Assembly (NCBI GenBank): GCA_041389885.1 | Contig: JAWKRB010000006.1 | Coordinates: 67,101-131,100, forward strand | DNA: 64,000 bases | From: Polyangiales bacterium | GTDB lineage: Bacteria; Myxococcota_A; Polyangia; Polyangiales; Ga0077539 | Direction of reading: 5' to 3' | Shown here: piece by piece, positions 1 to 64,000 of the stretch | Layout of the letters: each line of letters begins with the position of its first letter | Position numbering within the stretch: the first letter of the stretch is position 1 | Position numbers and translations under genes: made by a program | The notes under the pieces: model-generated | Seen by the model: the letters and a program-made list of their open reading frames with translations, nothing else | What the model was told of the DNA's origin: nothing | The model's database searches: none

Positions 1-613
1 CGCCGCGCACCTGGGGCTCAGCGCCACCGCCGCGCTCCTGCTCACCGCCATCGCCCTCGCCGCGGACGGCCGCCGCCGGGCCCTCGCCGCCGCCCTGGTC
101 TTCGTGTCGGGCGCGCTCGGGGTCACGCTGAGCGTGGTGCGCATGGGCGCCCGCGCGGCCACCGCCCTCGACGGCCTCGCCCTCGCGGCGGCGCTCTCTT
201 GCGCGCTCCTCGCGCCGGGCGTGCGGAGCTGGGTCTCGCGGCTCCCTCCGGCGGCCCTCGCGGCGGTCGGCGTGCTGCGCCTCGCGGGCCTCGACGCCCT
301 CGCGGCCTCGCACGCGGGGTGGCTCCCCGTGGGCGCGGCGCGCGCCTTCGCGGCCATCGAGGGGGGCGCCGCGGCGCTGGCCGTGGCGGCGGCGCTGCTC
401 GCGGCGCGCAACCCCCGCGCGGCGCGCTGGGTGCTCGCGGCGTCGGTCGTGAGCGCGGCGGCCACCGCGACCCTCGCGCTCCGCGGCGCGCGCCCGCTGC
501 CCGGCTTCGTGGCGCTGTACGTGGGACCTTTGCTCGGGCTCTGCGCGCTCGCCTCGGTCGCCGCGATCGCCGCGCTCGCCGGGGCGAAGACCGACGCGTC
601 GGCGCGGGCCTGA
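1..613 (+). CDS. Integral membrane protein, 5'-truncated at the window edge
   Basis: The frame is open from position 2. The product is Ala/Leu-rich with several hydrophobic helices (ALLLTAIALAADG, LGVTLSVV, LAVAAALLAA). It stops at 611-613. Confidence 0.45.
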   Translation, partial: AAHLGLSATAALLLTAIALAADGRRRALAAALVFVSGALGVTLSVVRMGARAATALDGLALAAALSCALLAPGVRSWVSRLPPAALAAVGVLRLAGLDALAASHAGWLPVGAARAFAAIEGGAAALAVAAALLAARNPRAARWVLAASVVSAAATATLALRGARPLPGFVALYVGPLLGLCALASVAAIAALAGAKTDASARA

Positions 614-746
614 CCACACCCCCTCCCATCGCCGCCCATGGGCGCTCGCTGGCCACATCGGCGCACGAACAATTGCGAGAAGTCCCTAGAACAGAGGCGT
701 TGTGGCGGGTCTACGGCCGCCGCAAGCTCAGCGTCGGAGGTTCGAG

Positions 747-1211
747 ATGAAGTCATCGACGCTCATGGCCCTCAGCGCTCTGCTCCTCGCGGTGTCGGCG
801 GGCGCGCACGTCGGTGCGGCAGACCCGACGCCCGAATCCCTCCGCCGGGCGACGGTCACGCGCCTTCGCCTCCCCGCGCCGCGCGCGGCCTCTGTCGAGC
901 GGGTGCTCACCGCCGAGCGCGTCACGCAGAAGGAGCCCGCGAGCGCCGAGCGTCAGAGCGATCACCACTACCGCGTGACCCTCCCCGCGGGGTGCTCGCG
1001 GCTGGTGGCGGTGGGCGACGGCTCGGTGCGCGACCTCGCCTTCGAGGTGCGGGGGCCTCGCACGATGCGCATGCGGCAAGACGCCGCCCGCGGGGCCATC
1101 GAGGCGGTGTCGGTCTGCGGCGCGGGCGAGGCGAGCTACGAGGTGGTGGTCTCGGCGAAGGGCGCGCAGGCGATCCCGAGCCTGGAGCTGCGCGTGCGCT
1201 CGCCGGGCTGA
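747..1211 (+). CDS. Secreted hypothetical protein
   Basis: ATG at 747 is preceded by GGAGG at 736-740. The N-terminus MKSSTLMALSALLLAVSAGAHVGA is a signal peptide. The 702 start given in the ORF track would add an unnecessary leader. Confidence 0.55.
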   Translation: MKSSTLMALSALLLAVSAGAHVGAADPTPESLRRATVTRLRLPAPRAASVERVLTAERVTQKEPASAERQSDHHYRVTLPAGCSRLVAVGDGSVRDLAFEVRGPRTMRMRQDAARGAIEAVSVCGAGEASYEVVVSAKGAQAIPSLELRVRSPG

Positions 1212-1223
1212 GCGCGGGAGGGT

Positions 1224-1817
1224 TCAGGGGGGCGGGGCGGCGGCGCGCGGGGGCAGGGCGTCGAGCCACGCGGCGAGCCGCAGCAGGATCTCCTCGGTCC
1301 TCGCGCCGCCGGGCTGGCCTCCGAAGATGAGCTGGTGGAGGCCGAGGCCCCACAGCAACGCGAGCACGATGTCGACGTCGACGTCGTCGAGGGAGCGTCC
1401 CATCGAGACGGCCACGGTGCCCCGCAAGAACCCGCTGTTCTCACGGAGGACCTTCTGGAGCTCGGGGTCGTCCTCGGCCTCGACGAGCAACCCGAGGAGC
1501 ATGCGCGTGCGCGCGCGATCTTCGAGCAGCGGGCGCAGCATCGCGAGCACCCGGCTCCGCGTCGACTGGTCGCGCACCACGCCGAGCGAATCCCCATAGA
1601 GCCCCCGAAGCTGCTCCAGGACCACCGCGAGCGAGTGCCGCCCCACCGCCACCAGCAGGTCGGTGCGGCGCGGGAAGTAATAGGTCAGGTGGCTCTGGAG
1701 CACCCCCGCGCCCCGGGCCACCCGCACCCCGCTCAGCGCCTTGATGCCGCCCTCGCGCAGCAGGCGCACCCCGGCATCCAGAATCCGCTCTCGAACGCCT
1801 TCGGGGTCACGGCTCAT
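1224..1817 (-). CDS. TetR/AcrR-family transcriptional regulator
   Basis: The N-terminal HTH reads RERILDAGVRLLREGGIKALSGVRVARGAGVLQSHLTYYFPRRTDLL, the typical TetR signature. It is divergent from the lipoprotein gene, and a palindrome sits in the shared intergenic region. Confidence 0.8.
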   Translation of the reverse strand: MSRDPEGVRERILDAGVRLLREGGIKALSGVRVARGAGVLQSHLTYYFPRRTDLLVAVGRHSLAVVLEQLRGLYGDSLGVVRDQSTRSRVLAMLRPLLEDRARTRMLLGLLVEAEDDPELQKVLRENSGFLRGTVAVSMGRSLDDVDVDIVLALLWGLGLHQLIFGGQPGGARTEEILLRLAAWLDALPPRAAAPPP

Positions 1818-1902
1818 CGCCCGGCACTCTATCACCCCAAGGGACCGCGACTTCACCGCCGCACCCCGCGCGCACGCGGTTCGCGTGACAGCGCACGGCT
1901 TT

Positions 1903-1920
1903 CTTGGTAGCTCTACCAGG
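1903..1920. promoter_or_regulatory. Candidate TetR operator (inverted repeat TGGTAG-CT-CTACCA)
   Basis: CTTGGTAGCTCTACCAGG lies between the divergent tetR gene (start 1817) and the lipoprotein gene (start 1921). It is a near-perfect palindrome containing A/T, which is rare in this GC-rich background. Confidence 0.35.
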
Positions 1921-2556
1921 ATGCTGCGACCTCGGTTCTCTCATGCGCTGGTTCTGGTCCTCGCGGGCTGCGGGTCGTCGTCGAGCGACGACGCCGCGGT
2001 GACGACCGACGCGACGACCCTCGACGCGTCGAGCGACGTGGGCGAGGTCGACGCGGGGGCGTGCGTGCTGACGCCGCCGTCGGCGACGCTGCCGATGGTC
2101 GACGGCGGGGTGATCATCGAGGGCGGCGACGCGGGCGCGCTGCCGACGCCGTCGGGGGGTGATCCTACGGGGCGTTGGCTCATCGACGACGCGACGCTGT
2201 ACCTCCCGGCCGCGGCGCAGGGGCAGGTCGACCCGTCGATGTCATGGGTGCGCGGTACGGGCTGGGCGACGCTCGAGGGCGGCGCGTATCAGCTCTCGAC
2301 CGACCTCGGGTTTCGCGTCGAGTCGGTGGTGGGAGGGCTCACCCGCGGGGTGGTCCTCGGCGGGCGCGGTCGATACGAGGTGCGGGGCACCGAGCTCGCG
2401 CTCACGCCCGAGTGCACGACGTCGCCTGCGGCGGCGGGGTCTCTGGGCGCCTTTCGCTTCTCCCGCGACGCGCCCGACCGCGGCCGTCTGTTCATCGAGG
2501 TGTCCGGCATGGCGGGCCGGCTCAACCTCGTCTTTCGTCTTCAGCGCGCGCAGTAG
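1921..2556 (+). CDS. Lipoprotein, hypothetical
   Basis: ATG at 1921. MLRPRFSHALVLVLAGCGSSSS carries a lipobox (LAGC). Confidence 0.6.
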   Translation: MLRPRFSHALVLVLAGCGSSSSDDAAVTTDATTLDASSDVGEVDAGACVLTPPSATLPMVDGGVIIEGGDAGALPTPSGGDPTGRWLIDDATLYLPAAAQGQVDPSMSWVRGTGWATLEGGAYQLSTDLGFRVESVVGGLTRGVVLGGRGRYEVRGTELALTPECTTSPAAAGSLGAFRFSRDAPDRGRLFIEVSGMAGRLNLVFRLQRAQ

Positions 2557-2574
2557 TTCTCAGGAGGACCCACG

Positions 2575-3843
2575 ATGAACCTCGATCGACGTCTCGCCTT
2601 CGCCGCCGTCTCGTTCTTGGGCTGCTCGTCGGAGCCCGCCACCGAGGCCACGTCGCTGCCGCCCGACGTCGCGCGGGTGATCCAGTCGCAGTGCGCGCCG
2701 TGTCACACCTCGCCGCCGCGCTATGGCGCGCCGATGCCGCTGACGAGCTACGCCGACACCCAGCGCGCGTCGCTGAGCAACCCCGCGCGGCCGGTCTGGC
2801 AGCTCATGGGCGAGCGGGTGCACGACGACGCTCGGCCCATGCCCCCGAGCCGGCTGAACGCTGAAGACCTCGGGGTGATCGACCGCTGGGTCGCCGCGGG
2901 CGCGCCGGGGTGCGCGGGGTCGAGCTGCGGGAGCGTGAGCGCCGCGCCGGCCCCCTCCTCGCCGCCGCTGCCGTGCACGCCGTCGCACCAGTTCACCGCG
3001 CACGCCGCCGGGGGCGCCGGCGCCTATCGCGTGCCCGGCTCGTCGGGGAACCTGAACAAGTGCTTCGCGTTCCGCTCGCCCTTCAACGGCGCCACGCAGG
3101 CGACGGCCTTCGCGGCGCGGGTCGACAACGCGCGGGTGCTGCACCACCTGATCCTCTTCGGCACCGACACGCCGCAGCGCGACGGCGAGGTCTTCGACTG
3201 CGACGGCAACATGCCCCGCGACGCTCGCTTTCTCGCGGGCTGGGCGCCGGGCAACCAGGGCTCGGTGATGCCCGACGACGTCGGCGTCGAGCTGCCGGGC
3301 TCGACCGGCTGGTTCATCCTCCAGGTGCACTACTGGAGCACCACCCCCGAGGCCGCCGACGACACGAGCGGCATTCGCCTCTGCACCACCGACACGCCGC
3401 GCCCCCACGTCGCGGCGGTGCACATGCTGGGGAGCCTCGACATCGCGATCCCGCCGCGCTCGCAGGCGACCGAGGTCCGCGGCGACTGCGTGCCCGTGGC
3501 GACCGGGCCCGTGCACGTCCTCGGCGCGACCGCGCACATGCACCGCCTCGGCCGCTCGCTGCGCACCGAGATCCTGCGCTCAGGCGGCGGCACCGACATG
3601 ATGCTCGACGTGCCGAGCTACAGCTTCGACAACCAGGTGAGCACCCCCCTCGACCTGGTGATCATGCCGGGCGACCGCCTGCGCACGACCTGCACCTTTC
3701 AGAACCCCACCAACGCCACGACCTACTTCGGCGAGCGCACCGAAGACGAGATGTGCTTCAACTTCGTGCTCGCCTGGCCCGCGGGGGGCCTCTCTGACGC
3801 GAGCGGCGGCTCGAGCCGCAGGTGCATCCGCACGGCGCGGTGA
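2575..3843 (+). CDS. Lipoprotein with an N-terminal CxxCH haem-binding motif and His-rich monooxygenase-like motifs
   Basis: MNLDRRLAFAAVSFLGCSS is a lipobox. QSQCAPCHTSPP is a CxxCH motif. Later HHLILFG, VHYW and TAHMHRLG recall the HxH…M ligand sets of type-II copper monooxygenases. Calling the fold is inference. Confidence 0.5.
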   Translation: MNLDRRLAFAAVSFLGCSSEPATEATSLPPDVARVIQSQCAPCHTSPPRYGAPMPLTSYADTQRASLSNPARPVWQLMGERVHDDARPMPPSRLNAEDLGVIDRWVAAGAPGCAGSSCGSVSAAPAPSSPPLPCTPSHQFTAHAAGGAGAYRVPGSSGNLNKCFAFRSPFNGATQATAFAARVDNARVLHHLILFGTDTPQRDGEVFDCDGNMPRDARFLAGWAPGNQGSVMPDDVGVELPGSTGWFILQVHYWSTTPEAADDTSGIRLCTTDTPRPHVAAVHMLGSLDIAIPPRSQATEVRGDCVPVATGPVHVLGATAHMHRLGRSLRTEILRSGGGTDMMLDVPSYSFDNQVSTPLDLVIMPGDRLRTTCTFQNPTNATTYFGERTEDEMCFNFVLAWPAGGLSDASGGSSRRCIRTAR

Positions 3844-3855
3844 TACCATCGCGCC

Positions 3856-4200
3856 GTGTCTTCAGACGAGCTCTCGCGTCGGTTGAGCGAACTCAAGCTT
3901 CGGCGTGACAAGGTCTTCGCGCGCGTCTCGTGGTGGGAGAACCACCGCGCCGGCGCGCTGATGCCGATGGCCGCGCTCAGCTTCGCCGCGGGCTACGCCG
4001 CGGGCTACGGCGCGCACCTGGCCTTCTCGGTACCCTACCAGGTGGGCTACCTCGCGGGCGTCGCCAGCATGTTCGGCGCGGGGCGGGCGGTGGAGCGGTA
4101 CACCAACCCCGCGCAGCTCCCGCTCCTCGACGTGCTGGTGGCGAAGGCCGAGCGGCAGCTCAGAGAAGCGACGCGAGAAAGCCCCGCAGCGCGCGGTTGA
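3856..4200 (+). CDS. Small membrane protein, hypothetical
   Basis: The 114-aa product has a Gly/Ala-rich TM segment (LMPMAALSFAAGYAAGYGAHLAF…YLAGVASMFGAG). It is convergent with the hydrolase gene and its coding status is uncertain. Confidence 0.3.
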   Translation: MSSDELSRRLSELKLRRDKVFARVSWWENHRAGALMPMAALSFAAGYAAGYGAHLAFSVPYQVGYLAGVASMFGAGRAVERYTNPAQLPLLDVLVAKAERQLREATRESPAARG

Positions 4201-4914
4201 ACGCCTCGGGGGCCTCGAGGTTGGTCATGTGGCCCGCCCCGGCGATCTCGACCACCGCCGCGCCGGGGACCCGCGCGGCCATCGCCGCGTGCTCGGCCGG
4301 GGGCGTGACCGCGTCGTGCTCGCCGACGACGAAGAGCGTCGGGACCTTCACGCCCGGCAGGAGCTCCGTGGCGTCGGGGCGGTCGCGCATCGCGCGCAGG
4401 GCGAAGGCGATCGCCTCGGGGCGCTGCGCCGCGCCGAGCTCGCGCACCCGGTCCCGCGCGGACGCGGGGGCGCTCGGCGCGAGGAGGGCGGGGAGCATCT
4501 TCTCCACCAGCGCCGCCGCGCCGTGGCGGCTCACGAGGCTGCTGTTGAGGATCCGCCCGGCCTTCACCGCGGGGGGGTCGCCCGCGGCGCGGGTGTCGGC
4601 GAGCACCAGCGCGCGGAGCAGGCGCGGGTGCCGCGCGAGGAGCCGCAGCGCGACGTAGCCGCCGAGGCTGAGCCCGACGACCACGGCGGGGGGGCGACCC
4701 TCGAGGGCGCGCGCGACCGCGCTCGCGTACACGTCGAGACTCGGGGTCACGTCGGGGCCCGGGAGCGGCGCGGCGCCGAAGCCGGGGAGGTCCGGCGCGA
4801 GGCAGGTCCACCCGTCGAGGGAGAGCGCCTCGACCTGCGCGGACCACATGCGCGCGTCGAGCGGAAACGAGTGAAGAAACATCACCGGAGGACGCGACGC
4901 GCTCATCGCGCGCA
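4160..4914 (-). CDS. Alpha/beta-fold hydrolase
   Basis: VMFLHSFPLDARMW is followed by the GLSLGG nucleophile elbow (GxSxG), and later EHDAVTP and AGHMTNLE give the acid/His. The start codon on the minus strand is near 4905-4914. The ORF track's N-terminal extension is low-complexity and not used. Confidence 0.75.
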
Positions 4915-4934
4915 TGCTACCCGAGGCTGCGGTC

Positions 4935-6293
4935 ATGCGTCGCTCGACACGAACCCTCGCGCTCTCGGTCGCGCTCCTCGCGGGCGGGGCGGCGCGCGGC
5001 AACGGGCGCTTTCCGACGGCGCAGCAGGTGGTCTTCGGCGCGGGCGAGCACGCCGGGCGGGTGACCTTCAGGGTGACCTTCGGGCTCCTGGTCTCGAACG
5101 ACGACGCGCGGAGCTTTCGGTGGCTCTGCGAAGAGGCGATGTTCTCGCCCGCCACGCCCGGCCCCGCCGTCGACCCCGCGGTGGAGATCGACGCGCAGGG
5201 GCGAACCCTCTTCGGGTACGGCAGCGGCGTGCGCGCGTGGAGCCCCGACGCGTGCGGGGTGCGCGTGCTCCCTGACCTCGCCGAGCGCGAGGTGATCGAC
5301 CTCGCCATCACCCCCGACCTCCGCACGATCTACGGCGTCGAGACCACCCCAGGGACGCGGCAGTGGGTGCTCCGCGCGAGCGCCGACGACCTCGCGTTCA
5401 CCCGCCAGGGCGCGGGCGTCGCCGGCGTGCGCCTCTCGACCCTCGACGTCGCGCCCTCGGACCCGCGGCGACTCTACGTCGGCGGGCTCGACGAGGGCAC
5501 GCGCGCCCCCGTCGTGCTGCGCAGCGACGACGCGGGCGAGACGCTGCTCCCGGTGAACCTCGCGCCGTCGCTCCTCGGCGACGAGGCCTTCGTCGCAGGC
5601 GTCGACCCGGTCACCGCGGACAATTTCTGGTTGCGTACCAACAGCGGCCTCGGCTCGACCCTGGTGCGCGTGCGCGGCGTGCAGGCGGAGGTCGTGGCGA
5701 GGAGCAGTGACGCGATGCTGGGCTTCGCCCGCTCGGGCGACGGGCGCACCGTCTGGTACGGCTCCGTGGCGGGGGGGCTGTTTCGATCGACCGACGGGGG
5801 AGACCTCTTCGAGCGCGTGAGCGAGCTCGCGATCTACTGCCTCGCCGTGAGGGAGGGCGAGCTCTGGGCCTGCGGAGACTGGCTGCGCGGTCCCTTCGCG
5901 CTGGGGCGGTCCGTCGACGGCGGGCGAAGCTTCACCCCGGTGCTGCGCTTCGAAGACGTCGCGGGCCCGGTGACCTGCGCGGGGGAGGGGGCCGCGAGCT
6001 GCGAGCCCCGCTGGCCCACGCTCCGCGACGACCTGCTCACGCCCCCCAGGCGCGACGCGGGCGCGCAAGACGCCGCCGCCCGCGACGCCGCCCGCGACGC
6101 CCCGAGCGCCGACGCCGGGGCCCTCGGCGAGCTCCGACCGCCCCCGCCGTCAGGGGGCTGCGCGTGCTCCGCGGTCGCCCCAGCCCGACGCCGTCCGCTG
6201 GCCCTCGCGCTCCTCGCCGCGGGGTGGACGATCGCCCGACGACGCCGTCGAAGCCGGGCCTCGGTGATTGCATTTGCGACACATTTGCAATAG
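4935..6293 (+). CDS. Secreted BNR/Asp-box beta-propeller protein with a MYXO-CTERM sorting tail
   Basis: Signal peptide MRRSTRTLALSVALLAGGAARG. Asp-box repeats LRSDDAGETL, FRSTDGGDLF and GRSVDGGRSF match SxDxGxT/F. The C-terminus GGCACSAVAPARRRPLALALLAAGWTIARRRRR is a Cys-containing segment, then a hydrophobic stretch, then a poly-Arg tail, which is the MYXO-CTERM pattern. Confidence 0.7.
   Translation: MRRSTRTLALSVALLAGGAARGNGRFPTAQQVVFGAGEHAGRVTFRVTFGLLVSNDDARSFRWLCEEAMFSPATPGPAVDPAVEIDAQGRTLFGYGSGVRAWSPDACGVRVLPDLAEREVIDLAITPDLRTIYGVETTPGTRQWVLRASADDLAFTRQGAGVAGVRLSTLDVAPSDPRRLYVGGLDEGTRAPVVLRSDDAGETLLPVNLAPSLLGDEAFVAGVDPVTADNFWLRTNSGLGSTLVRVRGVQAEVVARSSDAMLGFARSGDGRTVWYGSVAGGLFRSTDGGDLFERVSELAIYCLAVREGELWACGDWLRGPFALGRSVDGGRSFTPVLRFEDVAGPVTCAGEGAASCEPRWPTLRDDLLTPPRRDAGAQDAAARDAARDAPSADAGALGELRPPPPSGGCACSAVAPARRRPLALALLAAGWTIARRRRRSRASVIAFATHLQ
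6266..6293. promoter_or_regulatory. AT-containing repeat GATTGCATTTGCGACACATTTGCAATAG upstream of the Fur-family gene; candidate Fur/Zur box
   Basis: This is the lowest-GC stretch for several kb. It holds repeated CATTTGC/TTGCAA units 70-100 bp upstream of the Fur-family start codon. Related ATTGCA motifs occur at 9601 and 18856. Confidence 0.35.
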
Positions 6294-6362
6294 AGAGCCC
6301 CCTGCGCTCTGCTTCTGGGCTGTGCGTCGGTTTCGGTCGCGATGACACGTTGGAGGGCGACG

Positions 6363-6809
6363 ATGGCGAGCAAGGTGAGTTCAACGCCCGAGGAGGTTCG
6401 ACGGTTGATTCGCGACGCGGGGCTGCGGGTGACGTCGCCGCGGGTGGCGGTGCTGCTTCGCATGGAGCAGACGCAGGGGCCCGTGACCCACGCTGACATC
6501 GCCGACGCGCTCTCGCCTCAGGGCTGGGACCGGGCGACGATCTACCGCAACCTGACCGACCTCACCGAGGCGGGGCTGCTGCGGCGCACCGACATGGGCG
6601 ACCACGTGTGGCGCTTCGAGCTGGCGCGGGGCGACGCGAAGGGCCACGAGAGCGGGCTGCACCCGCATTTCGTGTGCAACGCCTGCGGCGACGTGACCTG
6701 CCTCGAAGACGACGCGATCGAGATCCAGGTCGGTCGCGGCGCGCCGAAGTCGCTGCGCGGGCTCGAGGTGGAGATTCAGGTCAAGGGGCGATGTGATAAC
6801 TGCGCCTGA
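6363..6809 (+). CDS. Fur-family metalloregulator (Zur/Fur-like)
   Basis: RVTSPRVAVLLRMEQTQGPVTHADIADAL…ATIYRNLTDLTEAGLL is a winged-helix DNA-binding domain. HPHFVCNACGDVTC and the C-terminal GRCDNCA are the Fur-family metal-site Cys/His clusters. The gene sits directly upstream of a metal permease. Confidence 0.8.
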   Translation: MASKVSSTPEEVRRLIRDAGLRVTSPRVAVLLRMEQTQGPVTHADIADALSPQGWDRATIYRNLTDLTEAGLLRRTDMGDHVWRFELARGDAKGHESGLHPHFVCNACGDVTCLEDDAIEIQVGRGAPKSLRGLEVEIQVKGRCDNCA

Positions 6810-6812
6810 CCC

Positions 6813-8552
6813 TTGAACGCCTCCCTCGCAACGACGCTCGGACTCTCCCTCGCCGGGCTCTCGGTGGGCCCTTGCCTCGTGGCGCTGGGGCGCTCCCGGG
6901 GGCGTTGGCGCGCGGGGGTCGAGGGCTTCTCCCTCGCGGTGGTCCCGGGGCTGATCGCGCTGCGGCTGTTCCCGCACGTGCTGGAGGAGCTCGGGGCGCT
7001 GGCCTTCGGCCTCGCCGCCGCGGGCTACCTCGCGCTGCGCCTGGCCGACCGACACGACCACGCGCGCGCGGATCACGCCTCGGGGGCGACCGCCGTGGGC
7101 GTCGCCATCGTGCTCCCCGCGCTCATCGCGCACGCGTTCACCGACGGCGCGGCGCTGGCGATGGCGGGCGCGTCGGGGGGGCGCGCGCACATGGGCCCCG
7201 AGCTCGCGGGCGCGCTGGTGCTCCACCGGCTGCCCGAGGGGATGTTCCTCGCCACGGCCCTGGTGCCGGCGCTGGGTTGGCGGCGCACGATCCACCGGCT
7301 CATGGCGATGGGGCTGGCGACGGTGCTCGGGGCCGCGCTGGGCGAGTCGCTCCTGCGCAGCGTGCCCGACGCGCTCTTCGACGGGGTGATGGCCTTTGGG
7401 CTCGGCGCCATGCTCCGCCTCGCGGTGCACGCGCACGACGCGGGGCCCGACGGCGCGAGCGCCCGCGCGGCGTCGGGGGCGGCGTTTCTCCTGGGCGTCG
7501 CGGCGCTGTTGGTCATCCCCGACCCCCACTCGATCCTCGACGCGGCGCACCCGCTGGAGCTCTCCTTCGCCCGCGCGGCGGTGGCGCTCTTCGTCGAGTC
7601 GGCGCCGGCGGTGCTGCTGGGCATCGTGGTGGCCGCGGCGGTTCGGCGCGTGCGCCTGCCCTTCCCTGGCTCTCGCCTGGCCGTCGAGGGGCGCTGGCGT
7701 CAGGCCGCGCAGGGGGTGATCTTCGGACTGCCGATGCCCATGTGCTCGTGCGGCGCGGTCCCCTCGGCGCGGGAGCTGCTGGGGCAGGGCGCGCCGCTGG
7801 GGGCGGTGCTGGCCTTCTTGATCGCCGCGCCCGAGCTCGACCTCGGCGCGATCGCGCTGTCGCAGGGTCTCCTGGGTCACGAGGTCACCCTCCTGCGCGT
7901 CGCGGCGGGGGCCCTCACGGCCCTGCTCGTCGGCGCCGCGCTGGGAGGCGCCGAGACGCCGCGGCCGCTGCCCGCCGCTCCGGTCGAGCCTGACCGCGGC
8001 GTGCTGCACGGCACCGCGCGCGCGACCGACCAGATCGCCGCGTGGTTCGTGCTGGGCATCGTCGCCGCGGCGACCCTCGAGGCGGCGGTGGCCCCGGGCG
8101 CTCTCGCCTCGGCGCCGAAGGCGCTGCGCTACGCCTTCGCGCTCCTCGGGGCGCTGCCGATGTACCTCGCGCCGCACGCGTCGATCCCCGTGGCCGCGGT
8201 GCTGGTTCACAAGGGGCTGGGTCTCGGTCCGGCGGTGGCGCTGCTCATGGGCGCGTCGGGGGCCAACTCGTGGGTCCTGCGGCTCATCGCCGAGGCGCGA
8301 GGGCGAGCCGCGGCCGCGCGCTTCGGCGCCGCGATGCTGGCGACCTCGGTGCTCGTGGGCGCGGCGCTGGAGCGGCTGGTGGCGGCCGACGCGATCCCCG
8401 AGGTGCACGCGCTCGCGGCGCACGACCACGGGGTCGTCGAGGTGGCCTCGGCGGTGGCGCTGGGCGCGTTGCTGGTCGGGAGCGTGCTGCGCAGCGGTCC
8501 TCGGCAGTGGTTCAAATCGTTGCAGCCGGTGCGGGCGGAGCACACGCACTGA
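6813..8552 (+). CDS. Polytopic metal permease: N-terminal ZIP-like half fused to a C-terminal DUF318/ArsP-family permease half
   Basis: The N-half has IAHAFTDGAALA and LHRLPEGMFLATAL, which resemble the ZIP motifs HxxxEG and HxxPEG. The C-half has GLPMPMCSCGAVPSARELLGQG, the conserved Cys motif of the PF03773 (YraQ/ArsP) permeases. It starts 4 nt after the Fur-family gene ends. Confidence 0.6.
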   Translation: MNASLATTLGLSLAGLSVGPCLVALGRSRGRWRAGVEGFSLAVVPGLIALRLFPHVLEELGALAFGLAAAGYLALRLADRHDHARADHASGATAVGVAIVLPALIAHAFTDGAALAMAGASGGRAHMGPELAGALVLHRLPEGMFLATALVPALGWRRTIHRLMAMGLATVLGAALGESLLRSVPDALFDGVMAFGLGAMLRLAVHAHDAGPDGASARAASGAAFLLGVAALLVIPDPHSILDAAHPLELSFARAAVALFVESAPAVLLGIVVAAAVRRVRLPFPGSRLAVEGRWRQAAQGVIFGLPMPMCSCGAVPSARELLGQGAPLGAVLAFLIAAPELDLGAIALSQGLLGHEVTLLRVAAGALTALLVGAALGGAETPRPLPAAPVEPDRGVLHGTARATDQIAAWFVLGIVAAATLEAAVAPGALASAPKALRYAFALLGALPMYLAPHASIPVAAVLVHKGLGLGPAVALLMGASGANSWVLRLIAEARGRAAAARFGAAMLATSVLVGAALERLVAADAIPEVHALAAHDHGVVEVASAVALGALLVGSVLRSGPRQWFKSLQPVRAEHTH

Positions 8553-8783
8553 GCCGCGCTCCGCGCGGTCGACGGCGCACGACCTCGAGGCGTTGCCAGT
8601 ACCTCTCGACAGGGGCTTGGAAGGGTTCCGCGCGAGGGCCGGGACCACGCTCCGCGCTGCCGCGCCCCCTTCTCCCAAGGGCGCGAGGTAGCGCGGTGCG
8701 GGCCCGCGGCGGAGGCGTCGAGGCGGGGGAGCTCGGGGTCCACGGCGTTGCGCGAGCTTCGCGCGCCGCGGGGCGTGAAGCGC

Positions 8784-9128
8784 TCAGGCGCTGGCGACGC
8801 TGCCGTGGTCGTCGCAGTGCGCGCCGTGGGGATGGTGCAGGTGCCCCGACACGAGGTAGTCGGTGTGGTCGCCGTGGGGGACGGCCTCGTGCCCGCAGCC
8901 CGGACCGTGCGCGTGCGCCGCGTCGTGGGCGCTGCACGCGTGGTCGGGGGTGCAGTCGGCGGGGTTGGCCGCGCTCACGTCGAGGCGGTGCTCGTCGACG
9001 TGGCCGCCGTGGGGATGGTGCAGGTGGCCGTCGTGGAGGTAGTCCACGTGGTCGGCATGGCGCACCGAGGCGTGGCCGCAGTCGGGGCCGTGGGTGTGGG
9101 TGTGGTCCTTGTGTTCGCTGCAGCTCAT
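8784..9128 (-). CDS. His/Cys-rich metal-binding protein with an internal tandem duplication
   Basis: The 114-aa product is two copies of HGPxCGHxxVxHxDHxDYLxxGHLHHPHGxH (residues ~12-45 and ~75-108). Its start overlaps the arsR stop (ATGA), so the two are translationally coupled. Confidence 0.65.
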   Translation of the reverse strand: MSCSEHKDHTHTHGPDCGHASVRHADHVDYLHDGHLHHPHGGHVDEHRLDVSAANPADCTPDHACSAHDAAHAHGPGCGHEAVPHGDHTDYLVSGHLHHPHGAHCDDHGSVASA

Positions 9129-9514
9129 GGTTCGTCCTCCTCGGGGTCGTGGGCGTGGGGCGCCTCGTCGGCGTGCTCCAGCGCGTTGGCGATCAGCTCC
9201 GCCACGTGGGCGTCGCTGAGCGCATAGAAGATGTGCTTTCCCTGTCGTCGTCGTCGGACCAGGCCCTCGGCGCGCAGCAGCCGGAGCCGCTGCGAGACCG
9301 TTGAGAGGCCCTCTCCCTCAGCGAGGTCGCTCACGCATCGCTCACCCGCCGCGAGCAGCGCGAGCAGACGAAGCCGCGAGAGGTCGCCCATCGCGCGAAA
9401 GATCGACGCCGCTCGCTCAAACGCCGCCGCGCTCGGCGCCCGCGGGAGCGAGGCCGCGGGGTGCTCAGGGTCGCCCGGCGTGCAGGTCAGGTCGTGCGAA
9501 GGAGAGGTCTTCAT
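9125..9514 (-). CDS. ArsR/SmtB-family metalloregulator
   Basis: FRAMGDLSRLRLLALLAAGERCVSDLAEGEGLSTVSQRLRLLRAEGLVRRRRQGKHIFYAL is an ArsR HTH with an alpha3-like metal-site Cys. The C-terminus is His-rich (EAPHAHDPEEDEP). Confidence 0.8.
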   Translation of the reverse strand: MKTSPSHDLTCTPGDPEHPAASLPRAPSAAAFERAASIFRAMGDLSRLRLLALLAAGERCVSDLAEGEGLSTVSQRLRLLRAEGLVRRRRQGKHIFYALSDAHVAELIANALEHADEAPHAHDPEEDEP

Positions 9515-9542
9515 TCAGTGCGTCAGTTGACCGACTGATGAA
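9510..9542. promoter_or_regulatory. Imperfect inverted repeat TTCATTCAGT–N13–ACTGATGAA overlapping the arsR start; candidate ArsR/SmtB operator
   Basis: In ttcattcagtgcgtcagttgaccgactgatgaa the inner arms TCAGT/ACTGA are perfect. The repeat lies immediately 5' of, and overlaps, the arsR start codon (9512-9514, minus strand). Confidence 0.4.
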
Positions 9543-9600
9543 GTGTGTAGGTGATGAATCAATGGCCGTCAATGGCCCTCGCGCAACGGGTTTCGCGGTG

Positions 9601-9619
9601 CAATTGCAACGCAATTGCG
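9601..9619. promoter_or_regulatory. Repeat CAATTGCAACGCAATTGCG in the arsR/CDF intergenic region
   Basis: Two ATTGC(A) units sit 5 nt apart and contain the CAATTG palindrome. The site is in the 300-bp gap between the CDF stop and the arsR start, and resembles the motifs at 6266 and 18856. Confidence 0.3.
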
Positions 9620-9818
9620 GGGGCTGAGGCGGAGGCGCCCGGACGACCCGACAGGCGCTCGCAGCAACGCCACGCCCGACCTTCACCCCCGAGCCGAGGG
9701 ACGCATGGGTCGCCGACGCGGCGCGCTTCACGAAGTGCATCGAGAAGTGACGGGCCCGGGCGGGCCTGGGCGGGCCTGGCTCCATGCAGGCGGTCGCAGC
9801 GGCGCTCAACCCTCGCCG

Positions 9819-10742
9819 CTACGCCTCGCGCACCTCGAGGGTGAGGTGCGAGATGGGGCCGACGGCCTTGAGGCGCTCGCGGACCTCGCGCTGCGCGACC
9901 GGCCCCGCGCTGTGGAGGGTGGCCGCGCAGTACCACTGGCCCGCGGTGGGCTCCCAGAGGTGCAGATCGAGCACCGTCGCGCCCGAAGACTCGAGCACCG
10001 CGCGCACCTCGCGCACCGCGAGCTCGGAGGGCACGCGATCGAGGAGCGGGCGCGCGGTGTCGCGAATGAGCCCGACGCCCCACTTCGCGATGAGCGCGCT
10101 GCCCACGAGCGCCGAGAGCGGATCGAGAAAGCGCCATCCGAAGCGCATCCCCAGCACCAGCGCCGCGATGGCGAAGACGCTGGTCACCGCGTCGGCGATG
10201 ACGTGGAGGTACGCGCCGCGGAGGTTGGGGTCTCCGTGGTCGTGCCCGTGGTCGTGCCCGTGGTCGTGCCCGCGGTCGTGCCCGTGGTCGTGCCCGGCGG
10301 GCATGAGCAGCCGCGCGCTGACGAGGTTCACGACGAGCCCGACGACGGCGACGGCGAGGGCCTCGCCGTAATGGATCGCGCTGGGGTGCAAGAGCCTGTG
10401 CACCGACTCGACGACCATCTGCGCGGCGACGGCGAGGAGGGCGAGGGCGTTGGTGTACCCCGCGAGGGCGTGGACCTTCGCCGTGCCGAAGGAGTACTCG
10501 CCGCGCCCCGACCGCGTGCGGGCGTACCACCACGCGAGGGCCGAGATGGCCAGGGCGCCCGCGTGAGTCGCCATGTGCCAGCCGTCCGCCGTCAACGCCA
10601 GGGAGTGGGACCAGGTGCCCACGGCGATCTCGGCGACCATCATCGACAGGGTGAGCCCGATGGTCCACCAGGTGCGCCGCTCGCCCGCGCTCGCGCCTTC
10701 GACCGAAAGCGGCTGCATGCAATGGAATTCGACCTGGCTCAT
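9819..10742 (-). CDS. Cation diffusion facilitator (CzcD/ZitB-like) with a His-rich cytoplasmic loop
   Basis: Six CDF TM helices are present (TM2 HSLALTADGWHMATHAG, then TM5 HVIADAVTSVFAIAAL). The loop reads GHDHGHDRGHDHGHDHGHDHGD. The start could be 10742 or 10790. Confidence 0.8.
   Translation of the reverse strand: MSQVEFHCMQPLSVEGASAGERRTWWTIGLTLSMMVAEIAVGTWSHSLALTADGWHMATHAGALAISALAWWYARTRSGRGEYSFGTAKVHALAGYTNALALLAVAAQMVVESVHRLLHPSAIHYGEALAVAVVGLVVNLVSARLLMPAGHDHGHDRGHDHGHDHGHDHGDPNLRGAYLHVIADAVTSVFAIAALVLGMRFGWRFLDPLSALVGSALIAKWGVGLIRDTARPLLDRVPSELAVREVRAVLESSGATVLDLHLWEPTAGQWYCAATLHSAGPVAQREVRERLKAVGPISHLTLEVREA
10236..10295. repeat. Five tandem copies of a 12-bp unit (GTGGTCGTGCCC) encoding the (HDHG)n loop of the CDF
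   Basis: The repeat is seen directly. One unit carries a single substitution (GCGGTCGTGCCC). Confidence 0.8.
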
Positions 10743-10840
10743 CGTCGCGTCGGCCTCAGCCTCGCACGTCGACGGCCCCACCGCACGCATCGCCGAGTCC
10801 CCCTGCTCACTGCGACCGGGCTTCGCTATGGTACCGCCCC

Positions 10841-11746
10841 ATGTCCGAAGGGCACTCCACGAAGGTCGTTCTCACATCACTCGCCGCCAACGCGGCCATC
10901 GCGGTCACCAAGACCGTGGCCGCGGTGTTCACGCACTCGGGCTCGATGCTCGCCGAGGCGATTCACACCGCCGCCGACTGCGTGAACCAGGTGCTGCTCC
11001 TCGTGGGGATTCGCCAGTCGAGCGCGGGGCCCTCGGAGAGATATCCGCTCGGCACGGGGAGGGCGAGCTACTTCTGGTCCTTCGTGGTGGCGCTGATGCT
11101 GTTCACTGGCGGCGGTGCGTTCTCGATCGGCGAGGGCGTCGAGAAGGTGCTCCACCCCGAGGCGCTGCACCACGTGAGCGTCGGGCTCATCGTGCTCGGG
11201 GTGAGCTTCGTGCTCGAGGCCCTGTCGCTGCGACAGTGCGTCTCCGAGGTCAACCGCAAGCGCGGCGAGATGGGCTTCATGGACTACCTCCACGTGACCA
11301 AGGACGCCGAGCTCGTGGTGTGCACCGGGGAGAATTTCGCGGCGGTGGTGGGGCTCGCCATCGCGTTCCTCTCCATGGCGCTGGCGATGTACGTCGACCC
11401 CAGGTTCGACGGCGCGGGCAGCGTGCTGGTCGGGCTGGTGCTGGTGTGGGTCGCGTGGTTCCTCGCCCGCAAGATGCGATCGCTCCTTCTGGGTGAGCGC
11501 GCCGACCCCGAGGTCGACGCCGCCGTCCAGGCCGCCGCCGCGGACGACCCGCGCATCCAGTCGGTGCTGCGCATGATCTCGGTGCAGCAGGGGCCCGGCG
11601 AGGTGATGCTCGCGGTCAAGCTCCGCCTCGACGAGGCGCTCACCTCGAGCGAGGTGATCACCGTGATCAACGAGTTCGAGCGCCGGGTGCGGGGGCGAGT
11701 GCCCGACGTGAAGTGGCAGTTCGTCGAGCCTGACACCGAGGCCTGA
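10841..11746 (+). CDS. Cation diffusion facilitator family exporter (FieF/MamB-like)
   Basis: The N-terminal TM domain has AIHTAADCVNQ, and the C-terminal cytoplasmic domain is (VSVQQGPGEVMLAVKLRLDEALTSSEVITVINEFERRV). It is divergent from the other CDF gene. Confidence 0.75.
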   Translation: MSEGHSTKVVLTSLAANAAIAVTKTVAAVFTHSGSMLAEAIHTAADCVNQVLLLVGIRQSSAGPSERYPLGTGRASYFWSFVVALMLFTGGGAFSIGEGVEKVLHPEALHHVSVGLIVLGVSFVLEALSLRQCVSEVNRKRGEMGFMDYLHVTKDAELVVCTGENFAAVVGLAIAFLSMALAMYVDPRFDGAGSVLVGLVLVWVAWFLARKMRSLLLGERADPEVDAAVQAAAADDPRIQSVLRMISVQQGPGEVMLAVKLRLDEALTSSEVITVINEFERRVRGRVPDVKWQFVEPDTEA

Positions 11747-11767
11747 TCCGCGGTCCTCGGCGCGGGC

Positions 11768-12934
11768 TCACCCCTCCTGGAGCGGAGGAGGGGCCTCGGA
11801 CGGCGGCGCATGCAGCACCACCACCTGGTTTCGGCCTTCGCATTTGGCGGAGTACAGCGCCCGGTCTGAGAGGGCGATCAGGTCGTTCACCGAGGGAGCG
11901 GGGCCGACTGAGGCCGCCGCGACGCCGATGCTCACGGTGACGCGCTCGTACCCGTCCCCGATCTTGATCTCCTGCGCCTCGACGCGGAGGCGAATCCGCT
12001 CCGCCAGCTCCCGCGCGCCGTCGGCGTCGGTCTCAGGGAGCAGCACGCAGAACTCCTCCCCGCCGTACCGCGCGAGCAGGTCTCCGTGGCGGAGCTGCGC
12101 GCGGATGGTCGCGACGATGCCCAGCAGCACCGCGTCGCCGGCCTGGTGCCCGTGCGCGTCGTTGACCCGCTTGAAGTGATCGAGGTCGAGCATGAGCAGC
12201 GACAGGGGCCTGCGGTGGCGGCTCGCGCGGGCGAGGGCGCGGCTCCCGAGGTCCATCAGCATCCGGCGGTTGAAGATCCCCGTGAGCCCGTCGAGCGCGG
12301 CGAGCCGCTCGGCCTCGCGCCACATCGCCTCGCGGTGCATGAGCACCACCCCGAGGCCGGTGCACACGATGAGGGCGAAGCTGCCCAGCACCCACGCCTC
12401 GTCGAGCGTGCTCTCCGAGGGATGCCGCGCGCCGGCGACGCGGAGCGCGAACAGCGCGACGGCGAGTCCGTAGCCCACGCGTACCAGCCGCACGGGACGC
12501 CCCCCGGCCTCGAGGCTCTGCGGGCGCGACAGCAGCCACACGATCGCCGCGGCCTGCGCGGCGTTGACGGCGCCGCCCACGAGCGCGCCCGGCGTCGAGG
12601 CGCCGAGCAGCCGCGACGCGCCAGCGGCCACGGCCAGCGAGGGCGCGATGAACGCCGCGCGGGGCAGCGGGCGGCTCATCATGCGGCTGAGCGCCGCGAG
12701 CGCGAGGGAGAGCGCGACCGACAGCGCGACGTCGCCGAGCGCCCCCGCCGGCGACCACGGGATCGCCCCGCGCAGCAGGAGCAGCAGGTGCCCGACGCCC
12801 TGCGCCAGCAGCGAGGCGATCCAGAGGCCCTCGCCCTGACGCAGCCGTTTGTGCACCGCGTACAGCAGGCTCAGCGCCATCAGCCCGTCGGTGAGGCACA
12901 GAAAGAGGTAGCCGGTCGTGACATCGAGGCGCAT
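11768..12934 (-). CDS. Membrane-anchored diguanylate cyclase (GGDEF)
   Basis: About six TM helices are followed by GIFNRRMLMD…LDLDHFKRVNDAHGHQAGD…RYGGEEFCVLL, which carries the GGEEF active-site motif. The start is taken at MRLDVTTGY. Confidence 0.8.
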   Translation of the reverse strand: MRLDVTTGYLFLCLTDGLMALSLLYAVHKRLRQGEGLWIASLLAQGVGHLLLLLRGAIPWSPAGALGDVALSVALSLALAALSRMMSRPLPRAAFIAPSLAVAAGASRLLGASTPGALVGGAVNAAQAAAIVWLLSRPQSLEAGGRPVRLVRVGYGLAVALFALRVAGARHPSESTLDEAWVLGSFALIVCTGLGVVLMHREAMWREAERLAALDGLTGIFNRRMLMDLGSRALARASRHRRPLSLLMLDLDHFKRVNDAHGHQAGDAVLLGIVATIRAQLRHGDLLARYGGEEFCVLLPETDADGARELAERIRLRVEAQEIKIGDGYERVTVSIGVAAASVGPAPSVNDLIALSDRALYSAKCEGRNQVVVLHAPPSEAPPPLQEG

Positions 12935-13391
12935 GGGAGACTCCCGCGTAGAAGGACCCCGCAGCTGCGCGCGCCGTGGCGACGCGAGCGAGGCTGCGAC
13001 CGAGCCCGCACGAGCGCGACGTGATCGATGAAGGAGGACCGGGCAGGCGCCCCTGAGGGCGCTCTTCTTCCTGGTTTCAAGGGCAAGTTGCGAACGGCCC
13101 GCGCACCGCGCAACCCCGCGGCGCTGGGCCCAGAGAGCCCTCGCCGAGACGAGCCGAGGGCGAGGTCGCCGCCGCAAGGCGTGCGCGTCGCGCACGGTCT
13201 TCGCGCGCCACGTGACTTCGGACATGGCCTTCGTCGCGCGCGCGGGTTGAGGAGAGAGAAGTCGCTTGCGTCGCGGGGCGGAGTCGCGTTTCGCTGGTGT
13301 CGCTCGGGGGCGACGCGCCCTCGCTTCACGCCGCGAGCGCGCCCGTGTCGTTCGGGTCGGTACGGCTCCGCGGCGCAAGGATCATGGGAGC

Positions 13392-14507
13392 ATGGAAGCT
13401 TTTCGCTGGGACGCGTGCTTCGTCACGGGCATCGCGGAGATCGACGCGCAGCACCACACGTTGGTCGACCTGATCAACCGCCTCGGAGACGTCGTCACCG
13501 GCGATCGCGCTTCGTCGCCCGACGACATCGAGCGGGTCTTCGGCGAGCTCGCGCAGTACGCCGCGCAGCACTTCCACGATGAGGAGGGGCTGATGCACGC
13601 GCACGGCCTCGACCCTCGCTTCGTCGACGCGCACCGCCGCGCGCACGCGAGGTTCATCGAAGAGATCACCGCGATGCACGGGTCGCTCGCGAGCGACGGT
13701 CCCCTCGCCGCGGAGGGCCTGCTGCGGTTTCTCTCGCACTGGCTGGCGTGGCACATCCTCGGGCAGGACCAGCGGATCGCGGCGCAGCGCTCGGCCATCG
13801 AGGCCGGGCAGAGCCCCGAGCAGGCCTACCACTCGGTCGAGCGGCCCGGCGACCCCGCGACCGGCGCGCTGCTGCACGCGCTCGACGGTCTCTTCCACCA
13901 GGTCTCAGAGCGCAACCGCGCGCTGTCGCAGCTCAACCGCACCCTGGAGGCGCGCGTCGCTGAGCGGACCCGCGCCATCGCCGAGGCCAACCAGCGCCTC
14001 GAGGACCTCGCGATGACCGACGTGCTCACGGGGCTGCCCAATCGTCGGCACGCCATCTGGCGCCTCGAGCGCGAGTGGCTGGAGGCGGATCGGCGCGCCT
14101 CGCCGCTCTCGTGCCTCATGATCGACGCCGACGGCTTCAAGCGCATCAACGACGCGTACGGGCACGACGCGGGCGACGGGGTGCTCCGCGCGCTCGCGCG
14201 GGCGCTCGTTCACGCCGTGCGCACCGACGACGTGGTGTGCCGCCTCGGCGGAGATGAGTTTCTGGTGCTCTGTCCGCGCACGCCGCTTGAGGGCGCGCTC
14301 CAGGTCGCCGAGTCGCTCCGCGGCGAGGTGGCCGCGCTGCGGGTGCCCGCGGGCGACGGCGCCTGGAGGGGGAGTGTGAGCGTCGGGGTCGCCTCGCGCA
14401 CCGACGAGATGCTCGTCGTCGAGGACCTCATTCGCGCGGCCGACCGCGGCGCGTACCTCGCCAAGCAGGCGGGGCGAGACCGTGTGGCCACCGCCCAGCG
14501 ACGCTGA
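13392..14507 (+). CDS. Hemerythrin-like domain fused to a GGDEF diguanylate cyclase
   Basis: The N-terminus has the bacteriohemerythrin His/Glu ligand spacing (EIDAQHHTL…AQHFHDEE…HRRAHARFIEE…WLAWHIL…). The C-terminus has LMIDADGFKRINDAYGHDAGD…RLGGDEFLVL, containing the GGDEF motif. Confidence 0.75.
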   Translation: MEAFRWDACFVTGIAEIDAQHHTLVDLINRLGDVVTGDRASSPDDIERVFGELAQYAAQHFHDEEGLMHAHGLDPRFVDAHRRAHARFIEEITAMHGSLASDGPLAAEGLLRFLSHWLAWHILGQDQRIAAQRSAIEAGQSPEQAYHSVERPGDPATGALLHALDGLFHQVSERNRALSQLNRTLEARVAERTRAIAEANQRLEDLAMTDVLTGLPNRRHAIWRLEREWLEADRRASPLSCLMIDADGFKRINDAYGHDAGDGVLRALARALVHAVRTDDVVCRLGGDEFLVLCPRTPLEGALQVAESLRGEVAALRVPAGDGAWRGSVSVGVASRTDEMLVVEDLIRAADRGAYLAKQAGRDRVATAQRR

Positions 14508-14531
14508 GCGGGGCCTCGCGCGATGAGGGGG

Positions 14532-15725
14532 TCAGTACCTGAACGCGCCGCTCGGGCGCACCGCGCACAGTCCCTCGCTGTTGAGGTGACCCGAAGCCCG
14601 GTGTGAGAAGGCCACGAAGTCTCGCAGGTCGGCGACGCCCGTGTTGCCGCCGAGGTCGAAGCTGAGCGCGTCGGGGTTGCGAGGCGTGTAGCCCGCGGTC
14701 TGCCCGCCGCGATCAGGCACGGTCCGGTTCATGCGGTCGCGGAGGTTGGTGGGCGCGACGCCGACGAGGTCGTCGAGGGTGACCTCCGCCGCGTCGCCCA
14801 TGGCCCTCGCGCGCGAGGCGAACTGGTCGAAGCGCAGGGGAGGGTCCTCGACGCCGAGGGCGCCCCACAAGAAGTGGTCGACGTGGAGGGTGATCTGCGC
14901 GGTGACCGCGCGGCTCGGGTTGGGCGCGACGCCCGGGCTCTCGTCGCCGTTGTCGGGGTTGTTGCAGTTGAGGTAGCGAGCGTCGGCGCCGAAGCCGAAG
15001 CGAAACCGCACCGTCGTGGGGTAGCTCTCGAAGCTCGTGCCCGCGCCCGGCGCCGCGCCGCGGTAGTTCGCCGTGCCCTCGATGAGCCAGGTCCACCCCT
15101 TGCGGAGCATCTCCTCGTAGGCGGTGACATCCGCGGCGTCGAGGTTGACGTTCGTCGCCGCGGGCGAGGCCGGCGCGGTGTCGAACGAGAACGCGTAGCG
15201 CACCATCGGGTCGAGGCTCCCCCCGCCGGCGGGCGCGGAGATCACGGTGAGCGGGATCGCCGTGTCACCGCCGACGACCAGCGGTCCCGCCTTGGCGACG
15301 TTGACCGCGAAGATCGCGGGGCTGGTGAACACGTCGGCGCCCACCGCCGCGGGGTCGGTGGGGGTGGTGCTCGGGCGGTTGAGCCGAACGCGGGCGATGG
15401 TGGTGATCACGCGGCTGAAGCGCAGCTGCCACCCGTCGACCACGACCCGCTCGCCGTCTCCCGGGTTGGCGTTGTAGTCAAAGCCGTTGACCGCGTCGGC
15501 CTCGCCCGAGATCGACACCTGAATCGTGCGAGGGTCGCTCGTGGTCGACGTGAACGCGGGCGCGACCGGGGTGCGAAACGACTCGGGCAGGCTCGCGTCG
15601 GCGGAGATCACCGGCGCGTCTGAGGCCGCGTCGGCCCCGACCCCGGCGTCGCCGGCGGGCGTCGAGCCGCAGCCCGCGAGGAGGAGAGATGCAGTGCAAG
15701 CTGCTGAAATAAAACGTGTATTCAT
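14532..15725 (-). CDS. Lipoprotein, hypothetical
   Basis: MNTRFISAACTASLLLAGCGS is a lipobox. The 397-aa product has no recognisable catalytic motif. It lies downstream of, and on the same strand as, the TonB-dependent receptor. Confidence 0.55.
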   Translation of the reverse strand: MNTRFISAACTASLLLAGCGSTPAGDAGVGADAASDAPVISADASLPESFRTPVAPAFTSTTSDPRTIQVSISGEADAVNGFDYNANPGDGERVVVDGWQLRFSRVITTIARVRLNRPSTTPTDPAAVGADVFTSPAIFAVNVAKAGPLVVGGDTAIPLTVISAPAGGGSLDPMVRYAFSFDTAPASPAATNVNLDAADVTAYEEMLRKGWTWLIEGTANYRGAAPGAGTSFESYPTTVRFRFGFGADARYLNCNNPDNGDESPGVAPNPSRAVTAQITLHVDHFLWGALGVEDPPLRFDQFASRARAMGDAAEVTLDDLVGVAPTNLRDRMNRTVPDRGGQTAGYTPRNPDALSFDLGGNTGVADLRDFVAFSHRASGHLNSEGLCAVRPSGAFRY

Positions 15726-15792
15726 GTCTTCTCGCGTCGTTGGGCGCAGGGCGGACGTCTCCCGTCACCTGCGGCTCGTCGGTTCGAACGGA

Positions 15793-16608
15793 TCAGCGCG
15801 GCGAGGACGGCGCGGCGCTGAAGCTCGGTAGAAAGACCCCCTGCACGCCCCGCGCGTTCTCGATGAACGCGCGGCCTACGTTGTCGCTCGGGTCGAAGGT
15901 GCGAACGCCCTCGGGGGACGCGGGCTTCGCGAGGAGCTCGGAGAAATCTGCGCCGCGGAACCACCCGCGCGGGTCGACGCGCACCGTGAGCGAGCCGCCG
16001 TCGGTGAGCTCGAACGCGCCCGGCACCCCGCGCACGCGGCGCGCGACCTCGAGGGGGCGCTGAGGCGTCGCCAGCGACTCGTTGACCTCGAGCGCGCCGT
16101 CGAAGGTCACGCGCTGCTCGCCCCGCTCGGCCACGCCCGCGACGCGCACGGCGGCGCCCTGCATCGCGGGGTCGTTGAAGTACCAGAACTCCAGGGTGTT
16201 CACGCGCTCGAGCACGCCGTCGCCGCCGCCGGGGACGGTCTGCAGCGCGGGGTCGAGGAGGTCGACGACGACCTGGGTGGTGACCTGTCCCACGATGCGC
16301 CCCGCGCCGAGGTGGAGCGCGCCGTCGGCCCAGGCCGAGCGCACGAAGAGGTCGCTCACGCGGTCGCCGAGGGTGCGGCGCGCGACCACCGGGGTGAGGG
16401 TGTTGAGGTAGATCGGGCCGACGGCCATGCGCGCGTCGGTGAGGGTCACGCGCCAGCCCTGGTCGTTGTCGAAGGTCAGGGGCGCGCGCGCGTCGCGCTC
16501 GACGCCGCCGACGCGCACCTCGAAGGAGGCGCGGCCCCCGGAGGTGGCGTCGCCGCAGCCGACGAGGGCGAGGAGGCTCATCGCGAGGAGGGACGATCGG
16601 CGTGTCAT
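15793..16608 (-). CDS. Lipoprotein, hypothetical (coupled to the TonB-dependent receptor)
   Basis: MTRRSSLLAMSLLALVGCGD is a lipobox. The start overlaps the TonB-dependent receptor stop (ATGA at 16605-16608). Confidence 0.55.
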   Translation of the reverse strand: MTRRSSLLAMSLLALVGCGDATSGGRASFEVRVGGVERDARAPLTFDNDQGWRVTLTDARMAVGPIYLNTLTPVVARRTLGDRVSDLFVRSAWADGALHLGAGRIVGQVTTQVVVDLLDPALQTVPGGGDGVLERVNTLEFWYFNDPAMQGAAVRVAGVAERGEQRVTFDGALEVNESLATPQRPLEVARRVRGVPGAFELTDGGSLTVRVDPRGWFRGADFSELLAKPASPEGVRTFDPSDNVGRAFIENARGVQGVFLPSFSAAPSSPR

Positions 16609-18836
16609 GAGGACCTCGTGGGCGCACCGTGCCGCGCGGCGGCGGATCCGAGGTGCACCGTGAAGACGACGAAGAGCGAGCGCGGCGGGCCGGCCGCGAA
16701 GTGCTGCGCCGCCACCAGCGTGGGGAAGGGGCGCGAGCGAAAGTCTGAGACGAAGTTGTACTGACCCCAGCGGTACTGGGCGTCGAGGAGGTTCTGCGCG
16801 ATGAAGCCCAGCTCGACGTGCGACCACCTCGCCGCGAGCTGGGCGTCGACGGTGAACACCGCGTCGCCCGTCTCGGCGAGGGGCAGCGGGCGCGGGGCCA
16901 CGTAGGTCACCCCGAGTCCACCCGTGAGAACCACCCGGCGCCCCCGGAGGTTCCACGGGAGCGGCGCGTTGGCGCTCGCGTCGAGGCGCGCCACCACCTG
17001 CGGCACGTAGGGGACGAGGAACCCGTCGTCGAAGGTCGCGCGCGCCCAGGTGACGTGCGCGGAGACATCGAAGCGGGGATGCGTCGCCCGCACCGCGCCC
17101 AGCGCCCCCATGCGCGTGGTGCCCCCCGCGAGGCTGTTGCGCCCCTGGGTCTCGTCGAAGATCAGGTCCTGCCCGACGTGCGTGTAGAAATACAGCGCGC
17201 GGGCCGAGAGGCGCACCCTTCCCAGGTGTCGGTCGTAGACGACCCCGCCCTCGAGGGCGAGGGCCGGCGAGTAGGGCAGCGTCTGGTCGTTGCCCAGGTA
17301 CACCGGGTCGGCCGAGCGCGCGCCGAGGCCCGCGGCGAGGGCCACGGTCACCCCCTTGAAGGGGCCCAGAAACACGCTCCCGCGGGGCTGGAGCGCGAAG
17401 CCCCCGCTGCTGCGCCGGGTGGTCGGGTCGCGGGGGCCCACGCGGTCGGCGGAGTAGCAGGCCACGTCGAGGTCCGCGCCGCGGAGCGAGACGTCGTGCA
17501 CCGCGCAGCGGTCGAGGGCGTTGTACTGAAACAGGTCGGCGCGGAGCCCCCCGCGGAGCACCAGCCAGCGCGTGAGCCGCAGCTCGCTGTCGACGTAGAG
17601 CGCGACGTTGCCCACCTCGTTGTCGAGGTCGAAATCGCTGCGGTACGCGATGTCGGTGCCCGAGCGGAGCCGCCGCTGGGTGCTGTCGACGCGCACGAAC
17701 CGCCCGTACAGCCCGACCTCCAGCGACTGCCGGTAGCCGCCGAGGGTGGTGCTGAAGCGCCCCGACGCGCGCGCCCCCGCCTCGACGCTCTGACCGTTCT
17801 GGTCGATGAGGTCGCCGCGCTGGGGGTGCGGGCTCTGCCAGGGCTGCTGCACGTCGAGCAGAAAGCCCGTGAAGTTCTCGCGCAGGCGAAAGCTGCGCAC
17901 CGAGCCCCAGGCTTGCGCCTTGAGCGTCGAGCTTGGACGGGTTGACTCGACCTCGACGCTGAGCAGGTGCCGCGAGACCTCGCCCCCCTGCGTCGCGTCG
18001 TAGGTGTCGTAGAAGCCCACGCGCCCCGCCGCCACGTCGTCGTCGCGGAGCACGCCCGCGCTGCGGTAGCGCGTGAGGTAGCTCGCGCCGAAGAGGCGCC
18101 AGGTGATCGGGCCGCTGCGGTGCTCGTACTGGCCGTTGGCCGTCGCGCGGTCGTACCCGCGGTTCTGCCCGTAGCCCGCGGAGGTGCCGACCTCGGCGCC
18201 GCCGAAGGTGCCCGGCGACTCGCCCTCGGGGGCCCAGATCGCCAGCGCGCGGTGCGTGTCGAAGCTCCCGTAGCGGTACTGCAACACCGCGCCGCGGGTG
18301 GGCACCCGGAGCGTGAACTGCGCGCTGCCCGCCACGGCGAAGTCGCCCTGGTGAGGGTCGAAGGGACCCTCGAGCACGCGCACCGAGTCGATGAGCTCGG
18401 GGATGATGAAGTGCGTGTCGGCGTGGCCCTGCCCGTGAGGGTGCGCGGGCTCGTTGATCGGGACGCCGTTGACGGTGAACTCGAGGTCCTGCCCCAGGCG
18501 GGCGTCGAAGCCGCGGAGAAAGACCTGCTCGGCGTGGCCCTCGCCCAGGCCGTTGGAGAGAAAGATCCCCGGCGCGAGGCGGAGCACGTCTGAGGCGTTG
18601 CCCCGGGGCACGTTCGCCAGCGCACCCACCGTGACGTCGACCTCGCCCGCGGCGCGAGAGGGCGGGCGTCGGGCGCTCACCACCCCCTCGCCGATCACCT
18701 GCTCGGGGGCTGCCGCGGGCTCAACCGCTTGCGCCGCAGGGGGATCGGACCGCTCCGGGGCGCGCTCCTGCGCCCACGCGGCGCGAGGCCCTGCCATCGC
18801 GAGCGAGAGACCCAGCAGCGACCACGTCGACTTCAC
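16605..18836 (-). CDS. TonB-dependent outer-membrane receptor
   Basis: Signal peptide MKSTWSLLGLSLAMAGPRAAWA. The plug region reads DVLRLAPGIFL…VFLRGF…VPINEP…IDSVRVLEGP. The ~740-aa length fits a beta-barrel. Confidence 0.8.
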   Translation of the reverse strand: MKSTWSLLGLSLAMAGPRAAWAQERAPERSDPPAAQAVEPAAAPEQVIGEGVVSARRPPSRAAGEVDVTVGALANVPRGNASDVLRLAPGIFLSNGLGEGHAEQVFLRGFDARLGQDLEFTVNGVPINEPAHPHGQGHADTHFIIPELIDSVRVLEGPFDPHQGDFAVAGSAQFTLRVPTRGAVLQYRYGSFDTHRALAIWAPEGESPGTFGGAEVGTSAGYGQNRGYDRATANGQYEHRSGPITWRLFGASYLTRYRSAGVLRDDDVAAGRVGFYDTYDATQGGEVSRHLLSVEVESTRPSSTLKAQAWGSVRSFRLRENFTGFLLDVQQPWQSPHPQRGDLIDQNGQSVEAGARASGRFSTTLGGYRQSLEVGLYGRFVRVDSTQRRLRSGTDIAYRSDFDLDNEVGNVALYVDSELRLTRWLVLRGGLRADLFQYNALDRCAVHDVSLRGADLDVACYSADRVGPRDPTTRRSSGGFALQPRGSVFLGPFKGVTVALAAGLGARSADPVYLGNDQTLPYSPALALEGGVVYDRHLGRVRLSARALYFYTHVGQDLIFDETQGRNSLAGGTTRMGALGAVRATHPRFDVSAHVTWARATFDDGFLVPYVPQVVARLDASANAPLPWNLRGRRVVLTGGLGVTYVAPRPLPLAETGDAVFTVDAQLAARWSHVELGFIAQNLLDAQYRWGQYNFVSDFRSRPFPTLVAAQHFAAGPPRSLFVVFTVHLGSAAARHGAPTRSS

Positions 18837-18855
18837 AGGCCACCCTCTAGTCTTT

Positions 18856-18872
18856 TTGCATCACGATTGCAA
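18856..18872. promoter_or_regulatory. TTGCATCACGATTGCAA motif in the divergent TonB-receptor/M1-peptidase promoter region
   Basis: The motif sits in a relatively AT-rich 147-bp intergenic region and shares ATTGCA half-sites with the sites at 6266 and 9601. Confidence 0.3.
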
Positions 18873-18983
18873 CTACCTCTCTCTTGCAGTTCAACCTGCG
18901 ATGCGATTTCAGGGAGAGGGGCCCTCGGGGTCGGGGAGAATTGGTGCGGGCGCGGCGAAGGGGTGTATGGCCGCGGTCGGCTG

Positions 18984-21038
18984 ATGGCGTCGCGCTCTTC
19001 GAAATTCCTCCTGCCTCTCGCCGCGCTGGCGTGTGTGGTCCGCAGCGCCTGGGCCGACCCGATGGACGCGGGGGCGGACGCGCGCTCCGACGCGCTGGAC
19101 GCGGCGCTCGACGTAGCGGGGGCGGTGGACGCGTCGGCGGATGGCTCGGCGGACGCGTCGGCGGATGCGCCGAGGGACGAGGCGGTCCCGGCGCCGCCTC
19201 CGGCGCCCGCGCAGGCGGATCCCGTGGTGACGGTGACCACGACGACCGCGGCTCAGCTCCCGGTGCGCGTGGTCGATTACACCCTCCGCGCGACGCTGAA
19301 CGAGACGGCGCACGTGGTGACGGGGGAGGGCACGGTGCGCTGGACGAACCCCTCGCAGGCGCCGACCCGCGAGCTCTGGCTGCATCTCTACCTCAACGCG
19401 TTTCGCTCCTCGGACACCTACTTCATGCGCGCGTGGGGCGAGCGTGAGCGCGCGCCCTCGCAGTGGGGCGGCATCGAGGTCTCTTCGCTCGGGCTCGAAG
19501 ACGGCACCGACCTGCTCCCCGGCGCGACGCACCCCTCCGAGCCCGCGGGGGACGAGACGCAGCTCCGGGTGTCGCTGCCCCGCCCGGTGGCGCCTGGGGA
19601 GACCCTCACGCTGCGCGTGGCGTGGCGCTCGACGCTCCCCGAGGTCATCGCGCGCACGGGCTTTCACGGGCGCTTTCACATGGTCGGGCAGTGGTTCCCC
19701 AAGCTCGCGGTGCTCGAGGCCGATGGGCGCTGGGTGAGCTTTCCCTTCCACGCCTACAGCGAGTTCTACGCCGACTTCGGCCGCTACGACGTCACCCTCG
19801 ACGTGCCCCGCGGGTGGACCGTGGGCGCCACCGGCCAGCGCGTGGGCGCCGTTCGCACGCAGGGCGGTCGCGACACCCACCGCTACGTCGCCGACCGCGT
19901 GCACGACTTCGCCTTCACCGCGTGGGATCAGTACGTCACCCGTGAGTCTCGCGCGGGTGGGGTCGCCGTGCGCGTGCTGCACCCCCCCGGGGCCGAGGGC
20001 GACGCGCAGCGCGTGGTGGAGCTCGCCGAGGGGATGATCCCCGCCTTCGCGCGGCGCTATGGGCCCTACCCGTACCCGAACCTCACCGTGGTGATCCCGC
20101 CGCGGGGCGCCGAGGAGGCGGGCGGGATGGAGTACCCGACGCTGATCACCACGGTGTCGGCGTGGTGGGCGCCGCGGCGCGCGAGGCTCCTCGAGTACGT
20201 GACGGTGCACGAGTTCGGGCACCAGTATTTCTACGGCCTCTTCGCGAGCAACGAGAACCGCTGGCCCTTCCTCGACGAGGGGCTCTGCGAGTACGCCACC
20301 GCCCGCGTGATGCAGGACCTCTACGGCCCCGACGGCGACCTCTTCGACATCCCCTGGCTCGCGCCGCGCCTCGGGCCGTGGGCGCTCTCCGCGGCCGGCT
20401 CGGCGTCGATCGCCGCGCCCGTGCCCGTCACCACGGCCGCCCCCGACTTCGCGACCTACGGTCGCTACGGCGGCCATGTCTACGCCCGCACGGCGACCCT
20501 CCTCCGCGGCGCCGAGCTCACCTACGGCTCCGCGCGCTTCGCCGCCGCGATGCGCGCCTACGCCGAAGACGCGCGCTTTCGCCACCCCACCCCCGACACG
20601 CTCCTGTCCGCGCTGGCCCAGGGCCTGGGCGACGACGCCGTGGAGGGATACCTGCGCCCCGCGCTGGAGGCGCCGGTGGGGGTGAACTACCGGGTCTCGG
20701 TGGTCGAGAGCGCGCGGGGCGCCGACGGCGTGCACCGCGGTCGGGTCGTGGTCGATCGAACGGGCGGCCCCGCGCTCCCGGTCGAGGTCGTGCTCGAGTC
20801 GGTCGGAGGCGCGCGGAGCGTTCACCGCGTGGCGGCGTCTGCGCTGACCACGGTGATCCCCTACTCGGGCGCGACGGCGCTGCGGGCGGCGCGGGTCGAC
20901 CCCGCCGGGCGCTTTCCCCTCGACGAGAACCGCCTCGACAACGCGAGGGTCTCGGCCGACCACGAGGCCTCGGCGGCGCCCCTCATCGCCCGCGTCGCCT
21001 ACTGGCTCGCCCTCGTCCTCGACGTGGTGGGACCATGA
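18984..21038 (+). CDS. M1-family zinc metallopeptidase (aminopeptidase N-like), secreted
   Basis: Signal peptide MASRSSKFLLPLAALACVVRSAWA. VTVHEFGHQYFYG is the HExxH zinc site, and LDEGLCEYA follows 17 residues later, matching the M1 signature HExxH-x18-E. Confidence 0.8.
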   Translation: MASRSSKFLLPLAALACVVRSAWADPMDAGADARSDALDAALDVAGAVDASADGSADASADAPRDEAVPAPPPAPAQADPVVTVTTTTAAQLPVRVVDYTLRATLNETAHVVTGEGTVRWTNPSQAPTRELWLHLYLNAFRSSDTYFMRAWGERERAPSQWGGIEVSSLGLEDGTDLLPGATHPSEPAGDETQLRVSLPRPVAPGETLTLRVAWRSTLPEVIARTGFHGRFHMVGQWFPKLAVLEADGRWVSFPFHAYSEFYADFGRYDVTLDVPRGWTVGATGQRVGAVRTQGGRDTHRYVADRVHDFAFTAWDQYVTRESRAGGVAVRVLHPPGAEGDAQRVVELAEGMIPAFARRYGPYPYPNLTVVIPPRGAEEAGGMEYPTLITTVSAWWAPRRARLLEYVTVHEFGHQYFYGLFASNENRWPFLDEGLCEYATARVMQDLYGPDGDLFDIPWLAPRLGPWALSAAGSASIAAPVPVTTAAPDFATYGRYGGHVYARTATLLRGAELTYGSARFAAAMRAYAEDARFRHPTPDTLLSALAQGLGDDAVEGYLRPALEAPVGVNYRVSVVESARGADGVHRGRVVVDRTGGPALPVEVVLESVGGARSVHRVAASALTTVIPYSGATALRAARVDPAGRFPLDENRLDNARVSADHEASAAPLIARVAYWLALVLDVVGP

Positions 21039-21880
21039 AGACCCTTCGCTGGATGCTCCGCACCGAGGGACGCGGCGCGATCGTGCTGCTCGTGTGGCTG
21101 ATGGAGTCGGCGCTCGCCTGGGCCCTCGCCGCGGCGCTGGGCAGCGCTGTTGCCGCGCCGCTGCTGCGCCACCCCTCGGGCGTCTTCGCGCTCTACGGCG
21201 AAGACGGTCGGCTGCTCATGGACTTTCTCCGCGTCAACGCGGGCGCGCTCACCACCGCGGGCGCCGCGCTGGGCGTCGCGGTCGCGCTCTGGGCGGGGGT
21301 CGGCGTGCCCCTCGGAGGCGTGGTGCCGCTCGTGGGCGCGTCTCGTATGTCGATCCCCACGGCGCCCGCGGCCTTCGGCGAGAGCCTGCGCCGGGCGCCG
21401 ACGCTCCTCGCCCTCGCGCTCCTCTCCGCGGTGGGCTACGGGCTCGTGGGCCTGCTCGGCTGGTTCGCCTGGCGCTACATCGACCGCTCGTCGCTGCACG
21501 TCGCCAACGCGCGCATGATCGACCTGCGGCACGCCGCGGTGATCGCCGCGGTGCTGCTCCTCGCGGCGCTGGTGAGCCTGTGGCACGCCCTCGCGCGCTT
21601 TCAGGCCATGGGGAGGCGCTACCGCGCGCTCTCCGCCGCCGCGTCGTCGCTCGGGCGCCTGGGGCGCGAGCCGCTGCAGACCCTCGGCCGGGCCCTGGGC
21701 TGGGCCCTGATGGCCGGCCTGGGCACGCTGGTCGCCTTCGCGGTCGGCGCCGCCCTCGACCGGCACCGGGCCCTCTGGGCCGTGGCCCTGCTCACCGCGG
21801 CGCAGCAGCTCTCGCTGCTCTGGCGCGTGCACTGCCGCATGCGCTGGTACGGCGGCCTCCCCGTCCGCGACGAGGCCTAA
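21035..21880 (+). CDS. Polytopic membrane protein, hypothetical (coupled to the M1 peptidase)
   Basis: Its ATG overlaps the peptidase stop (ATGA at 21035-21038). The product has 6-7 hydrophobic helices. Confidence 0.55.
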   Translation: MKTLRWMLRTEGRGAIVLLVWLMESALAWALAAALGSAVAAPLLRHPSGVFALYGEDGRLLMDFLRVNAGALTTAGAALGVAVALWAGVGVPLGGVVPLVGASRMSIPTAPAAFGESLRRAPTLLALALLSAVGYGLVGLLGWFAWRYIDRSSLHVANARMIDLRHAAVIAAVLLLAALVSLWHALARFQAMGRRYRALSAAASSLGRLGREPLQTLGRALGWALMAGLGTLVAFAVGAALDRHRALWAVALLTAAQQLSLLWRVHCRMRWYGGLPVRDEA

Positions 21881-22689
21881 CGGGCCGCGCGAAGTGCGCG
21901 CCGCGGGCGTACACGCGCTCGCCGGAGGTCGTTCGAACTCGAACGATCACCGCGAGGCGACGCGCGACCGACGGTCCCCGCCGTGGGCGAGCCTGGCGCG
22001 GGCAGGGGGCTGAGCTCGGCCGCCCGGCTGCCCGGCGCGGGGAACTCGAATTCCACCAGCACGCCGTCGGCCGCGTCGCTCAGCGGTCGGAGGATCGACT
22101 CGTAGTGCAGCTTCAACAGCGCGAAATACGAGCTCACGATGCTCGCGTTCTGCGACGAGAGCCGCGCGTTCGCCGTGGTCAGCAGCTCGATGCGCTCGCG
22201 AATCCGCTCGACGCCCTGCCCGATGTTGTCACCCAGGCGCGCGAGGCGGCGAACCCGGTCGATGAGCTCCCAGAAGCGGTCGGGCGCCTCGGGGGCGGGG
22301 CCGGTCAGCCCGACGCCCGCGTACCACGCCGCGACGGGCAGGTGCCTCTCCGCCAGGGCCACGAACCACCCCGGCTCCTCGCCCTCGTCCTCGACCGGTC
22401 GCGCGATGAGCTCGCCCACCTCGACGTCGGCCGCCGCGAGCAGGTCCATGAGCTCCTTGGCGCTCGCGGGGGGCTCCGCGGCCCCGAACTGCGGCTGGGG
22501 GAAGGGCAGCTCGGCGCGCAGGTGCGCGATCCACGCCTCGTTGCGCAGGTCGTTCACGTCGCCGCCTCCGAGGGCAGATTGAAACTCGGTGCGCCCCGGC
22601 TCGAGCGGCGCGCGGGGCGACGCGCCGACGCCCCGGAGGGCGCCTCGAAGCCAGCGGAGCACTCGCCGCCACCAGAGGGTCGTGCGCAT
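21877..22689 (-). CDS. Hypothetical protein, last gene of the GTPase/Hsp70-like operon
   Basis: It starts 7 nt after the Hsp70-like gene stops. The 270-aa product is acidic in the middle and has an Arg-rich disordered tail. Confidence 0.45.
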   Translation of the reverse strand: MRTTLWWRRVLRWLRGALRGVGASPRAPLEPGRTEFQSALGGGDVNDLRNEAWIAHLRAELPFPQPQFGAAEPPASAKELMDLLAAADVEVGELIARPVEDEGEEPGWFVALAERHLPVAAWYAGVGLTGPAPEAPDRFWELIDRVRRLARLGDNIGQGVERIRERIELLTTANARLSSQNASIVSSYFALLKLHYESILRPLSDAADGVLVEFEFPAPGSRAAELSPLPAPGSPTAGTVGRASPRGDRSSSNDLRRARVRPRRALRAAR

Positions 22690-22695
22690 GCGAAG

Positions 22696-25518
22696 TCACT
22701 CACGGTCGATGTCCTCGGGGTCGATGACCCCGTTGCGGCGAAAATCGAACTCCAGGCGCCAGGCCTCGAAGTGCGCGGTGAGCCCCCCGGCGGTGAGCGA
22801 GCTCGCGCCGTCGAGGTCGGCCCGGGCTTCTTCCCACGCGCCGTTGCGCTCGACCCGCAGCGCGGCGAGGGTGAGGTCGCTGGCCGTGCGCTGGGTGAAG
22901 CCCACCTGCACGCGCTTGATCCCCAAGCGCTCGCGCTCGGGCAGGCTCGTGGGGGTGAAGCGCACCTGCGCGAAGGGGATGGGCGGGTCGACGCTCCCCG
23001 CGGCGCCCGCGCGGGGCGGTCCGCGAAAGTTCTGCCCGAGCACCGCGCGCACCGCGAAGGGCTGCTCGTCGACCCAGAGCACCTCGGCGGCGTCGACCGG
23101 GCGACCGTCGGCGCGCACGATCAGCCGGTCATCGGGCATCACGAACTGCACCCCGCGGCCCTCCTGGCGGAGCACCCCGAGGTAGCGCGTGCGCTTGTGC
23201 TCGTCGATAGGCTCGACCACCAGCCGTCGCCCCTCGCCGGTCTTCGTGGTGAGCACGTAGCCGTGCGCGAGCCCGATGGCGACGCCGAACTTCGAGAGGT
23301 CGGGCCGCACCGTGCCCCGCTGCGCGGCGTGCAGGTCGAGGGTGCCGAAGCCGTGCTCCGACCCCGCGAGCTCTCGGGGTGAGAGGCAGTGCTGCGCCTG
23401 CACGGGGCGCGGCGACCTCGCGCAGGCCGCGCGCAGCCTGTCGCCCACGCCCGGCAGCTGCGCCGAGCGCCCGCTCGCCAGCATGAGCTGCACGGGCGAC
23501 TCGGGGATCCCCAGCCAGCGCTCGGCGGTCTCGAGGGCGGGCGCGAGCACCGTGGCCGCGCAGGCCTCGAGCCACGCGCGGTCGGGGAGCGCGTCGAGCA
23601 CCCGCGACACCTCGAACTCGGGGAGGTACTGCTGCGCGCGCTGCGCGAGGATGCGCCGCACGCCCGCGTCGTCGAGGGTGGTGGGCGAAGACAGCGCGAT
23701 CTTCACGCTCTCGGCGAGGTGGTAGAAGCCCAGCGTGCGGCGCTGACGCAGTCGCTCCTCGCGGGTGCGCGCGCCGTGCCTCGCGTCGTCGGCCTGCGAG
23801 AAGCGGGTGCGGAGCTTCTCCTGCTGGTCCTTCGGCACGCCGACGCGGAGCTTGCGCTTCACCTCGCGCGCGATGCGGCGGGTGATCTCGAGGCCCGCGA
23901 AGGGCAGGCCGTAGAAGTCTTCGATGGTCGAGACGATGCGGTCGCCGTCTTCGTGGATGCGCAGGAGCACCAGGTCGGTTGTGCCGCCGCCGCAGTCGAA
24001 GGTCAGGATGCGCAGCGAGCGCGGGTGGTCGACCCCGGCGCCGACCGGCGCGAAGGCGTCGAGCACGCGGTCGAGGCGCAGCGAGCCGAAGCGGTGGTAG
24101 AGCACGCCCAGCGCCGCCGCGGTGGCCTCGTCGAGGAACGTGAGGGGCGCCTCGGGGGGGTCGTCGCAGAGCCCGCGCAGCCCGCCATGCAGCAGCGCCT
24201 GCCGCGCGATGCGCTCGAGGGTTTCGCGGTCTTGCGCGAGGAACGCCACGGGGTACGAGAGCAGGATCGGGCCCACCGCGTCGATGCCGCCGTCGGCGCC
24301 GCGCACGATCTCGGTCGCGGCGAGCTCGTCGAAGACGCCGTCGAGAAAGTCCTGCGCGTGCTGCGGCGTGCGCCCGAGCTGGAGCTTGGGCGCGGGCTCG
24401 AGGTCGTCGACCTCGACCTGGTGGATCGGGTCGAGCTCTCCCGAGAGCGCGTCGCCGCGCAGCTCCTCCTCGCGGTGCGCGTGCATCGCGAGGTCGACCA
24501 GGCCCAGCGCGCGGGCGCCGATGATCTGGTCGCCGAGGGTCTCGAAGGGGTGCCCGAGCAGCCCCTCGGGCTGCGCCGCCTGCGGGATCAGCACGCTGGG
24601 GATGCCCGCGTCGCCCTCGCGCCGACCGGGGATGGGCCGTCGCGCGAGCACGCTCCAGCGCTCGATGAGGGCGCCGGGCATGAGGGGGTTGCCGACGGTC
24701 GTTCGCTCCTCGAACGACTTGGGCGGAGGCACGAACGACGCGTGCCAGGTCGGCCCGTGCAGGGTCACGTCGACGACGTGAAAATACCAGGGCGCGAGCG
24801 GGCCCTGGAGGGTGACGTCGCGCTGGCCCTCGCGCTGGGTGACCACGCTGGTCTCGTGCGTGCCGAAGTCGATGGCGACGGTGGTGCCGGTGTCTCCGTG
24901 CCGCCGCGGGGCGCGCTCGGCGAGGATCACCAGGGGCCCCTCAGGCGCGGGCACGAGCCCGAGGCGCGCCGAGGCCGCGCCGAGGAAATTGTCCCAGGGC
25001 GGCGAGGTGTCGGCGTACTCGGCCAGGGTGAGCGCGACGCGGTGCGGGTCGAGCACGAGGGCGGTCTCGACGGGGCTGCGCTGCGCGAGGTGGCGCACCC
25101 TGCGCTCGGCCGCGCCCGCGGGGCCGATCACCAGGCACTGCCCCGGCGACACCGGGTGCCACGCGACGCTGAGGGCGGCCTCGAAGTTCGTGGCGTTCTT
25201 GTAGATCCGCAGCGAGAGGTAGAGCTGCGCGAGGGACGGGCTGTCGTGGGCGGCGACGGTGGAGGTCCCGCGGGCGTCGGTGCGGCCGATGGCGTGGGCG
25301 AGGGCGGTCCCCGCGATCCACTGCCGGGGCTCGACCTCGAGGCGGATCCACTCGCGGCCGCCGTCGTCGGTGGGGAAGGTCCTCGCGTAGAGGGCGAAGC
25401 GCTCGAGCTCGCCGTCCTTCGCGAAGGCGCCGCGGCGCGAGGAGCACCCCAGCGGCAGCGTGAGGATCACCGGGTTGAGCGCCGCGCGCACGCGCAGCAC
25501 GCCGTTCTCGATCAGCAT
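22696..25518 (-). CDS. Large non-canonical Hsp70/actin-fold ATPase (~941 aa)
   Basis: Hsp70 nucleotide-binding motifs appear in the correct order: phosphate-1 TVAIDFGTHETSVV, phosphate-2 ILTFDCGGGTTDLVLL (compare DnaK IFDLGGGTFDVSIL), and adenosine LMLASGRSAQLPGVGDRL (compare LVGGSTRIPKVQ). An extra ~200-aa N-terminal region and ~240-aa C-terminal region flank them. The start MLIENG overlaps the upstream stop (ATGA at 25518). Confidence 0.7.
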   Translation of the reverse strand: MLIENGVLRVRAALNPVILTLPLGCSSRRGAFAKDGELERFALYARTFPTDDGGREWIRLEVEPRQWIAGTALAHAIGRTDARGTSTVAAHDSPSLAQLYLSLRIYKNATNFEAALSVAWHPVSPGQCLVIGPAGAAERRVRHLAQRSPVETALVLDPHRVALTLAEYADTSPPWDNFLGAASARLGLVPAPEGPLVILAERAPRRHGDTGTTVAIDFGTHETSVVTQREGQRDVTLQGPLAPWYFHVVDVTLHGPTWHASFVPPPKSFEERTTVGNPLMPGALIERWSVLARRPIPGRREGDAGIPSVLIPQAAQPEGLLGHPFETLGDQIIGARALGLVDLAMHAHREEELRGDALSGELDPIHQVEVDDLEPAPKLQLGRTPQHAQDFLDGVFDELAATEIVRGADGGIDAVGPILLSYPVAFLAQDRETLERIARQALLHGGLRGLCDDPPEAPLTFLDEATAAALGVLYHRFGSLRLDRVLDAFAPVGAGVDHPRSLRILTFDCGGGTTDLVLLRIHEDGDRIVSTIEDFYGLPFAGLEITRRIAREVKRKLRVGVPKDQQEKLRTRFSQADDARHGARTREERLRQRRTLGFYHLAESVKIALSSPTTLDDAGVRRILAQRAQQYLPEFEVSRVLDALPDRAWLEACAATVLAPALETAERWLGIPESPVQLMLASGRSAQLPGVGDRLRAACARSPRPVQAQHCLSPRELAGSEHGFGTLDLHAAQRGTVRPDLSKFGVAIGLAHGYVLTTKTGEGRRLVVEPIDEHKRTRYLGVLRQEGRGVQFVMPDDRLIVRADGRPVDAAEVLWVDEQPFAVRAVLGQNFRGPPRAGAAGSVDPPIPFAQVRFTPTSLPERERLGIKRVQVGFTQRTASDLTLAALRVERNGAWEEARADLDGASSLTAGGLTAHFEAWRLEFDFRRNGVIDPEDIDRE

Positions 25519-26081
25519 CAGGCCTCTCCCCCCTGCGCGTCGCCGTCGAGCTCCGCGAGGAGCGCCTCGAGCTGCCCCCGCGCCTGCGCGAGGAGCGCGT
25601 CGACCCCCTCGGGGAGCGCCAGCTCGCCGATCGAGCGCCGGAGCCGTCGGTACGCCTCGCCGCGCTTGGGGTCGATCCCCAGGGTGCGCGCCGCGTAGTC
25701 TTCGCGCTCCTCGCTCGAGGCGTGCAGCAGCCAGTGCACGCAGGCCGCGCAGCGCGCGAGGATGAAGTGCGTGCAGTGCACCGCGTTGCCCGGCTCGTCG
25801 GCTAGAAAGCGCTCCTCCTCGGCGCGCAGGCGCTTGAGCCCCTCGTCGGCCTCGAGCATGCGCTCCAGGGCGGGGCGCAGCGCCGCGGCGGTGTCGGCGC
25901 GCTTCGCGGCGTGCTGGGCGGCCGCGCAGGTGGCGCGCACGCACTCGGCCATGAGCAGGTCCCACGAGAGGGTCGGCGCGCCGTAGGGCTTGAGCACCGA
26001 CTGGCGCACGCTCGCGGGGAAGGGCACGGCGACCCCGACCGGCGGCAGCGACGCGCGCAGGTCGTTCACCAGCGACTCCAT
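25518..26081 (-). CDS. Small helical protein (187 aa) or the C-terminal part of a frameshifted GTPase gene
   Basis: It starts at MESLVNDL, but protein-like sequence continues upstream in the same frame (EVRRALDLADRAQGAVIDLQERL). It contains CTHFILARCAACVHW. Confidence 0.45.
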   Translation of the reverse strand: MESLVNDLRASLPPVGVAVPFPASVRQSVLKPYGAPTLSWDLLMAECVRATCAAAQHAAKRADTAAALRPALERMLEADEGLKRLRAEEERFLADEPGNAVHCTHFILARCAACVHWLLHASSEEREDYAARTLGIDPKRGEAYRRLRRSIGELALPEGVDALLAQARGQLEALLAELDGDAQGGEA

Positions 26082-26140
26082 CGCGTCGAGGGCCGCGCGG
26101 TCGGCGCGGGGCTCGCGGGTGAGCCGCTCCTGCAGGTCGA

Positions 26141-27709
26141 TCACGGCGCCCTGCGCGCGGTCGGCGAGGTCGAGGGCTCGGCGCACTTCGCGCGGCGCAG
26201 CTCGCCGCGGTGCGCGAGGTGGAGCATCAGCCGCGTGAGCAGCTCGTGGCCGCGGTCGTCGGGGTTCGCCACGGCGAGGACCACGTCGACCATCCACTCG
26301 AGGAAGCGGCGCCGCGCCGCGGGCTCGGTCGCCCGCACGCGCGACACGTCGTCGACCCACGAGCGCGCGAAGAAGTGCGCGACGCGCCACGCGAAGGGCG
26401 TGTCGTCGGGCATCGCCTCGTCGTCGAGGTGTCGCACGATCGCGCTGCGCGCCAAGGGGATATCCCCCGGCTGGACCTCGAGCGCCGGGTCGACGTGGCG
26501 GTTCTCGATGAGCACGAAGGGCGGCCACGCGCGCAGGTCGTTGGGGTCGAGGGCGTCGGCGTGGGGCTCGTCGAGGGCGCCCCGCAGGGGCTGGATCACC
26601 GAGCCGAAGACCGACTGCGGCAGCGACTGCAGGGTGTTGAACTGCCGCTCGGCCTCGGGGCGAGAGAGCTCGCGGTAGCGGTCGGCGCACTGCCGCAGCG
26701 CGTCGCCGGCGTAGGTGAGCGCGAGCACCACGCGGCCGCGCATCTGCCCGTCGCAGCGCTCGACCCAGTGTCGCCAGGGGCCGTGCAGGAGCTGCGTGCC
26801 CGGGCGGATCGCGCTGGGCTGCGACGAGCACACGAGCAGCAGCAGGTCGAGCTCGCTCACGGCCTGGCGAAAGACCAGGTGGTTCTTCACGGCCTTGAGG
26901 TGCCGCGCCGAGTCCATCTCGATCTGGGGATCGGCGCCGGGGCAGTCGACGAGGTCGAGCACCTCGAAGATGCGCGAGGCGCGGGTGCCCGCGGGGGGGC
27001 GCACCCGGAGCGTGAGCTCGCAGGCCCGGAGCTGCAGCGAGCGCAGGCGGAGCTCGCCCGTACGGAGGCGGGTCACGCGGTACTCGCCCCGGCGCTCCTC
27101 TTCGAGCTCGTAGTTCGCGTCGTCGGCGAGCGGAAAGCGGCAGACCCGCAGCGCCCTCGCGAACTCGTCGCGGTTGCCGGGCTCGAAGGTCACGTAGAGC
27201 GACGCGGGGAACTCGTCGAGGTTCGCGGCGTCTTCGGCCGCGGCGGGCTCGCGCTCGAAGGCCTCGTTGTCGAGGGTGCGCACGCGCACGGCGGCGTCGA
27301 GCTTCGCGCCCCCGCGGCGGGTAAGCCGGGTGAGGCAGCCGGTGGTGTCGGCGTCGCCGACCGGGAGCTCCTTGAGCTCTTCGAGGTCGCCGTACCAGCG
27401 CGAGAGCATGAGGGTCTTGCCCGCGTTGACCTTGCCCATGGTGGCCGCGGTGGGCTGGCGCTCGACCGCCTCGGCGAAGCGCCGCACGGCGTCGCGGGCG
27501 CGGCGCTCGAGCTCGTCCCACTCCCGCGCGATGATGGCCTGGTCCTCGGGGGGGCCCTGGCGGGCGTCGGAGATGCGCCCGGCGGCGTCGTTGAGCCAGA
27601 GCTGCCAGGTCTGCGCGAGCGCGCCGAGGGTGGCCTCGAAGGGCCGCTGCGCGACCGCCGGCGCGGGCAGGTCGGCGCCGTAGCGGGCGAGTTCGAATAC
27701 GTCGATCAT
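26141..27709 (-). CDS. P-loop GTPase, possibly dynamin-like (may continue to 25518 through a frameshift)
   Basis: Walker A is ATMGKVNAGKTLMLSRW (GxxxxGKT), a conserved Thr sits in DADTTGC, and the G3/DxxG motif is VLDLVDCPGAD (compare dynamin DLPG). The start is MIDVFELARYG. Confidence 0.6.
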   Translation of the reverse strand: MIDVFELARYGADLPAPAVAQRPFEATLGALAQTWQLWLNDAAGRISDARQGPPEDQAIIAREWDELERRARDAVRRFAEAVERQPTAATMGKVNAGKTLMLSRWYGDLEELKELPVGDADTTGCLTRLTRRGGAKLDAAVRVRTLDNEAFEREPAAAEDAANLDEFPASLYVTFEPGNRDEFARALRVCRFPLADDANYELEEERRGEYRVTRLRTGELRLRSLQLRACELTLRVRPPAGTRASRIFEVLDLVDCPGADPQIEMDSARHLKAVKNHLVFRQAVSELDLLLLVCSSQPSAIRPGTQLLHGPWRHWVERCDGQMRGRVVLALTYAGDALRQCADRYRELSRPEAERQFNTLQSLPQSVFGSVIQPLRGALDEPHADALDPNDLRAWPPFVLIENRHVDPALEVQPGDIPLARSAIVRHLDDEAMPDDTPFAWRVAHFFARSWVDDVSRVRATEPAARRRFLEWMVDVVLAVANPDDRGHELLTRLMLHLAHRGELRRAKCAEPSTSPTARRAP

Positions 27710-27790
27710 GGGCGCCGCGGAGTGTACTTCGTTCGCGACCGCGCGCAGACCGTAAGCAACGAGGGGGCTCCCACGTTTTCTACCACGCCC

Positions 27791-28843
27791 ATGCGACCGC
27801 TCTCGATCTTCTGTGCCGCGCTGCTCCAGCCCCTCGCCGCGGGCGCCTACGCCGACCACGGTCCTCCGCCGCGGGAGTCTGTCGCCCTCGTGCGCGTCTC
27901 GGGCCGGGCGAGCGTGCGGGGCGCGCGCGCGGAGGTGCGCTGCCGCAGCGGGCGTGTCCTCGAGCGCTGGGCGCGGTGCACCGTGCGCGCGGAGTACGCC
28001 CTCGAAGCCCACGGCGACGTCACCCTCGCGTCGCGGCTCCAGGCCGGCGACGAGGTGACCGTCGACGGCGCGCGACTCGGGACCGAGCTCCGGCTGGCCG
28101 AGGGCGCGCGCGCGATCGTGCGCGTCTCGGTGACGCGCAGCCTCGAGACGACGACCCGCGTGCGCGAGTCGCCCTGGGTGTTCGCGCCCATGGTCGTGCG
28201 GCACCCCTTCTTCGGCGAGAGCCGCACGCGGCGTTACCAGGGCGACCGCGCCGAGGTCGACGTGATCTCTGGAACCGACCTTGAGCTCGTCGACGAGCCG
28301 GCGCTCGACCGCGAGCACGACCCTGTCCTGCAGGTCACCTTCGATCGCGAGCGCTTGCTCGGGTCGGGGATGCGCGTTCGCCGCGCGGCCGACGCGACGC
28401 GGGCGGAGCAGTGCCTGCGCGTCGCGATCGGCCTGACGGCGCGCGAAGAACCGACGGGCCCGCTGATGAACGGCGGCCCGGTGCTCGCGCTGGGCTCGCG
28501 CATCTCGACGCAGGGCGCGCCCTCGCGCTTCATGCTGCGCGGCGCGTACGAGGTGGGTCTCTTCGAGCACCTCTTCGTGAGCGCGTCGGTCGAGACCGAC
28601 TTCGAGTCGCTGATGGAGTCGCTCGTGGTCGATGTCGCGAGCCCGAACTACGTGATCCTCATCCCGAGCTTTCGCCTGGGCGTGGGCGTCGTCGCCCGGC
28701 AGCTCGGCCCTCGGCCCGCCGACTTCGCGCTGCGCCTGCGCGCGGGGATGAACCTGCTCCCCGGCGGCTTCGACGCCGACTTCGACTACTGGCCCGAGCT
28801 GGGAGGATGGACGATCTCGCTCACCGGGCGTCTCAGCCCGTAG
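27791..28843 (+). CDS. Secreted hypothetical protein
   Basis: Signal peptide MRPLSIFCAALLQPLAAGAYA. The 350-aa product is rich in beta-type alternating patterns. Confidence 0.5.
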   Translation: MRPLSIFCAALLQPLAAGAYADHGPPPRESVALVRVSGRASVRGARAEVRCRSGRVLERWARCTVRAEYALEAHGDVTLASRLQAGDEVTVDGARLGTELRLAEGARAIVRVSVTRSLETTTRVRESPWVFAPMVVRHPFFGESRTRRYQGDRAEVDVISGTDLELVDEPALDREHDPVLQVTFDRERLLGSGMRVRRAADATRAEQCLRVAIGLTAREEPTGPLMNGGPVLALGSRISTQGAPSRFMLRGAYEVGLFEHLFVSASVETDFESLMESLVVDVASPNYVILIPSFRLGVGVVARQLGPRPADFALRLRAGMNLLPGGFDADFDYWPELGGWTISLTGRLSP

Positions 28844-28847
28844 CGGC

Positions 28848-30679
28848 TCACTGGGGCAGGCACACCCTGCCGACAGGCGCGGTGCCGCAGCGCGTGCCTG
28901 CGCGGCACTCGGCGCCGGGGGTGTCGCAGCGGGCGAGGGCGTAGAGCCAGCCGTCGGGGTCGAGGGTGATCGAGGTCGGAGCGAAGCCCGCGGGGAGCGT
29001 CGCGGCGCTGCTCCGACCCACGAGCTGCACCTCGAGGCGCTCGGTGCGCGCGCCGTCGCTCGCGAGCACGTCGAGGGGCGCGCGGAGCCCCTCGTCGGCG
29101 CCGCGGGTCTGCACCTGCGCGACGGTGAGGGTGCCGCCCTCGACGGTGGCCGAGAGCACGGGAAAGCCCTGCCCGTAGACCCACTCCTGAAAGAACCGCG
29201 GGAGCTCCGCGGCGGGGAACCGCGCCGCGAGCTCGCGCTCGAGGTCGGCGGTGAACACCGCGCGCTCGGCGTGACGGGTGAACCACCCCCGAAGGAACTC
29301 GGTGAGGTTGGCGGTGCCCACGCGCCGCTCGATCATGCGCAGGGTCCACGCCCCGCGCTGGTACGACACCTGGTCGAAGATCGAGAGCGGGTCGACCTCG
29401 GGGTCGGGCGGGCGCACCGGGTGGCGCACGCGCGTCAGGCGCATCTCGGCGTTGGTGGCGCGGCCCAGAAAATTGTCCCAGACGGCGCGTCCCGCGGCGG
29501 CGCCGTCGTGCTCGGTGATGAAGCGGGCGGTGAGGTACTCGGTGAAGCCCTCGCTGAGCCAGAAGTCGTTCCAGCTCCCGATGCGCACGAGGTTGCCGCT
29601 CCAGTGGTGCGCGAGCTCGTGCACGGCGGTCTGCCGCGACGTCGCGGCGCCGTCGGGGGCGTAGAGCGACTCGTCCATGCTCACGATGGTCGCGTGCTCC
29701 ATGCCGCCGCCGAAGATCGGCACCTCGGCGAAGCCCGCCTGCTCCCAGCGAAAGGGCCCGAAGTTCGCCGCGAAGTAATCGAGCGCCGCGGGCACGTCGC
29801 CGAAGATGCCGTCGGCGCGGGAGGCGTGCTGTCGGTAGGTGTACCAGCGCAGCGCGGCGCCCGAGGCGGGGGCCACGCCGGCGCCCTCGGTCCACCCCTC
29901 GTAGGCGGAGACGTGGATGTCGTACGAGGGCATCTGCGTGAGGCACTCGTACCGCCAGGTGCGCGTGCCGTCGGCGTTGTCGGTGACCTCGCCGCGGCGC
30001 CCGTTGGAGAGCACGGTGAGCGCCGAGGGGAAGGTCGCGCGCATCGCCACCATCACGCCGTCGCGGGGGTGGTCGCGCATGGGGAGCCAGCGACGTCCGC
30101 GCATGGGCCAGTCGAGGGAGAGGAAGATCCCCTCGCCGACGCCGTTGGGCCTCGCGGCGATGAGCCCGCCGTAGGTCACGAAGTCACCCACGGTGACGGT
30201 GCGGCTCTGGAGCAGCGCGCCGTGGTAGCGCACCGTCGCGTGAAAGACCTCGCCCGCGCGCCTCGGTCGATCGAGGGGGACCCGCAGCGCGGCGCCCTCG
30301 CGCGTCGCGGTCACCGCGGCGCCCTCGACCTCCGTCGCGTCGACGGTGTTGCCCTCGAAGTCGAGGGTGATGGCGTCGATGTCGCCCGTGGCGACGAAGG
30401 TGCCCGTGAGCGACGCCGCGAAGGTCTCGTTCATCGCGGGGGCGCCGTCGACCCGGAGCTCGATGTCGTAGCCGATGGCGTCGAAGCCCGGGAGCGTCGG
30501 GTCGTAGGTGTCGAACGCGCGGCCGTGAAAGCTGCCCATGGCGCGCGGAACGTCTTCTGCGACAGGCACATCGGCGACGTCGGCGACGTCGCGGGGCGCG
30601 GTCGAGGCGTCGAGGGGGAGCGCGACGTGGGCCTCGCAGCCGAGGAGCGCGAGGCACGCGAGAAACTGTGCGGGGCGCA
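28848..30679 (-). CDS. M1-family zinc metallopeptidase, lipoprotein
   Basis: MRPAQFLACLALLGC is a lipobox. VHELAHHWSGNLV is the HExxH site and WLSEGFTEY supplies the distal Glu. A Cys-rich C-terminus follows. Confidence 0.8.
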
Positions 30680-30778
30680 TGGCGTATGTAGGGTCGCGCG
30701 GCGGCGTCGCCATCGCAACGCGCTTGTCGGCACCGGGGGCGTCCCCATGGTCCGAGGCGCGAAGAAGGAGCGAGCTAC

Positions 30779-33223
30779 ATGGGAGACAGCGATCGAGGGA
30801 GGGAGCGGGACCTGGTCCTCGCCCCCAACGAGTTTGCGTTCATTTCAGACGAGACCAAGGGGAACATCAACGTCTACGTCGGGCCCCACAAGACGAGCCT
30901 CGCGAACACCGACCGTCCGGTGGTCTTCAACTACGAGAGCAAGCGCTTCGACCGCTGCACGCTGGAGCAGGCGACGCAGACAATGGCCGTGGCTCCCGAG
31001 GGCTGGTACCTCGTGCTCAAGAACCCCGCGAAGGACAAGTCGCACCCGCGCACCGGCGCCTTGAACAACCTCCCCGACCTCGACGTGGGGCGCAAGGTGA
31101 ACACCCCCGGGCCCGTCTCGTTCGCGCTCTGGCCCGGGCAGATGGTGAAGGTGGTGCAGGGCCATCACCTCCGCTCGAACCAGTACCTCATCGCCCGCGT
31201 CTACGACGAGGAGGCCGCGAAGGAGAACTGGAAGCACGCGGTCTTCAAGCCCCGCAGCGAGTCAGACGCCGAGCGGCTCCGCGCCGAGGAGCTCACCCTC
31301 GGGCGCACGCTGGTCATCCAGGGCACCGAGGTGAGCTATCACATCCCGCCGACGGGCATCGAGGTGGTGCGCGACGAGCAGGGCCGCCACGTGCGCGAGG
31401 CCGTCACGCTGGAGCGGCTGGAGTACTGCATCCTCCTCGACGAGGACGGCAACAAGCGCTTCGTGCGCGGCCCGGCGGTGGTCTTTCCGAGGAGCACTGA
31501 GGCCTTCGTCGAGCGCGGGGGCGCGCGAAAGTTTCGCGCCATCGAGCTCAACGAGAACAGCGGGATCTTCGTCAAGGTCATCGCGCCCTACGAGGACGAG
31601 GGCCGCGCCTACAAGGTCGGCGACGAGCTCTTCATCACGGGCAAGGACCAGATGATCTACTTCCCCCGCCCCGAGCACGCGGTGGTGAAGTACAGCGACC
31701 AGGAGATCCACTACGCCCTGGCGATCCCCGCGGGCGAGGGGCGCTACGTGCTCGACCGGAACACCGGCACGATCACCCTCAAGCGCGGCCCGGCGATCTA
31801 CCTCCCCGATCCCCGCCGCGAGGTCATCGTGCGCCGCGTGCTCGACGAGCGCGCGGTGCGCCTGTGGTTCCCCGGCAACGAGCAGGCGGTGGTGGCGAAC
31901 CAGCGCCTCGCGGAGATTCAGCGGCGCAGCGGCGCGTCGGAGCCGCGCGCGGAGGGGGTGGCGCGGCCGGCTCCCGCGCCCGCCGGGGCGCCCGCCGAGG
32001 CCGCCGCGGTCTCGAAGGCCAGCTTCGCGGGCGACGACTTTCACCGCCGCCAGAACTTCACGCCCCCGCGGCAGCTCGTGCTCGACACCAAGTACGAGGG
32101 CGCCGTCTCGATCTCGGTGTGGACCGGCTACGCGGTGATGGTGGTCAACCGCACCGGCGAGCGCAGGGTGATCGTCGGCCCGCACACCCACCTGCTGGAG
32201 TACGACGAGTCGCTGCAGGCCCTGGAGCTGAGCACGGGCACGCCCAAGAGCGACGCGAGCCTCTTTCGCACGGCGTACCTCCGGGTGCTGCACAACAAGG
32301 TCAGCGACGAGGTGCACGCCGAGACCCGGGACCTCTGCAAGGTGCGCCTCACGCTCTCGTACCGCGTCGATTTCGACGGCGACCCGAACCGCTGGTTCAA
32401 CGCCGAGAACTACGTGAAGTTCCTCACCGACCACCTGCGGTCGCTGCTGCGGCACGCGATCAAGCAGTGCGGCGTCGAGGACTTCTACGCCCGCTCGACC
32501 ACCCTCGTGCGCGACGTGATCCTCGGCGCCCAGGGGGAGGACGGCAAGCGCCCTGGGCGCGCCTTCGCCGAGAACGGGATGCGGGTCTACGACGTCGAGG
32601 TGCTCGACGTGACCCTCGGCGACGAGCCCATCGCCGACCTGCTCACCGAGGCGCAGCACGCGGCGGTGCGCCAGGCCCTCGCGGTGAGCGCCGAGCGCCG
32701 CAGGCTGGAGCTCACCCGCGAGGTCGAGACGACCCGGCAGCAGGTGCTCGGGCTGCAGAACGAGTCGCGACTCACCGAGGCCGAGCTGAGGCTGAAGGAG
32801 CTCGCCGCGCAGCTCAGCGTGCAGCAGGCCGAGGTGCGCAACGAGGCGACGGTGAGGGCGCAGCGGCAGGAGGCGCAGCGCGCCGAGCAGCCGCTCCTCG
32901 ACGCGGTGCACGGCGCCGAGCTCGCCCGACTCCGCGCCAAGGCCGAGCAGGACCAGGCCCTCGCGAAGACCGCGCTCGACCAGCGCCTCACCGCCCTCGG
33001 CGCCGAGGTGCGCGCGGTGGTCGACAAGGCCCAGGCGGTCTCGCCCGACCTCATCGCGGCGCTCCAGGCCTTCTCCGACCGCGCGCTCGCCGAGCGCATG
33101 GCCGAGAGCATGGCGCCGCTGGCGATCCTCGGCGGAGAGAGCGTCGCCGCCGTGCTCGCGCGGCTCCTCGAGGGCACGCCCCTCGCGAAGGCCCTCCCCA
33201 CGGGCGCGCCCAAGCAGCCCTGA
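30779..33223 (+). CDS. Major vault protein (MVP) homologue
   Basis: The N-terminal MVP-repeat region aligns with human MVP: LAPNEFAFISDETKGNINVYVGPHKTSLANTDRPVV against [36 protein letters not shown], and TMAVAPEGWYLVLKNP against RMVTVPPRHYCTVANP. The shoulder region aligns too: NGMRVYDVEVLDVTLGDEPIADLLTEAQHAAVRQALAVSAE against [40 protein letters not shown]. A long C-terminal coiled coil is present, as in the MVP cap-helix. Confidence 0.8.
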   Translation: MGDSDRGRERDLVLAPNEFAFISDETKGNINVYVGPHKTSLANTDRPVVFNYESKRFDRCTLEQATQTMAVAPEGWYLVLKNPAKDKSHPRTGALNNLPDLDVGRKVNTPGPVSFALWPGQMVKVVQGHHLRSNQYLIARVYDEEAAKENWKHAVFKPRSESDAERLRAEELTLGRTLVIQGTEVSYHIPPTGIEVVRDEQGRHVREAVTLERLEYCILLDEDGNKRFVRGPAVVFPRSTEAFVERGGARKFRAIELNENSGIFVKVIAPYEDEGRAYKVGDELFITGKDQMIYFPRPEHAVVKYSDQEIHYALAIPAGEGRYVLDRNTGTITLKRGPAIYLPDPRREVIVRRVLDERAVRLWFPGNEQAVVANQRLAEIQRRSGASEPRAEGVARPAPAPAGAPAEAAAVSKASFAGDDFHRRQNFTPPRQLVLDTKYEGAVSISVWTGYAVMVVNRTGERRVIVGPHTHLLEYDESLQALELSTGTPKSDASLFRTAYLRVLHNKVSDEVHAETRDLCKVRLTLSYRVDFDGDPNRWFNAENYVKFLTDHLRSLLRHAIKQCGVEDFYARSTTLVRDVILGAQGEDGKRPGRAFAENGMRVYDVEVLDVTLGDEPIADLLTEAQHAAVRQALAVSAERRRLELTREVETTRQQVLGLQNESRLTEAELRLKELAAQLSVQQAEVRNEATVRAQRQEAQRAEQPLLDAVHGAELARLRAKAEQDQALAKTALDQRLTALGAEVRAVVDKAQAVSPDLIAALQAFSDRALAERMAESMAPLAILGGESVAAVLARLLEGTPLAKALPTGAPKQP

Positions 33224-33250
33224 ACGCCCCTGCGTGATAGCGTCGCCCCG

Positions 33251-33724
33251 ATGGCGGACGACGACCTCGAGGTCCTCTACGAACCCCAGCGCGGCTCTGC
33301 GCGCGCCCTCGCGGCGTCGTGGATCGGCGCGGCGCTATTCCTGTGCTTCGTGGCGTGGCTGATGTTCCGCCTGCTGCGCAGCCCGCTCTCGATGGGCATC
33401 GCCGCGGCGGTCACCGCCGTCGTGCTCCTCGCGCAGAGCCGCTACGCGCCGGGCGGCGTGCGCGCGACCCGCCGCGTCACCGCCGACCGCCGCGCGCGCA
33501 CGGTGACCTGGGTCTGGCGCGGCGGCGAGCTCTGCCTGCCGTGGAGCGAGATCGAGTCGCTGCAGGCCGAGCGCGTGACCGGCGGCGACGGCGTCGACCT
33601 CGCCGCGGTGGTGCTCCATCGCGCGGGCGGCGAGGTCTTGCGCTTCGGCGTGCGCACCGACGACGCCGCGAAGGGCATCACCGACGCGCTCGCCGCGCTG
33701 CGCGCCGAGGCGCCGCCCGCCTGA
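33251..33724 (+). CDS. Small membrane protein (two TM helices), probably co-transcribed with the MVP gene
   Basis: It lies 28 nt downstream of the MVP stop on the same strand. The sequence is LAASWIGAALFLCFVAWLMF…GIAAAVTAVVLLA, followed by a soluble domain. Confidence 0.5.
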   Translation: MADDDLEVLYEPQRGSARALAASWIGAALFLCFVAWLMFRLLRSPLSMGIAAAVTAVVLLAQSRYAPGGVRATRRVTADRRARTVTWVWRGGELCLPWSEIESLQAERVTGGDGVDLAAVVLHRAGGEVLRFGVRTDDAAKGITDALAALRAEAPPA

Positions 33725-33727
33725 CGC

Positions 33728-34471
33728 TCAGCGCCGCCCCCGCGAGCCGCCGCTCCGCCGCCCCCGCGGGGTCGAGAAGCTCGCCCAGAGCCGCTCGAAC
33801 TCGCGGCTGAAGGACTCGACCAGCGCGGCGTCTTCGGTCACCACGACGTTCTCCTGGTTGTAGTTCGCGGCGCTGCGGGTCCAGTTGTAGCTCCCGGTGA
33901 GCAGGCGCGCGTCGTCGAAGATCGCGAACTTGTGGTGCATGTGCGCGTCGGTGTCGTCGACGCGGGTCTCGACGCCCGCGTCGCGCAGCGCCAGCACGTC
34001 GGAGCCCTCGTCGCCGGCCTTGTCGTTGTCGCTGATGATCCGCAGGCGCACGCCCCTGCGCCGCGCGCCGAGCATCGCCGAGCGAATGCGGTCGTCGGTG
34101 ATGGTGAACACGCACACGTCCGCGCGGTGACGGGCGCGGTCGAACTCCTCGCGGATGAGGTCGAGGCAGTCGTCGCCGGGGCTGAAGCACGCGCGCGACG
34201 CGGGCGCTGCCCTCGACGCGTCGGCGAGCTTGACCAGCCAGCCCAGCGCGTCGCGCATCGCGGCCGACGACTTCGCGGCCTGCGCGATCGCGACGGCCTG
34301 CGCGCAGAAGACCGTGAGCGCCTCGGGGTCGAGCGGGCCGTGGGCGAGCACCGCGTCGACCCTCTGCCGCGTCGAGGCGGGGATGCGCGGGTCGCGCAGG
34401 GTGCGCTCGATCAGGGCTTCGAGCTCGCGGGTGCTCACGTCAGGGTCCTCACGCCGCGTACCGTAGTACAC
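33728..34471 (-). CDS. Phospholipase D-superfamily protein with a single HKD motif (Nuc-like)
   Basis: AHMHHKFAIFDDARLLTGSYNWTRSAANYNQEN is one canonical HxKx4Dx6GSxN motif. The 247-aa size fits a Nuc-type single-HKD protein. The start codon is probably GTG. Confidence 0.75.
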   Translation of the reverse strand: MYYGTRREDPDVSTRELEALIERTLRDPRIPASTRQRVDAVLAHGPLDPEALTVFCAQAVAIAQAAKSSAAMRDALGWLVKLADASRAAPASRACFSPGDDCLDLIREEFDRARHRADVCVFTITDDRIRSAMLGARRRGVRLRIISDNDKAGDEGSDVLALRDAGVETRVDDTDAHMHHKFAIFDDARLLTGSYNWTRSAANYNQENVVVTEDAALVESFSREFERLWASFSTPRGRRSGGSRGRR

Positions 34472-34480
34472 GGCGCGGGC

Positions 34481-35536
34481 TCAGGGCGCGAAGCCTGGAG
34501 GCATCGCGGTGTTGCCGCCGGGGAGCGCGGTGCCCCCGGCCGCGGCGGGGGTGCAGGCGATGTTGCGACCGAAGGTGCCGGTGCACCGGTAGCCGATGAG
34601 CCCGTCGGGGCGTCGCGCGCGCCGGAGGTCGGGGACCATGTCCATCACGGTCATGATGCGCCCCGCGACCTCGGACTTGTTTCGGTACACGTCGGTGAGC
34701 CGAAAGCGCAGGCCGATGTTCATCGCGCTGTCGCTGAAGTTCGGGCGCAGGTCGATGCGCCCGTCCATCTGGAGGTCGAACTCCGCCGAGTGCGCCTGAA
34801 CCCGCTCGAGCAGCGCGGCGCCGCGCCGGATGTTCACCCCAAGCTCGAGGTTGCCCGCGCGAATGGCCTCGATGGTCACGCCGCCGAAGCCGGGGAGCTG
34901 GTACTGCGCCCGCCCGTCGCCGAGGGTGAGCGCGGACACCGTGAGCCGTACGCTGCCCTCCGCGAGGCTGGTGCGGCCCTCGGGGAGGGTGACGTCGACG
35001 GTGCCGGCCATGGTGCCGCGCACGGGGAGCCCGACCATGGCCGCGAGGGGGGCGATGTCGGCCACCCGCAGGTCGCTGAGCTCCATCTTCAGCGCCCGGA
35101 GGCCTGGCATGGGCGTGCCGAAGAAGATCGACGCCTCGCCCTCGATCTGCCCGCCGAGGCCCTCGACGAGGTAGCTCAGGTTCGCGTGCTGGGTGAGCAG
35201 CCCGAAGATCGAGACGCGCACGCGCACGCGGTCGAGGACCATGCGCGTCTCGCGGTCGGTGGGGCGCTCGGGGAGGGAGGTGACGGTGACGCCGCGAAAC
35301 TCCAGGCCGGGGAAGAAGGTCGGGCTGAGGCGCTCGATGTCGAGGAGCATCGAGGAGGGCGTCGAGCGGCCCCCCGGCGCGGTCCTGGGCGCCTCGGCGG
35401 CGGCGATGATCGCCTCCTTGAGGCGGTCGTACGGAAAGGTCACGTACAGGAAGGTGACGAAGAAGAACGCGAAGAAGATGGGGTAGCCGACGACCCGCAG
35501 GAGGATCGGGCGCAGCGCGAGGAGCCGCTCTTTCAT
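34481..35536 (-). CDS. gspN: Type II secretion system protein GspN
   Basis: It is the last gene of the gsp cluster. It has an N-terminal TM helix (YPIFFAFFFVTFLYV) and is ~350 aa. It is translationally coupled to gspM (stop and start overlap at 35533-35536). Confidence 0.6.
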   Translation of the reverse strand: MKERLLALRPILLRVVGYPIFFAFFFVTFLYVTFPYDRLKEAIIAAAEAPRTAPGGRSTPSSMLLDIERLSPTFFPGLEFRGVTVTSLPERPTDRETRMVLDRVRVRVSIFGLLTQHANLSYLVEGLGGQIEGEASIFFGTPMPGLRALKMELSDLRVADIAPLAAMVGLPVRGTMAGTVDVTLPEGRTSLAEGSVRLTVSALTLGDGRAQYQLPGFGGVTIEAIRAGNLELGVNIRRGAALLERVQAHSAEFDLQMDGRIDLRPNFSDSAMNIGLRFRLTDVYRNKSEVAGRIMTVMDMVPDLRRARRPDGLIGYRCTGTFGRNIACTPAAAGGTALPGGNTAMPPGFAP

Positions 35537-36138
35537 CGGGCGTTCCCCCCGTTCGCGGGGCGATCCGCGGAGCCGGGGCGGGCCTCGGCGGCGTGCTCCC
35601 AGGTGGCGATGACCATGTCGTCGACGTCGTAGCGGTCGCGCTCGCCGAAGCGGCGCCGAACGCGGATCTGCGTGATCGCGATGGGGAAGGGCGCCTGCTC
35701 GAGGCGGTCCATGAAGTCGGCGAGGGCCGTGAGGCTCACCGCGCGCAGTCGAATCTGCACGCTGCGCTCGGTGAACCGACGACCGACCGTCGCCGCGGGG
35801 CGGTCCTGCGCCTCGGCGACCTGCACCTCGGCCTCGCCGGCCTTGGCCTCGACGAAGGTCGTGAGGGCGGGCGGGCGCTGTCGGTACCGCGCGAGGAGCG
35901 TCTCCCGTCGGGCGGCGCGCTGCGCGATCTCAGGGCGCAGGCGCTGGATGGTCCGCAGCGCCTCGAGGGTGTCGGCGCGCTCGGCCTCCATCGACGCGAG
36001 CCGTCGCGACGAGAGCCACGAGACCAGAAAGAACACGAAGAGCAGGGTCGCGAAGCCCAGGAGGAGCAGCAGTCGGCGCTCGCGCGGAGAGAGGCCCGCG
36101 AGGGCGCCGGTCATGGTTCCGAGTCCAGCGGCGGCCAT
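35533..36138 (-). CDS. gspM: Type II secretion system protein GspM
   Basis: The ~200-aa bitopic protein (LLLLLGFATLLFVFFLVSWL) sits between gspL and gspN. Confidence 0.6.
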   Translation of the reverse strand: MAAAGLGTMTGALAGLSPRERRLLLLLGFATLLFVFFLVSWLSSRRLASMEAERADTLEALRTIQRLRPEIAQRAARRETLLARYRQRPPALTTFVEAKAGEAEVQVAEAQDRPAATVGRRFTERSVQIRLRAVSLTALADFMDRLEQAPFPIAITQIRVRRRFGERDRYDVDDMVIATWEHAAEARPGSADRPANGGNAR

Positions 36139-36141
36139 GGC

Positions 36142-37662
36142 TCAGCTCCCCTGCCGGGTCGAGGAGGCGGTGCTCGGGCTCGCGCCGCGATCGCCTTCGG
36201 GCCTTCGGTTGCCGCGCGTCGGTCCCGGGCAGCGGAATTCGATGTCCAAGGTGTACTTCTGCCGATTGTCTCCGGGGTTCGTCTGCGCGCGCCCCGGTCG
36301 CACGTTGGGAAAGCAGGCCCAGCCGCCCAGCGCCTCGACGACGCGGTCGCGGTCCTGCAACGAGTCGACGACGCCCTGGAGCTGCACGTGCTCCCGGTTT
36401 ACATCGAGCAGCTCGATGTCGTGACGTACCGTCTCGACGATCCGCGTCGAGAGCACGCCCATGACGTCGTACGCGTCGGCCGCGGGCATCGGGTCGGTCT
36501 CCTCGGCGGTGCCCTCCCCGCGGGCCATCGACATCGCGCGCACCGGATCGTCCACGGGCTGCCCGAAGGCGTCTCGCGTGACGTGCAGCAGGGCGTCTTG
36601 CAGGCGGTCGCGCTCGGTCACCAGGCCCTGGTACCGCGCCCAGGTCGACATCGCCCAGAAGAGCACGATGGCCGACGTCGCGGCGAGCAGGTGCGGCGCG
36701 CGCTCGCGAAAGATCTTTCCGCCGCCTCGCAGGGCGAGGGGGCCGCGGCGCAGGTCGATGCGCGCGGCGCGGGTGATCCCCCGGGCGGCGAGGGCCACCG
36801 CGACCGGGGCCTCCCACAGCGACTGCGGCGACGCGGCGCCGCTGAACTCGATGGCGCCGTTGGGCAGCGGGAGCACCCGCTCGACGGGGAGGTTCGCGCC
36901 CTCCATCGCCGGCGTCGCCATGGCCTGCGCCTCCTCGCCCACGAGGTACGCCACCGTCGGCGCCGCCCCGCCCAGGCCCTGCCACGCGGCGACGGTCTGC
37001 CGAACGGAGCGCGAGCGCGCCGCGGGCGTGCTGAGGCCGTTCAGCGACCGCGCGAAGCGCACGCTCCCGTCGACCAGCAGGGCGACCTCGCCCCGCGACT
37101 CGCTGGCGTAGATCAGCATCGCCACGCCGGCCTGCGCGAGCTCGGGGATCTCCCCGGCGAGCTCGCCGAGGCAGAGCGGCCCGACGCCCACCTCGCGGGG
37201 CTCGAGGCCCGCGCCCTGCAGCGCGTCGATGAGCTCGCGCACCCGGTCGAGGTGCGCCGCGGCGGCGAGGAGCTCGATGGGGTCCTTGTGGGTCAGCACC
37301 TGCGAGTCGATCACGCACTCGTCGACGTCGAAGGGCACGTTGTCTTCGATCTCGGCGCGGAGCCCCTTGTCGCCGCGCTTGTGCACGGCCTTGGGGAGCG
37401 AGACCACGCGGAGCGACACGTCGGTGCCGGGGAGCGCGGCGTAGATCCCGTCGACCTCGACGGGCTTGGCGCCTGGGACCGTCGGCGCGAGGTGCTGCTG
37501 CACCAGCGCGGCGAGCGCCCGCGCGGCGGCGGCGAGGCCCTCGGGGCCGGGGTTTCGGTGGACCGAGTACACCCCCTCGAGCACGACCTTCTTGTACGCC
37601 GTGTGCAGCAGGGCGCACTTGAGCCTGGAATCCGTCGCTTCGATGCCGAGATAGCGGGCCAT
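36142..37662 (-). CDS. gspL: Type II secretion system protein GspL
   Basis: The N-terminal domain is actin-like and cytoplasmic (MARYLGIEATDSRLKCALL). A TM segment (LLAATSAIVLFWAMSTWA) and a periplasmic domain follow. Gene order supports the call. Confidence 0.65.
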   Translation of the reverse strand: MARYLGIEATDSRLKCALLHTAYKKVVLEGVYSVHRNPGPEGLAAAARALAALVQQHLAPTVPGAKPVEVDGIYAALPGTDVSLRVVSLPKAVHKRGDKGLRAEIEDNVPFDVDECVIDSQVLTHKDPIELLAAAAHLDRVRELIDALQGAGLEPREVGVGPLCLGELAGEIPELAQAGVAMLIYASESRGEVALLVDGSVRFARSLNGLSTPAARSRSVRQTVAAWQGLGGAAPTVAYLVGEEAQAMATPAMEGANLPVERVLPLPNGAIEFSGAASPQSLWEAPVAVALAARGITRAARIDLRRGPLALRGGGKIFRERAPHLLAATSAIVLFWAMSTWARYQGLVTERDRLQDALLHVTRDAFGQPVDDPVRAMSMARGEGTAEETDPMPAADAYDVMGVLSTRIVETVRHDIELLDVNREHVQLQGVVDSLQDRDRVVEALGGWACFPNVRPGRAQTNPGDNRQKYTLDIEFRCPGPTRGNRRPEGDRGASPSTASSTRQGS

Positions 37663-37670
37663 GCGGGGCG

Positions 37671-39089
37671 CTACTCCTCTCTCCAGTAGATGATCGTGCC
37701 GCCCTGCGACGACACCACCGCGGGGGCGCCCCCGGCGGTCTGCGTGAGCGTGACCCCCGACGCGCGGAGGAAGGTCGACGGGAGCTGCGGCTGCGGGCGC
37801 ATGTCAATGACGGCGTGCAGGCGCACGTGCGCGGCGCCCACGCTCGCCTCGGCCATGACCGAGAAGACCTTGCTCTCGGTGGTCACGCTGCGCTCGAGCT
37901 CGCCGGCGTTGCGCACCACGAAGGGCTCGAGCCCCAGGGTCTGGAGCATCGGTCCCAGGGGCGGCCGTCCCTGAATGGTCGCGACGAAGTTGCTCGCGGA
38001 GTTGAACAGCGGAATGCCCATGGACAGCGTGAGCGACTGCACCATCGTGATGGTCGTGATGAAGTTCGACGCCTGCGCGGGGTCGGTGCAGGGGCCCGCG
38101 TCGGGGGAGTATGCGCACACGATCGCGCGGAGCGTCTGCGCGTTCGCCGTGTTCACGTTCACCGCGCCCTGACCCCACACCGTGAGGGTGCGACGCCGGG
38201 GGTCGCTGGGGTCGGGGTCGACCATGGAGTTCCAGAGGTCGTCGTCGCCGAGGCCGCGCAGCATGCGCAGCTCCTGCACCGAGTCGAGGGGCGCGTTGCG
38301 CCTGCGGTACGCCGGGCGGAGCTGGCTGAAGAAGCTGTCCTCGGGCGCGGTGCTGGCGGCCTGCGCGTTGGTCGCGAGGAGGCTCTGGGCGTCGAAGGCG
38401 GTCTCGTCGAAGTCGACGTAGTCGACCACGCCCGCGATGAAGGTCTGCAGGTCGGTGAACTGCCCGTCGGCGTCGCGCTGCGCGAAGTATGGCTCGAGCC
38501 GGGGGTTGCCGCCGAGGCCCGCGAGCTGCCGCCCGAGGAGGATCTGCTGCACCGACGAGCGCACGGAGCTGTTGACGTTGATCTTCGCGTCCTCGTCGCA
38601 GATCACCACGGGGGCGAGGCCCGAGAGCCCGCCGAGGTTCGAGCCGCCGCTGTCGAGGCCCGCGAGCTCGGTGAGCATCGCGCCGCCCTCGGCCGAGCGA
38701 AACGGCCCGAGGATCAGGTCGGCCTGCTCCCAGATCGGGATCTGCGGCGGCGCGGCGAATCCGCGGCCCATCATCGCCATGAGGGGCGTGAGCACCGGCG
38801 TCAGCGCGCGACGAATCGTGGGCTCGGCGTGCAGCAGCACCCGCGCGAGGTTCACCGCGCTCTTGGCCTGGTACTCGGCGATGAGCTGGTCGCGCCCCAC
38901 CGCCGCGGCGAGGGAGTACGTGCCCACCTCGTCGCGGATCTGCTCCGCCATCACGTACAGCAGCGAGATCGCCGCCAGGACCATGATCATCGCGACGCCC
39001 CGCTCCATGGGCGCCCCGTTGCGACGACGGTGGCGCCGGCGACGTCGCCGCCGCGGTGCCTCTCTCGTCGTGTCGGGGTGGGGGCTCAT
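37671..39089 (-). CDS. gspK: Type II secretion minor pseudopilin GspK
   Basis: The N-terminus MERGVAMIMVLAAISLLYVMAEQ is a pseudopilin-like helix, and the large ~440-aa body matches GspK. The start may instead be 39008. Confidence 0.65.
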   Translation of the reverse strand: MSPHPDTTREAPRRRRRRRHRRRNGAPMERGVAMIMVLAAISLLYVMAEQIRDEVGTYSLAAAVGRDQLIAEYQAKSAVNLARVLLHAEPTIRRALTPVLTPLMAMMGRGFAAPPQIPIWEQADLILGPFRSAEGGAMLTELAGLDSGGSNLGGLSGLAPVVICDEDAKINVNSSVRSSVQQILLGRQLAGLGGNPRLEPYFAQRDADGQFTDLQTFIAGVVDYVDFDETAFDAQSLLATNAQAASTAPEDSFFSQLRPAYRRRNAPLDSVQELRMLRGLGDDDLWNSMVDPDPSDPRRRTLTVWGQGAVNVNTANAQTLRAIVCAYSPDAGPCTDPAQASNFITTITMVQSLTLSMGIPLFNSASNFVATIQGRPPLGPMLQTLGLEPFVVRNAGELERSVTTESKVFSVMAEASVGAAHVRLHAVIDMRPQPQLPSTFLRASGVTLTQTAGGAPAVVSSQGGTIIYWREE

Positions 39090-39099
39090 GTCGCTTGGC

Positions 39100-39804
39100 T
39101 CAGTAGATCGGCAGGCCGAAGGTGAGGGGGCGCGTCATCGCGAGGGCGGTCTCGCTGCGGTAGACCTTGTCTTCGCCCCGCTCGCCCTCGCGGAGCGTGA
39201 GGGTGATGCGCACGCGCGACGGCAGGCGGCCCGACTGCCCCGTGGCCTGCTGCGTGTCCCAGGTCTCGATCCAGCGCTCCTGCGCGTCGTCCCAGAAGCG
39301 CAGCTCAAAGAGCCGAATCCCAGGGATCAGCACGTCGGAGGTGCCCCCGCGCAGGGGGTCGGGGTCGAGGCGGGGAGACTCGCGGCGCATGAGGTCGTTG
39401 CCCTGCGCGAGCGAGCCCCCCTCGCCGCGGGCCTGGTCGACGCGGTAGCCCACCTCGCACGCGTCGCCCTCGTGCGTGCCCCGCCGCAGCCTGCGGTGGG
39501 TGAAGGTCGTGAGGTCGAGGGTCGAGCTGCCGTTGGCGCTCCCCGCGACGAAGGCCGTGCGAATCGACGCCAGGGACTGCTGCTGGTTGACGTGCAGCGA
39601 GAGGTACGCGCCCCGCAGGTCGCGCGTGAGCCGCTGCATCGTGACCCGCGCGAAGTGGTCGGTCTCTTGCCGCGCCGTGAGCCGCGTGCGGATGCGCCCG
39701 GTCTGGTCGAAGGCCGCCCAGATCATCGTCGCGGCCATGACCATCACGGTCATGGCGACCATGACCTCGAGGAGGGTCAGGCCCCGCTGAGACCGTCGCC
39801 TCAC
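39100..39804 (-). CDS. gspJ: Type II secretion minor pseudopilin GspJ
   Basis: The prepilin leader is QRGLTLLEVMVAMTVMVMAATMIW (G/FTLxE cleavage motif). Confidence 0.7.
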   Translation of the reverse strand: MRRRSQRGLTLLEVMVAMTVMVMAATMIWAAFDQTGRIRTRLTARQETDHFARVTMQRLTRDLRGAYLSLHVNQQQSLASIRTAFVAGSANGSSTLDLTTFTHRRLRRGTHEGDACEVGYRVDQARGEGGSLAQGNDLMRRESPRLDPDPLRGGTSDVLIPGIRLFELRFWDDAQERWIETWDTQQATGQSGRLPSRVRITLTLREGERGEDKVYRSETALAMTRPLTFGLPIY

Positions 39805-40658
39805 CGCGCGCCTCCGGGGATCGCGGGCGTCGTCGCCGAGAGCGGCCGCGGCGTGGCCGGCGCGCCTGTGCCTGGAACGCTCCCCGCGGCGCCCGCCGCC
39901 CCCGTGAGGGCCTGCTGGGCCGCGTTCAGCGCGTCGCCCGAGGGGAGGGTCTGACCCGGGTTGGTGACGTACTCCACCACGTCGAAGGAGTGATCGACGC
40001 TGCCCTCGCGCCAGCGCACGGTCACCGTCAGCCGGCGGATCGCGCCCTCCAGCAGCGGCTTCACCGAGGGGTACACCGCGGTCAGGAGCATCCCCGCCAT
40101 CTCGCGAGGGCCGGGCGCGCCAGCCCCGGCGAGGGAGCTGCCGCCCGCGCTGGGGCCGCTGGACGCGCCGCCGCCGCCCATCATCGACATGGCGCCCGCG
40201 AGGGAGCCCATGGGGTCTGAGCGCGCCGCGCCGCCGTCGCCCGGGGGCGCCGCGGGCGCGCCGGCGCGGGTGAAGCTCGACCCGGCGGCCCCCTGCGCGG
40301 CGCGGCCCAGGAGCTGGTCGCCGCCCGCGGTCTCGACCGACGCGGGGGACGGGAGCTCGATGAGCTCGACCTTCGCGTCGCAGGTGAACCCGTCGGTGCA
40401 GCAGGGGTCGTCGCCGGTGGAGGGAGGGTCGTCGAGGTCGGTCTCGGCGATGGGGAGCTGGTTGCGCACGAGGTAGGCCTCGGCCTCGACGACGCGGCAG
40501 CGCGCCATCATGGTCGCGCGGGTGATGTTGCGGGCGTGCATCGTGCTGCGCGCGGCGCCGATGTTCGAGCCGAACACCGTGGCGAGCGCCATCGAGAGGA
40601 TCGCGATGGCGATCATCACCTCGATGAGCGTGAAGCCCTTCGGCCGCGAGCGCTTCAC
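39801..40658 (-). CDS. gspI: Type II secretion minor pseudopilin GspI, unusually long (285 aa) with a Gly/Ala/Ser-rich low-complexity insert
   Basis: The GTG start overlaps the gspH stop (GTGA). The prepilin leader is KGFTLIEVMIAIAILSMALAT. The insert reads AGGDQLLGRAAQGAAGSSF…MSMMGGGGASSGPSAGGSSLAGAGAPG. Confidence 0.65.
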   Translation of the reverse strand: MKRSRPKGFTLIEVMIAIAILSMALATVFGSNIGAARSTMHARNITRATMMARCRVVEAEAYLVRNQLPIAETDLDDPPSTGDDPCCTDGFTCDAKVELIELPSPASVETAGGDQLLGRAAQGAAGSSFTRAGAPAAPPGDGGAARSDPMGSLAGAMSMMGGGGASSGPSAGGSSLAGAGAPGPREMAGMLLTAVYPSVKPLLEGAIRRLTVTVRWREGSVDHSFDVVEYVTNPGQTLPSGDALNAAQQALTGAAGAAGSVPGTGAPATPRPLSATTPAIPGGAR

Positions 40659-41383
40659 GGTCGCGCCTCCTGCATGCGCTGCTCGCGGGCGTCGACCTCG
40701 AGGCTGTCGTTCTCCTCGCGGGCGTCGGTCGCCGAGGGCGGCTCGACGGCGTGGTCGATGATCTGCGTGCGCCCCGAGAGCCCGTTGAGCGTCACGGAGT
40801 AGATCACGCCGTCGGCGCCGCGCAGGTGCACCACGGCGCGCTCGCACACGCCGCCGGGGAAGAAGTAGACATACCCGGTGCCCTCGGTGCGCGCGTCCTC
40901 CTCGTGCTGCGCGTAGACGCGGGTGACCACGACGCCGTCCTCGAGGGTGCGCTCGCGGTAGCGCGCCCCGGAGGGCCGCGCGAACTCGGCGCGGGGCGTG
41001 CGGGGGCGCAGCTCGGTGATCAGCGTGGCCCGCTGCCGCGCGGCCTCCTCGGCGGCCACGGCCTCCTCGCCGGGCGAGGCGCCGCCCAGGCGCAGCGGGT
41101 CGTTGGGGTCGAGCACGTGGGCGTCTTCGGTGTCTTCGATCCACACGCGGTTGTCGTTGAGCGGGAGCACCACGCGGGTGGGGCGCCCGGTCGAGAGCGC
41201 GTGGACGTAGGCGAAGCGAAACGCCGACGCGAGGTGGGCCGAGCCCGCGCGGAGCCTGCCCCGGCGCACCGCGCCGAAGCCCACCACCGCGGAGGACATC
41301 ATCATGCCGGCGATCAGCATCACCACCATGATCTCCAGGAGCGTCATGCCGCGCTCCCGGGGCTGTGTCCTCCGCGGCCTCAT
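40655..41383 (-). CDS. gspH: Type II secretion pseudopilin GspH
   Basis: The prepilin leader is RGMTLLEIMVVMLIAGMMMS. The gene lies between gspG and gspI. Confidence 0.65.
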   Translation of the reverse strand: MRPRRTQPRERGMTLLEIMVVMLIAGMMMSSAVVGFGAVRRGRLRAGSAHLASAFRFAYVHALSTGRPTRVVLPLNDNRVWIEDTEDAHVLDPNDPLRLGGASPGEEAVAAEEAARQRATLITELRPRTPRAEFARPSGARYRERTLEDGVVVTRVYAQHEEDARTEGTGYVYFFPGGVCERAVVHLRGADGVIYSVTLNGLSGRTQIIDHAVEPPSATDAREENDSLEVDAREQRMQEARP

Positions 41384-41386
41384 CGG

Positions 41387-41809
41387 TCAGTTTCGAGCGG
41401 CCCGCCGACGGGGGATGTCGTCTTCGTTGCCCTCGGTGCCGTCGGGGCCCTTGGAGCGCACGGTGACCTCGCCGTCCTCGCAGCTGATCAGGTACTCGTT
41501 GTCCCAGGGGTCGCGGTCGCGGGCGCTGCGGTTGATCTTCCCGTCGCTCTTGAGCTGCGCCATCGTCGGGCAGCCGGAGTGATCGGTCTGCCAGAGCTGC
41601 ACGGCGTTCTCGATGGTGCGGGCCTCCTGCTCCGCCGTCTTCACCCGCGCCTCCTTGAGCTGGTTGAACACCGCGATGCCGACGGCGCTGGCGATCATGC
41701 CCATGATCACCACCACGATCATGATCTCCACGAGGGTCATGCCGCGCTGCGCAGCGCGGGCCGCGCGCGAAAGCGCCTGCCTGTGTCTCGGTCGTTCGGT
41801 CTTCTTCAT
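41387..41809 (-). CDS. gspG: Type II secretion major pseudopilin GspG
   Basis: QRGMTLVEIMIVVVIMGMIASAVGIAV is the leader, and the C-terminus DPWDNEYLISCEDGEVTVRSKGPDG matches the GspG C-terminal signature. The product is 140 aa. Confidence 0.8.
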   Translation of the reverse strand: MKKTERPRHRQALSRAARAAQRGMTLVEIMIVVVIMGMIASAVGIAVFNQLKEARVKTAEQEARTIENAVQLWQTDHSGCPTMAQLKSDGKINRSARDRDPWDNEYLISCEDGEVTVRSKGPDGTEGNEDDIPRRRAARN

Positions 41810-41838
41810 CACACACCTCTCGCGGTCGCCCCGCGTGG

Positions 41839-42303
41839 TCATTCGATGGTCCCCGTGGCCAGCAGTCCGTCTGGAATCCCCTGGGAGCGCACGTCGGCGC
41901 TGCCGGGGCGCCGCACCCCCGGGCAGGTGAGCTCGAGCGGGTGCCCCCAGCCGTCGGCGCGCGCCTCGGCGAGGTAGCGCGGGCTGAGCTCGGAGCGCTG
42001 CGGCGGGTTCACCAATCTGGCGATGCCCGAGGGGCATCGCCCGTGGTCGGCGCGGAACGACTCCACCGCGCGCTCGACCGACGCGATGGCGGCGCGGGTG
42101 GCCTCGATGCGCCTGCGCCGCGTCGAGACCGCGCCGAGTCCCCAGAGGCCGGCGACCGCGGCCGCGAGGGCGAGCAGCGAGCCCGCGTGGCGCACCTGCG
42201 CCCACTCGGGGAGCACCGCGCGCCGCTCCCAGTGGAACACCACGTTCGACGACGGCTCCCGCCGGCGGCGCCGCTTGCGCTGGCCGAGGACCTCGCCCGT
42301 CAT
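41839..42303 (-). CDS. GspG-like pseudopilin-domain protein lacking the canonical prepilin leader
   Basis: A hydrophobic helix (SLLALAAAVAGLWGLGAV) is followed by ATRAAIASVERAVESFRADHGRCPSGIARLV…DGWGHPLELTCPG, which is GspG-like, but there is no G-F/M-T-L-x-E cleavage site. Its start overlaps the gspF stop. Confidence 0.45.
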   Translation of the reverse strand: MTGEVLGQRKRRRRREPSSNVVFHWERRAVLPEWAQVRHAGSLLALAAAVAGLWGLGAVSTRRRRIEATRAAIASVERAVESFRADHGRCPSGIARLVNPPQRSELSPRYLAEARADGWGHPLELTCPGVRRPGSADVRSQGIPDGLLATGTIE

Positions 42304-43589
42304 TGCGCGAACTCGTTGAGCTGGAGCAGGGGCATCAGGATGGAGAACGCGATCACCCCCGAAGAACCTCCCATCACCACGATCATCAGCGGCTCCAGGA
42401 GCGAGGTGAGCACGGCGACGCGGCCGTCGATGGCGCTGTCATAGCTCGCCGCGACGGCTTCGAGCATCGACTCGAGCTCGCCCGAGCGCTCGCCGATGGC
42501 GATCATCTGCGTGACGATGGGGGGGAATCGCCCGCTGCGCTTCAGCGGCTCGGCGATCGACTCGCCCTCCTTGATCGACGCGCTCGCCTCGGTGATCACC
42601 GCCTCGAGGACCTTGTTCTCCATGACGTTCTTGACGATGTCCATCGCCTTGAGCAGCGCCACGCCGGAGGAGAGCAGGGTCGCGAGGGTGCGGGTGAAGC
42701 GCGAGATCGCCACCATGCGCGTGAGCTCGCCGAAGATCGGCACCGCGAGCTGAATCGCGTCCCACTTGTAGCGGCCCTCGGGCGAGCGGCGCCAGCGCTC
42801 GAAGAGGTAGCCCACGCCGCCCATCGCGAGGGCGATGAGCCACCAGAAGCGACCGAGAAAATTCGAGGTCCAGATCAGCGCCGAGGTGTACCAGGGCAGC
42901 GCGGCGCGAAAGTCTTCGAAGATCGCGCTGACCTTCGGGACCACCACCACCATCATCACCCCGAGGATCACCACCCCCATCAGGGCCATGAACGCGGGGT
43001 AGGCGAGGGCGCCCACGACCTTGTTCTTGAGCTTGACCTGCCCCTCCATGAAGTCGGCCAGGCGCGCGAGCACGGCCTCCATGGTGCCCGAGGCCTCCCC
43101 GGCGGCGACCATGTTCACGTAGAGGTTGGGGAAGAGCAGCGGGTGCAGCGCGAGGGCGCTCGCGAAGGACGTGCCCTCGTTCACCTTCGCGCGCACGTCG
43201 GTGTAGGCCTCGCGCAGGTCGTCGCTCTCGATCTGCTCGATGAGCGCGTTGAGCGCGTCGACCAGGGGGATGCCCGCCTTCACGAGGGTCGCGAGCTGCC
43301 GCGTCGAGAGCGCCACCGCGCTGCCCTGGTTGGTGGCGAGGCGCTGCACCCGCTTGAGGATCCTCGCGAGGCCGGGCGCCCGCTCGGCGAAGGAGCCCGC
43401 GGGCGCCTCGCCCTGCGCGGCCTTCGAGGCGGAGCGGGCCGCCGGCGCGTTGGCGAGGGGGGTCGCCGCGTCGAGAAAGACCCCCTTGCGCTTGAGCGCC
43501 TGGCGCACGCCCTTGACGTCGTCGGCGTCGAGGGTCCCCCGGACCGTCTTTCCGCGCGCGTCGATGCCGGTGTACGCGAAGTGGGCCAT
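42300..43589 (-). CDS. gspF: Type II secretion inner-membrane platform protein GspF
   Basis: The product has the duplicated GspF/PilC domain architecture (LVKAGIPLVDAL…, LLSSGVALLKAMDIV…) and three TM helices. Confidence 0.8.
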   Translation of the reverse strand: MAHFAYTGIDARGKTVRGTLDADDVKGVRQALKRKGVFLDAATPLANAPAARSASKAAQGEAPAGSFAERAPGLARILKRVQRLATNQGSAVALSTRQLATLVKAGIPLVDALNALIEQIESDDLREAYTDVRAKVNEGTSFASALALHPLLFPNLYVNMVAAGEASGTMEAVLARLADFMEGQVKLKNKVVGALAYPAFMALMGVVILGVMMVVVVPKVSAIFEDFRAALPWYTSALIWTSNFLGRFWWLIALAMGGVGYLFERWRRSPEGRYKWDAIQLAVPIFGELTRMVAISRFTRTLATLLSSGVALLKAMDIVKNVMENKVLEAVITEASASIKEGESIAEPLKRSGRFPPIVTQMIAIGERSGELESMLEAVAASYDSAIDGRVAVLTSLLEPLMIVVMGGSSGVIAFSILMPLLQLNEFAQ

Positions 43590-43597
43590 CGCAGCGC

Positions 43598-45382
43598 CTA
43601 GACCTCGTCCTGGGTTGCGGCGAGCACCTCTTCGAGGGTGGTGTGACCCTCGAAGACCTTGCGGATCCCGTCGTCTCGCAGGGTGTCCATGCCCTCATCG
43701 ACGGCGGCGCGCCGCACCGTGGGCGAGTCGCTGTTCTTCAGCACCAGGGCGCGCACCGCGTCGGTGATCAGCAGGAGCTCGTAGATGCCCGTGCGCCCCT
43801 GGTACCCCGTCTTCTGGCAGTCGACGCAGCCGACCGCGCGGTACAGGGTGATGGGCCTGCCGTCGACGTAGTCGCGGGCCACCGCGCCCGCGGTAGAGCC
43901 CCCGAAGGCCGACTTCGAGTAGCGCGTCGCGGCGCGGCCGATGCGCGAGGCCATGCGCGCCCGGTCGACGCCCACCCGCGCCAGGTCGACGTCGCTCGGC
44001 GTCCACGGCTGCTTGCACTTGGAGCACAGCACCCGCACGAGCCGCTGCGCGAGGATCGCCAGCAGCGACGAGGTGAGGTGAAAGTTCTCGATCCCCATCT
44101 CGACGAGGCGCGTGAGCGCGCCGGCGGCGTCGTTGGTGTGAATCGTCGAGAGCACGAGGTGGCCCGTGAGCGACGCGTGCACCGCGATCTCCGCCGTCTC
44201 CTTGTCGCGAATCTCGCCCACCATGATCACGTCGGGGTCCTGGCGGAGAAAGGCGCGCAGGCACGACGCGAAGGTCAGCCCGATCTTCGGGTTCACCTGC
44301 ATCTGCGAGAGGCCGCCGATGTCGTACTCGATCGGGTCCTCCGCCGTCAGGATGTTGATGTCAGGGCTGTTGACCTTGTTCAGGCACGCGTAGAGCGTCG
44401 TCGTCTTGCCCGAGCCCGTGGGTCCGGTGACCAGCACGATCCCCTCGGGGCGCTGGATGAGGTCGTGCATCAGCTCGAGGCGGTCGGGCGCGAAGCCGAG
44501 GTCCGTGAGCTCGAGCATGACGCTCGCCTTGTTCAAGATACGCATGACCACCCGCTCGCCCGCCCCCTGGCCCACGGGGATGGTCGAGACGCGGATGTCG
44601 ATGTCCTTCGCGCCGATCTTGAACCCGATGCGCCCGTCCTGCGGCAGGCGCTTCTCGGCGATGTTCAGCCCGCTCATGATCTTGATGCGGGCCACGATGC
44701 TCGGCAGCACCGACTTGGGCGCCGTGCGCATTTGATAGAGCGCGCCGTCGATGCGGTAGCGAACCACCACCACGCCGCTGTCGGGCTGGATGTGAATGTC
44801 GCTGGCGCGCTCCTTCACCGCCTCGACGAAGAGCGAGTTCACCCAGCGGATGATCTGCGCGTCCTCGTCGCTCTCGAGGATGTCGGCGCGCTCCTCGCCC
44901 TCGCCCTCGGCGGCGCTGGTGAGCTCGTTGGTGCGGTTGAGCTCCGCCTGCGCGCGGTTGATCGCGTCGAGCACCAGCGTCGGCGTGCCCGCCACCGGCT
45001 CGAGGTTGCGCCCGAGGACCATGCGCAGGTCGTCGAGGGCGAAGGTGTCGAGGGGGTCGCCGCAGGCCACCACGAGCGTGCCCCCGTCGAGCTCTCGCAC
45101 GGGCAGGATCTGGTGGGTGCGGGCGAAGCTGAAATCGAAGTTCTTCTCCTTCAGCAGCGCGATGGGGATCTCGTCGGTCTTCGGCAGCTGCGTGGCGTAG
45201 GGCATCCCCGACTCGGTCGCGAGCGCCAGGGCGAGGGGGCCCTCGTCGACCCCCGCGCGGGCGAGGGCCTCCAGGAGCGCGCTGGCCTGGTCAGCGCCCG
45301 CGAGCGCCTCGTCGAGCACCTCGGGGGCGACCACGTTGTGCCGCCTGAAGACCTCGGCCATGTAGTGCGCGGAGTTCAGCAC
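43598..45382 (-). CDS. gspE: Type II secretion ATPase GspE
   Basis: Walker A is GPTGSGKTTTLYA. The Asp box and Walker B are DPDVIMVGEIRD. The His box is GHLVLSTIHTND. The tetracysteine motif CSKC…CVDC carries a ~50-aa insert. Confidence 0.85.
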   Translation of the reverse strand: MLNSAHYMAEVFRRHNVVAPEVLDEALAGADQASALLEALARAGVDEGPLALALATESGMPYATQLPKTDEIPIALLKEKNFDFSFARTHQILPVRELDGGTLVVACGDPLDTFALDDLRMVLGRNLEPVAGTPTLVLDAINRAQAELNRTNELTSAAEGEGEERADILESDEDAQIIRWVNSLFVEAVKERASDIHIQPDSGVVVVRYRIDGALYQMRTAPKSVLPSIVARIKIMSGLNIAEKRLPQDGRIGFKIGAKDIDIRVSTIPVGQGAGERVVMRILNKASVMLELTDLGFAPDRLELMHDLIQRPEGIVLVTGPTGSGKTTTLYACLNKVNSPDINILTAEDPIEYDIGGLSQMQVNPKIGLTFASCLRAFLRQDPDVIMVGEIRDKETAEIAVHASLTGHLVLSTIHTNDAAGALTRLVEMGIENFHLTSSLLAILAQRLVRVLCSKCKQPWTPSDVDLARVGVDRARMASRIGRAATRYSKSAFGGSTAGAVARDYVDGRPITLYRAVGCVDCQKTGYQGRTGIYELLLITDAVRALVLKNSDSPTVRRAAVDEGMDTLRDDGIRKVFEGHTTLEEVLAATQDEV

Positions 45383-45403
45383 GCTTCGACCTCCATCGGC
45401 GCC

Positions 45404-47929
45404 CTAGCGCCCCGCCGCCGCGGGGGCCGCGATGGGCGTGGGCGTGGTGAGCAGCGGCGAGCCGAGCACCGCGGGGGCGAGGACCGAGGACGGCGCCGCG
45501 GCGGGGGCCGAGGAGGGCGCGCCGCTGCTGCTCTCTTCGGACGGGAGGTCGATGGCCTCGGAGGGCACGTGCGGCGGCGGCGTTCGGGGTCGGGTGGCCG
45601 ACTCGAACTCGGCGCGGGCGCGCAGGTCGCGGATCGACTGACGTATCTCTTCGACCAGCCCGTTGGTGCGCGTGTAGTCCCGCGGGGCCTCGTACTCGGC
45701 CTGGTCCGAGAACACGAAGTACCGGTCGAGGAACTCCTGCCGCTCGCGCATCTTGCGCTCGAAGATCCGCCGCAGGTCGCTCTGGTCGCGGATCACGTAC
45801 GGCGTGAGGAAGAGCAGCAGGTTCGAGCGCTGCTGCGTGCGCGTCGTGCGGCGAAACAGCGCGCCCAGGATCGGGATGTCGCCGAGGATCGGCACGCGCT
45901 CCTCGCTCTGCGTGTCGGCCGTGCGGATGAGCCCGCCGATGACCACGGTGTTCTGGTCCTGCACCACCGCGACGGTCTTCGCCGTGCGTCGGTTGATGGT
46001 CACGGCGCCGAGCTGACCGCCCGAGCTCGCGCCCACCTCGGAGATCTCCTCGTCGATCTCCAGGCGCACCTCGTCCGAGTCGTTCACGTGGGGCGTGATG
46101 CGAATCTTCGTGCCGACGTCCTGGCGAGGGGCCGCGAAGCCGCCGCCGAGGCCCAGGCCCGCGAGGCCCGCGAGGCCCGCGGTCGCCGACGACCCGCCCG
46201 CCAGCGCCGCGACGTTGCCGATGCCGCCCACGTTCGTCTGCAGCGGCACGTTCTGCCCGACGTTGATGTCGGCCGGCGAGTTGTCGGTCGCGAGGATGTG
46301 CGGCGTCGAGAGCACGTTGGCGTCGCCGCTCGACGCGAGCGCGTTGAGGGTGACGCCGAAGGACGGGAGCGAGATCCCCACGCCCGGCAGCAGGTTCTGC
46401 GAGCCCGCGAGCTGCGGCCCGCGCACGCCGAGGGCGAGCCCCGAGAGGGAGTCCTGCCCCAGCAGGATGCTGTTGAGCGCGTTGAACCCGCCGATGGCGA
46501 CGCCGTTGTTCCCGGTGCTGTCGAGGGGCAGGGCGCCGTGAAAATTCAAGCCCAGGGTGTTCGAGCGGTTCACCGACAGCTCCATCACCACGGCCTCGAT
46601 GAACACCTGCCGCCGGGCCCGGTCGAGCTCGTCGATCACCCTCCGGAGGCTCACGTAGTCCCGCGGCGACGACGTGATGATGAGCGCGTTGCTGGGCTTG
46701 TCGGCGCTGATGCGCACGGGGCCCTCGAACACCGCGTTGGTGCCCCGGCTGGCCTGCCCCGCCGCGGTGCCGCCCGTGCGGCCGCCGTTGGCGACGGCGT
46801 TGAGGGTTGTCGCGACCTCGTCGGCCGTGGCGTGCTGCAGCCGGAGCACCCGCACCTGGCCCTCGCCTTCGATGGACGTGTCGAGGCGGCGCATGAGCTC
46901 GAGCACGCGGAGGTACATCCGCTGAGACGCGATGATCACCAGAGAGTTCGTGCGGTCATCGGGGAGGATGCGCGAGACGCTGCCCGCGGTGTTCCCGGCG
47001 GGGGCGCCCGCCGCGGGGCGAGGCGTGCCCGCGCGCCCCGAGAGGATCTCGGTGAGCCTCGTGGCGAGCTCGCTCGCGAGGGCGTGGTGCACGGGCTCGA
47101 CCCAGATCTGCTCGCCCACGCTCGGCACGTCGATCTCGCCGAGGATCTGCACCATGCGACGTATGCCCGCCGCGGTGTCGGTGATGATCAGCGCGTTCGT
47201 CGCCGCGTGCGGGGTGATGTCGCCGTCGCGAGACTTGAAGTGACCCAGCACCGTCGCGGCCTCGTCGGTCGCGATGTTCGCGAGGCGAACGATGCGGGTG
47301 ATGTACCGGTCGCCCGTGGGCGTCGAGTCGCCCGGCCCGTAGGTGGGCACGGGCTGCGTCGCGATGCCCGCGCTCTCCTCGATCTTGAGGTAGCGACCCG
47401 CGGGGACCACGGTCATCCCGTTCACCTGCAGCACCGAGACGAAGGCCTGGTAGGCCTCGCCCGGCGTCACCTTCGTGGGCGAGTAGATGGTGGTCTTGAT
47501 CGACCGCACCTTGCCCGGAATGATGAAGCGGCGGCCGGTGATGTTGCCGATCGCCCGCACGAGGTCGGGGAGGTCGGCGTCCTGGAGGTTGAAGGTGATC
47601 CGCGCGCCGGGCGGCAGCGCCCGAAACTCGATGCCAGGATCGAAGTCGTGGATGTTCGCACCGTTGCCAGCGGCCTCGGCCACCGACCCGATGGTGGGCG
47701 TCGTCACCCGCTGCCCCGGCGCGTTCCCCGCGGCCGTGGGCGCGGCGGGCGCGGCGGCCGTCGGCGGCCTCGCGGCCACCGGCGGGATCGTCGGCGCGGC
47801 GCCGATGGCGGTGGGGTTGATCGCCCGACGCCTCGCAGGCTGCGCCCACGTGACCAGGGGCAGCAGGAGCGTCGCGAGCGCGAGGGCCGCGCTGAGGATC
47901 TTGGAAGGCGGTGTATTCCGTGCGGTCAT
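45404..47929 (-). CDS. gspD: Type II secretion outer-membrane secretin GspD
   Basis: Signal peptide MTARNTPPSKILSAALALATLLLPLVTWA. N0-N3 domains and a secretin C-domain are present (VVIGGLIRT…VPILGDIPILGALFR). Confidence 0.85.
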   Translation of the reverse strand: MTARNTPPSKILSAALALATLLLPLVTWAQPARRRAINPTAIGAAPTIPPVAARPPTAAAPAAPTAAGNAPGQRVTTPTIGSVAEAAGNGANIHDFDPGIEFRALPPGARITFNLQDADLPDLVRAIGNITGRRFIIPGKVRSIKTTIYSPTKVTPGEAYQAFVSVLQVNGMTVVPAGRYLKIEESAGIATQPVPTYGPGDSTPTGDRYITRIVRLANIATDEAATVLGHFKSRDGDITPHAATNALIITDTAAGIRRMVQILGEIDVPSVGEQIWVEPVHHALASELATRLTEILSGRAGTPRPAAGAPAGNTAGSVSRILPDDRTNSLVIIASQRMYLRVLELMRRLDTSIEGEGQVRVLRLQHATADEVATTLNAVANGGRTGGTAAGQASRGTNAVFEGPVRISADKPSNALIITSSPRDYVSLRRVIDELDRARRQVFIEAVVMELSVNRSNTLGLNFHGALPLDSTGNNGVAIGGFNALNSILLGQDSLSGLALGVRGPQLAGSQNLLPGVGISLPSFGVTLNALASSGDANVLSTPHILATDNSPADINVGQNVPLQTNVGGIGNVAALAGGSSATAGLAGLAGLGLGGGFAAPRQDVGTKIRITPHVNDSDEVRLEIDEEISEVGASSGGQLGAVTINRRTAKTVAVVQDQNTVVIGGLIRTADTQSEERVPILGDIPILGALFRRTTRTQQRSNLLLFLTPYVIRDQSDLRRIFERKMRERQEFLDRYFVFSDQAEYEAPRDYTRTNGLVEEIRQSIRDLRARAEFESATRPRTPPPHVPSEAIDLPSEESSSGAPSSAPAAAPSSVLAPAVLGSPLLTTPTPIAAPAAAGR

Positions 47930-47934
47930 GCGGC

Positions 47935-49032
47935 TCAACGGATGTGAAAGTCGATGTTCACCGGCTGACCGTTGCGGGTCACCGAGATCTGCAGGTTGTC
48001 GCTCGTGCGCAGGCGGGAGTAGGCCTCGAGCGCGCGGTCGGGTGAGGCGATGTCGAGGCCGTTGATGCGGTTCAACACGTCGCCGTTGCTCAGCCCCAGG
48101 CGGCCGAGCAGCGAGTTGCCGCGCACGCCGAAGAGCTGAACGCCGATCACGCGGCCGCCCTCCTCTCGCGGCATGATGCGCGTCGTGCGCATGAGCTCGG
48201 CCTGGTTCTCGAGGATGCGATCCACCGCCGACCTCGGGATGTTGAACTCGTTCGGCCCCACCCGCTGGATCTGATCGAAGACCGCTCCGAGGGCGCCTCC
48301 CGGAGCGGGCCCCGCGGGGGCGGGCGCCGCGACCGCGACCGGCGCCGGGGGGGCGGCGGCGCGCTCGGGCATGCGCTGCGCGAGAAAGCACCGCGGGCCG
48401 CCCCCGGGGGGGCGGAGCAGCACGTACGCGCCGATGTAGCTGTCGGGCAGGTCGGGGTTCGGCGGGCACTGGGCGATGATCCCGACGCTCCGGCCGTCGA
48501 TGGTGTGGCCGAGGCGGTAGGGCATGGCCGCGCCGCTGCCGGTCGGCTGCACGAACACGAAGGACCACAGCATGTCTTCGCTCACCACCGCGCCGACGAG
48601 CTTCGCCTGCGTCTCGCAGGGGAGCGGGTGCGGCGCGCCCTGCCGCGTCGCGAGGAGCGGGTCACAGGCCGCCGGCGGGAGGATCACCTCGTTGTCGGGC
48701 GCCTCGGCGCCGCCGTCGGAGACCGTCGCGTCGGGGTCGCCGGCGTCGCAGTCGAGGCAACCCGCGTCGGAGTCGAACACGTTCCGGTGCACGATCGCCG
48801 TGCGGTCTCGCACGTGGAGGTTCTGCACCTCCGGGGCGATCGTGCGGGCCCGCGCCGCGGCGTTGGGCAGCGGGCGCGCGAGGGAGTCGGTGTCGGCGGC
48901 GAAGAGGCTCGCGGCGAAGAGGTCGTTGGTGCCGCGCGCGGCGAAGAACGCGCACGGGACCAGCGCCGCGAGGGTCACCACCCACGCGTGTCGCCGCAGA
49001 ACGTTCTCAAGCTTTGCCAGGATGCTTCGCAT
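47935..49032 (-). CDS. gspC: Type II secretion protein GspC
   Basis: The protein is bitopic (WVVTLAALVPCAFFAARG) with a C-terminal PDZ domain (GVQLFGVRGNSLLGRLGLSNGDVLNRINGLDIASPDRALE). It lies immediately upstream of gspD. Confidence 0.65.
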   Translation of the reverse strand: MRSILAKLENVLRRHAWVVTLAALVPCAFFAARGTNDLFAASLFAADTDSLARPLPNAAARARTIAPEVQNLHVRDRTAIVHRNVFDSDAGCLDCDAGDPDATVSDGGAEAPDNEVILPPAACDPLLATRQGAPHPLPCETQAKLVGAVVSEDMLWSFVFVQPTGSGAAMPYRLGHTIDGRSVGIIAQCPPNPDLPDSYIGAYVLLRPPGGGPRCFLAQRMPERAAAPPAPVAVAAPAPAGPAPGGALGAVFDQIQRVGPNEFNIPRSAVDRILENQAELMRTTRIMPREEGGRVIGVQLFGVRGNSLLGRLGLSNGDVLNRINGLDIASPDRALEAYSRLRTSDNLQISVTRNGQPVNIDFHIR

Positions 49033-49215
49033 GCCTCTCCGCTCCCTATCGCAGCCCCCGTGCCACCGCCGGCCGGGGCGGCCGAACGCTCAGTTTCTTG
49101 GCGCTCTGGGGGAGTCGCCCGCCGCCGCCGCTGCCGAACTGGCAGCCCGGCGACCCGAGGAGCCCGACGGGCCGTGCCATTTTGGCAACGCGCCCGAGGG
49201 GCCCCGAGGCGTGGA

Positions 49216-49977
49216 TCAATTCCGCGACTCGAACACGCAGGAGTGCGTCGTGCCGCAGCGCAGGCCGTTGCGGCAGTCGTTGTTCGTCTGGCACGGCTCG
49301 CCCAGGTCGGCGGTGCCGCGCGTCGGCGTCGCAGGACGCCCCGCGTCGCGCCCCGCCGAGGGGCCGGTCATCGCCCCGCAGGTGACCGGCGGCGCCTGAC
49401 CGGGGAGCACCGGCGCGGGGTGCGAGCGGCGCTCGACGATCGCGACCTGGACCGGCCGGATGTCGGTGCCCGCGCTGCCGTTCGGCGCGCCCGACGAGTC
49501 GATCGACTGGATGTAGTACTCGATGCGCGGCGGAAAGATGTCGTCGCAGGGGATCAGCGCGCCGTAGCCGTTCGGCATGCGAAACTGCTGCCCCATCGGC
49601 TGCATCCGGAGCTCGGTGAAGCGACGGGCGCCGACGCCACGGTAGAACACCGAGACGTGATCGATGGGCGCGCTGCTGCGCACCTGCGCGAACACCGGCA
49701 CGCCCGTGCGCGCGAGCTGCTCGGGCACGGGGAAATGAATCAGCGTGCCCTGGCCCAGCTGACGCATGGGCCAGGTGACGTCCGAGGTCGTCGCGTCGAC
49801 GCCCCCGTCAGACGGCGCGGCGTCGGCGGGCGCGGAGGCGTCGGCGCTGGCGTCCATCGACGCGCCCGCGTCGGCCGCGGTCGGCGATCGACGGTTGTTG
49901 CCGCGAGGCTGCGCGACGACGGCGGTGGCCGAACCTACCAGGAGGACCACGAAAATGGCTGATACAGACCGGCGCAT
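49216..49977 (-). CDS. Secreted hypothetical protein with a Cys-rich C-terminus
   Basis: Signal peptide MRRSVSAIFVVLLVGSATAVVAQP. The C-terminus is EPCQTNNDCRNGLRCGTTHSCV. It lies upstream of gspC on the same strand. Confidence 0.5.
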   Translation of the reverse strand: MRRSVSAIFVVLLVGSATAVVAQPRGNNRRSPTAADAGASMDASADASAPADAAPSDGGVDATTSDVTWPMRQLGQGTLIHFPVPEQLARTGVPVFAQVRSSAPIDHVSVFYRGVGARRFTELRMQPMGQQFRMPNGYGALIPCDDIFPPRIEYYIQSIDSSGAPNGSAGTDIRPVQVAIVERRSHPAPVLPGQAPPVTCGAMTGPSAGRDAGRPATPTRGTADLGEPCQTNNDCRNGLRCGTTHSCVFESRN

Positions 49978-50079
49978 GGGGGCCGGACACTCCTGCAAGC
50001 GGGGCCTCAACGTCAAGGGGTGCCAGCCCTGCGCGGCCGAGATGGTTGACCCCGCGCGCGCCCGCGCTTCAATGACGCG

Positions 50080-50712
50080 GTGACGCAGAAGCCGCCTCGC
50101 CTGGTGTGGTCCCCGGGTCGCTTTCACCCCGCGGTGATGCTCCCCGACCCCTGCGAGGTCTTCGACCTCACCCGCGGCTACGACCCCGAGCGCGCCCGCG
50201 CGTCGCGCTGGGGCATCGGTCGATACGACGAGCGCCGCCCCGGGATGTACACCGGGGCCCTCTTCGACGAAGGCGCCCGTGACCTCCACGTCGGCGTCGA
50301 CCTCGCCGCCCCGGTGGGGGTGGCCGTGCACGCGTTCGCGGACGGGGTCGTTCACCGCTTCGGCGTGAACCCCGCGCCGGGCGACTACGGGTTCACCGTG
50401 ATCACCGCCCATGTCTATGAAGGGCGCGCGCTCTACGCGCTGCACGGGCACCTCTCGGCCCGCTCGATCGAGGGCCTCGTCGAGGGCCGCCGGCTCTCCC
50501 AGGGCGAGGTGTTCGCGTGGATCGGTGACCGCCACGAGAACGGGGGGTGGAACCCGCACCTGCATTTTCAGCTCTCCTGGGAGCGCCCCGAGACCCACGA
50601 CCTCCCCGGCGTCGTGCGGTACCGCGACCGGGCCGAGGCGCTGGCTCGCTTCCCCGACCCCCGAGGGGTGCTGGGGCCGATCTACCCTGATCAGGAAGTC
50701 GCTGGCGCATGA
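50080..50712 (+). CDS. M23-family (LytM-like) metallopeptidase
   Basis: HVGVDLAAPVGVAVHAFADGVV matches the M23 HxxxD motif and NPHLHFQL the M23 HxH motif. Confidence 0.7.
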   Translation: MTQKPPRLVWSPGRFHPAVMLPDPCEVFDLTRGYDPERARASRWGIGRYDERRPGMYTGALFDEGARDLHVGVDLAAPVGVAVHAFADGVVHRFGVNPAPGDYGFTVITAHVYEGRALYALHGHLSARSIEGLVEGRRLSQGEVFAWIGDRHENGGWNPHLHFQLSWERPETHDLPGVVRYRDRAEALARFPDPRGVLGPIYPDQEVAGA

Positions 50713-52286
50713 CGAGGGCGCCCGGGCTCCGTATGCTGCCGATGGTGCGCGGATTCTTGCTGGTGATGCTCGCCCTGACGTGCGGGGCGTGCGGTGGAGA
50801 GCGGCGGCCTGGGGCGATCTCGACCGACGCCTCGTTCGCGGACCTGGGCGCGCGCCCCGACGCGGCACGGCTCGACGTGGTCCCGGTCGACCCCTGCGCC
50901 CCCCCCGCGTGCGGCCCCGTCGAGCGGTGCGGCGTCGGAGCCGACGGCGGCCCCGCCAGCGGGAACGGCGTCGACGACGACTGCGACGGCTTCGTCGACG
51001 AGGGCTGCGCCTGCGTGCCCGGCGAGAGCCGCCCCTGCTTCAACGGACCCCCCGACCGCCGAGGCGTGGGCGCCTGCCGCGACGGCGTCGCCCGGTGCAC
51101 CGAGCTCGCGGCCTGGGTCGGCGGCGAGTGCCGAGGCGCGACGCTGCCCAGCGCCGAGGTCTGCAACGGGATGGACGACGACTGCGATGGCGCGCCCGAC
51201 AACGGGCTCACCGCGTGCGCCACCACCCTGCGCTGTCCGACGAGCTTCGGCGTCGCTCCCCTCGCGGAGTTTCGCCTCGACGGCGCCACCGTCGACCCCA
51301 TGGCCCAGCGCTTCGCGTGGCAGGTGTCGTGCCCCGAGGGGGTGTCTCCCTGCCCGGCCCCCGTCGACCCGAGCGCGTCGGTGCTGCGCGTGAGCTTCCC
51401 GCGCGCGGGGATCTACCCCGTGACCCTGCGGCTCCAGCGCTCGGGCCGGGAAGAGAGCTGCACCTTTCCCGTGTACGTGCAGGGCAGGGGCCTTCGCGTA
51501 GAGCTCGACTGGGACCGCAAGGGAGGCATCGGCGCGCCGGGCGTCGACATGGACCTCCACGTGGCGCCCATCGACGCCCGGAGGGTCGAGAGCTACCGCT
51601 GGTTCACGCCGGATGACTGCTATTTTCAGACCTGCAAGGCCCCCGGCGGCACCGTGCGATGGAGCGTCGACGACGCCGACACGCGCTTCGCCCCCAGCGC
51701 GACGGCCGAGGGCTGCGCGACGTCGCCGCCCCCGTGGGGCGCGATGTGGGCGGCGTCGGGGCGCTGCTGGAACCCCAGACTCGACGTCGACAACATCGAG
51801 TGCGACCCCTCGCTCACCGACGCGCAGAGCCCGAGCTACTGCTTCCCCGAGAACGCCGCGGTCGACGACCCCGCCTCCGACGTGACCTTTCGGCTCATGG
51901 TGAATTTCTACCGGGATCACGGCACCTGCGCCGACGGCGACGCGTCGAACGACGTGGTGCACCCGACGGTGGCGATCCACTGCGGCGGGGTGACGCGCGC
52001 CGTGCTCGGAGACGTCGACGACGGGCAGGTCCCCATGCGGTGCCAGGACAACCCTTCGCGAGGCTCGGCGAACTGGTCCTGGCTGGTCGCCGACGTGCGC
52101 TTCACCGACAACGCGTGCGGGGTGCGAGACTGCGCGGTGCGCCCGCTGCGGGCCGCGCAGGGGCGCTTCACGGCCTGCGCCGCCGCCACCGAGGTCGACG
52201 ACGTGTGCGTCGACCCAGGAGGGAGGGTCTTCGTGCGCAACGCCGGGTCGAGGCCTGTCGACAGCGAGATCGCAGAATCCCGCTGA
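50709..52286 (+). CDS. Lipoprotein with MopE-type Cys-rich putative metal-binding motifs
   Basis: MLPMVRGFLLVMLALTCGACGG is a lipobox. Two CNGxDDDCDGxxDE motifs are present (NGVDDDCDGFVDEGC and NGMDDDCDGAPDNG). The start overlaps the M23 gene stop. Confidence 0.6.
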   Translation: MTRAPGLRMLPMVRGFLLVMLALTCGACGGERRPGAISTDASFADLGARPDAARLDVVPVDPCAPPACGPVERCGVGADGGPASGNGVDDDCDGFVDEGCACVPGESRPCFNGPPDRRGVGACRDGVARCTELAAWVGGECRGATLPSAEVCNGMDDDCDGAPDNGLTACATTLRCPTSFGVAPLAEFRLDGATVDPMAQRFAWQVSCPEGVSPCPAPVDPSASVLRVSFPRAGIYPVTLRLQRSGREESCTFPVYVQGRGLRVELDWDRKGGIGAPGVDMDLHVAPIDARRVESYRWFTPDDCYFQTCKAPGGTVRWSVDDADTRFAPSATAEGCATSPPPWGAMWAASGRCWNPRLDVDNIECDPSLTDAQSPSYCFPENAAVDDPASDVTFRLMVNFYRDHGTCADGDASNDVVHPTVAIHCGGVTRAVLGDVDDGQVPMRCQDNPSRGSANWSWLVADVRFTDNACGVRDCAVRPLRAAQGRFTACAAATEVDDVCVDPGGRVFVRNAGSRPVDSEIAESR

Positions 52287-52342
52287 GGCGCCCGCGCGCC
52301 GCGTTGCGCGTGGAGTCGAGAGTCTGTTAGCGATTTGGGGAC

Positions 52343-53872
52343 GTGTCAGTCGCTCGTCTCACCCCGAGACCCGGCCGTCGACGCACCGGCTCCACGGCGG
52401 ATCGGAGGGAGAGAAAGTCCTCCGCCGACCTGAAGCCGGGAGACGTCCGCGCGCTAGGCAAGGCATTCGACGCCCTGATCCGATCGATCAGGATGCAGGG
52501 CCACGCCGTGCCCGGCGCCGCCGAGCGCGCCCACGCCGTGTGGAGCGTGATCCCCGGCGCGGCGCTGGAGATCGCCGCCACGAAGGTCAGCGTGCGCGGT
52601 CAGGCCGCGCTCGAGGCGAGCGAGAGCGACGGCCGCTGGCTGCTCCCCGCGTTCATGTCGGGCCTGCGCCTCGTCAAGCCCAAGGTCGAGATGAGCGCGG
52701 AGGACCTGCAGCTCCTCGCCGACGCCCTCGCGCGGCTCGAGAGCGACGTCGAGTCCATCGGGCGGTTCCGCGACTGGCTCTGGAGCGGCGCCGCCACCGG
52801 CTTCGACGTCGAGCTCCAGCACAGCTTCATGGAGGTGCTCGACGACGCGCCCGTGGACGCCCCCACGGACGGCGGGATCTACGAGCCCGCGCAGGCGGTC
52901 TCGGCCGTGCGCACCGAGGTCATGCGCGCGATCTCCGAGCAGGCCGTCGCGATCTCGGCGCGGGTGCTCGCCGAGGCCGCGGCCCGCGACGAGGTCGCCC
53001 TGCCCCTGGGCAACGCGGCGCCGTCGGTGGGCAGCGCGCGCTTCGCGATCCCGCCCACCGAGGTCGCCGAGATTCGCGCGGACTGCGAGGACCGACGGCG
53101 CTGGGCCCTCGACGAGACGCTGCTGCTGCTCGCGCATCGCCAGCTCTACGAGGGCGCCCGCCCCGAGCGCATCGCGAGCGCCGTGATCTCGCTGGTCGAG
53201 GACGACGCGCACCACGCCGCCGCGAGCCTCACCGACTCGCTCACCCACCTCGCGCGGCGCAGCGCGCCCTTCGTGCGAGACGTGCTGCGCGCCCTCGATC
53301 GGGAGACCTTCGGCGACGCGCTCGCCGCCGCGCTGCTCAAAGACGTGCGCAACGCCGCGCGCTACGCCGAGGCGCTCCTCGTGATGGGCCCCACGAACTC
53401 GGCGAGGATGACCGCGAAGCTCCTCGAGGCCGCCGCCCGCGACCCCGCGTGGTTCGACGCCCTCGCGTCGATGATGAACGCCTCCGGGGGGCGGCTCACG
53501 CCGATCCTCCTCGACCGCGCCGAGGCGCCCAGCGGGGCGGAGGTCGGGGTGCTCGTGCAGCTCATCGGCGACGAGGCCGTCGACGCGCTCTTCGAGCGAG
53601 CCCGGGCCGACGCCGACCGCTGGGTGGGGCTCGCCTTCGGCGCGCTCTGCCGCGCCGCGGTGGAGCGGGGCAGGGGCCACGCCCTCCTCGTGCCCTTCGT
53701 GCGCGATCGCGGCCTCTCCGTCGCCGCGCGCCTCGAGGCGCTCGAGATCGGGCAGGGCGACGAGGGGCTCGCCGAGGAGCTCCTCGCGTGGAAGGCCACC
53801 GAGCTCCTCGACGCCCCCGCCATGCGAGAGCGCCTGAGGGCGCTGCGTGAGGAGCGGAGGGCGAGGCGTTGA
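52343..53872 (+). CDS. Hypothetical helical-repeat protein
   Basis: The 509-aa product is Ala/Leu/Arg-rich with an alpha-helical repeat character. It is the first gene of the operon ending in the Ser/Thr kinase. The exact start is uncertain. Confidence 0.45.
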   Translation: MSVARLTPRPGRRRTGSTADRRERKSSADLKPGDVRALGKAFDALIRSIRMQGHAVPGAAERAHAVWSVIPGAALEIAATKVSVRGQAALEASESDGRWLLPAFMSGLRLVKPKVEMSAEDLQLLADALARLESDVESIGRFRDWLWSGAATGFDVELQHSFMEVLDDAPVDAPTDGGIYEPAQAVSAVRTEVMRAISEQAVAISARVLAEAAARDEVALPLGNAAPSVGSARFAIPPTEVAEIRADCEDRRRWALDETLLLLAHRQLYEGARPERIASAVISLVEDDAHHAAASLTDSLTHLARRSAPFVRDVLRALDRETFGDALAAALLKDVRNAARYAEALLVMGPTNSARMTAKLLEAAARDPAWFDALASMMNASGGRLTPILLDRAEAPSGAEVGVLVQLIGDEAVDALFERARADADRWVGLAFGALCRAAVERGRGHALLVPFVRDRGLSVAARLEALEIGQGDEGLAEELLAWKATELLDAPAMRERLRALREERRARR

Positions 53873-55084
53873 CGCGCGACCCCAACGAGGTGGGCGAGCA
53901 GGCGAGGGCGATCGTCGAGCGCTTCTACATCCTGACGCGCAACGTCGCGGTGCACGGCGACACCCACCCCCTCGTGGGCCAGAACGCCGAGGCCCTCGCC
54001 GCCGCGATGGACGCCGCGGCGCCGCCCTACGCGCTGCAGTTCGTGGGCCAGGCGGTGTTCATCGACCGCGTGCTCGCGGTGCTCGACGCGCTGAATTTCT
54101 CTCGCTCGCTCAAGCTCGCGCGCTACCTCGCCGCGGTCGGCGTCAACGAGGTGGGCGTCGAGTACACGCCCTCGTCGCAGAACCTCATCGCCCTCGCGCG
54201 CGCGCTGCTCTCGCGGGACGGCGCGGCGCCCAGCGTCGACGGGCTGCACCTGCGCGAGATCCGAGGCGTGAGCGGCGGCGGGGGCTCGGGCGAGGTCATC
54301 GACCCCGAGCTCTTCGCGACGGCGCAGATGGTCCGCTCGCTCATCGAGAGCGAGGGCCTCGAGGCGAGCCTCGAAGGGGGCTGGTCATGGTCGTCTGGGA
54401 TCAGCGTGGTGCGCCGCGTCGAGCGCGCGCGCAACGTCGACCTCGCGGCGTGTCTGCGCTTCATCGAGTTCGCGCCGGGGCCGCGGAGCGTGCCCCGCCG
54501 GGCCCTCGGCGCGCTGGTCACCGTGCTCAGCCCCGCGGGTGGCCTCGCACGCGGCCTTCGCGCTCGGGCTCTATGGGCTCGCCGAGCGCGAGGGCGCGTC
54601 GTTCGTCGAGGCGGTCGAGACTACCCTGCCGAGGCTGATCGAGACGGCCATGGCCGGCGGCACCAGCCTCGACCCGCACCGGCAGCGGGTCTGCGCGCTG
54701 CTGCAGAGCGTGGTCGCCGCGCACGACGAACCCTCGCGGTGGAACCCCCTGGCCCGCTCGGTGGCCCTCGCCTACGACCTCGAGCGGCTGCGCTGCCCGC
54801 TCGGCCCGGAGTTCGACCTCTCTGCCCTTGACCTCCTCGCCTGGGCGTCGCGGGCGGGCGAGCGGGAGCACGCGCGACAGTGGGTCCGCGCCCTCTTCGC
54901 GGCGCACGGCGTGCTGCCGCCGAACGCGAGGGTCCTCGTCGGAGATCAGCAGGGGATTGTCCTGGGCGGCGCGGAGGATGGAGAACCGTTCACTCCTTTG
55001 GTGTATCTCACTGGCGACGGATCCCTCGCGCTGCCGGACGCTCCGGTGACCTTCGCGCGGAGCGCCGTCAAGAAGGAGAGCTAG
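53869..55084 (+). CDS. Hypothetical protein with an apparent frameshift (frame 1 to ~54490, frame 2 from ~54539)
   Basis: Frame 1 is protein-like as far as RFIEFAPGP and then becomes an R/A/G/P-rich junk translation to 54831. Frame 2 is protein-like from VASHAAFALGLYGLAEREG to 55084. The kinase gene follows 6 nt later. Confidence 0.4.
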
Positions 55085-55090
55085 CGCGCG

Positions 55091-56356
55091 ATGGACATCC
55101 AGCCCGGAGCGGTGATCCTGGACCGGTACCGCGTCGAGGGCGTACTCGGCGCCGGCGGCATGGGCCAGGTGTTCCTCGCGCGCCATGTCCACCTGGGCAC
55201 AAAGGTCGCGCTGAAGCTCCTGCGCCACGACGAGGACCCCTTGGCCGAGGAGCGGTTTCACCGCGAGGCCGAGCTCATGGCCCGCGTGCGTCACGTGAAC
55301 GTGGTCTCGGTGCTCGATTTCGGCATGAGCCTCGACGGCGCGCCGTGCATCGCCATGGAGTACGTCGACGGGGTCTCCCTCGAGGACCACCTGATGCGCC
55401 GCTCGGCCATCGCCTGGGGTGAGGCCAGCGAGGCGCTGCAGGGCATCCTCGCGGGGCTCGAGGCGATGCACGCCGCGGGGATCATGCACCGGGACCTCAA
55501 GCCCTCGAACGTGATCCTGGTGGACGACGACCTGGAGCAGCCCAAGCTCATCGACTTCGGCATCGCGAAGCCCCTCGACCCCAGCGCGATTCGCGGTGAC
55601 CTCACCCGCGCGGGGATCCTCGTGGGCACGCCCGCCTACATGTCCCCCGAGCAGCTGGTGGGCGCGCGGGTCGACCAGCGCTCGGACCTCTACGCCGCGG
55701 CGCTGATCTGGTACGAGGCCGTCACCGGGCGGCTGCTCTACGACAGCGATGACTTCACCGAGCTGATGCGGCGCGTGCGCGAGCCCGCGCCGGTGCCGGT
55801 CGCGCCGAGCTCGCTCCCCGAGGTCCCCGACGCCGTGGCGGACGTGGTGCTGTCGGCCCTCGCCATCGACCCCGCGGACCGCCCGGCCGACGCGGCGACC
55901 TTCAGCGCCCAGCTCCGCGCCGCGGCGCGCGTCGGCCGGGGCTCTCGGCCTCCCTCGCGGGGGGAGCGGGACCGCCTGTCGATCCCCTCGCGGAGCACCC
56001 CCTCCGCGGCGCCGAGCGGCACGCGCGGGCGCTACCTCGTGGCGGCCGTTCTTCCGCCCACGCGCCTCGGGCTCGCGGAGGAGCGGCGTTGGCTCGCCTC
56101 GCAGCTCGGCGACCGCGCGCGGGGCTACACCCTGGGCGCGCAGGTGTGGGTCGCGCTCCAGGGCGCGGCGACGAGCGAGGACGAGGCGAGGCACACCGCC
56201 GAGTCGCTCTGCGCGGCGGTGATGGAGCGGTTCGGGCCGACCTCCGTGGCGTCCTGGGCCGTGGTCGAGTCTGACTTCGCGCTCACGGCGCCGCAGCTCA
56301 TCGGCGCGAAGCCGCTGCCGCCCGAGCTGAAGGGCCTGCTCGACGCGATGCTCTAG
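55091..56356 (+). CDS. Ser/Thr protein kinase (Hanks-type)
   Basis: The Gly loop is LGAGGMGQV, the VAIK-equivalent is VALKLL, the catalytic loop is HRDLKPSNVIL, then DFG (IDFGIA) and APE-like (PAYMSPEQ). The C-terminal ~150 aa is a non-kinase domain. Confidence 0.85.
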   Translation: MDIQPGAVILDRYRVEGVLGAGGMGQVFLARHVHLGTKVALKLLRHDEDPLAEERFHREAELMARVRHVNVVSVLDFGMSLDGAPCIAMEYVDGVSLEDHLMRRSAIAWGEASEALQGILAGLEAMHAAGIMHRDLKPSNVILVDDDLEQPKLIDFGIAKPLDPSAIRGDLTRAGILVGTPAYMSPEQLVGARVDQRSDLYAAALIWYEAVTGRLLYDSDDFTELMRRVREPAPVPVAPSSLPEVPDAVADVVLSALAIDPADRPADAATFSAQLRAAARVGRGSRPPSRGERDRLSIPSRSTPSAAPSGTRGRYLVAAVLPPTRLGLAEERRWLASQLGDRARGYTLGAQVWVALQGAATSEDEARHTAESLCAAVMERFGPTSVASWAVVESDFALTAPQLIGAKPLPPELKGLLDAML

Positions 56357-56440
56357 GGCCTCTCCACGTCCCCGTGGAGAGGCGATCGCGCGTTCGCGGA
56401 TGGGGCGGCCCGGCGGGTCACGCGCGGGCCGGCTCGGGGA

Positions 56441-57790
56441 TCACTCGAAGATGCCGCCGGGGACGCGGTCGCGGCCAGAGTTCACGCGGTCCTGCCAGGT
56501 GTCGACCCCGCGGTCGTTGGGGACCTCGACCATCGTGATGCAGCCCTCGACCGGGCAGACCAGCGCACAGAGGTTGCAGCCGACGCACTCGGGCTCGTCG
56601 ATCCAGGGCACCCGGTCGCCCGCGAGCGCGCCGATCACCTGAGGCACGGGCGCCTTCGCCATGCCTTCGGCGTGGGCGTGCGGGGGGCGCGGACGGTCGG
56701 CGGGGCCCGTGAAGATGCACTGATGCGCGCCGTCTTGACAGGCCGCGACGCACTTCTGACAGCCGATGCACAGGTCGGGGTTGATCGAGGCCACGACCTG
56801 GTAGTTCAGGTCGAGCTCGCCCCACTCCTTGTAGGCCGGCACCGCGCTGCCGCGGAATTGATCAAGGGTGAGGCCGCGCTCGTCGAGGAAGTTCGACAGC
56901 CCCTGGATCATGTCCTCGACGATGCGAAACCCGTGATGCATCACCGCGGTGCACACCTGGACGCTGGTCGAGCCGAGCGCGATGAACTCCGCGGCGTCGC
57001 GCCAGTTCGACACCCCGCCGATGCCCGAGATGGGGAGCCGCGACGTGCGCGGGTCGCGCGCCAGCTGCGCGATCATGTGCAGCGCGATGGGCTTCACCGC
57101 GGGGCCGCAGTACCCGCCGTTGGTCGAGCCGCCGCCCACGCGGGGCAGGGGAACTCCCCGCTCGAGGTCGACGCCCACGATCGACTTGATCGTGTTGATG
57201 AGCGACAGGCCGTCGCAATTGCCCTCCAGGGCGGCGTAGCCCGGCTCGAGGATGTCTCCGACGTTGGGCGTGAGCTTCACCAGCACGGGCGTGCGCGCGT
57301 ACTCCTTCACCCACGAGGTGATCTCGGTGAGCACCTTGGGCTCCTGACCCACGGCGCTGCCCATGCCGCGCTCGCACATGCCGTGCGGGCAGCCGAAATT
57401 CAGCTCCAGCCCGTCGCAGCCGGTGTCTTCGGAGCGCTTGATGATCTCGCGCCACTCGTCCTTCGTCTCGACCATCAGCGAGACGATCACCGCGTGGTGG
57501 GGGTAGCGCTTCTTGACCTCGGCGATCTCGCGGAGGTTCACCGCCAGCGGCCGGTCGGTGATGAGCTCGATGTTGTTGAAGCCCATCACCCGACGGCCCG
57601 CGAAGTCGACGCCGCCGAAGCGCGACGAGACGTTCACGATGGGGTTGCCCAGGGTCTTCCACACCGCGCCGCCCCACCCGGCGTCGAAGGCGCGCATGAC
57701 CTGATCGCCGGTGTTCGCCGGCGGCGCCGACGCGAGCCAGAAGGGGTTCGGGCTCTTGATGCCGCACATGTCAATCGAGAGGTCAGCCAT
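56441..57790 (-). CDS. preA: NAD-dependent dihydropyrimidine dehydrogenase subunit PreA (DHOD-like TIM barrel with two 4Fe-4S ferredoxin motifs)
   Basis: The FMN-barrel motifs are DGLELNFGCPHG and GIGGVSNWRDAAEFIALGSTSVQVCT. The C-terminal ferredoxin Cys clusters are CIGCQKCVAACQ and CVGCNLCALVCP. Confidence 0.8.
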   Translation of the reverse strand: MADLSIDMCGIKSPNPFWLASAPPANTGDQVMRAFDAGWGGAVWKTLGNPIVNVSSRFGGVDFAGRRVMGFNNIELITDRPLAVNLREIAEVKKRYPHHAVIVSLMVETKDEWREIIKRSEDTGCDGLELNFGCPHGMCERGMGSAVGQEPKVLTEITSWVKEYARTPVLVKLTPNVGDILEPGYAALEGNCDGLSLINTIKSIVGVDLERGVPLPRVGGGSTNGGYCGPAVKPIALHMIAQLARDPRTSRLPISGIGGVSNWRDAAEFIALGSTSVQVCTAVMHHGFRIVEDMIQGLSNFLDERGLTLDQFRGSAVPAYKEWGELDLNYQVVASINPDLCIGCQKCVAACQDGAHQCIFTGPADRPRPPHAHAEGMAKAPVPQVIGALAGDRVPWIDEPECVGCNLCALVCPVEGCITMVEVPNDRGVDTWQDRVNSGRDRVPGGIFE

Positions 57791-57802
57791 CGCTCTGCTC
57801 CT

Positions 57803-59122
57803 TCACGCCCCCGCGGGCCACGCGCGCAGCATCGCCCGGGCGGCCTCGCGCCCGTCGGCGACCGCGTTGACGACCTCTTTGCCGCCGTTGATACAGTCTC
57901 CGCCCGCGTACACCCGCGGGTTCCCGGTGCGGCGGGAGTCGGCCTCGACCGAGACGCACCCCCTCGCGTCGAGGCTTACGCCCTCGAAGGCCGCCGCGAG
58001 CGCGCGGAGCTTCTGCTGCCCGATGGCCAGCACGATGAGGTCCGCCGGGAGCACCTCGACCCCGCCCTCACGGCGCTGCACCCGCAGGCCCTCGACGCGC
58101 CCGTCTCCGCCGCGGACCACCGCCGTCGGCGTGCACCCGGTCTGGAGCGTCACCCCGTCCCGCCGCGCGAGGTCCATCTCGTGCGCGTAGCCCGACATGT
58201 CGGCGGCGCCGCGGCGGTAGACCATCGCGACCTCGGGCACCCCGAGCTGCGCCAGCTCGCGCGCCACGTCGATCGCCGTGTTGCCGCCGCCCACGATCAG
58301 CGCGCGGCGCGCGTCGGGGAGCTTGAACCCGGGGGTGTTCTTGATCTCTTCGATCAGCGCCGTGGCGCCCCACACGCCGGGTCCGTCTTCGCCCTCGATC
58401 GCCAGCTTCGAGTCGACGCCCAGACCGAGCCCGAGGAACACCGCGTCGTAGTCCTTCAGCAGCGACTCGGGGGTCACGTCGACGCCCACCTCGACCCCGC
58501 ACCGGACCTCGACGCCCAGCGAGCGCACGTACTCGACCTCGCGGAGGGAGTCTTCGGTGTGGATCTTGTACGGCGCGACCCCGGTGGTGTTCAGCCCGCC
58601 GGGGAGCGCGCGCTTCTCGAAGATCACGGCGCGATGCCCCTCGAGCGCGAGGTACGCGGCGCAGGCCAGCGACGCGGGCCCCGCGCCCAGCAGCGCCACG
58701 CTCCGGCGCGTGCCGCTCGGGGCTCGCGGGCGCATCACCCGCGCGCCGCCCGCGGCCTCGGCGTCGAGCGACGACTCCGTCGCGAACCGCTGCAGCCTGC
58801 CGATCTGAATCGGCGGCTTGTGCCACGGGTTGTACACGCACGAGCCCACGCAGAGCACCTCGACCGGACAGACCCGCGCGCAGGAGTAGCCGAGGATGTT
58901 CTGCTGAAAGATGGTGCGCGCCGCGCCCAGGGTGTCGCCCGACGCGATCTGTCGAATGAAGCCGGGCACGTCGATCTCGGTCGGGCACGCCTCGACGCAG
59001 GGGGCGTCGGCGCAGAAGAGGCAGCGCTCCGCCTCGGCGCGCGCCTCGCCGGGGCCATAGAGCGGCTTCGCCTCTGCCAGCCGCGACTCAAGTCGCTCGG
59101 GCGGTGCCTCGATCATCGACAT
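57803..59122 (-). CDS. preT: Dihydropyrimidine dehydrogenase subunit PreT (GltD-like NAD(P)H oxidoreductase)
   Basis: N-terminal Fe-S Cys clusters are CLFCADAPCVEACP. Two Rossmann GxGxxG/A motifs are VALLGAGPASLACAAYL and ALIVGGGNTAIDVA. It lies upstream of preA on the same strand. Confidence 0.8.
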   Translation of the reverse strand: MSMIEAPPERLESRLAEAKPLYGPGEARAEAERCLFCADAPCVEACPTEIDVPGFIRQIASGDTLGAARTIFQQNILGYSCARVCPVEVLCVGSCVYNPWHKPPIQIGRLQRFATESSLDAEAAGGARVMRPRAPSGTRRSVALLGAGPASLACAAYLALEGHRAVIFEKRALPGGLNTTGVAPYKIHTEDSLREVEYVRSLGVEVRCGVEVGVDVTPESLLKDYDAVFLGLGLGVDSKLAIEGEDGPGVWGATALIEEIKNTPGFKLPDARRALIVGGGNTAIDVARELAQLGVPEVAMVYRRGAADMSGYAHEMDLARRDGVTLQTGCTPTAVVRGGDGRVEGLRVQRREGGVEVLPADLIVLAIGQQKLRALAAAFEGVSLDARGCVSVEADSRRTGNPRVYAGGDCINGGKEVVNAVADGREAARAMLRAWPAGA

Positions 59123-59299
59123 CGAAAATCTCCCTCGGCGGACGCGAGACGCGCCGCGCATCCATGTGGTCATCGCCCACGGTCGAAGCCCGCGAGCCTA
59201 CAAGAATTGCCCCGCGGCCCGTCAAGCGCCGTCGTTCATGACCGAAATCGCAGGTCGCGGGCGAAGGCGCGAGGTGGCTGGTACAAACCCGCGCCCGCA

Positions 59300-62200
59300 A
59301 TGAACCACACCGAGATCCTTGCCTTCGCGGCCTTCGTCGCGCTGACCTCTTGCACCCCCGTGTCTCCGCTGCGCGCCGACGCCTTCGACGCGGGCGACGC
59401 CGCCCCCGCGGCGGCCGACGCGCCCGCCCCCGAAGACCGCGCCAACGACCCCGACATCGCGGCGCCCCCTGGAGACGCCGTGACTGCAGGGGACGCAGCC
59501 GCCCCCGACGCGAGCGCGCCCTGCACCGCCGACGAAGAGTGCACCCCCGGCCTCCGCTGCCTGGGACGCCGATGCGTCGCCCCCATCGAGTGCGCCTCGT
59601 CGAGGATGTGCCCCGGTCAGCTGTGCAGCGCCACCCTCGGCCTCTGCGTCGACTGCGACCGCGACGACGACTGCGGCCAGGGGCGGGTATGTCGCCGCAA
59701 CGGCTGCGAGCCGAGCCCTCGCGCCTGCCGGTCCAGCCGCGAGTGCGCGGACCTCAACCTCGTGTGCAACCAGACCCTCATGCAGTGCGTCGACTGCGCG
59801 GGCGACAACGACTGCGCCGCCGGGCAGTTCTGCGCCGCCGACTTCTACTGCTCCCGCCAGCGCTGCGCGCCCGGCGCGACGAGCTGCGCCGACGCGTCCA
59901 CCCAGCGCACCTGCGACTCGCGCGGGGCCGAGGAGGTCGCCGCGCGCTGCGCGGGCGGCCAGACCTGCCGCGAGGGTCGGTGCCAGCCCGTGGCGTGCGC
60001 GCCGGGCTCCACGCGCTGCGCGGGCGACGGGGCGCTCGAGACCTGCGAGGCCGACGGCGGCGGCTGGAGCGCCGCGCCCTGCGGCCCCCGACAGAGCTGC
60101 GCCGCGGGCGCCTGCGCCGCGTGGACGTGCAGTCCTGGAGACTCGACGTGCTCGGGCGCGCAGACGGTCGCGGTGTGCAACGCCGACGGGCTCACCTCGC
60201 GCACCGAGCGCTGCGGCTCGAACGAGTCGTGCCGCGGAGGGCGCTGCGTGACCCGCGCCTGCGCGCCCGGGAGCGCGACCTGCGCGTCGCCGACCGCGAG
60301 GCGCGTCTGCGACCCCGACGGCCTGGGCACGACCGACGCGCCCTGCGGGAGCGCCGAGCGCTGCGAGGGCGGCGCGTGTCGCCCGCTGGTGTGCGCGCCG
60401 GGCTCGTCGCGCTGCCGAGACGCGAGCAGCGTCGCGATCTGCTCCGACGACGGCCTGCGCGAGTCAGCGCAGCCCTGCGCCGCGGGGCAGAGCTGCGCCG
60501 ACGGCCGATGCGCGATGTGGCTGTGCGTGCCAGGCTCGGCCACCTGCGGCGGCGCCGAAGGGACGCGGAGCGTGTGCGACCCCGACGGGCTCGGCTCGAC
60601 CCCCGTCGCCTGCCCCGTCCCCGCGAACGCGAGGGCGGCGGGGTGCGCGGCGGGGGCCTGCACCTTCACCTGCCGCGACGGCTTCGGCGACTGCGACGGC
60701 GGCGCGCCCAACGGCTGCGAGACCAGCACGCGATCGAGCCCGCTGCACTGCGGCGCGTGCGGCCGCGCCTGCGTCGGCGGGCAGGTCTGCGTCGACGGCG
60801 CGTGCGTCGCAACTCCTTGCGGCGCAGGCACTCAGCGCTGTGGAGACGCCTGCCGAAGCGGCGTGGGCGCGTGCCAGGCCGGGCTCGGCGCCTGCGGCCG
60901 CGCAGGCTCCTGGGCCTGCGGCGACCTCGGCGCCCTCGCCGTCGGCGCGGGGGCGGGCGACCACAGCTGCGCGTTGATGCGCGACCGGTCGATCCGATGC
61001 TGGGGCGCCAACGGCTCAGGGCAGCTCGGGGACAACACCACCACCGACCGCCCGACGCCCGTGAGCGTCGCGGGGCTCTCGGACGCGTCGCAGGTGGGGT
61101 CGGGCCGGGCGTTCACCTGCGCCCGCCGCGGGGGCGGCGCGGTGTCTTGCTGGGGCGCGAACAGCTACGGCCAGCTCGGCAACGGCAGCACCACCGCGTC
61201 GCGCGCGCCCGTGGGCGTCTCGGGCCTGGGCGACGCGACCGAGCTCGCGGTCGGCGCGGAGTTCGCCTGCGCGCGCCTGTCGTCGGGCTTCGCGCGTTGC
61301 TGGGGGCGCTCCAACCGAGGGCAGACCGGCACGGGGATGACCGCGTCGCTCTCGACGCCGACCTCGGTTCAAGCGAGCGGAGGGGGCGCCCTCGCGGGGG
61401 TGATCGACCTCGACGTCGGAGACGCCCACGCCTGCGCGGCGCTGCGCGACGGCCGGGTGTACTGCTGGGGAGAGAACATGACCTGGCAGACGGGATCGAA
61501 CGAGGTGACGTACCGCACGCTCGCCCGCGAGGTCGTCGGCGTCGCGGGGGCCGTCGAGGTCGCCGCGGGGCTGACCGCGTCGTGCGCCCGACTCGGGGAC
61601 GGCACGGTGCGCTGCTGGGGAGGCAACGCGCACGGGCAGCTCGGCAACGGCGGGACCACCGCGAGCCCGAGCCCGGTCGTCGTGGCGGGGCTCAGCGGCG
61701 TCGCGCAGCTGGCCGCGGCGGGCGACACCTTCTGCGCGCGCCTGCGCGACCGCACGGTGCGCTGCTGGGGCGACGGTCGCCGGAGCCAGATCGGCAACGG
61801 GATCACCGGCTCGGTCGCGGCGCCCACCGAGGTGCGCTCGCTGGCGGGCGTCGAGCAGCTCGGGGGCGGTCGCGAGCACGTCTGCGCGGCGCTGGCCGAC
61901 AGCGGCGTTCGCTGCTGGGGTCGCGGCGGCGAGGGGCAGCTCGGCACCGGGCTCACCCGCGAGGCCTCGGCGCCGCAGGTCGTGACCGGGCTCTCGACCA
62001 CGGGGACGTACTGCGACGCGGCGCTCGGCGCGCCCGGCGTCGAGACGTGCAACGGCGTCGACGACGACTGCAACGGGGTCGTCGACGACGCGGCGATGTC
62101 GTGCTCGCGCACGAACCTCGCGCGGGGGCGGAGCACGTCGCAGTCGACGACCTACAACTCATGCTTCCCCGCCTCGGTGATCACCGACGGGGTGACCAAC

Positions 62201-62527
62201 GGGGCCTACACGGGCGGGCGGTGCCCGAGCAACATCGCCTACACCAACCTGGGCACGAACCAGTGGATGCAGGTGGACCTCGGCTCCGTGCGGACCGTCG
62301 ACCGGGTGGTGATCTACGGTCGCTCCGACTGCTGCCCCGAGGTGTCGTCTCCGCTCTCGGTGCGCGTCTCTCAAGACGGGCGCAACTTCACCGAGGTCGC
62401 GTCGGGCCTCGCCGCGCGCACGGGGGTCACCGCGAACTTCGCGCCCGTCATGGCGAGGTATGTTCGCGTGGTGCGCGTAGGCTCGGCCTACCTCTCCCTC
62501 GCGGAGCTCGAGGTGTACGGAAACTAA
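59300..62527 (+). CDS. Giant lipoprotein: ~9 Cys-rich ~40-aa repeats, 7 RCC1 repeats, a MopE-type motif, and a C-terminal F5/8 type C (discoidin) domain
   Basis: MNHTEILAFAAFVALTSCT is a lipobox. The Cys repeats follow CxPGxxxCx7-10CxxxGx6-8CxxGxC. RCC1 repeats such as CWGANGSGQLGDN and CWGANSYGQLGNG occur seven times. CNGVDDDCNGVVDD is a MopE-type motif. The C-terminus has QWMQVDLG…VVIYGRSDCC…AELEVYGN. Confidence 0.75.
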   Translation: MNHTEILAFAAFVALTSCTPVSPLRADAFDAGDAAPAAADAPAPEDRANDPDIAAPPGDAVTAGDAAAPDASAPCTADEECTPGLRCLGRRCVAPIECASSRMCPGQLCSATLGLCVDCDRDDDCGQGRVCRRNGCEPSPRACRSSRECADLNLVCNQTLMQCVDCAGDNDCAAGQFCAADFYCSRQRCAPGATSCADASTQRTCDSRGAEEVAARCAGGQTCREGRCQPVACAPGSTRCAGDGALETCEADGGGWSAAPCGPRQSCAAGACAAWTCSPGDSTCSGAQTVAVCNADGLTSRTERCGSNESCRGGRCVTRACAPGSATCASPTARRVCDPDGLGTTDAPCGSAERCEGGACRPLVCAPGSSRCRDASSVAICSDDGLRESAQPCAAGQSCADGRCAMWLCVPGSATCGGAEGTRSVCDPDGLGSTPVACPVPANARAAGCAAGACTFTCRDGFGDCDGGAPNGCETSTRSSPLHCGACGRACVGGQVCVDGACVATPCGAGTQRCGDACRSGVGACQAGLGACGRAGSWACGDLGALAVGAGAGDHSCALMRDRSIRCWGANGSGQLGDNTTTDRPTPVSVAGLSDASQVGSGRAFTCARRGGGAVSCWGANSYGQLGNGSTTASRAPVGVSGLGDATELAVGAEFACARLSSGFARCWGRSNRGQTGTGMTASLSTPTSVQASGGGALAGVIDLDVGDAHACAALRDGRVYCWGENMTWQTGSNEVTYRTLAREVVGVAGAVEVAAGLTASCARLGDGTVRCWGGNAHGQLGNGGTTASPSPVVVAGLSGVAQLAAAGDTFCARLRDRTVRCWGDGRRSQIGNGITGSVAAPTEVRSLAGVEQLGGGREHVCAALADSGVRCWGRGGEGQLGTGLTREASAPQVVTGLSTTGTYCDAALGAPGVETCNGVDDDCNGVVDDAAMSCSRTNLARGRSTSQSTTYNSCFPASVITDGVTNGAYTGGRCPSNIAYTNLGTNQWMQVDLGSVRTVDRVVIYGRSDCCPEVSSPLSVRVSQDGRNFTEVASGLAARTGVTANFAPVMARYVRVVRVGSAYLSLAELEVYGN

Positions 62528-62598
62528 GACTCGCGTCGTCGCGCGGTCGCGTGAGGACGGCGTCGGAGCGTCGACCCGCGGGTCGGCGGAGGTGAGCG

Positions 62599-64000
62599 AT
62601 GAAACCCAACAAGGCCTTGTTTCTCGGCGGAGCGCTGTCGGTGCTGAGCGCGTGCGGCGCGCGGGTCATCGTCGTCGACGGCGTCGCCGACGCCGCCGCG
62701 GCGCCCGACGTCGGGGCTGACGTCGCGAGCGTCGTCGACGCGCCGGCGACCGCGCCGGACATCGCTCGTCCGCCCGCCGACGCGCCGAGCACGCCGCCTG
62801 ACGCGCCCGTCGTCGAAGACGTCCTCGGGCCCGGGTCGACCTGCGACCTCGCCGCCCCGCTCCCTCTCGGAGCGCCGACCCCCCTGGTGGTGCGAGGCGG
62901 CCGCGAGACGCTCCTGGCGTGCAACGGCGTCCCACCCGTTCAGCCGACCTACTACGCGGTGACCGTGCCCGCGGGACAGACGCTGCGCGTGCGCGCGAAC
63001 CGCGCGGCGGGAGCGGCGCCGGTGCTCCCGCAGATCATCCAGAGCTGCCGCGTGCGCGCGTGCCTCGGCGAGCCGATGGCCGAGGCGGGCGGCGCGAGCA
63101 GCTTCGTCTCCGCCTGGACGAACCGCGCGGGGGTCCCTCAGTCCGTGGTCGTGGCCTTCGGCGCGACCGAGCCGGGCGACACGCCCTTTCTGCTCTTCGC
63201 GCAGCTCGAGGGCGGCGCGCCGTCGGTGAACGACGTCTGCGCCCGCGCGGAGCCGGTGGCCTCGGGGCAGGTGGTGACGGCGTCGACGGCGGGCGCGACG
63301 ACCCCCGTCCCCGCCTGTCCGGGCAGCGGGCTGCAGGGCGGCGCGGCGAGGTGGTATCGCGCGACCGTCCCGCCGGGCGCGACGCTCGACGCCGAGCCCT
63401 TGAGCGGCGCCGCGACGCTCCTGCGCGCGTACTCCGACTGCGGCGCGGTGCCAGCCTGCCTCGCGGTGAACCTCGGCGCGCAGGGCCCGACGCTGCGCTG
63501 GACGAACCCGTCCGGCGCGACGCAGTCGGTGGTGCTCGCGGTGTCGCTCGCGGTTCCCGGCGCCGCGGGCGAGGCCAGCATCCGCGTGCGAGTCCTCGCG
63601 CCGGTGAGCAACGGGCTCTGCGCGAGCGCGGCTCGGCTCACGCCGGACGTCCCCGCGAGCGGGGTGCTCGAGCCCGGCGGCGAGGCGCCCGCGGCCTGCG
63701 CCGGCGAGGGCGCCGCGCAGCCTGCGCTCTTCTACCGCGTCCGCGTGCCCGCCGGGCGAGGGCTGTCGGCGACCTACGCCGCGGTGGGGCATCCGTCGCC
63801 TCGTCGCCGTGCGCGTGGCGAGCGCGTGTGCGGCGGCGCCTGCGCCGCGTCGAGCAGCGCGAGCCTCGACGGCACGCGCGTCGTCACGCGCTGGACCAAC
63901 ATGACGGGAGCCGAGGTCGACGCCGTGGTCTCCGTCGCGCCGCTCACGAGCGCGGGCGCGTCGCAGGACTTCACCCTCACCGCGACCCTCTCGACGCCGC
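62599..64000 (+). CDS. Lipoprotein with internal ~100-aa repeats, 3'-truncated at the window edge
   Basis: The ATG at 62599 is preceded by GGAGG. MKPNKALFLGGALSVLSACG is a lipobox. The frame is open to the window end. Repeat units contain YxAVTVPAGQTLRV, WYRATVPPGATL and FYRVRVPAGRGL. Confidence 0.5.
   Translation, partial: MKPNKALFLGGALSVLSACGARVIVVDGVADAAAAPDVGADVASVVDAPATAPDIARPPADAPSTPPDAPVVEDVLGPGSTCDLAAPLPLGAPTPLVVRGGRETLLACNGVPPVQPTYYAVTVPAGQTLRVRANRAAGAAPVLPQIIQSCRVRACLGEPMAEAGGASSFVSAWTNRAGVPQSVVVAFGATEPGDTPFLLFAQLEGGAPSVNDVCARAEPVASGQVVTASTAGATTPVPACPGSGLQGGAARWYRATVPPGATLDAEPLSGAATLLRAYSDCGAVPACLAVNLGAQGPTLRWTNPSGATQSVVLAVSLAVPGAAGEASIRVRVLAPVSNGLCASAARLTPDVPASGVLEPGGEAPAACAGEGAAQPALFYRVRVPAGRGLSATYAAVGHPSPRRRARGERVCGGACAASSSASLDGTRVVTRWTNMTGAEVDAVVSVAPLTSAGASQDFTLTATLSTP

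Follow-up and report, generated by a model that had tools for sequence, protein, structure and literature searches.

Predicted sites for two metal sensors, of the ArsR/SmtB and Fur families, in the probable control region of an arsR operon from a Polyangiales bacterium

Introduction

How is an arsR gene controlled that shares its operon with a small His/Cys-rich protein and lies close to the gene for a second metalloregulator? The question is raised by a stretch of 64,000 nucleotides from a Polyangiales bacterium, the whole of which is called the window here. The initial annotation took positions 9510-9619 for the promoter/operator region of arsR; this assignment holds, and all four sequence features that it listed are present at their positions. 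In the reading favoured here, which we consider probable, positions 9524-9620 form the control region of an operon for arsR and a His/Cys-rich putative metal-binding protein, with predicted sites for two metal sensors.

The arsR locus and its neighbours

The genes that matter for the argument are the following.

9125..9514, minus strand: arsR, encoding an ArsR/SmtB-family metalloregulator of 129 amino acids (Pfam HTH_5, NCBIfam, translation)
8784..9128, minus strand: His/Cys/Asp-rich ORF of 114 amino acids with two internal repeats (translation)
6363..6809, plus strand: gene for a Fur-family regulator of 148 amino acids (Pfam FUR), candidate binder of the box described below
6813-8552: gene for an ArsP_1/SO_0444-like permease, after the Fur-family gene
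16605..18836, minus strand: TonB-dependent receptor gene (Pfam Plug domain), putative target of the box at 18856-18872

The ArsR protein possesses the ArsR-type winged HTH domain (Pfam HTH_5, E=1.9e-7) and scores 75.5 bits against the NCBIfam metalloregulator ArsR/SmtB model NF033788, the cutoff of which is 55. Its translation includes an alpha5-type motif D-x-H-x10-H-x2-E (LSDAHVAELIANALEHADE), which is a candidate metal-sensing site. The start of the 114-aa ORF and the end of arsR share an ATGA, as would fit translational coupling of the two genes. This ORF is conserved as second gene of the operon, following arsR in every orthologous locus; 63 of the 114 columns of its protein are invariant among seven orthologues, and searches of Pfam, NCBIfam and PDB gave no match.

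The Fur-family gene, the start of which was placed at 6363 because of its conservation and a ribosome-binding site GGAGGG, and arsR belong to separate, convergent operons. They are neighbours in six lineages, and the pair of Fur-family and permease genes adjoins arsR in L023, L032-34, L038 and the P0010 contig, which is syntenic. The CDF gene upstream of arsR is of the DmeF type (Co/Ni exporter; 334 bits versus a cutoff of 250), with its stop at 9819. What had been described as a 300-bp leader is the spacer between this stop and arsR, about 200 bp of which are GC-rich and unconserved. A search of 9300-10000 against Rfam (E of 1 or less) gave no riboswitch or known RNA, and no intrinsic terminator was found after dmeF.

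A conserved promoter and a 7-8-7 dyad

In the genome collection that was searched for relatives, the best arsR relative is 57% identical. Eleven orthologous arsR loci with protein identities of 57-95% were compared, and they have the layout TTGAC(-35)-N17-TA..CA in common, followed by a dyad CACTTCA-N8-TsAAsTG. The corresponding elements of the window are listed below.

9567..9572, minus strand: -35 hexamer TTGACG; TTGAC is invariant in 11 of 11 orthologues
9544..9549, minus strand: -10-like hexamer TACACA, a weak consensus match with conserved TA..CA
9524..9545, minus strand: probable ArsR operator, an imperfect 7-8-7 dyad of 22 bp at a fixed position in the 11 orthologous loci
9587..9591, minus strand: invariant ACCCG (columns A50-G54 in alignment A3), exactly 14 nt upstream of the -35 hexamer and not explained by the model proposed here

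The spacing between the -35 and the -10-like element is 17 nt in nine of the eleven loci, and in the latter element T92 A93 and C96 A97 are invariant (alignment A3). A consensus promoter scan of 9400-9900 called nothing, TACACA included. The -35 hexamer lies inside an AATGGCC direct repeat at 9559-9578, which is made up of two copies of TCAATGGCC(G/C) at a period of 10 nt. The repeat is there as originally described; as a conserved element it does not survive comparison, being absent from the 95% identical orthologue L023, where only the TTGAC of the -35 persists.

The dyad consists of CACTTCA (9545..9539), TCAGTCGG and TCAACTG (9530..9524). The last part of the -10 element and the expected transcription start, near 9537, fall within this imperfect inverted repeat, and 9 nt separate it from the ATG. 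Across the 11 loci TTGAC is followed by 21-22 nt, the 7-8-7 dyad, 5-9 nt and the ATG, except that the ATG is part of the right arm in L001, a related Myxococcales genome. Between the arms the match is perfect (7/7) in L025 and L038 and extends to 5/7 positions in the window. The dyad pattern has a single match in the 64-kb window, and copies of the operator at the two CDF promoters were looked for and not found. The sequence CACTTCA-TCAGTCGG-TCAACTG differs from the 12-2-12 consensus of ArsR/SmtB operators (AATACCTGAACA-GA-TGTTCAAGTATT). From its position and conservation, the 9524-9545 dyad is the probable ArsR operator.

A 6-5-6 box at three loci of the window

Upstream of the -35 hexamer there are two copies of GCAATTGC (9600-9607 and 9611-9618; period 11 nt), each of them a palindrome. 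The two copies are part of a TTGCAA-N5-TTGCAA site at 9604-9620 plus a flanking hexamer. The binding site of Streptomyces coelicolor Nur, tTGCaa-N5-ttGCAA, has the same 6-5-6 form (PMC2691836). Related sites had been reported upstream of the Fur-family gene and between the divergent TonB-receptor and M1-peptidase genes, and the ATTGCA-type sites of the three loci are indeed one motif, which is conserved in the orthologous loci.

9598..9620, no strand assigned: distal Fur-family (Nur-box-type) site upstream of arsR; 17-mer TTGCAA-CGCAA-TTGCGG at 9604-9620 and flanking hexamer at 9598-9603 (Nur-box consensus with 2 mismatches, PWM, conservation)
6268..6290, plus strand: box upstream of the Fur-family gene, TTGCAT + TTGCGA-CACAT-TTGCAA, followed directly by TAGAGA (17-mer at 6274-6290 with 1 mismatch)
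18856..18872, no strand assigned: box in the TonB-receptor/M1-peptidase divergent region (1 mismatch to the consensus)

The hexamer ATTGCA occurs six times in the window versus 4.3 expected, five of the six in the three flagged sites; this raw count is not significant and was discarded as evidence, only the paired arrangement being significant. The pattern TTGC-N7-TTGC, which was chosen after the sites had been seen, has four matches, exactly at the three flagged loci, versus 0.55 expected. With the literature consensus TTGCAA-N5-TTGCAA and at most two mismatches there are three matches in the window, and these are exactly the arsR-distal, Fur-upstream and TonB/M1 sites. A PWM trained only on sites of other genomes placed its top five window matches at the same three loci, and its score for the arsR-distal site, 19.7 bits, is above every shuffle maximum. 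Readings of the box as a 7-3-7 element or as a hexamer array were superseded by the fit to the published 6-5-6 consensus, and a sigma-54 reading of the TTGCA elements was rejected by eye (no GG at -24 spacing on either strand).

The box upstream of the Fur-family gene is conserved in L023, L038 and L035-37, where the flanks are diverged or wholly different. The box upstream of the TonB-receptor gene is identical in L038 (87% receptor identity), and in L040, with 67% receptor identity and another upstream neighbour, it reads TTGCAATGCTGTTGCAT, 6 nt, TATATG. At arsR the core TGCA-N3-GCA is invariant in six orthologues of at least 73% identity and keeps a fixed spacing to the -35; the box is absent from orthologues of at most 70% identity (L026, L028, L031, L032). 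Here the earlier view of two GCAATTGC repeats has to be divided: the promoter-proximal copy, within the core TGCAATTGCA (9599-9608), is conserved, and the distal copy is not, having diverged to CGCAACCGCG in L023. The distal half-site is poorly conserved even in close relatives.

The Fur-family protein as the probable binder, and its metal

Five lineages, L032 and L001 among them, have the box ahead of the Fur-like gene. In L001 a perfect box lies upstream of an operon of a pyrC2-type dihydroorotase gene, arsR and a His-rich ORF, and a further box lies between a COG0523 GTPase gene and the Fur-like gene. The dihydroorotase is of the PRK09060 type (683 bits versus a cutoff of 482); the GTPase has a best match of 201 bits, which is below the cutoff of that model. 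The initial suggestion that one regulator serves the three loci is borne out by the shared, conserved 6-5-6 motif (three matches versus 0.09 expected from shuffles) and by the box beside the Fur-like gene. Most plausibly, the three boxes are bound by the Fur-family regulator of 6363-6809.

The gene content around the boxes points to a zinc (Zur-like) regulon. By association, boxes are found at the Fur-like gene and the TonB-receptor gene, and in L001 at the COG0523/Fur-like pair and the dihydroorotase-arsR operon. TonB receptors, COG0523 proteins and pyrC2 products are standard members of Zur regulons (PMC2770081; PMC6103462).

The protein itself scores below every NCBIfam equivalog cutoff (27 bits versus 167 for the Zur model). 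It carries two CxxC pairs, and none of its Cys residues aligns with C79 of ScZur or C76 of MtZur, the regulatory ligands of two actinobacterial structures. It is not an orthologue of Nur either: PDB 3eyy (Nur) gave 19.9 bits (E=0.005) at rank 16, behind Fur (38.7), PerR and Zur. The stretch LLRRTDMGDH, which by eye we take to be equivalent to the Ni site of Nur (His70, His72, His126), has no H-x-H.

Among the alternatives, the one that survives best is that the common regulator senses Ni or Co and is functionally Nur-like, so that the arsR/His-rich operon and dmeF would form a Ni/Co homeostasis island. The box is identical in form to that of the nickel-specific Nur, the adjoining exporter gene is of the Co/Ni type, and the lack of the Zur regulatory Cys fits as well. 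His-rich proteins also bring nickel-storage proteins to mind. Against this stand the remoteness of the protein from Nur, the set formed by COG0523, pyrC2-type dihydroorotase and TonB receptor, which is classic for Zur, and the dmeF promoter, where the box was not found beyond a half-site. We regard the Ni/Co reading as possible and distinctly less likely than not to apply.

Proposed mechanism

In the reading that we favour, the operon would be transcribed from a sigma-70-type promoter, indicated by conservation, with the -35 TTGACG at 9572..9567, a 17-nt spacer and the weak -10 TACACA at 9549..9544. An ArsR dimer would occupy the dyad at 9545..9524, the conservation of which is observed and the binding predicted. 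Since this dyad begins inside the -10 and covers the expected start, apo-ArsR would prevent initiation and so keep its own operon repressed. Release of ArsR would come from metal at the alpha5 site; Zn is the most likely metal, and Co or Ni are possible.

The product of the Fur-family gene, 3 kb distant, would most likely bind the 9598-9620 box and likewise its own promoter (6268-6290) and the TonB-receptor promoter (18856-18872). On the minus strand the TonB site reads TTGCAA-TCGTG-ATGCAA, 6 nt, TAGAGG (18849..18844), a layout by which the box covers the -35 and spacer of the receptor promoter. At both the TonB and the Fur promoter the box reads TTGCAw-N17-TAGAGr and supplies or overlaps the -35 and spacer, so that the metal-loaded regulator would repress by promoter occlusion. 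The arsR box, which begins 25 bp and ends 48 bp from the -35 on its upstream side, is beyond the polymerase footprint and at a fixed distance, and would modulate the ArsR-gated promoter by a route other than occlusion. Its effect would most likely be to help or activate at metal sufficiency, as Zur does at zitB. There is precedent for activation by Zur bound upstream of a -35 (PMC5472717) and for its control of ArsR-type regulators (PMC6103462).

Alternatively, the distal box at arsR may mark a weak second promoter P2 (-35 TTGCAA, 17 nt, TTGCGC) with the Fur-like protein as its repressor, in which case the operon would also be induced by starvation. A layout TTGCAw-N17-T(A/T)G... is found at the TonB and Fur sites as well, and in L001 the box-controlled pyrC2 gene precedes the arsR operon. 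In the arsR orthologues TTGCGC, CTGAGA, TAGCGG or TTGGCC stands 17 nt downstream of the hexamer; the putative -10 of P2 is, however, very poor and unconserved, the promoter scan called no P2, and P2 transcripts would still face the ArsR operator. On balance a second promoter seems rather unlikely.

Combining the preferred steps, we tentatively propose, at low confidence for the whole, a Myxococcota Fur-family zinc sensor that is non-orthologous to Nur and uses a 6-5-6 box independently of it. This sensor would occlude the uptake promoter and its own promoter and would help the ArsR-gated promoter from about -70; together with ArsR it would set the level of the widespread and so far undescribed His/Cys-rich metal-buffer protein.

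Less probable readings of the sites

That the box is bound by a transcription factor other than the adjacent Fur-family protein is improbable. In its favour, protein and site are paired by association and the Fur-like protein is not a Nur orthologue; against it, the box accompanies the Fur-like gene in the five lineages, in L001 beside it, and the only known binder of the 6-5-6 motif is a Fur-family protein.

The initial annotation placed the ArsR operator elsewhere, on an inverted repeat TTCATTCAGT-N13-ACTGATGAA that spans the arsR start codon. The repeat does exist, with arms at 9510-9519 and 9534-9542, and the conserved dyad does include the ATG, in its right arm, in one distant orthologue, L001. 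In the window the arms form nine pairs, for which a 1-nt bulge is needed (TTCAT-T-CAGT versus TTCATCAGT), and an automated repeat search did not report them. A stem of at least nine pairs with one bulge arose in 7.7% of shuffles of 9480-9640, and the repeat alone is therefore not beyond chance. Moreover, the ATG-side arm has already diverged in orthologues of 87%, 81% and 73% identity (ACTGAATGAA has become AGCGAATGAA in L038, ATCCCATGAA in L024 and CACCCGATGC in L025), and the other arm, although inside a conserved block, does no more than overlap with the 9524-9545 dyad in its left half. With this other dyad conserved in all 11 loci, the start-codon repeat is very unlikely to be the operator, and that part of the initial annotation was abandoned.

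Least credible of all is a reading of the TTGCAA hexamers as -35-like elements in AT-rich promoter DNA that share no regulator: TTGCAA is one substitution away from TTGACA, the three sites coincide with the three lowest-GC spots of the window, and the expected -35 position of the TonB and Fur promoters is taken by one of the hexamers, but the hexamers stay paired at exactly 11-bp spacing across orthologues with diverging flanks, 8 kb of random sequence at 55% GC would give 0.2 matches instead of three (P(3 or more)=0.001), the arsR-distal site lies at least 25 bp upstream of the real, conserved -35, and a Fur-family box with the same motif has been footprinted experimentally.

Comparison with known systems

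Like the ArsR/SmtB operators of SmtB-smtA, ZiaR, CzrA and AzuR-nmtA, the site proposed here combines an alpha5-type repressor with an imperfect dyad at or just after its own -10. Whereas those operators are of the 12-2-12 type with the core TGAACA-N2-TGTTCA, the dyad described here is 7-8-7, CACTTCA-N8-T(C/G)AA(C/G)TG. The cargo is again a small protein expected to bind metal, the 114-aa protein being, as judged from its sequence, the functional analogue of the metallothioneins SmtA and NmtA. These are Cys-rich, in contrast to the His-rich tandem-repeat protein without a Pfam family found here, and unlike the compared systems ArsR is here co-transcribed with its cargo.

The box shares with the Nur box the hexamer, the 5-bp spacer, the 17-bp length and a position over metal-uptake promoters, with a Fur-family protein as the predicted binder. 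The regulator differs from Nur in not being its orthologue, in its two CxxC pairs, in a regulon that looks zinc-type, and in its occurrence in Myxococcota instead of Actinobacteria. Alphaproteobacterial Mur/Fur boxes are TGCA-rich too, a resemblance that was not used as evidence.

Zur regulons, with activation of zitB and control of aztR and FTN_0395, have in common with the present set autoregulation and, by association, TonB-receptor, COG0523 and pyrC2-type targets. They also share a box upstream of the -35 of a metal-excess gene and the wiring together of Fur-family and ArsR-family sensors. Described Zur boxes are AT-rich n-1-n palindromes, whereas the box found here is 6-5-6; at zitB the Zur box is 8 bp from the -35, as compared to the 25-48 bp at arsR. 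The score below the Zur equivalog cutoff and the missing regulatory Cys further set the protein apart. In mycobacteria the ArsR-family and Fur-family zinc sensors Rv2358 (SmtB) and furB (Zur) are genetically linked; the genes described here instead form separate convergent operons, with a Fur-family box upstream of arsR.

Significance

Nothing relevant came from searching the literature for a Zur or Fur box in Myxococcus. [quoted passage not shown] For a Myxococcota Fur-family, probably Zur-like, regulator, the box and its associated genes would be the first candidates for a recognition site and a core regulon, and they suggest that 6-5-6 boxes of the Nur type occur beyond actinobacterial nickel regulators. 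With the dyad, an uncharacterised clade of ArsR/SmtB repressors gains a concrete candidate operator, and the cargo of the circuit would be a strongly conserved and widespread His/Cys-rich protein family that has no Pfam entry. The wiring is that of ordinary metal homeostasis, so far undescribed in this bacterial lineage; it leaves the concepts unchanged and would add a new lineage to those in which this known logic operates.

Gene organisation around arsR

The flagged region has the following genes (window coordinates).

Genes of the arsR region and of the TonB-receptor locus
minus strand, alpha/beta hydrolase gene
plus strand, 459-aa ORF
6363-6809, plus strand, Fur-family gene
6813-8552, plus strand, ArsP_1/SO_0444-like permease gene
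9128-8784, minus strand, 114-aa His/Cys-rich ORF, converging on the Fur-family and permease genes
9514-9125, minus strand, arsR, converging on the same two genes
10790-9819, same strand as arsR and upstream of it, DmeF-type CDF gene
second CDF gene, divergent from the DmeF-type gene
18836-16605, minus strand, TonB-dependent receptor gene, divergent from an M1 peptidase gene

The most likely start codon of the Fur-family gene is the ATG at 6363, preceded by GGAGGG, and not the ATG at 6342; the latter position reads GTG in the orthologous locus L023, and conservation starts from the ribosome-binding site. The 579-aa permease encoded with the Fur-like protein matches ArsP_1, with a match to the SO_0444 Cu/Zn efflux family below cutoff. 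Co-transcription of an exporter-like permease with a putative uptake repressor gene is an odd pairing. Just past the dmeF stop codon, in an unconserved GC-rich part of the spacer, GGGCGGGCCTG occurs twice in tandem (9756-9780).

Orthologous arsR loci from other genomes were compared at ArsR protein identities of 95% (L023), 87% (L038), 81% (L024 and L030), 73% (L025), 70% (L026/27 and L032-34), 68% (L031), 66% (L028/29) and 57% (L001). The closest arsR in the genome collection, 57% identical, belongs to an uncultured Myxococcales MAG. In every orthologous locus fetched, arsR is directly followed, with an ATGA overlap, by an ORF for a His-rich protein of 114-117 aa; the two are always co-transcribed. 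The window's protein (8784-9128, minus strand) is rich in His, Cys and Asp and has two internal repeats, HxHGPxCGH..H.DH.DYL..GHLHHPHG.H.D.H. Since 63 of its 114 columns are invariant among 7 orthologues, its conservation exceeds that of ArsR itself. Searches of Pfam, NCBIfam and PDB gave no match, but 952 representative clusters match at E <= 1e-3, so the family is widespread.

Probable promoter and operator of arsR

Upstream of the orthologous arsR genes a common fixed layout was found: TTGAC(N), a 17-nt spacer and TA..CA, directly followed by a 7-8-7 dyad, CACTTCA-N8-T(C/G)AA(C/G)TG, with the ATG 5-9 nt further on. This layout places the following elements in the window.

Proposed promoter elements of arsR
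9572..9567, minus strand, -35 element
9549..9544, minus strand, -10 element
9545..9524, minus strand, 7-8-7 dyad, with the arsR ATG at 9514

In L025 and L038 the two dyad arms match at 7/7 positions and form a perfect palindrome (CACTTCA-TCAGTCGT-TGAAGTG), while 5/7 arm positions are matched in the window; no second occurrence of the pattern was found over 64 kb. We read the layout as the probable sigma-70-type promoter of the operon, with a putative ArsR operator over the -10 edge and the transcription start. The -10 element is weak, a consensus promoter scanner called no promoter at arsR, and no Rfam family matched the arsR upstream spacer. The dyad would resemble ArsR/SmtB autoregulatory operators in its working, but does not fit their 12-2-12 consensus. 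In L001 (2387-2410) the right arm of the dyad (TGAAATG) includes the arsR start codon; this stretch, TTGCACAAGCGTTGAAA, also fits a 6-5-6 box (TTGCAA-N5-TTGCAA) with two mismatches, so two operators may overlap there.

All strings reported in the initial annotation are present where it placed them. Its proposed operator, an inverted repeat over the arsR ATG, is not the conserved element, because the start-codon arm (9510-9519) has diverged in L038, L024, L030 and L025. This repeat has 9 pairs and needs a one-base bulge; a repeat search did not detect it, and 7.7% of shuffles of 9480-9640 contain a one-bulge stem with 9 or more pairs. Its right arm (9534-9542) overlaps the left half-site of the conserved dyad. 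The AATGGCC direct repeat is present as two copies of TCAATGGCC (9559-9578), but the 95% orthologue lacks it (GGGCGGTTGACCGGATTCGC); its invariant part is TTGAC, the -35 element.

A Nur-type box at three loci

A second block lies farther upstream at fixed spacing in six orthologues of at least 73% identity, TGCA-N3-GCA(y)C-N5-ACCCG-N14-TTGAC. It is absent from orthologues of at most 70% identity, whose upstream neighbours differ. Both annotated GCAATTGC palindromes exist (9600-9607 and 9611-9618), but conservation is limited to the promoter-proximal one, TGCAATTGCA (9599-9608); L023 has CGCAACCGCG in place of the distal copy. The ACCCG (9587-9591, minus strand) sits between the distal box and the -35 element, 5 nt from the former and 14 nt from the latter; it is invariant in the six orthologues and is explained by neither operator model.

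Shared ATTGCA half-sites had suggested one regulator for the regions upstream of the Fur-family gene and of arsR and for the TonB-receptor/M1 promoter. Five of the six ATTGCA copies in the window do lie within these sites, but the total is not above chance (4.3 expected). By sequence, the motif at the three loci is exactly the Nur box, tTGCaa-N5-ttGCAA, a 6-5-6 element established by DNase I footprinting with Nur, a nickel regulator of the Fur family from Streptomyces coelicolor (PMC2691836). Scanning the window with this published consensus as an a-priori pattern (at most 2 mismatches over 12 specified positions) gave exactly three matches, at 6274-6290, 9604-9620 and 18856-18872, with 0.09 expected in Markov shuffles and 0.21 in 8 kb of random 55% GC sequence (P(3 or more) = 0.001). 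With a weight matrix built from other genomes' sites only, the window's five best positions fall at these same loci. The window has a G+C content of ~73%; 9500-9599 (54% GC) is among its three most AT-rich spots, the other two being 6251-6350 and 18801-18950. The box threshold is reached neither by a fourth low-GC spot (47901-48000, 58% GC) nor by a third exact GCAATTGC (57215-57222). The next-best matrix match, ATGCAATGGAATTCGAC at 10717-10733 (14.5 bits), is a half-site only. The internal ATG that it overlaps (10718..10716) agrees better with the DmeF profile start than the annotated 10790 does, so both the dmeF start and the possible regulatory half-site are uncertain.

The Fur-upstream sequence, TTGCAT-TTGCGACACATTTGCAA-TAGAGA (6268-6296), is intact in L023 and L038 and nearly so, within entirely different flanks, in L035-37 (84% Fur identity); L032-34 (64%) carry TTGCAACTGCAAT. 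L038 (87%) has an identical TonB-receptor site. In L040 (67%), where the receptor's upstream neighbour is a histidine kinase and not the M1 peptidase, it reads TTGCAATGCTGTTGCAT, 6 nt before TATATG. The window has the same 6 nt, then TAGAGG, so in this promoter the box falls on the -35 element and spacer (TTGCAA-N17-TAGAGG); the Fur promoter is arranged as TTGCAT-N17-TAGAGA. A second conserved block in the divergent region (18884-18915), CTTGCAGTTCAACCTGCGATGCGATTTCAG, is nearly identical in L038, and L040 shares AATCGCAGG of it; the block may represent either a second site or the promoter of the M1 peptidase gene.

The candidate binding protein and its likely metal

Five lineages have the box ahead of the Fur-family gene, and in six this gene adjoins arsR. 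In L001 a dihydroorotase gene (PRK09060 type, 683 bits vs cutoff 482) has a perfect box (TTGCAATGCAGTTGCAA, 802-818) in front of it, and arsR and the His-rich ORF come after this gene; the region between a COG0523 GTPase gene and the gene for a Fur-like protein 50% identical to the window's contains a second box (4652-4668). COG0523 proteins, pyrC paralogues, TonB-dependent receptors and autoregulation are standard content of Zur regulons (PMC2770081; PMC6103462). The putative regulon resembles one, but neither box nor protein fits the criteria of the Zur family. The Fur-like protein reached no NCBIfam equivalog cutoff, is closest to Fur among structures (38.7 bits, versus 24-26 bits for Zur and only 19.9 bits for Nur), and lacks Cys at the positions aligned with ScZur C79 and MtZur C76, all of which counts against a clean Zur label. 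We lean slightly towards zinc as the metal of the common regulator. Nickel or cobalt, which we consider less likely, would agree with the Nur-type box, the adjacent exporter gene of DmeF (Co/Ni) type and the His-rich cargo of the arsR operon; although the box is that of Nur by sequence, the protein is not orthologous to Nur.

Proposed regulation

ArsR would repress its own operon through the conserved dyad (9524-9545), and metal binding at an alpha5 site would relieve this repression. Judged from the positions of the boxes, the metal-loaded Fur-like protein may occlude its own promoter and that of the TonB receptor. At arsR its role would be modulatory and not one of occlusion, since the box is located outside the polymerase footprint, at a fixed position 25-48 bp upstream of the -35 element. 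Precedents are zitB, which Zur activates through a box located upstream of its -35 element (PMC5472717), and the known Zur control of ArsR-type sensors (PMC6103462). The main alternative to such modulation is a weak second arsR promoter (TTGCAA-N17-TTGCGC) that is repressed via the box.

All concepts involved here are already established. New are the putative lineage-specific operator at arsR, the conserved His-rich cargo of the arsR operon, and the finding that in Myxococcota a Nur-type box accompanies a Zur-like regulon.

Follow-up and report, generated by a model that had tools for sequence, protein, structure and literature searches.

A probable SrfA-less, rearranged relative of the SrfB/SrfC module in a Polyangiales bacterium, predicted to combine a P-loop NTPase resembling dynamins and an ATPase of the Hsp70 fold

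The srfABC operons encode SsrB-regulated factors in Salmonella and the so-called SrfABC toxin in Xenorhabdus, in which SrfA constitutes a membrane platform. SrfB (PF07520, gathering score 27.1 bits) is an ATPase of ~950–1040 aa, and SrfC (PF10139, Virul_Fac) is a P-loop NTPase of ~860–900 aa that carries the motifs G1 GPSQAGKS, G2 ESTGLVTRFT, G3 DLLDFPGAR, and G4 LTKFD; the true SrfB and SrfC genes are neighbours that overlap, with SrfA located upstream and SrfC downstream of SrfB. Widespread annotations label SrfABC a “virulence factor” or “toxin”, while the literature found gives no biochemical activity or identity for the large subunits SrfB and SrfC. The SrfABC complex has been reported to be cytotoxic (PMC6950479), and SrfA has been reported as its platform (bioRxiv 10.64898/2026.09.18.752743).

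A rare cassette that, on profile comparisons, appears to be a real but very distant and rearranged variant of the SrfB/SrfC module without SrfA is found in a Polyangiales bacterium (GCA_041389885.1, contig JAWKRB010000006.1, positions 67,101 to 131,100), in a stretch of 64,000 nucleotides hereafter referred to as the window. Its minus-strand coding block at 27709–21877, correctly positioned in the original prediction, was confirmed by a GC3 frame plot and translation, and is flanked by a divergent plus-strand gene (27791–28843) and a convergent plus-strand gene (21035–21880). The block had been read as a four-gene operon with ATGA overlaps or 7-nt gaps; the real unit consists of three genes in the order A (P-loop NTPase), B (940-aa Hsp70-fold ATPase), and C (an orphan of ~270 aa). 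The locus is a translationally coupled cassette, in which the stop codon of A and the start codon of B overlap by 1 nt (TGATG) and a 6-nt spacer separates B from C. The divergent intergenic region of 81 bp (27710..27790, unstranded, delimited by the gene starts) presumably contains the promoter of A, and no match to the sigma-70 consensus was found within it. Transmembrane segments and signal peptides were looked for in A, B, and C and none were found; A and B are soluble proteins, and both are under purifying selection (dN/dS = 0.007–0.08).

Gene A (25518..27709, minus strand) is predicted to encode an SrfC-like, dynamin-type P-loop NTPase of ~730 aa when intact, as its homologues are single proteins. 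In the window it is split into minus-strand open reading frames of 522 aa (27709..26141) and 208 aa (26144..25518), which had been counted as two genes, the latter being described as a GTGA-coupled small helical protein. Gene A is intact in all ~25 relatives (728–744 aa in 23 of 23 full-length homologues), and DNA alignments to relatives (L035, L001, L008, L009, L010, L012, and L020) place a frameshift at 26175..26176 of the minus strand, where a single T is missing: the window reads GAGC-CCTCGAC, whereas every relative, including a contig of 93% identity, reads GAGCTCCTCGAC. What had looked like a small helical protein is thus an artefact of this frameshift. Downstream of the shift the dN/dS of A is still 0.079, so that the shift must be either recent or an assembly error.

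The nucleotide-binding signatures of A all lie on the minus strand. The Walker A or G1 motif GKVNAGKT (27413..27436) contains G92, K93, G97, and K98, which are invariant in a family alignment that includes distant members; switch I or G2, PVGDADTTGCLTRLT (27332..27361), to which DADTTG is assigned, aligns with INPxGxESTGLVTRFT of SrfC; and G3, DLVDCPGA (DxxG; 26933..26956), aligns with DLLDFPGAR. At the position equivalent to G4, located by extended hhalign and the family alignment, LTYAG (26705..26719) is without the K and D of the SrfC motif LTKFD, the family as a whole showing LT(Y/H)A(G/A). The G1, switch I, and DxPG motifs on which A had been called a GTPase are present, but the label itself stays unproven, since A has no G4 motif of guanine specificity.

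Similarities to the dynamin superfamily (bacterial dynamin-like proteins, LeoA/Eleos) include G1 GxxxxGKT, G3 hhhDxPG, a C-terminal half that is predicted in the AlphaFold model to be a long helical region, and a switch I (LPxG...TG.LTRLT) resembling its dynamin counterpart, LPRGSGIVTRRP. Pfam Dynamin_N matched 3 of 10 members of the A family weakly and always under threshold, the best match (E = 0.0013) being a Thiomargarita homologue over the G3 region, and Dynamin-1 from the PDB matched A at E = 0.43. In contrast to dynamins, A has neither K nor D at G4 and no membrane-binding or transmembrane elements, and it differs from Eleos in giving no match to the PADLOC Eleos models. The AlphaFold models of A and B are poor (mean pLDDT values of 55 and 61 for the two); the G-domain of A falls below 50, and a fold search with this model gave no matches.

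The relation of A to SrfC is likewise remote. Hhalign of A against the SrfC family gave scores of 54–56 (E = 1.3e-5 to 2.2e-5, probability 76–81%), compared with 18–23 (E > 0.15) in controls with reversed, shuffled, or unrelated sequences; the confident core amounts to ~85 columns at the P-loop, switch I, and their surroundings. The signatures G1 to G3 of A align with SrfC, as does a W...DxG signature further along, and A is probably a remote relative of SrfC, although this link is only moderately significant. No match to PF10139 at E ≤ 1 was obtained with the A fragment of the window, the intact protein P0029, or 10 family members. Moreover, A is shorter than SrfC, has no counterpart of the large insert that separates switch I from G3 in SrfC, and is devoid of a TKxD G4 motif.

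Gene B (22696..25518, minus strand) begins with an ATG at 25518 and encodes 940 aa instead of the 941 aa first given, as a putative SrfB-like, Hsp70-fold (ASKHA) ATPase in which beta-rich domains at the N- and C-terminus enclose a nucleotide-binding domain that bears insertions. All of the Hsp70-type catalytic motifs were found on the minus strand at 23449..24876 in the canonical order that had been described: AIDFGT (24876–24859), the lysine of APKLQL (24396–24376), LDEATAA (24135–24115), FDCGGGTTD (24000–23974), and SGRSAQLPG (23478–23449). D218, K379, E465, D509, and G511 are invariant in 21 sequences at 21–27% identity, and the best matches among solved structures, by sequence as well as by fold, are Hsp70 nucleotide-binding domains. 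The core of B is a nucleotide-binding domain of the Hsp70 type in which every catalytic residue is preserved, resembling DnaK, HscA, HscC, and Hsp110 in its actin fold, its nucleotide-binding motifs (phosphate-1, connect, phosphate-2, and adenosine), its catalytic D/K/E/D/T, and their order.

In the rest of its length B departs from Hsp70. As originally observed, the core is embedded in non-Hsp70 sequence, namely N-terminal and C-terminal family-specific domains of ~200 aa each together with large insertions, and no substrate-binding domain or lid is detectable; DnaK, Ssb, and BiP, although compared as full-length chains, align with B in the nucleotide-binding segments only, and the model of its C-terminal beta-rich domain is of low confidence. 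The B of the window has no match to Pfam HSP70, and the B sequence reaches 12.9 bits against the NCBIfam DnaK model, the cut-off of which is 1019; its orthologues are not the ordinary DnaK/HscA paralogues that had been considered. A J-domain or GrpE partner is also absent, as previously noted, from the cassette, from the genes scanned over ~9.8–39 kb of the window, and from related loci. It is against this background that a specialised chaperone or protein-remodelling system, with B as an Hsp70 dedicated to a client and A as the co-factor of B, dependent on nucleotide, in an ordinary cellular process, has to be weighed. The Hsp70 nucleotide-binding domains as nearest solved relatives of B, the retained catalytic residues, strong purifying selection, and a chromosomal site that is stable over much of the clade all speak for such a system, but we consider it quite improbable, given that B shows no similarity to the Hsp70 substrate-binding domain, that no J-domain or GrpE partner lies nearby, that the cassette is dispensable enough to bear frameshifts in the window, and that its presence in 19 of 185,579 species representatives makes it much rarer than a housekeeping system could be.

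The comparison with SrfB extends over the full length. Hhalign of the B family with three SrfB sequences gave a probability of 98.5% (E = 2.5e-15, columns 4–954 against 18–977; an earlier run gave 96.6%), and a genuine SrfB (Pfam E = 2e-206) was matched by the B profile at E = 1e-7. The B of the window scores 16.6 bits (E = 0.002) against Pfam SrfB, under the gathering score, whereas its distant relatives P0054 and P0055 attain that score with 27.5 and 30.4 bits, respectively. B is thus homologous to SrfB from end to end, and its family is nearer to Hsp70 in sequence than canonical SrfB is. The pairing of a P-loop dynamin-like protein with a non-canonical Hsp70-fold ATPase is real, with A now called an NTPase, but it is not wholly undescribed, since both proteins seem to form a remote branch of the SrfC/SrfB pair. 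Both gene pairs are tightly coupled; however, A precedes B where SrfB precedes SrfC, the window proteins fall under both Pfam thresholds, an unrelated third gene, C, is present, and no homologue of SrfA exists in the cassette (C against an SrfA-position protein, probability 0.3%). From the remote homology of A and B, the cassette would be a version of the two-NTPase core of SrfB/SrfC that lacks SrfA and has its gene order inverted. A tripartite cytotoxin of the Xenorhabdus kind, with prey that could be eukaryotic or bacterial as its target, could be envisaged from this homology, from the reported cytotoxicity of SrfABC, and from the often predatory habit of Myxococcota; nevertheless, this is very improbable, because the cassette has no SrfA homologue, A, B, and C carry neither signal peptides nor transmembrane segments, no secretion genes are linked across loci, and relatives occur in Thiomargarita and a hot-spring bacterium.

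Gene C (21877..22689, minus strand) encodes a 270-aa soluble orphan that is confined to the Myxococcota clade, where it directly follows B in 19 of the 19 loci whose contig runs past the end of B. It shows no Pfam, PDB, SrfA, or post-SrfC similarity and no recognisable effector domain, and it evolves faster than A and B (36–50% versus 64–78% identity). In the window, C contains a compensated frameshift (21893..21960, minus strand), in which 1-nt deletions at 21960, 21958, and 21893 (net −3) rewrite ~22 conserved C-terminal residues, replacing the conserved VLCPAVIVRVRTTSGERVYSRGAHF with ASPRGDRSSSNDLRRARVRPRRAL; the arginine tail attributed to this small protein is hence not native. The C of locus L010 also carries an inactivating lesion.

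With A frame-broken and the C-terminus of C rewritten, the copy in the window was either inactivated very recently or assembled incorrectly. That the cassette is a decaying, no longer functional pseudogene remnant in this organism is a plausible, if less favoured, reading of the frame-breaking deletion in A and the three deletions rewriting a conserved segment of C; in addition, 17 kb of syntenic flanks contain no other coding frame-break, so random assembly error is not obviously the cause. Against it stand the dN/dS value past the shift in A, the intact reading frame of B (dN/dS = 0.065), and the fact that the four lesions are all single-base deletions, a pattern that consensus errors also produce. 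As the fourth gene and the arginine tail are both frameshift products, gene calls in this metagenome-assembled genome need to be checked against relatives.

The cassette family is rare, with 40 matches among 1.84 billion representatives, but its organisation is consistent. The A-B-C order is kept in all 19 Myxococcota species-representative loci as well as in Logan contigs, and A precedes B in the distant relatives L027, L028, L030, L031, and L034; the A-B pair extends, for instance, to Thiomargarita and bacterium HR36. The linkage between the large protein and the P-loop gene, on which the original prediction depended, was present in every related locus examined, across phyla. A downstream synteny of hydrolase, acetyltransferase, 282-aa membrane protein, and peptidase M1 genes is common to divergent Myxococcota, which suggests that the cassette has been inherited vertically at a stable position.

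A hitherto undescribed system of phage defence or abortive infection, with A and B as nucleotide-switch sensors or motors and C as a variable effector or specificity subunit, would agree with the patchy, rare distribution, the fast evolution of C, and the inactivating lesions in the window and in the C of L010, such lesions being common in defence genes. The suspected defence-island setting is absent from the window and was met in 2 of 5 distinct contexts elsewhere, both of which favour this reading: one lies beside GmrSD_N, HEPN, TIR_2, and Imm10 genes (L005) and the other at a distance of 5.6 kb from cas genes of type I-E (L038). Such a system is nonetheless unlikely in view of the genes that surround the cassette in the window (peptidases, a TonB receptor, a vault-like protein, GGDEF, and CDF), the shared synteny, the failure to recognise an effector domain in C, and PADLOC-DB 2.0, in which none of the four open reading frame products matched a defence model at E ≤ 1.

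The explanation that we regard as probable is a coupled A-B-C cassette, an SrfA-less variant of the SrfB/SrfC pair; it draws on the observed homology, conserved motifs, linked genes, and purifying selection. A and B would be produced in matching quantities and assemble into a cytoplasmic complex, in which NTP-gated self-association of dynamin-like A could be coupled to ATP-driven open/close cycling of Hsp70-like B on a putative client, while C may act as a lineage-specific adaptor or regulator. The role of the cassette is most likely accessory or conflict-related and not housekeeping.

For the wider family, the locus indicates that the SrfB lineage would be an Hsp70-fold ATPase and the SrfC lineage a dynamin-type P-loop NTPase, and that the pair travels together even without SrfA in free-living bacteria of several phyla. 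It is conceivable, and offered here only tentatively, that the A-B pair represents a class of cytoplasmic dual-NTPase machines (dynamin-like plus Hsp70-like) that spans phyla and has so far gone unrecognised. The SrfABC “toxins” would be only a membrane-anchored offshoot of this class, and the Myxococcota form, in which C evolves fast, would serve in conflict or defence inside the cell and not as a secreted toxin. On the findings for the two lineages, the conserved core would be recast as a two-NTPase machine, for which the catalytic residues of A and B offer simple mutants for testing.

The G+C content of the window is about 73%, which makes long spurious ORFs frequent; reading frames were therefore assigned by third-position GC and then translated. 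The coding block runs unbroken on the minus strand from 27709 to 21877, with frame switches near 26140 and 25520, and is bounded by a divergent gene (27791–28843, plus strand) and a convergent membrane-protein gene (21035–21880, plus strand). Translation returned the four ORFs of the original prediction, with all the motifs quoted for them at the expected coordinates, but the first two ORFs belong to a single gene. Apart from one identical 522-aa entry, which belongs to a Polyangiales MAG that is evidently the window's source, the homologues of ORF1, 23 proteins of 728–744 aa, span ORF1 and run on through ORF2 sequence, and DNA alignment places a single missing T between 26176 and 26175 of the window (GAGC-CCTCGAC vs GAGCTCCTCGAC), a base that is present at the equivalent position in every relative compared, including a 93%-identical contig (L035). 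What was taken for a small helical protein is thus the helical C-terminal portion of the P-loop protein A (25518–27709, minus strand), and the apparent GTGA coupling between the two ORFs is an artefact of the frameshift. The true composition of the cassette is A (~730 aa), followed by the ATPase gene B (22696–25518, minus strand; ~940 aa) and the orphan gene C (21877–22689, minus strand; ~255–285 aa). In the window, B starts at ATG 25518 and encodes 940 aa (residue numbers from alignments equal native numbering + 1); the stop of A and the start of B share one base, and the spacer between B and C is 6 nt.

The end of C is likewise altered: the arginine-rich tail described for the fourth gene is indeed present, but it is the product of deletions at 21960, 21958 and 21893 (net −3), which put it in the place of a segment kept in all relatives (…RVLCPAxxVRL…RGAHVR). 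No further coding frame-breaks were detected across 17 kb syntenic with a related locus (L001), and even so the dN/dS values measured against L035 are low (0.007 and 0.079 in the two parts of A, 0.065 in B); the lesions in A and C are thus either very recent or consensus errors. Gene C of another Polyangiales MAG (L010, JAWKRC010000038.1, 10836–11533) is also frame-broken, giving two tblastn segments in different frames. A scan for promoters and terminators revealed nothing exceeding chance; the sole terminator-like hairpin (24787–24808, minus strand) falls within B and is probably fortuitous, since the hairpin count equals the shuffled expectation.

When the four ORFs were scanned directly against Pfam, NCBIfam and PADLOC, every match fell below threshold, and the AlphaFold2 models of A and B, built from shallow alignments of close relatives, were poor (pLDDT 61 and 55, respectively). 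Nevertheless, the top 50 Foldseek matches of the confident parts of the B model are exclusively Hsp70s, and in the PDB the profile of the B family hit Hsp70 nucleotide-binding domains (E 1e-9 to 1e-5) over the phosphate-2 and IIB/adenosine segments, with the equivalents of DnaK D8, K70, E171, D194 and T199 invariant throughout the family. No similarity to the Hsp70 substrate-binding domain was detected when the family profile was compared with the PDB, nor does any J-domain or GrpE gene lie near the cassette. The description of B as a non-canonical Hsp70-fold ATPase was correct. The family is rare: searching 1.84 billion representative proteins with its profile gave 40 matches. An ordinary DnaK paralogue was rejected for want of a substrate-binding domain and because the 11 matches checked against Pfam were SrfB-like or unannotated, with no canonical Hsp70 among them.

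Profile comparison instead places B with SrfB (Pfam PF07520), a protein of the srfABC operon. The match of the window's own B to Pfam SrfB is weak; two distant B homologues attain the SrfB gathering score, and the B-profile matches include one genuine SrfB (E 2e-206 in Pfam). Using hhalign, the B family aligned to one SrfB sequence with a probability of 96.6%, and to three SrfB sequences end to end with 98.5% (E 2.5e-15). On these alignments, B is not an orphan but a homologue of SrfB.

Downstream of genuine SrfB genes, and overlapping them, lies the gene for SrfC (Pfam PF10139, Virul_Fac), whose consensus motifs are GPSQAGKS, INPxGxESTGLVTRFT, DLLDFPGAR and LTKFD. The A family, with a long helical C-terminal half, has an invariant Walker A (GKxxxGKT), switch I (PxGxxDTTGCLTRLT) and DxVDxPGA, and hhalign brought the A and SrfC signatures into register against two SrfC alignments (score 54–56, E 1.3e-5 to 2.2e-5, probability 76–81%), compared with scores of 18–23 and E > 0.15 for reversed, column-shuffled and unrelated controls. 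A is thus judged, with moderate confidence, to be a remote homologue of SrfC. The A model gave no meaningful Foldseek match, and the A-family, SrfC and SrfB profiles found no sequence match in the PDB. The predicted P-loop and DxPG motifs of A are present; however, A lacks the TKxD that SrfC carries, leaving the label of GTPase unproven, and "dynamin-like" is a tentative designation drawn from motifs and sub-threshold Dynamin_N matches. In L029 and L036, a gene of ~320–340 aa overlaps the end of srfC; in L036 (Mesorhizobium, AYWQ01000007.1, 2903–17318), a canonical SrfB–SrfC pair is surrounded by several proteins with PAN domains and a trypsin-like protease.

All 19 loci recovered from Myxococcota species representatives in GTDB keep the order A–B–C, as do several Logan contigs. 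An A homologue also lies directly upstream of B-family members only 21–27% identical, in Thiomargarita (L027), bacterium HR36 (L028) and three metagenomic contigs (L030, L031 and L034); a metagenome scan for distant B relatives recovered one locus. At L033 (451–4464), a distant B homologue stands between a 216-aa A remnant (Walker A region only) and an IS66 TnpB fragment, and looks like a degraded copy. C is limited to the Myxococcota clade, with no relatives detected outside it and no similarity to the SrfA-position protein or post-SrfC proteins, and evolves faster (36–50% identity vs 64–78% for A and B).

The window neighbours comprise two M1 peptidases, a TonB-dependent receptor, a vault-protein homologue, GGDEF and cation-efflux genes, a PLD-like protein and pilus/T2SS parts; no recognised defence system occurs among those scanned. 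At other loci, the downstream genes (a hydrolase, an acetyltransferase, a 282-aa membrane protein and an M1 peptidase) recur in divergent genomes, which suggests vertical inheritance. The 814-aa homologue of eukaryotic major vault protein (30779–33223, plus strand; Pfam MVP_shoulder E 5e-26, Vault_3) is syntenic with L001, and the 250-aa PLD-like protein (33728–34480, minus strand; PLDc_2 E 2.5e-29), with generic DrmC/MkoB-type PADLOC matches, is isolated outside any recognisable defence system. Between the M1 peptidase gene and A, ~1.1 kb (27738–28841) without counterpart in the otherwise syntenic L001 encodes a 350-aa plus-strand orphan (27791–28843) whose N-terminus resembles a signal peptide and which matches no Pfam family. 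Of the contexts seen, only L005 (CAYUSB010000013.1, 13918–20176) clearly resembles a defence island; there the cassette adjoins HEPN_RiboL-PSP, GmrSD_N, TIR_2 and Imm10 genes; in L038 (JBGARZ010000003.1, 1–4415), a GAF histidine kinase is directly upstream, and type I-E cas3, cse1 and cse2 are located 5.6 kb upstream.

SrfABC has been treated as a tripartite cytotoxin (PMC6950479), and SrfA has been modelled as a membrane platform (bioRxiv 10.64898/2026.09.18.752743). Literature searches on how SrfB and SrfC work, on conflict systems that combine Hsp70 with dynamin and on the Pfam accessions yielded nothing mechanistic, and the literature found gives no biochemical identity for SrfB or SrfC. 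No transmembrane segments were detected in A, B or C. In the proposed mechanism, the proteins would form a cytoplasmic complex in which an Hsp70-like ATP clamp, coupled to a dynamin-like NTP switch, works on some client, with C as a putative adaptor. The cassette is a variant of the SrfB/SrfC two-NTPase core that has diverged very far, lacks SrfA and has its gene order inverted, and its role may be that of a defence system, a dedicated chaperone or a toxin.
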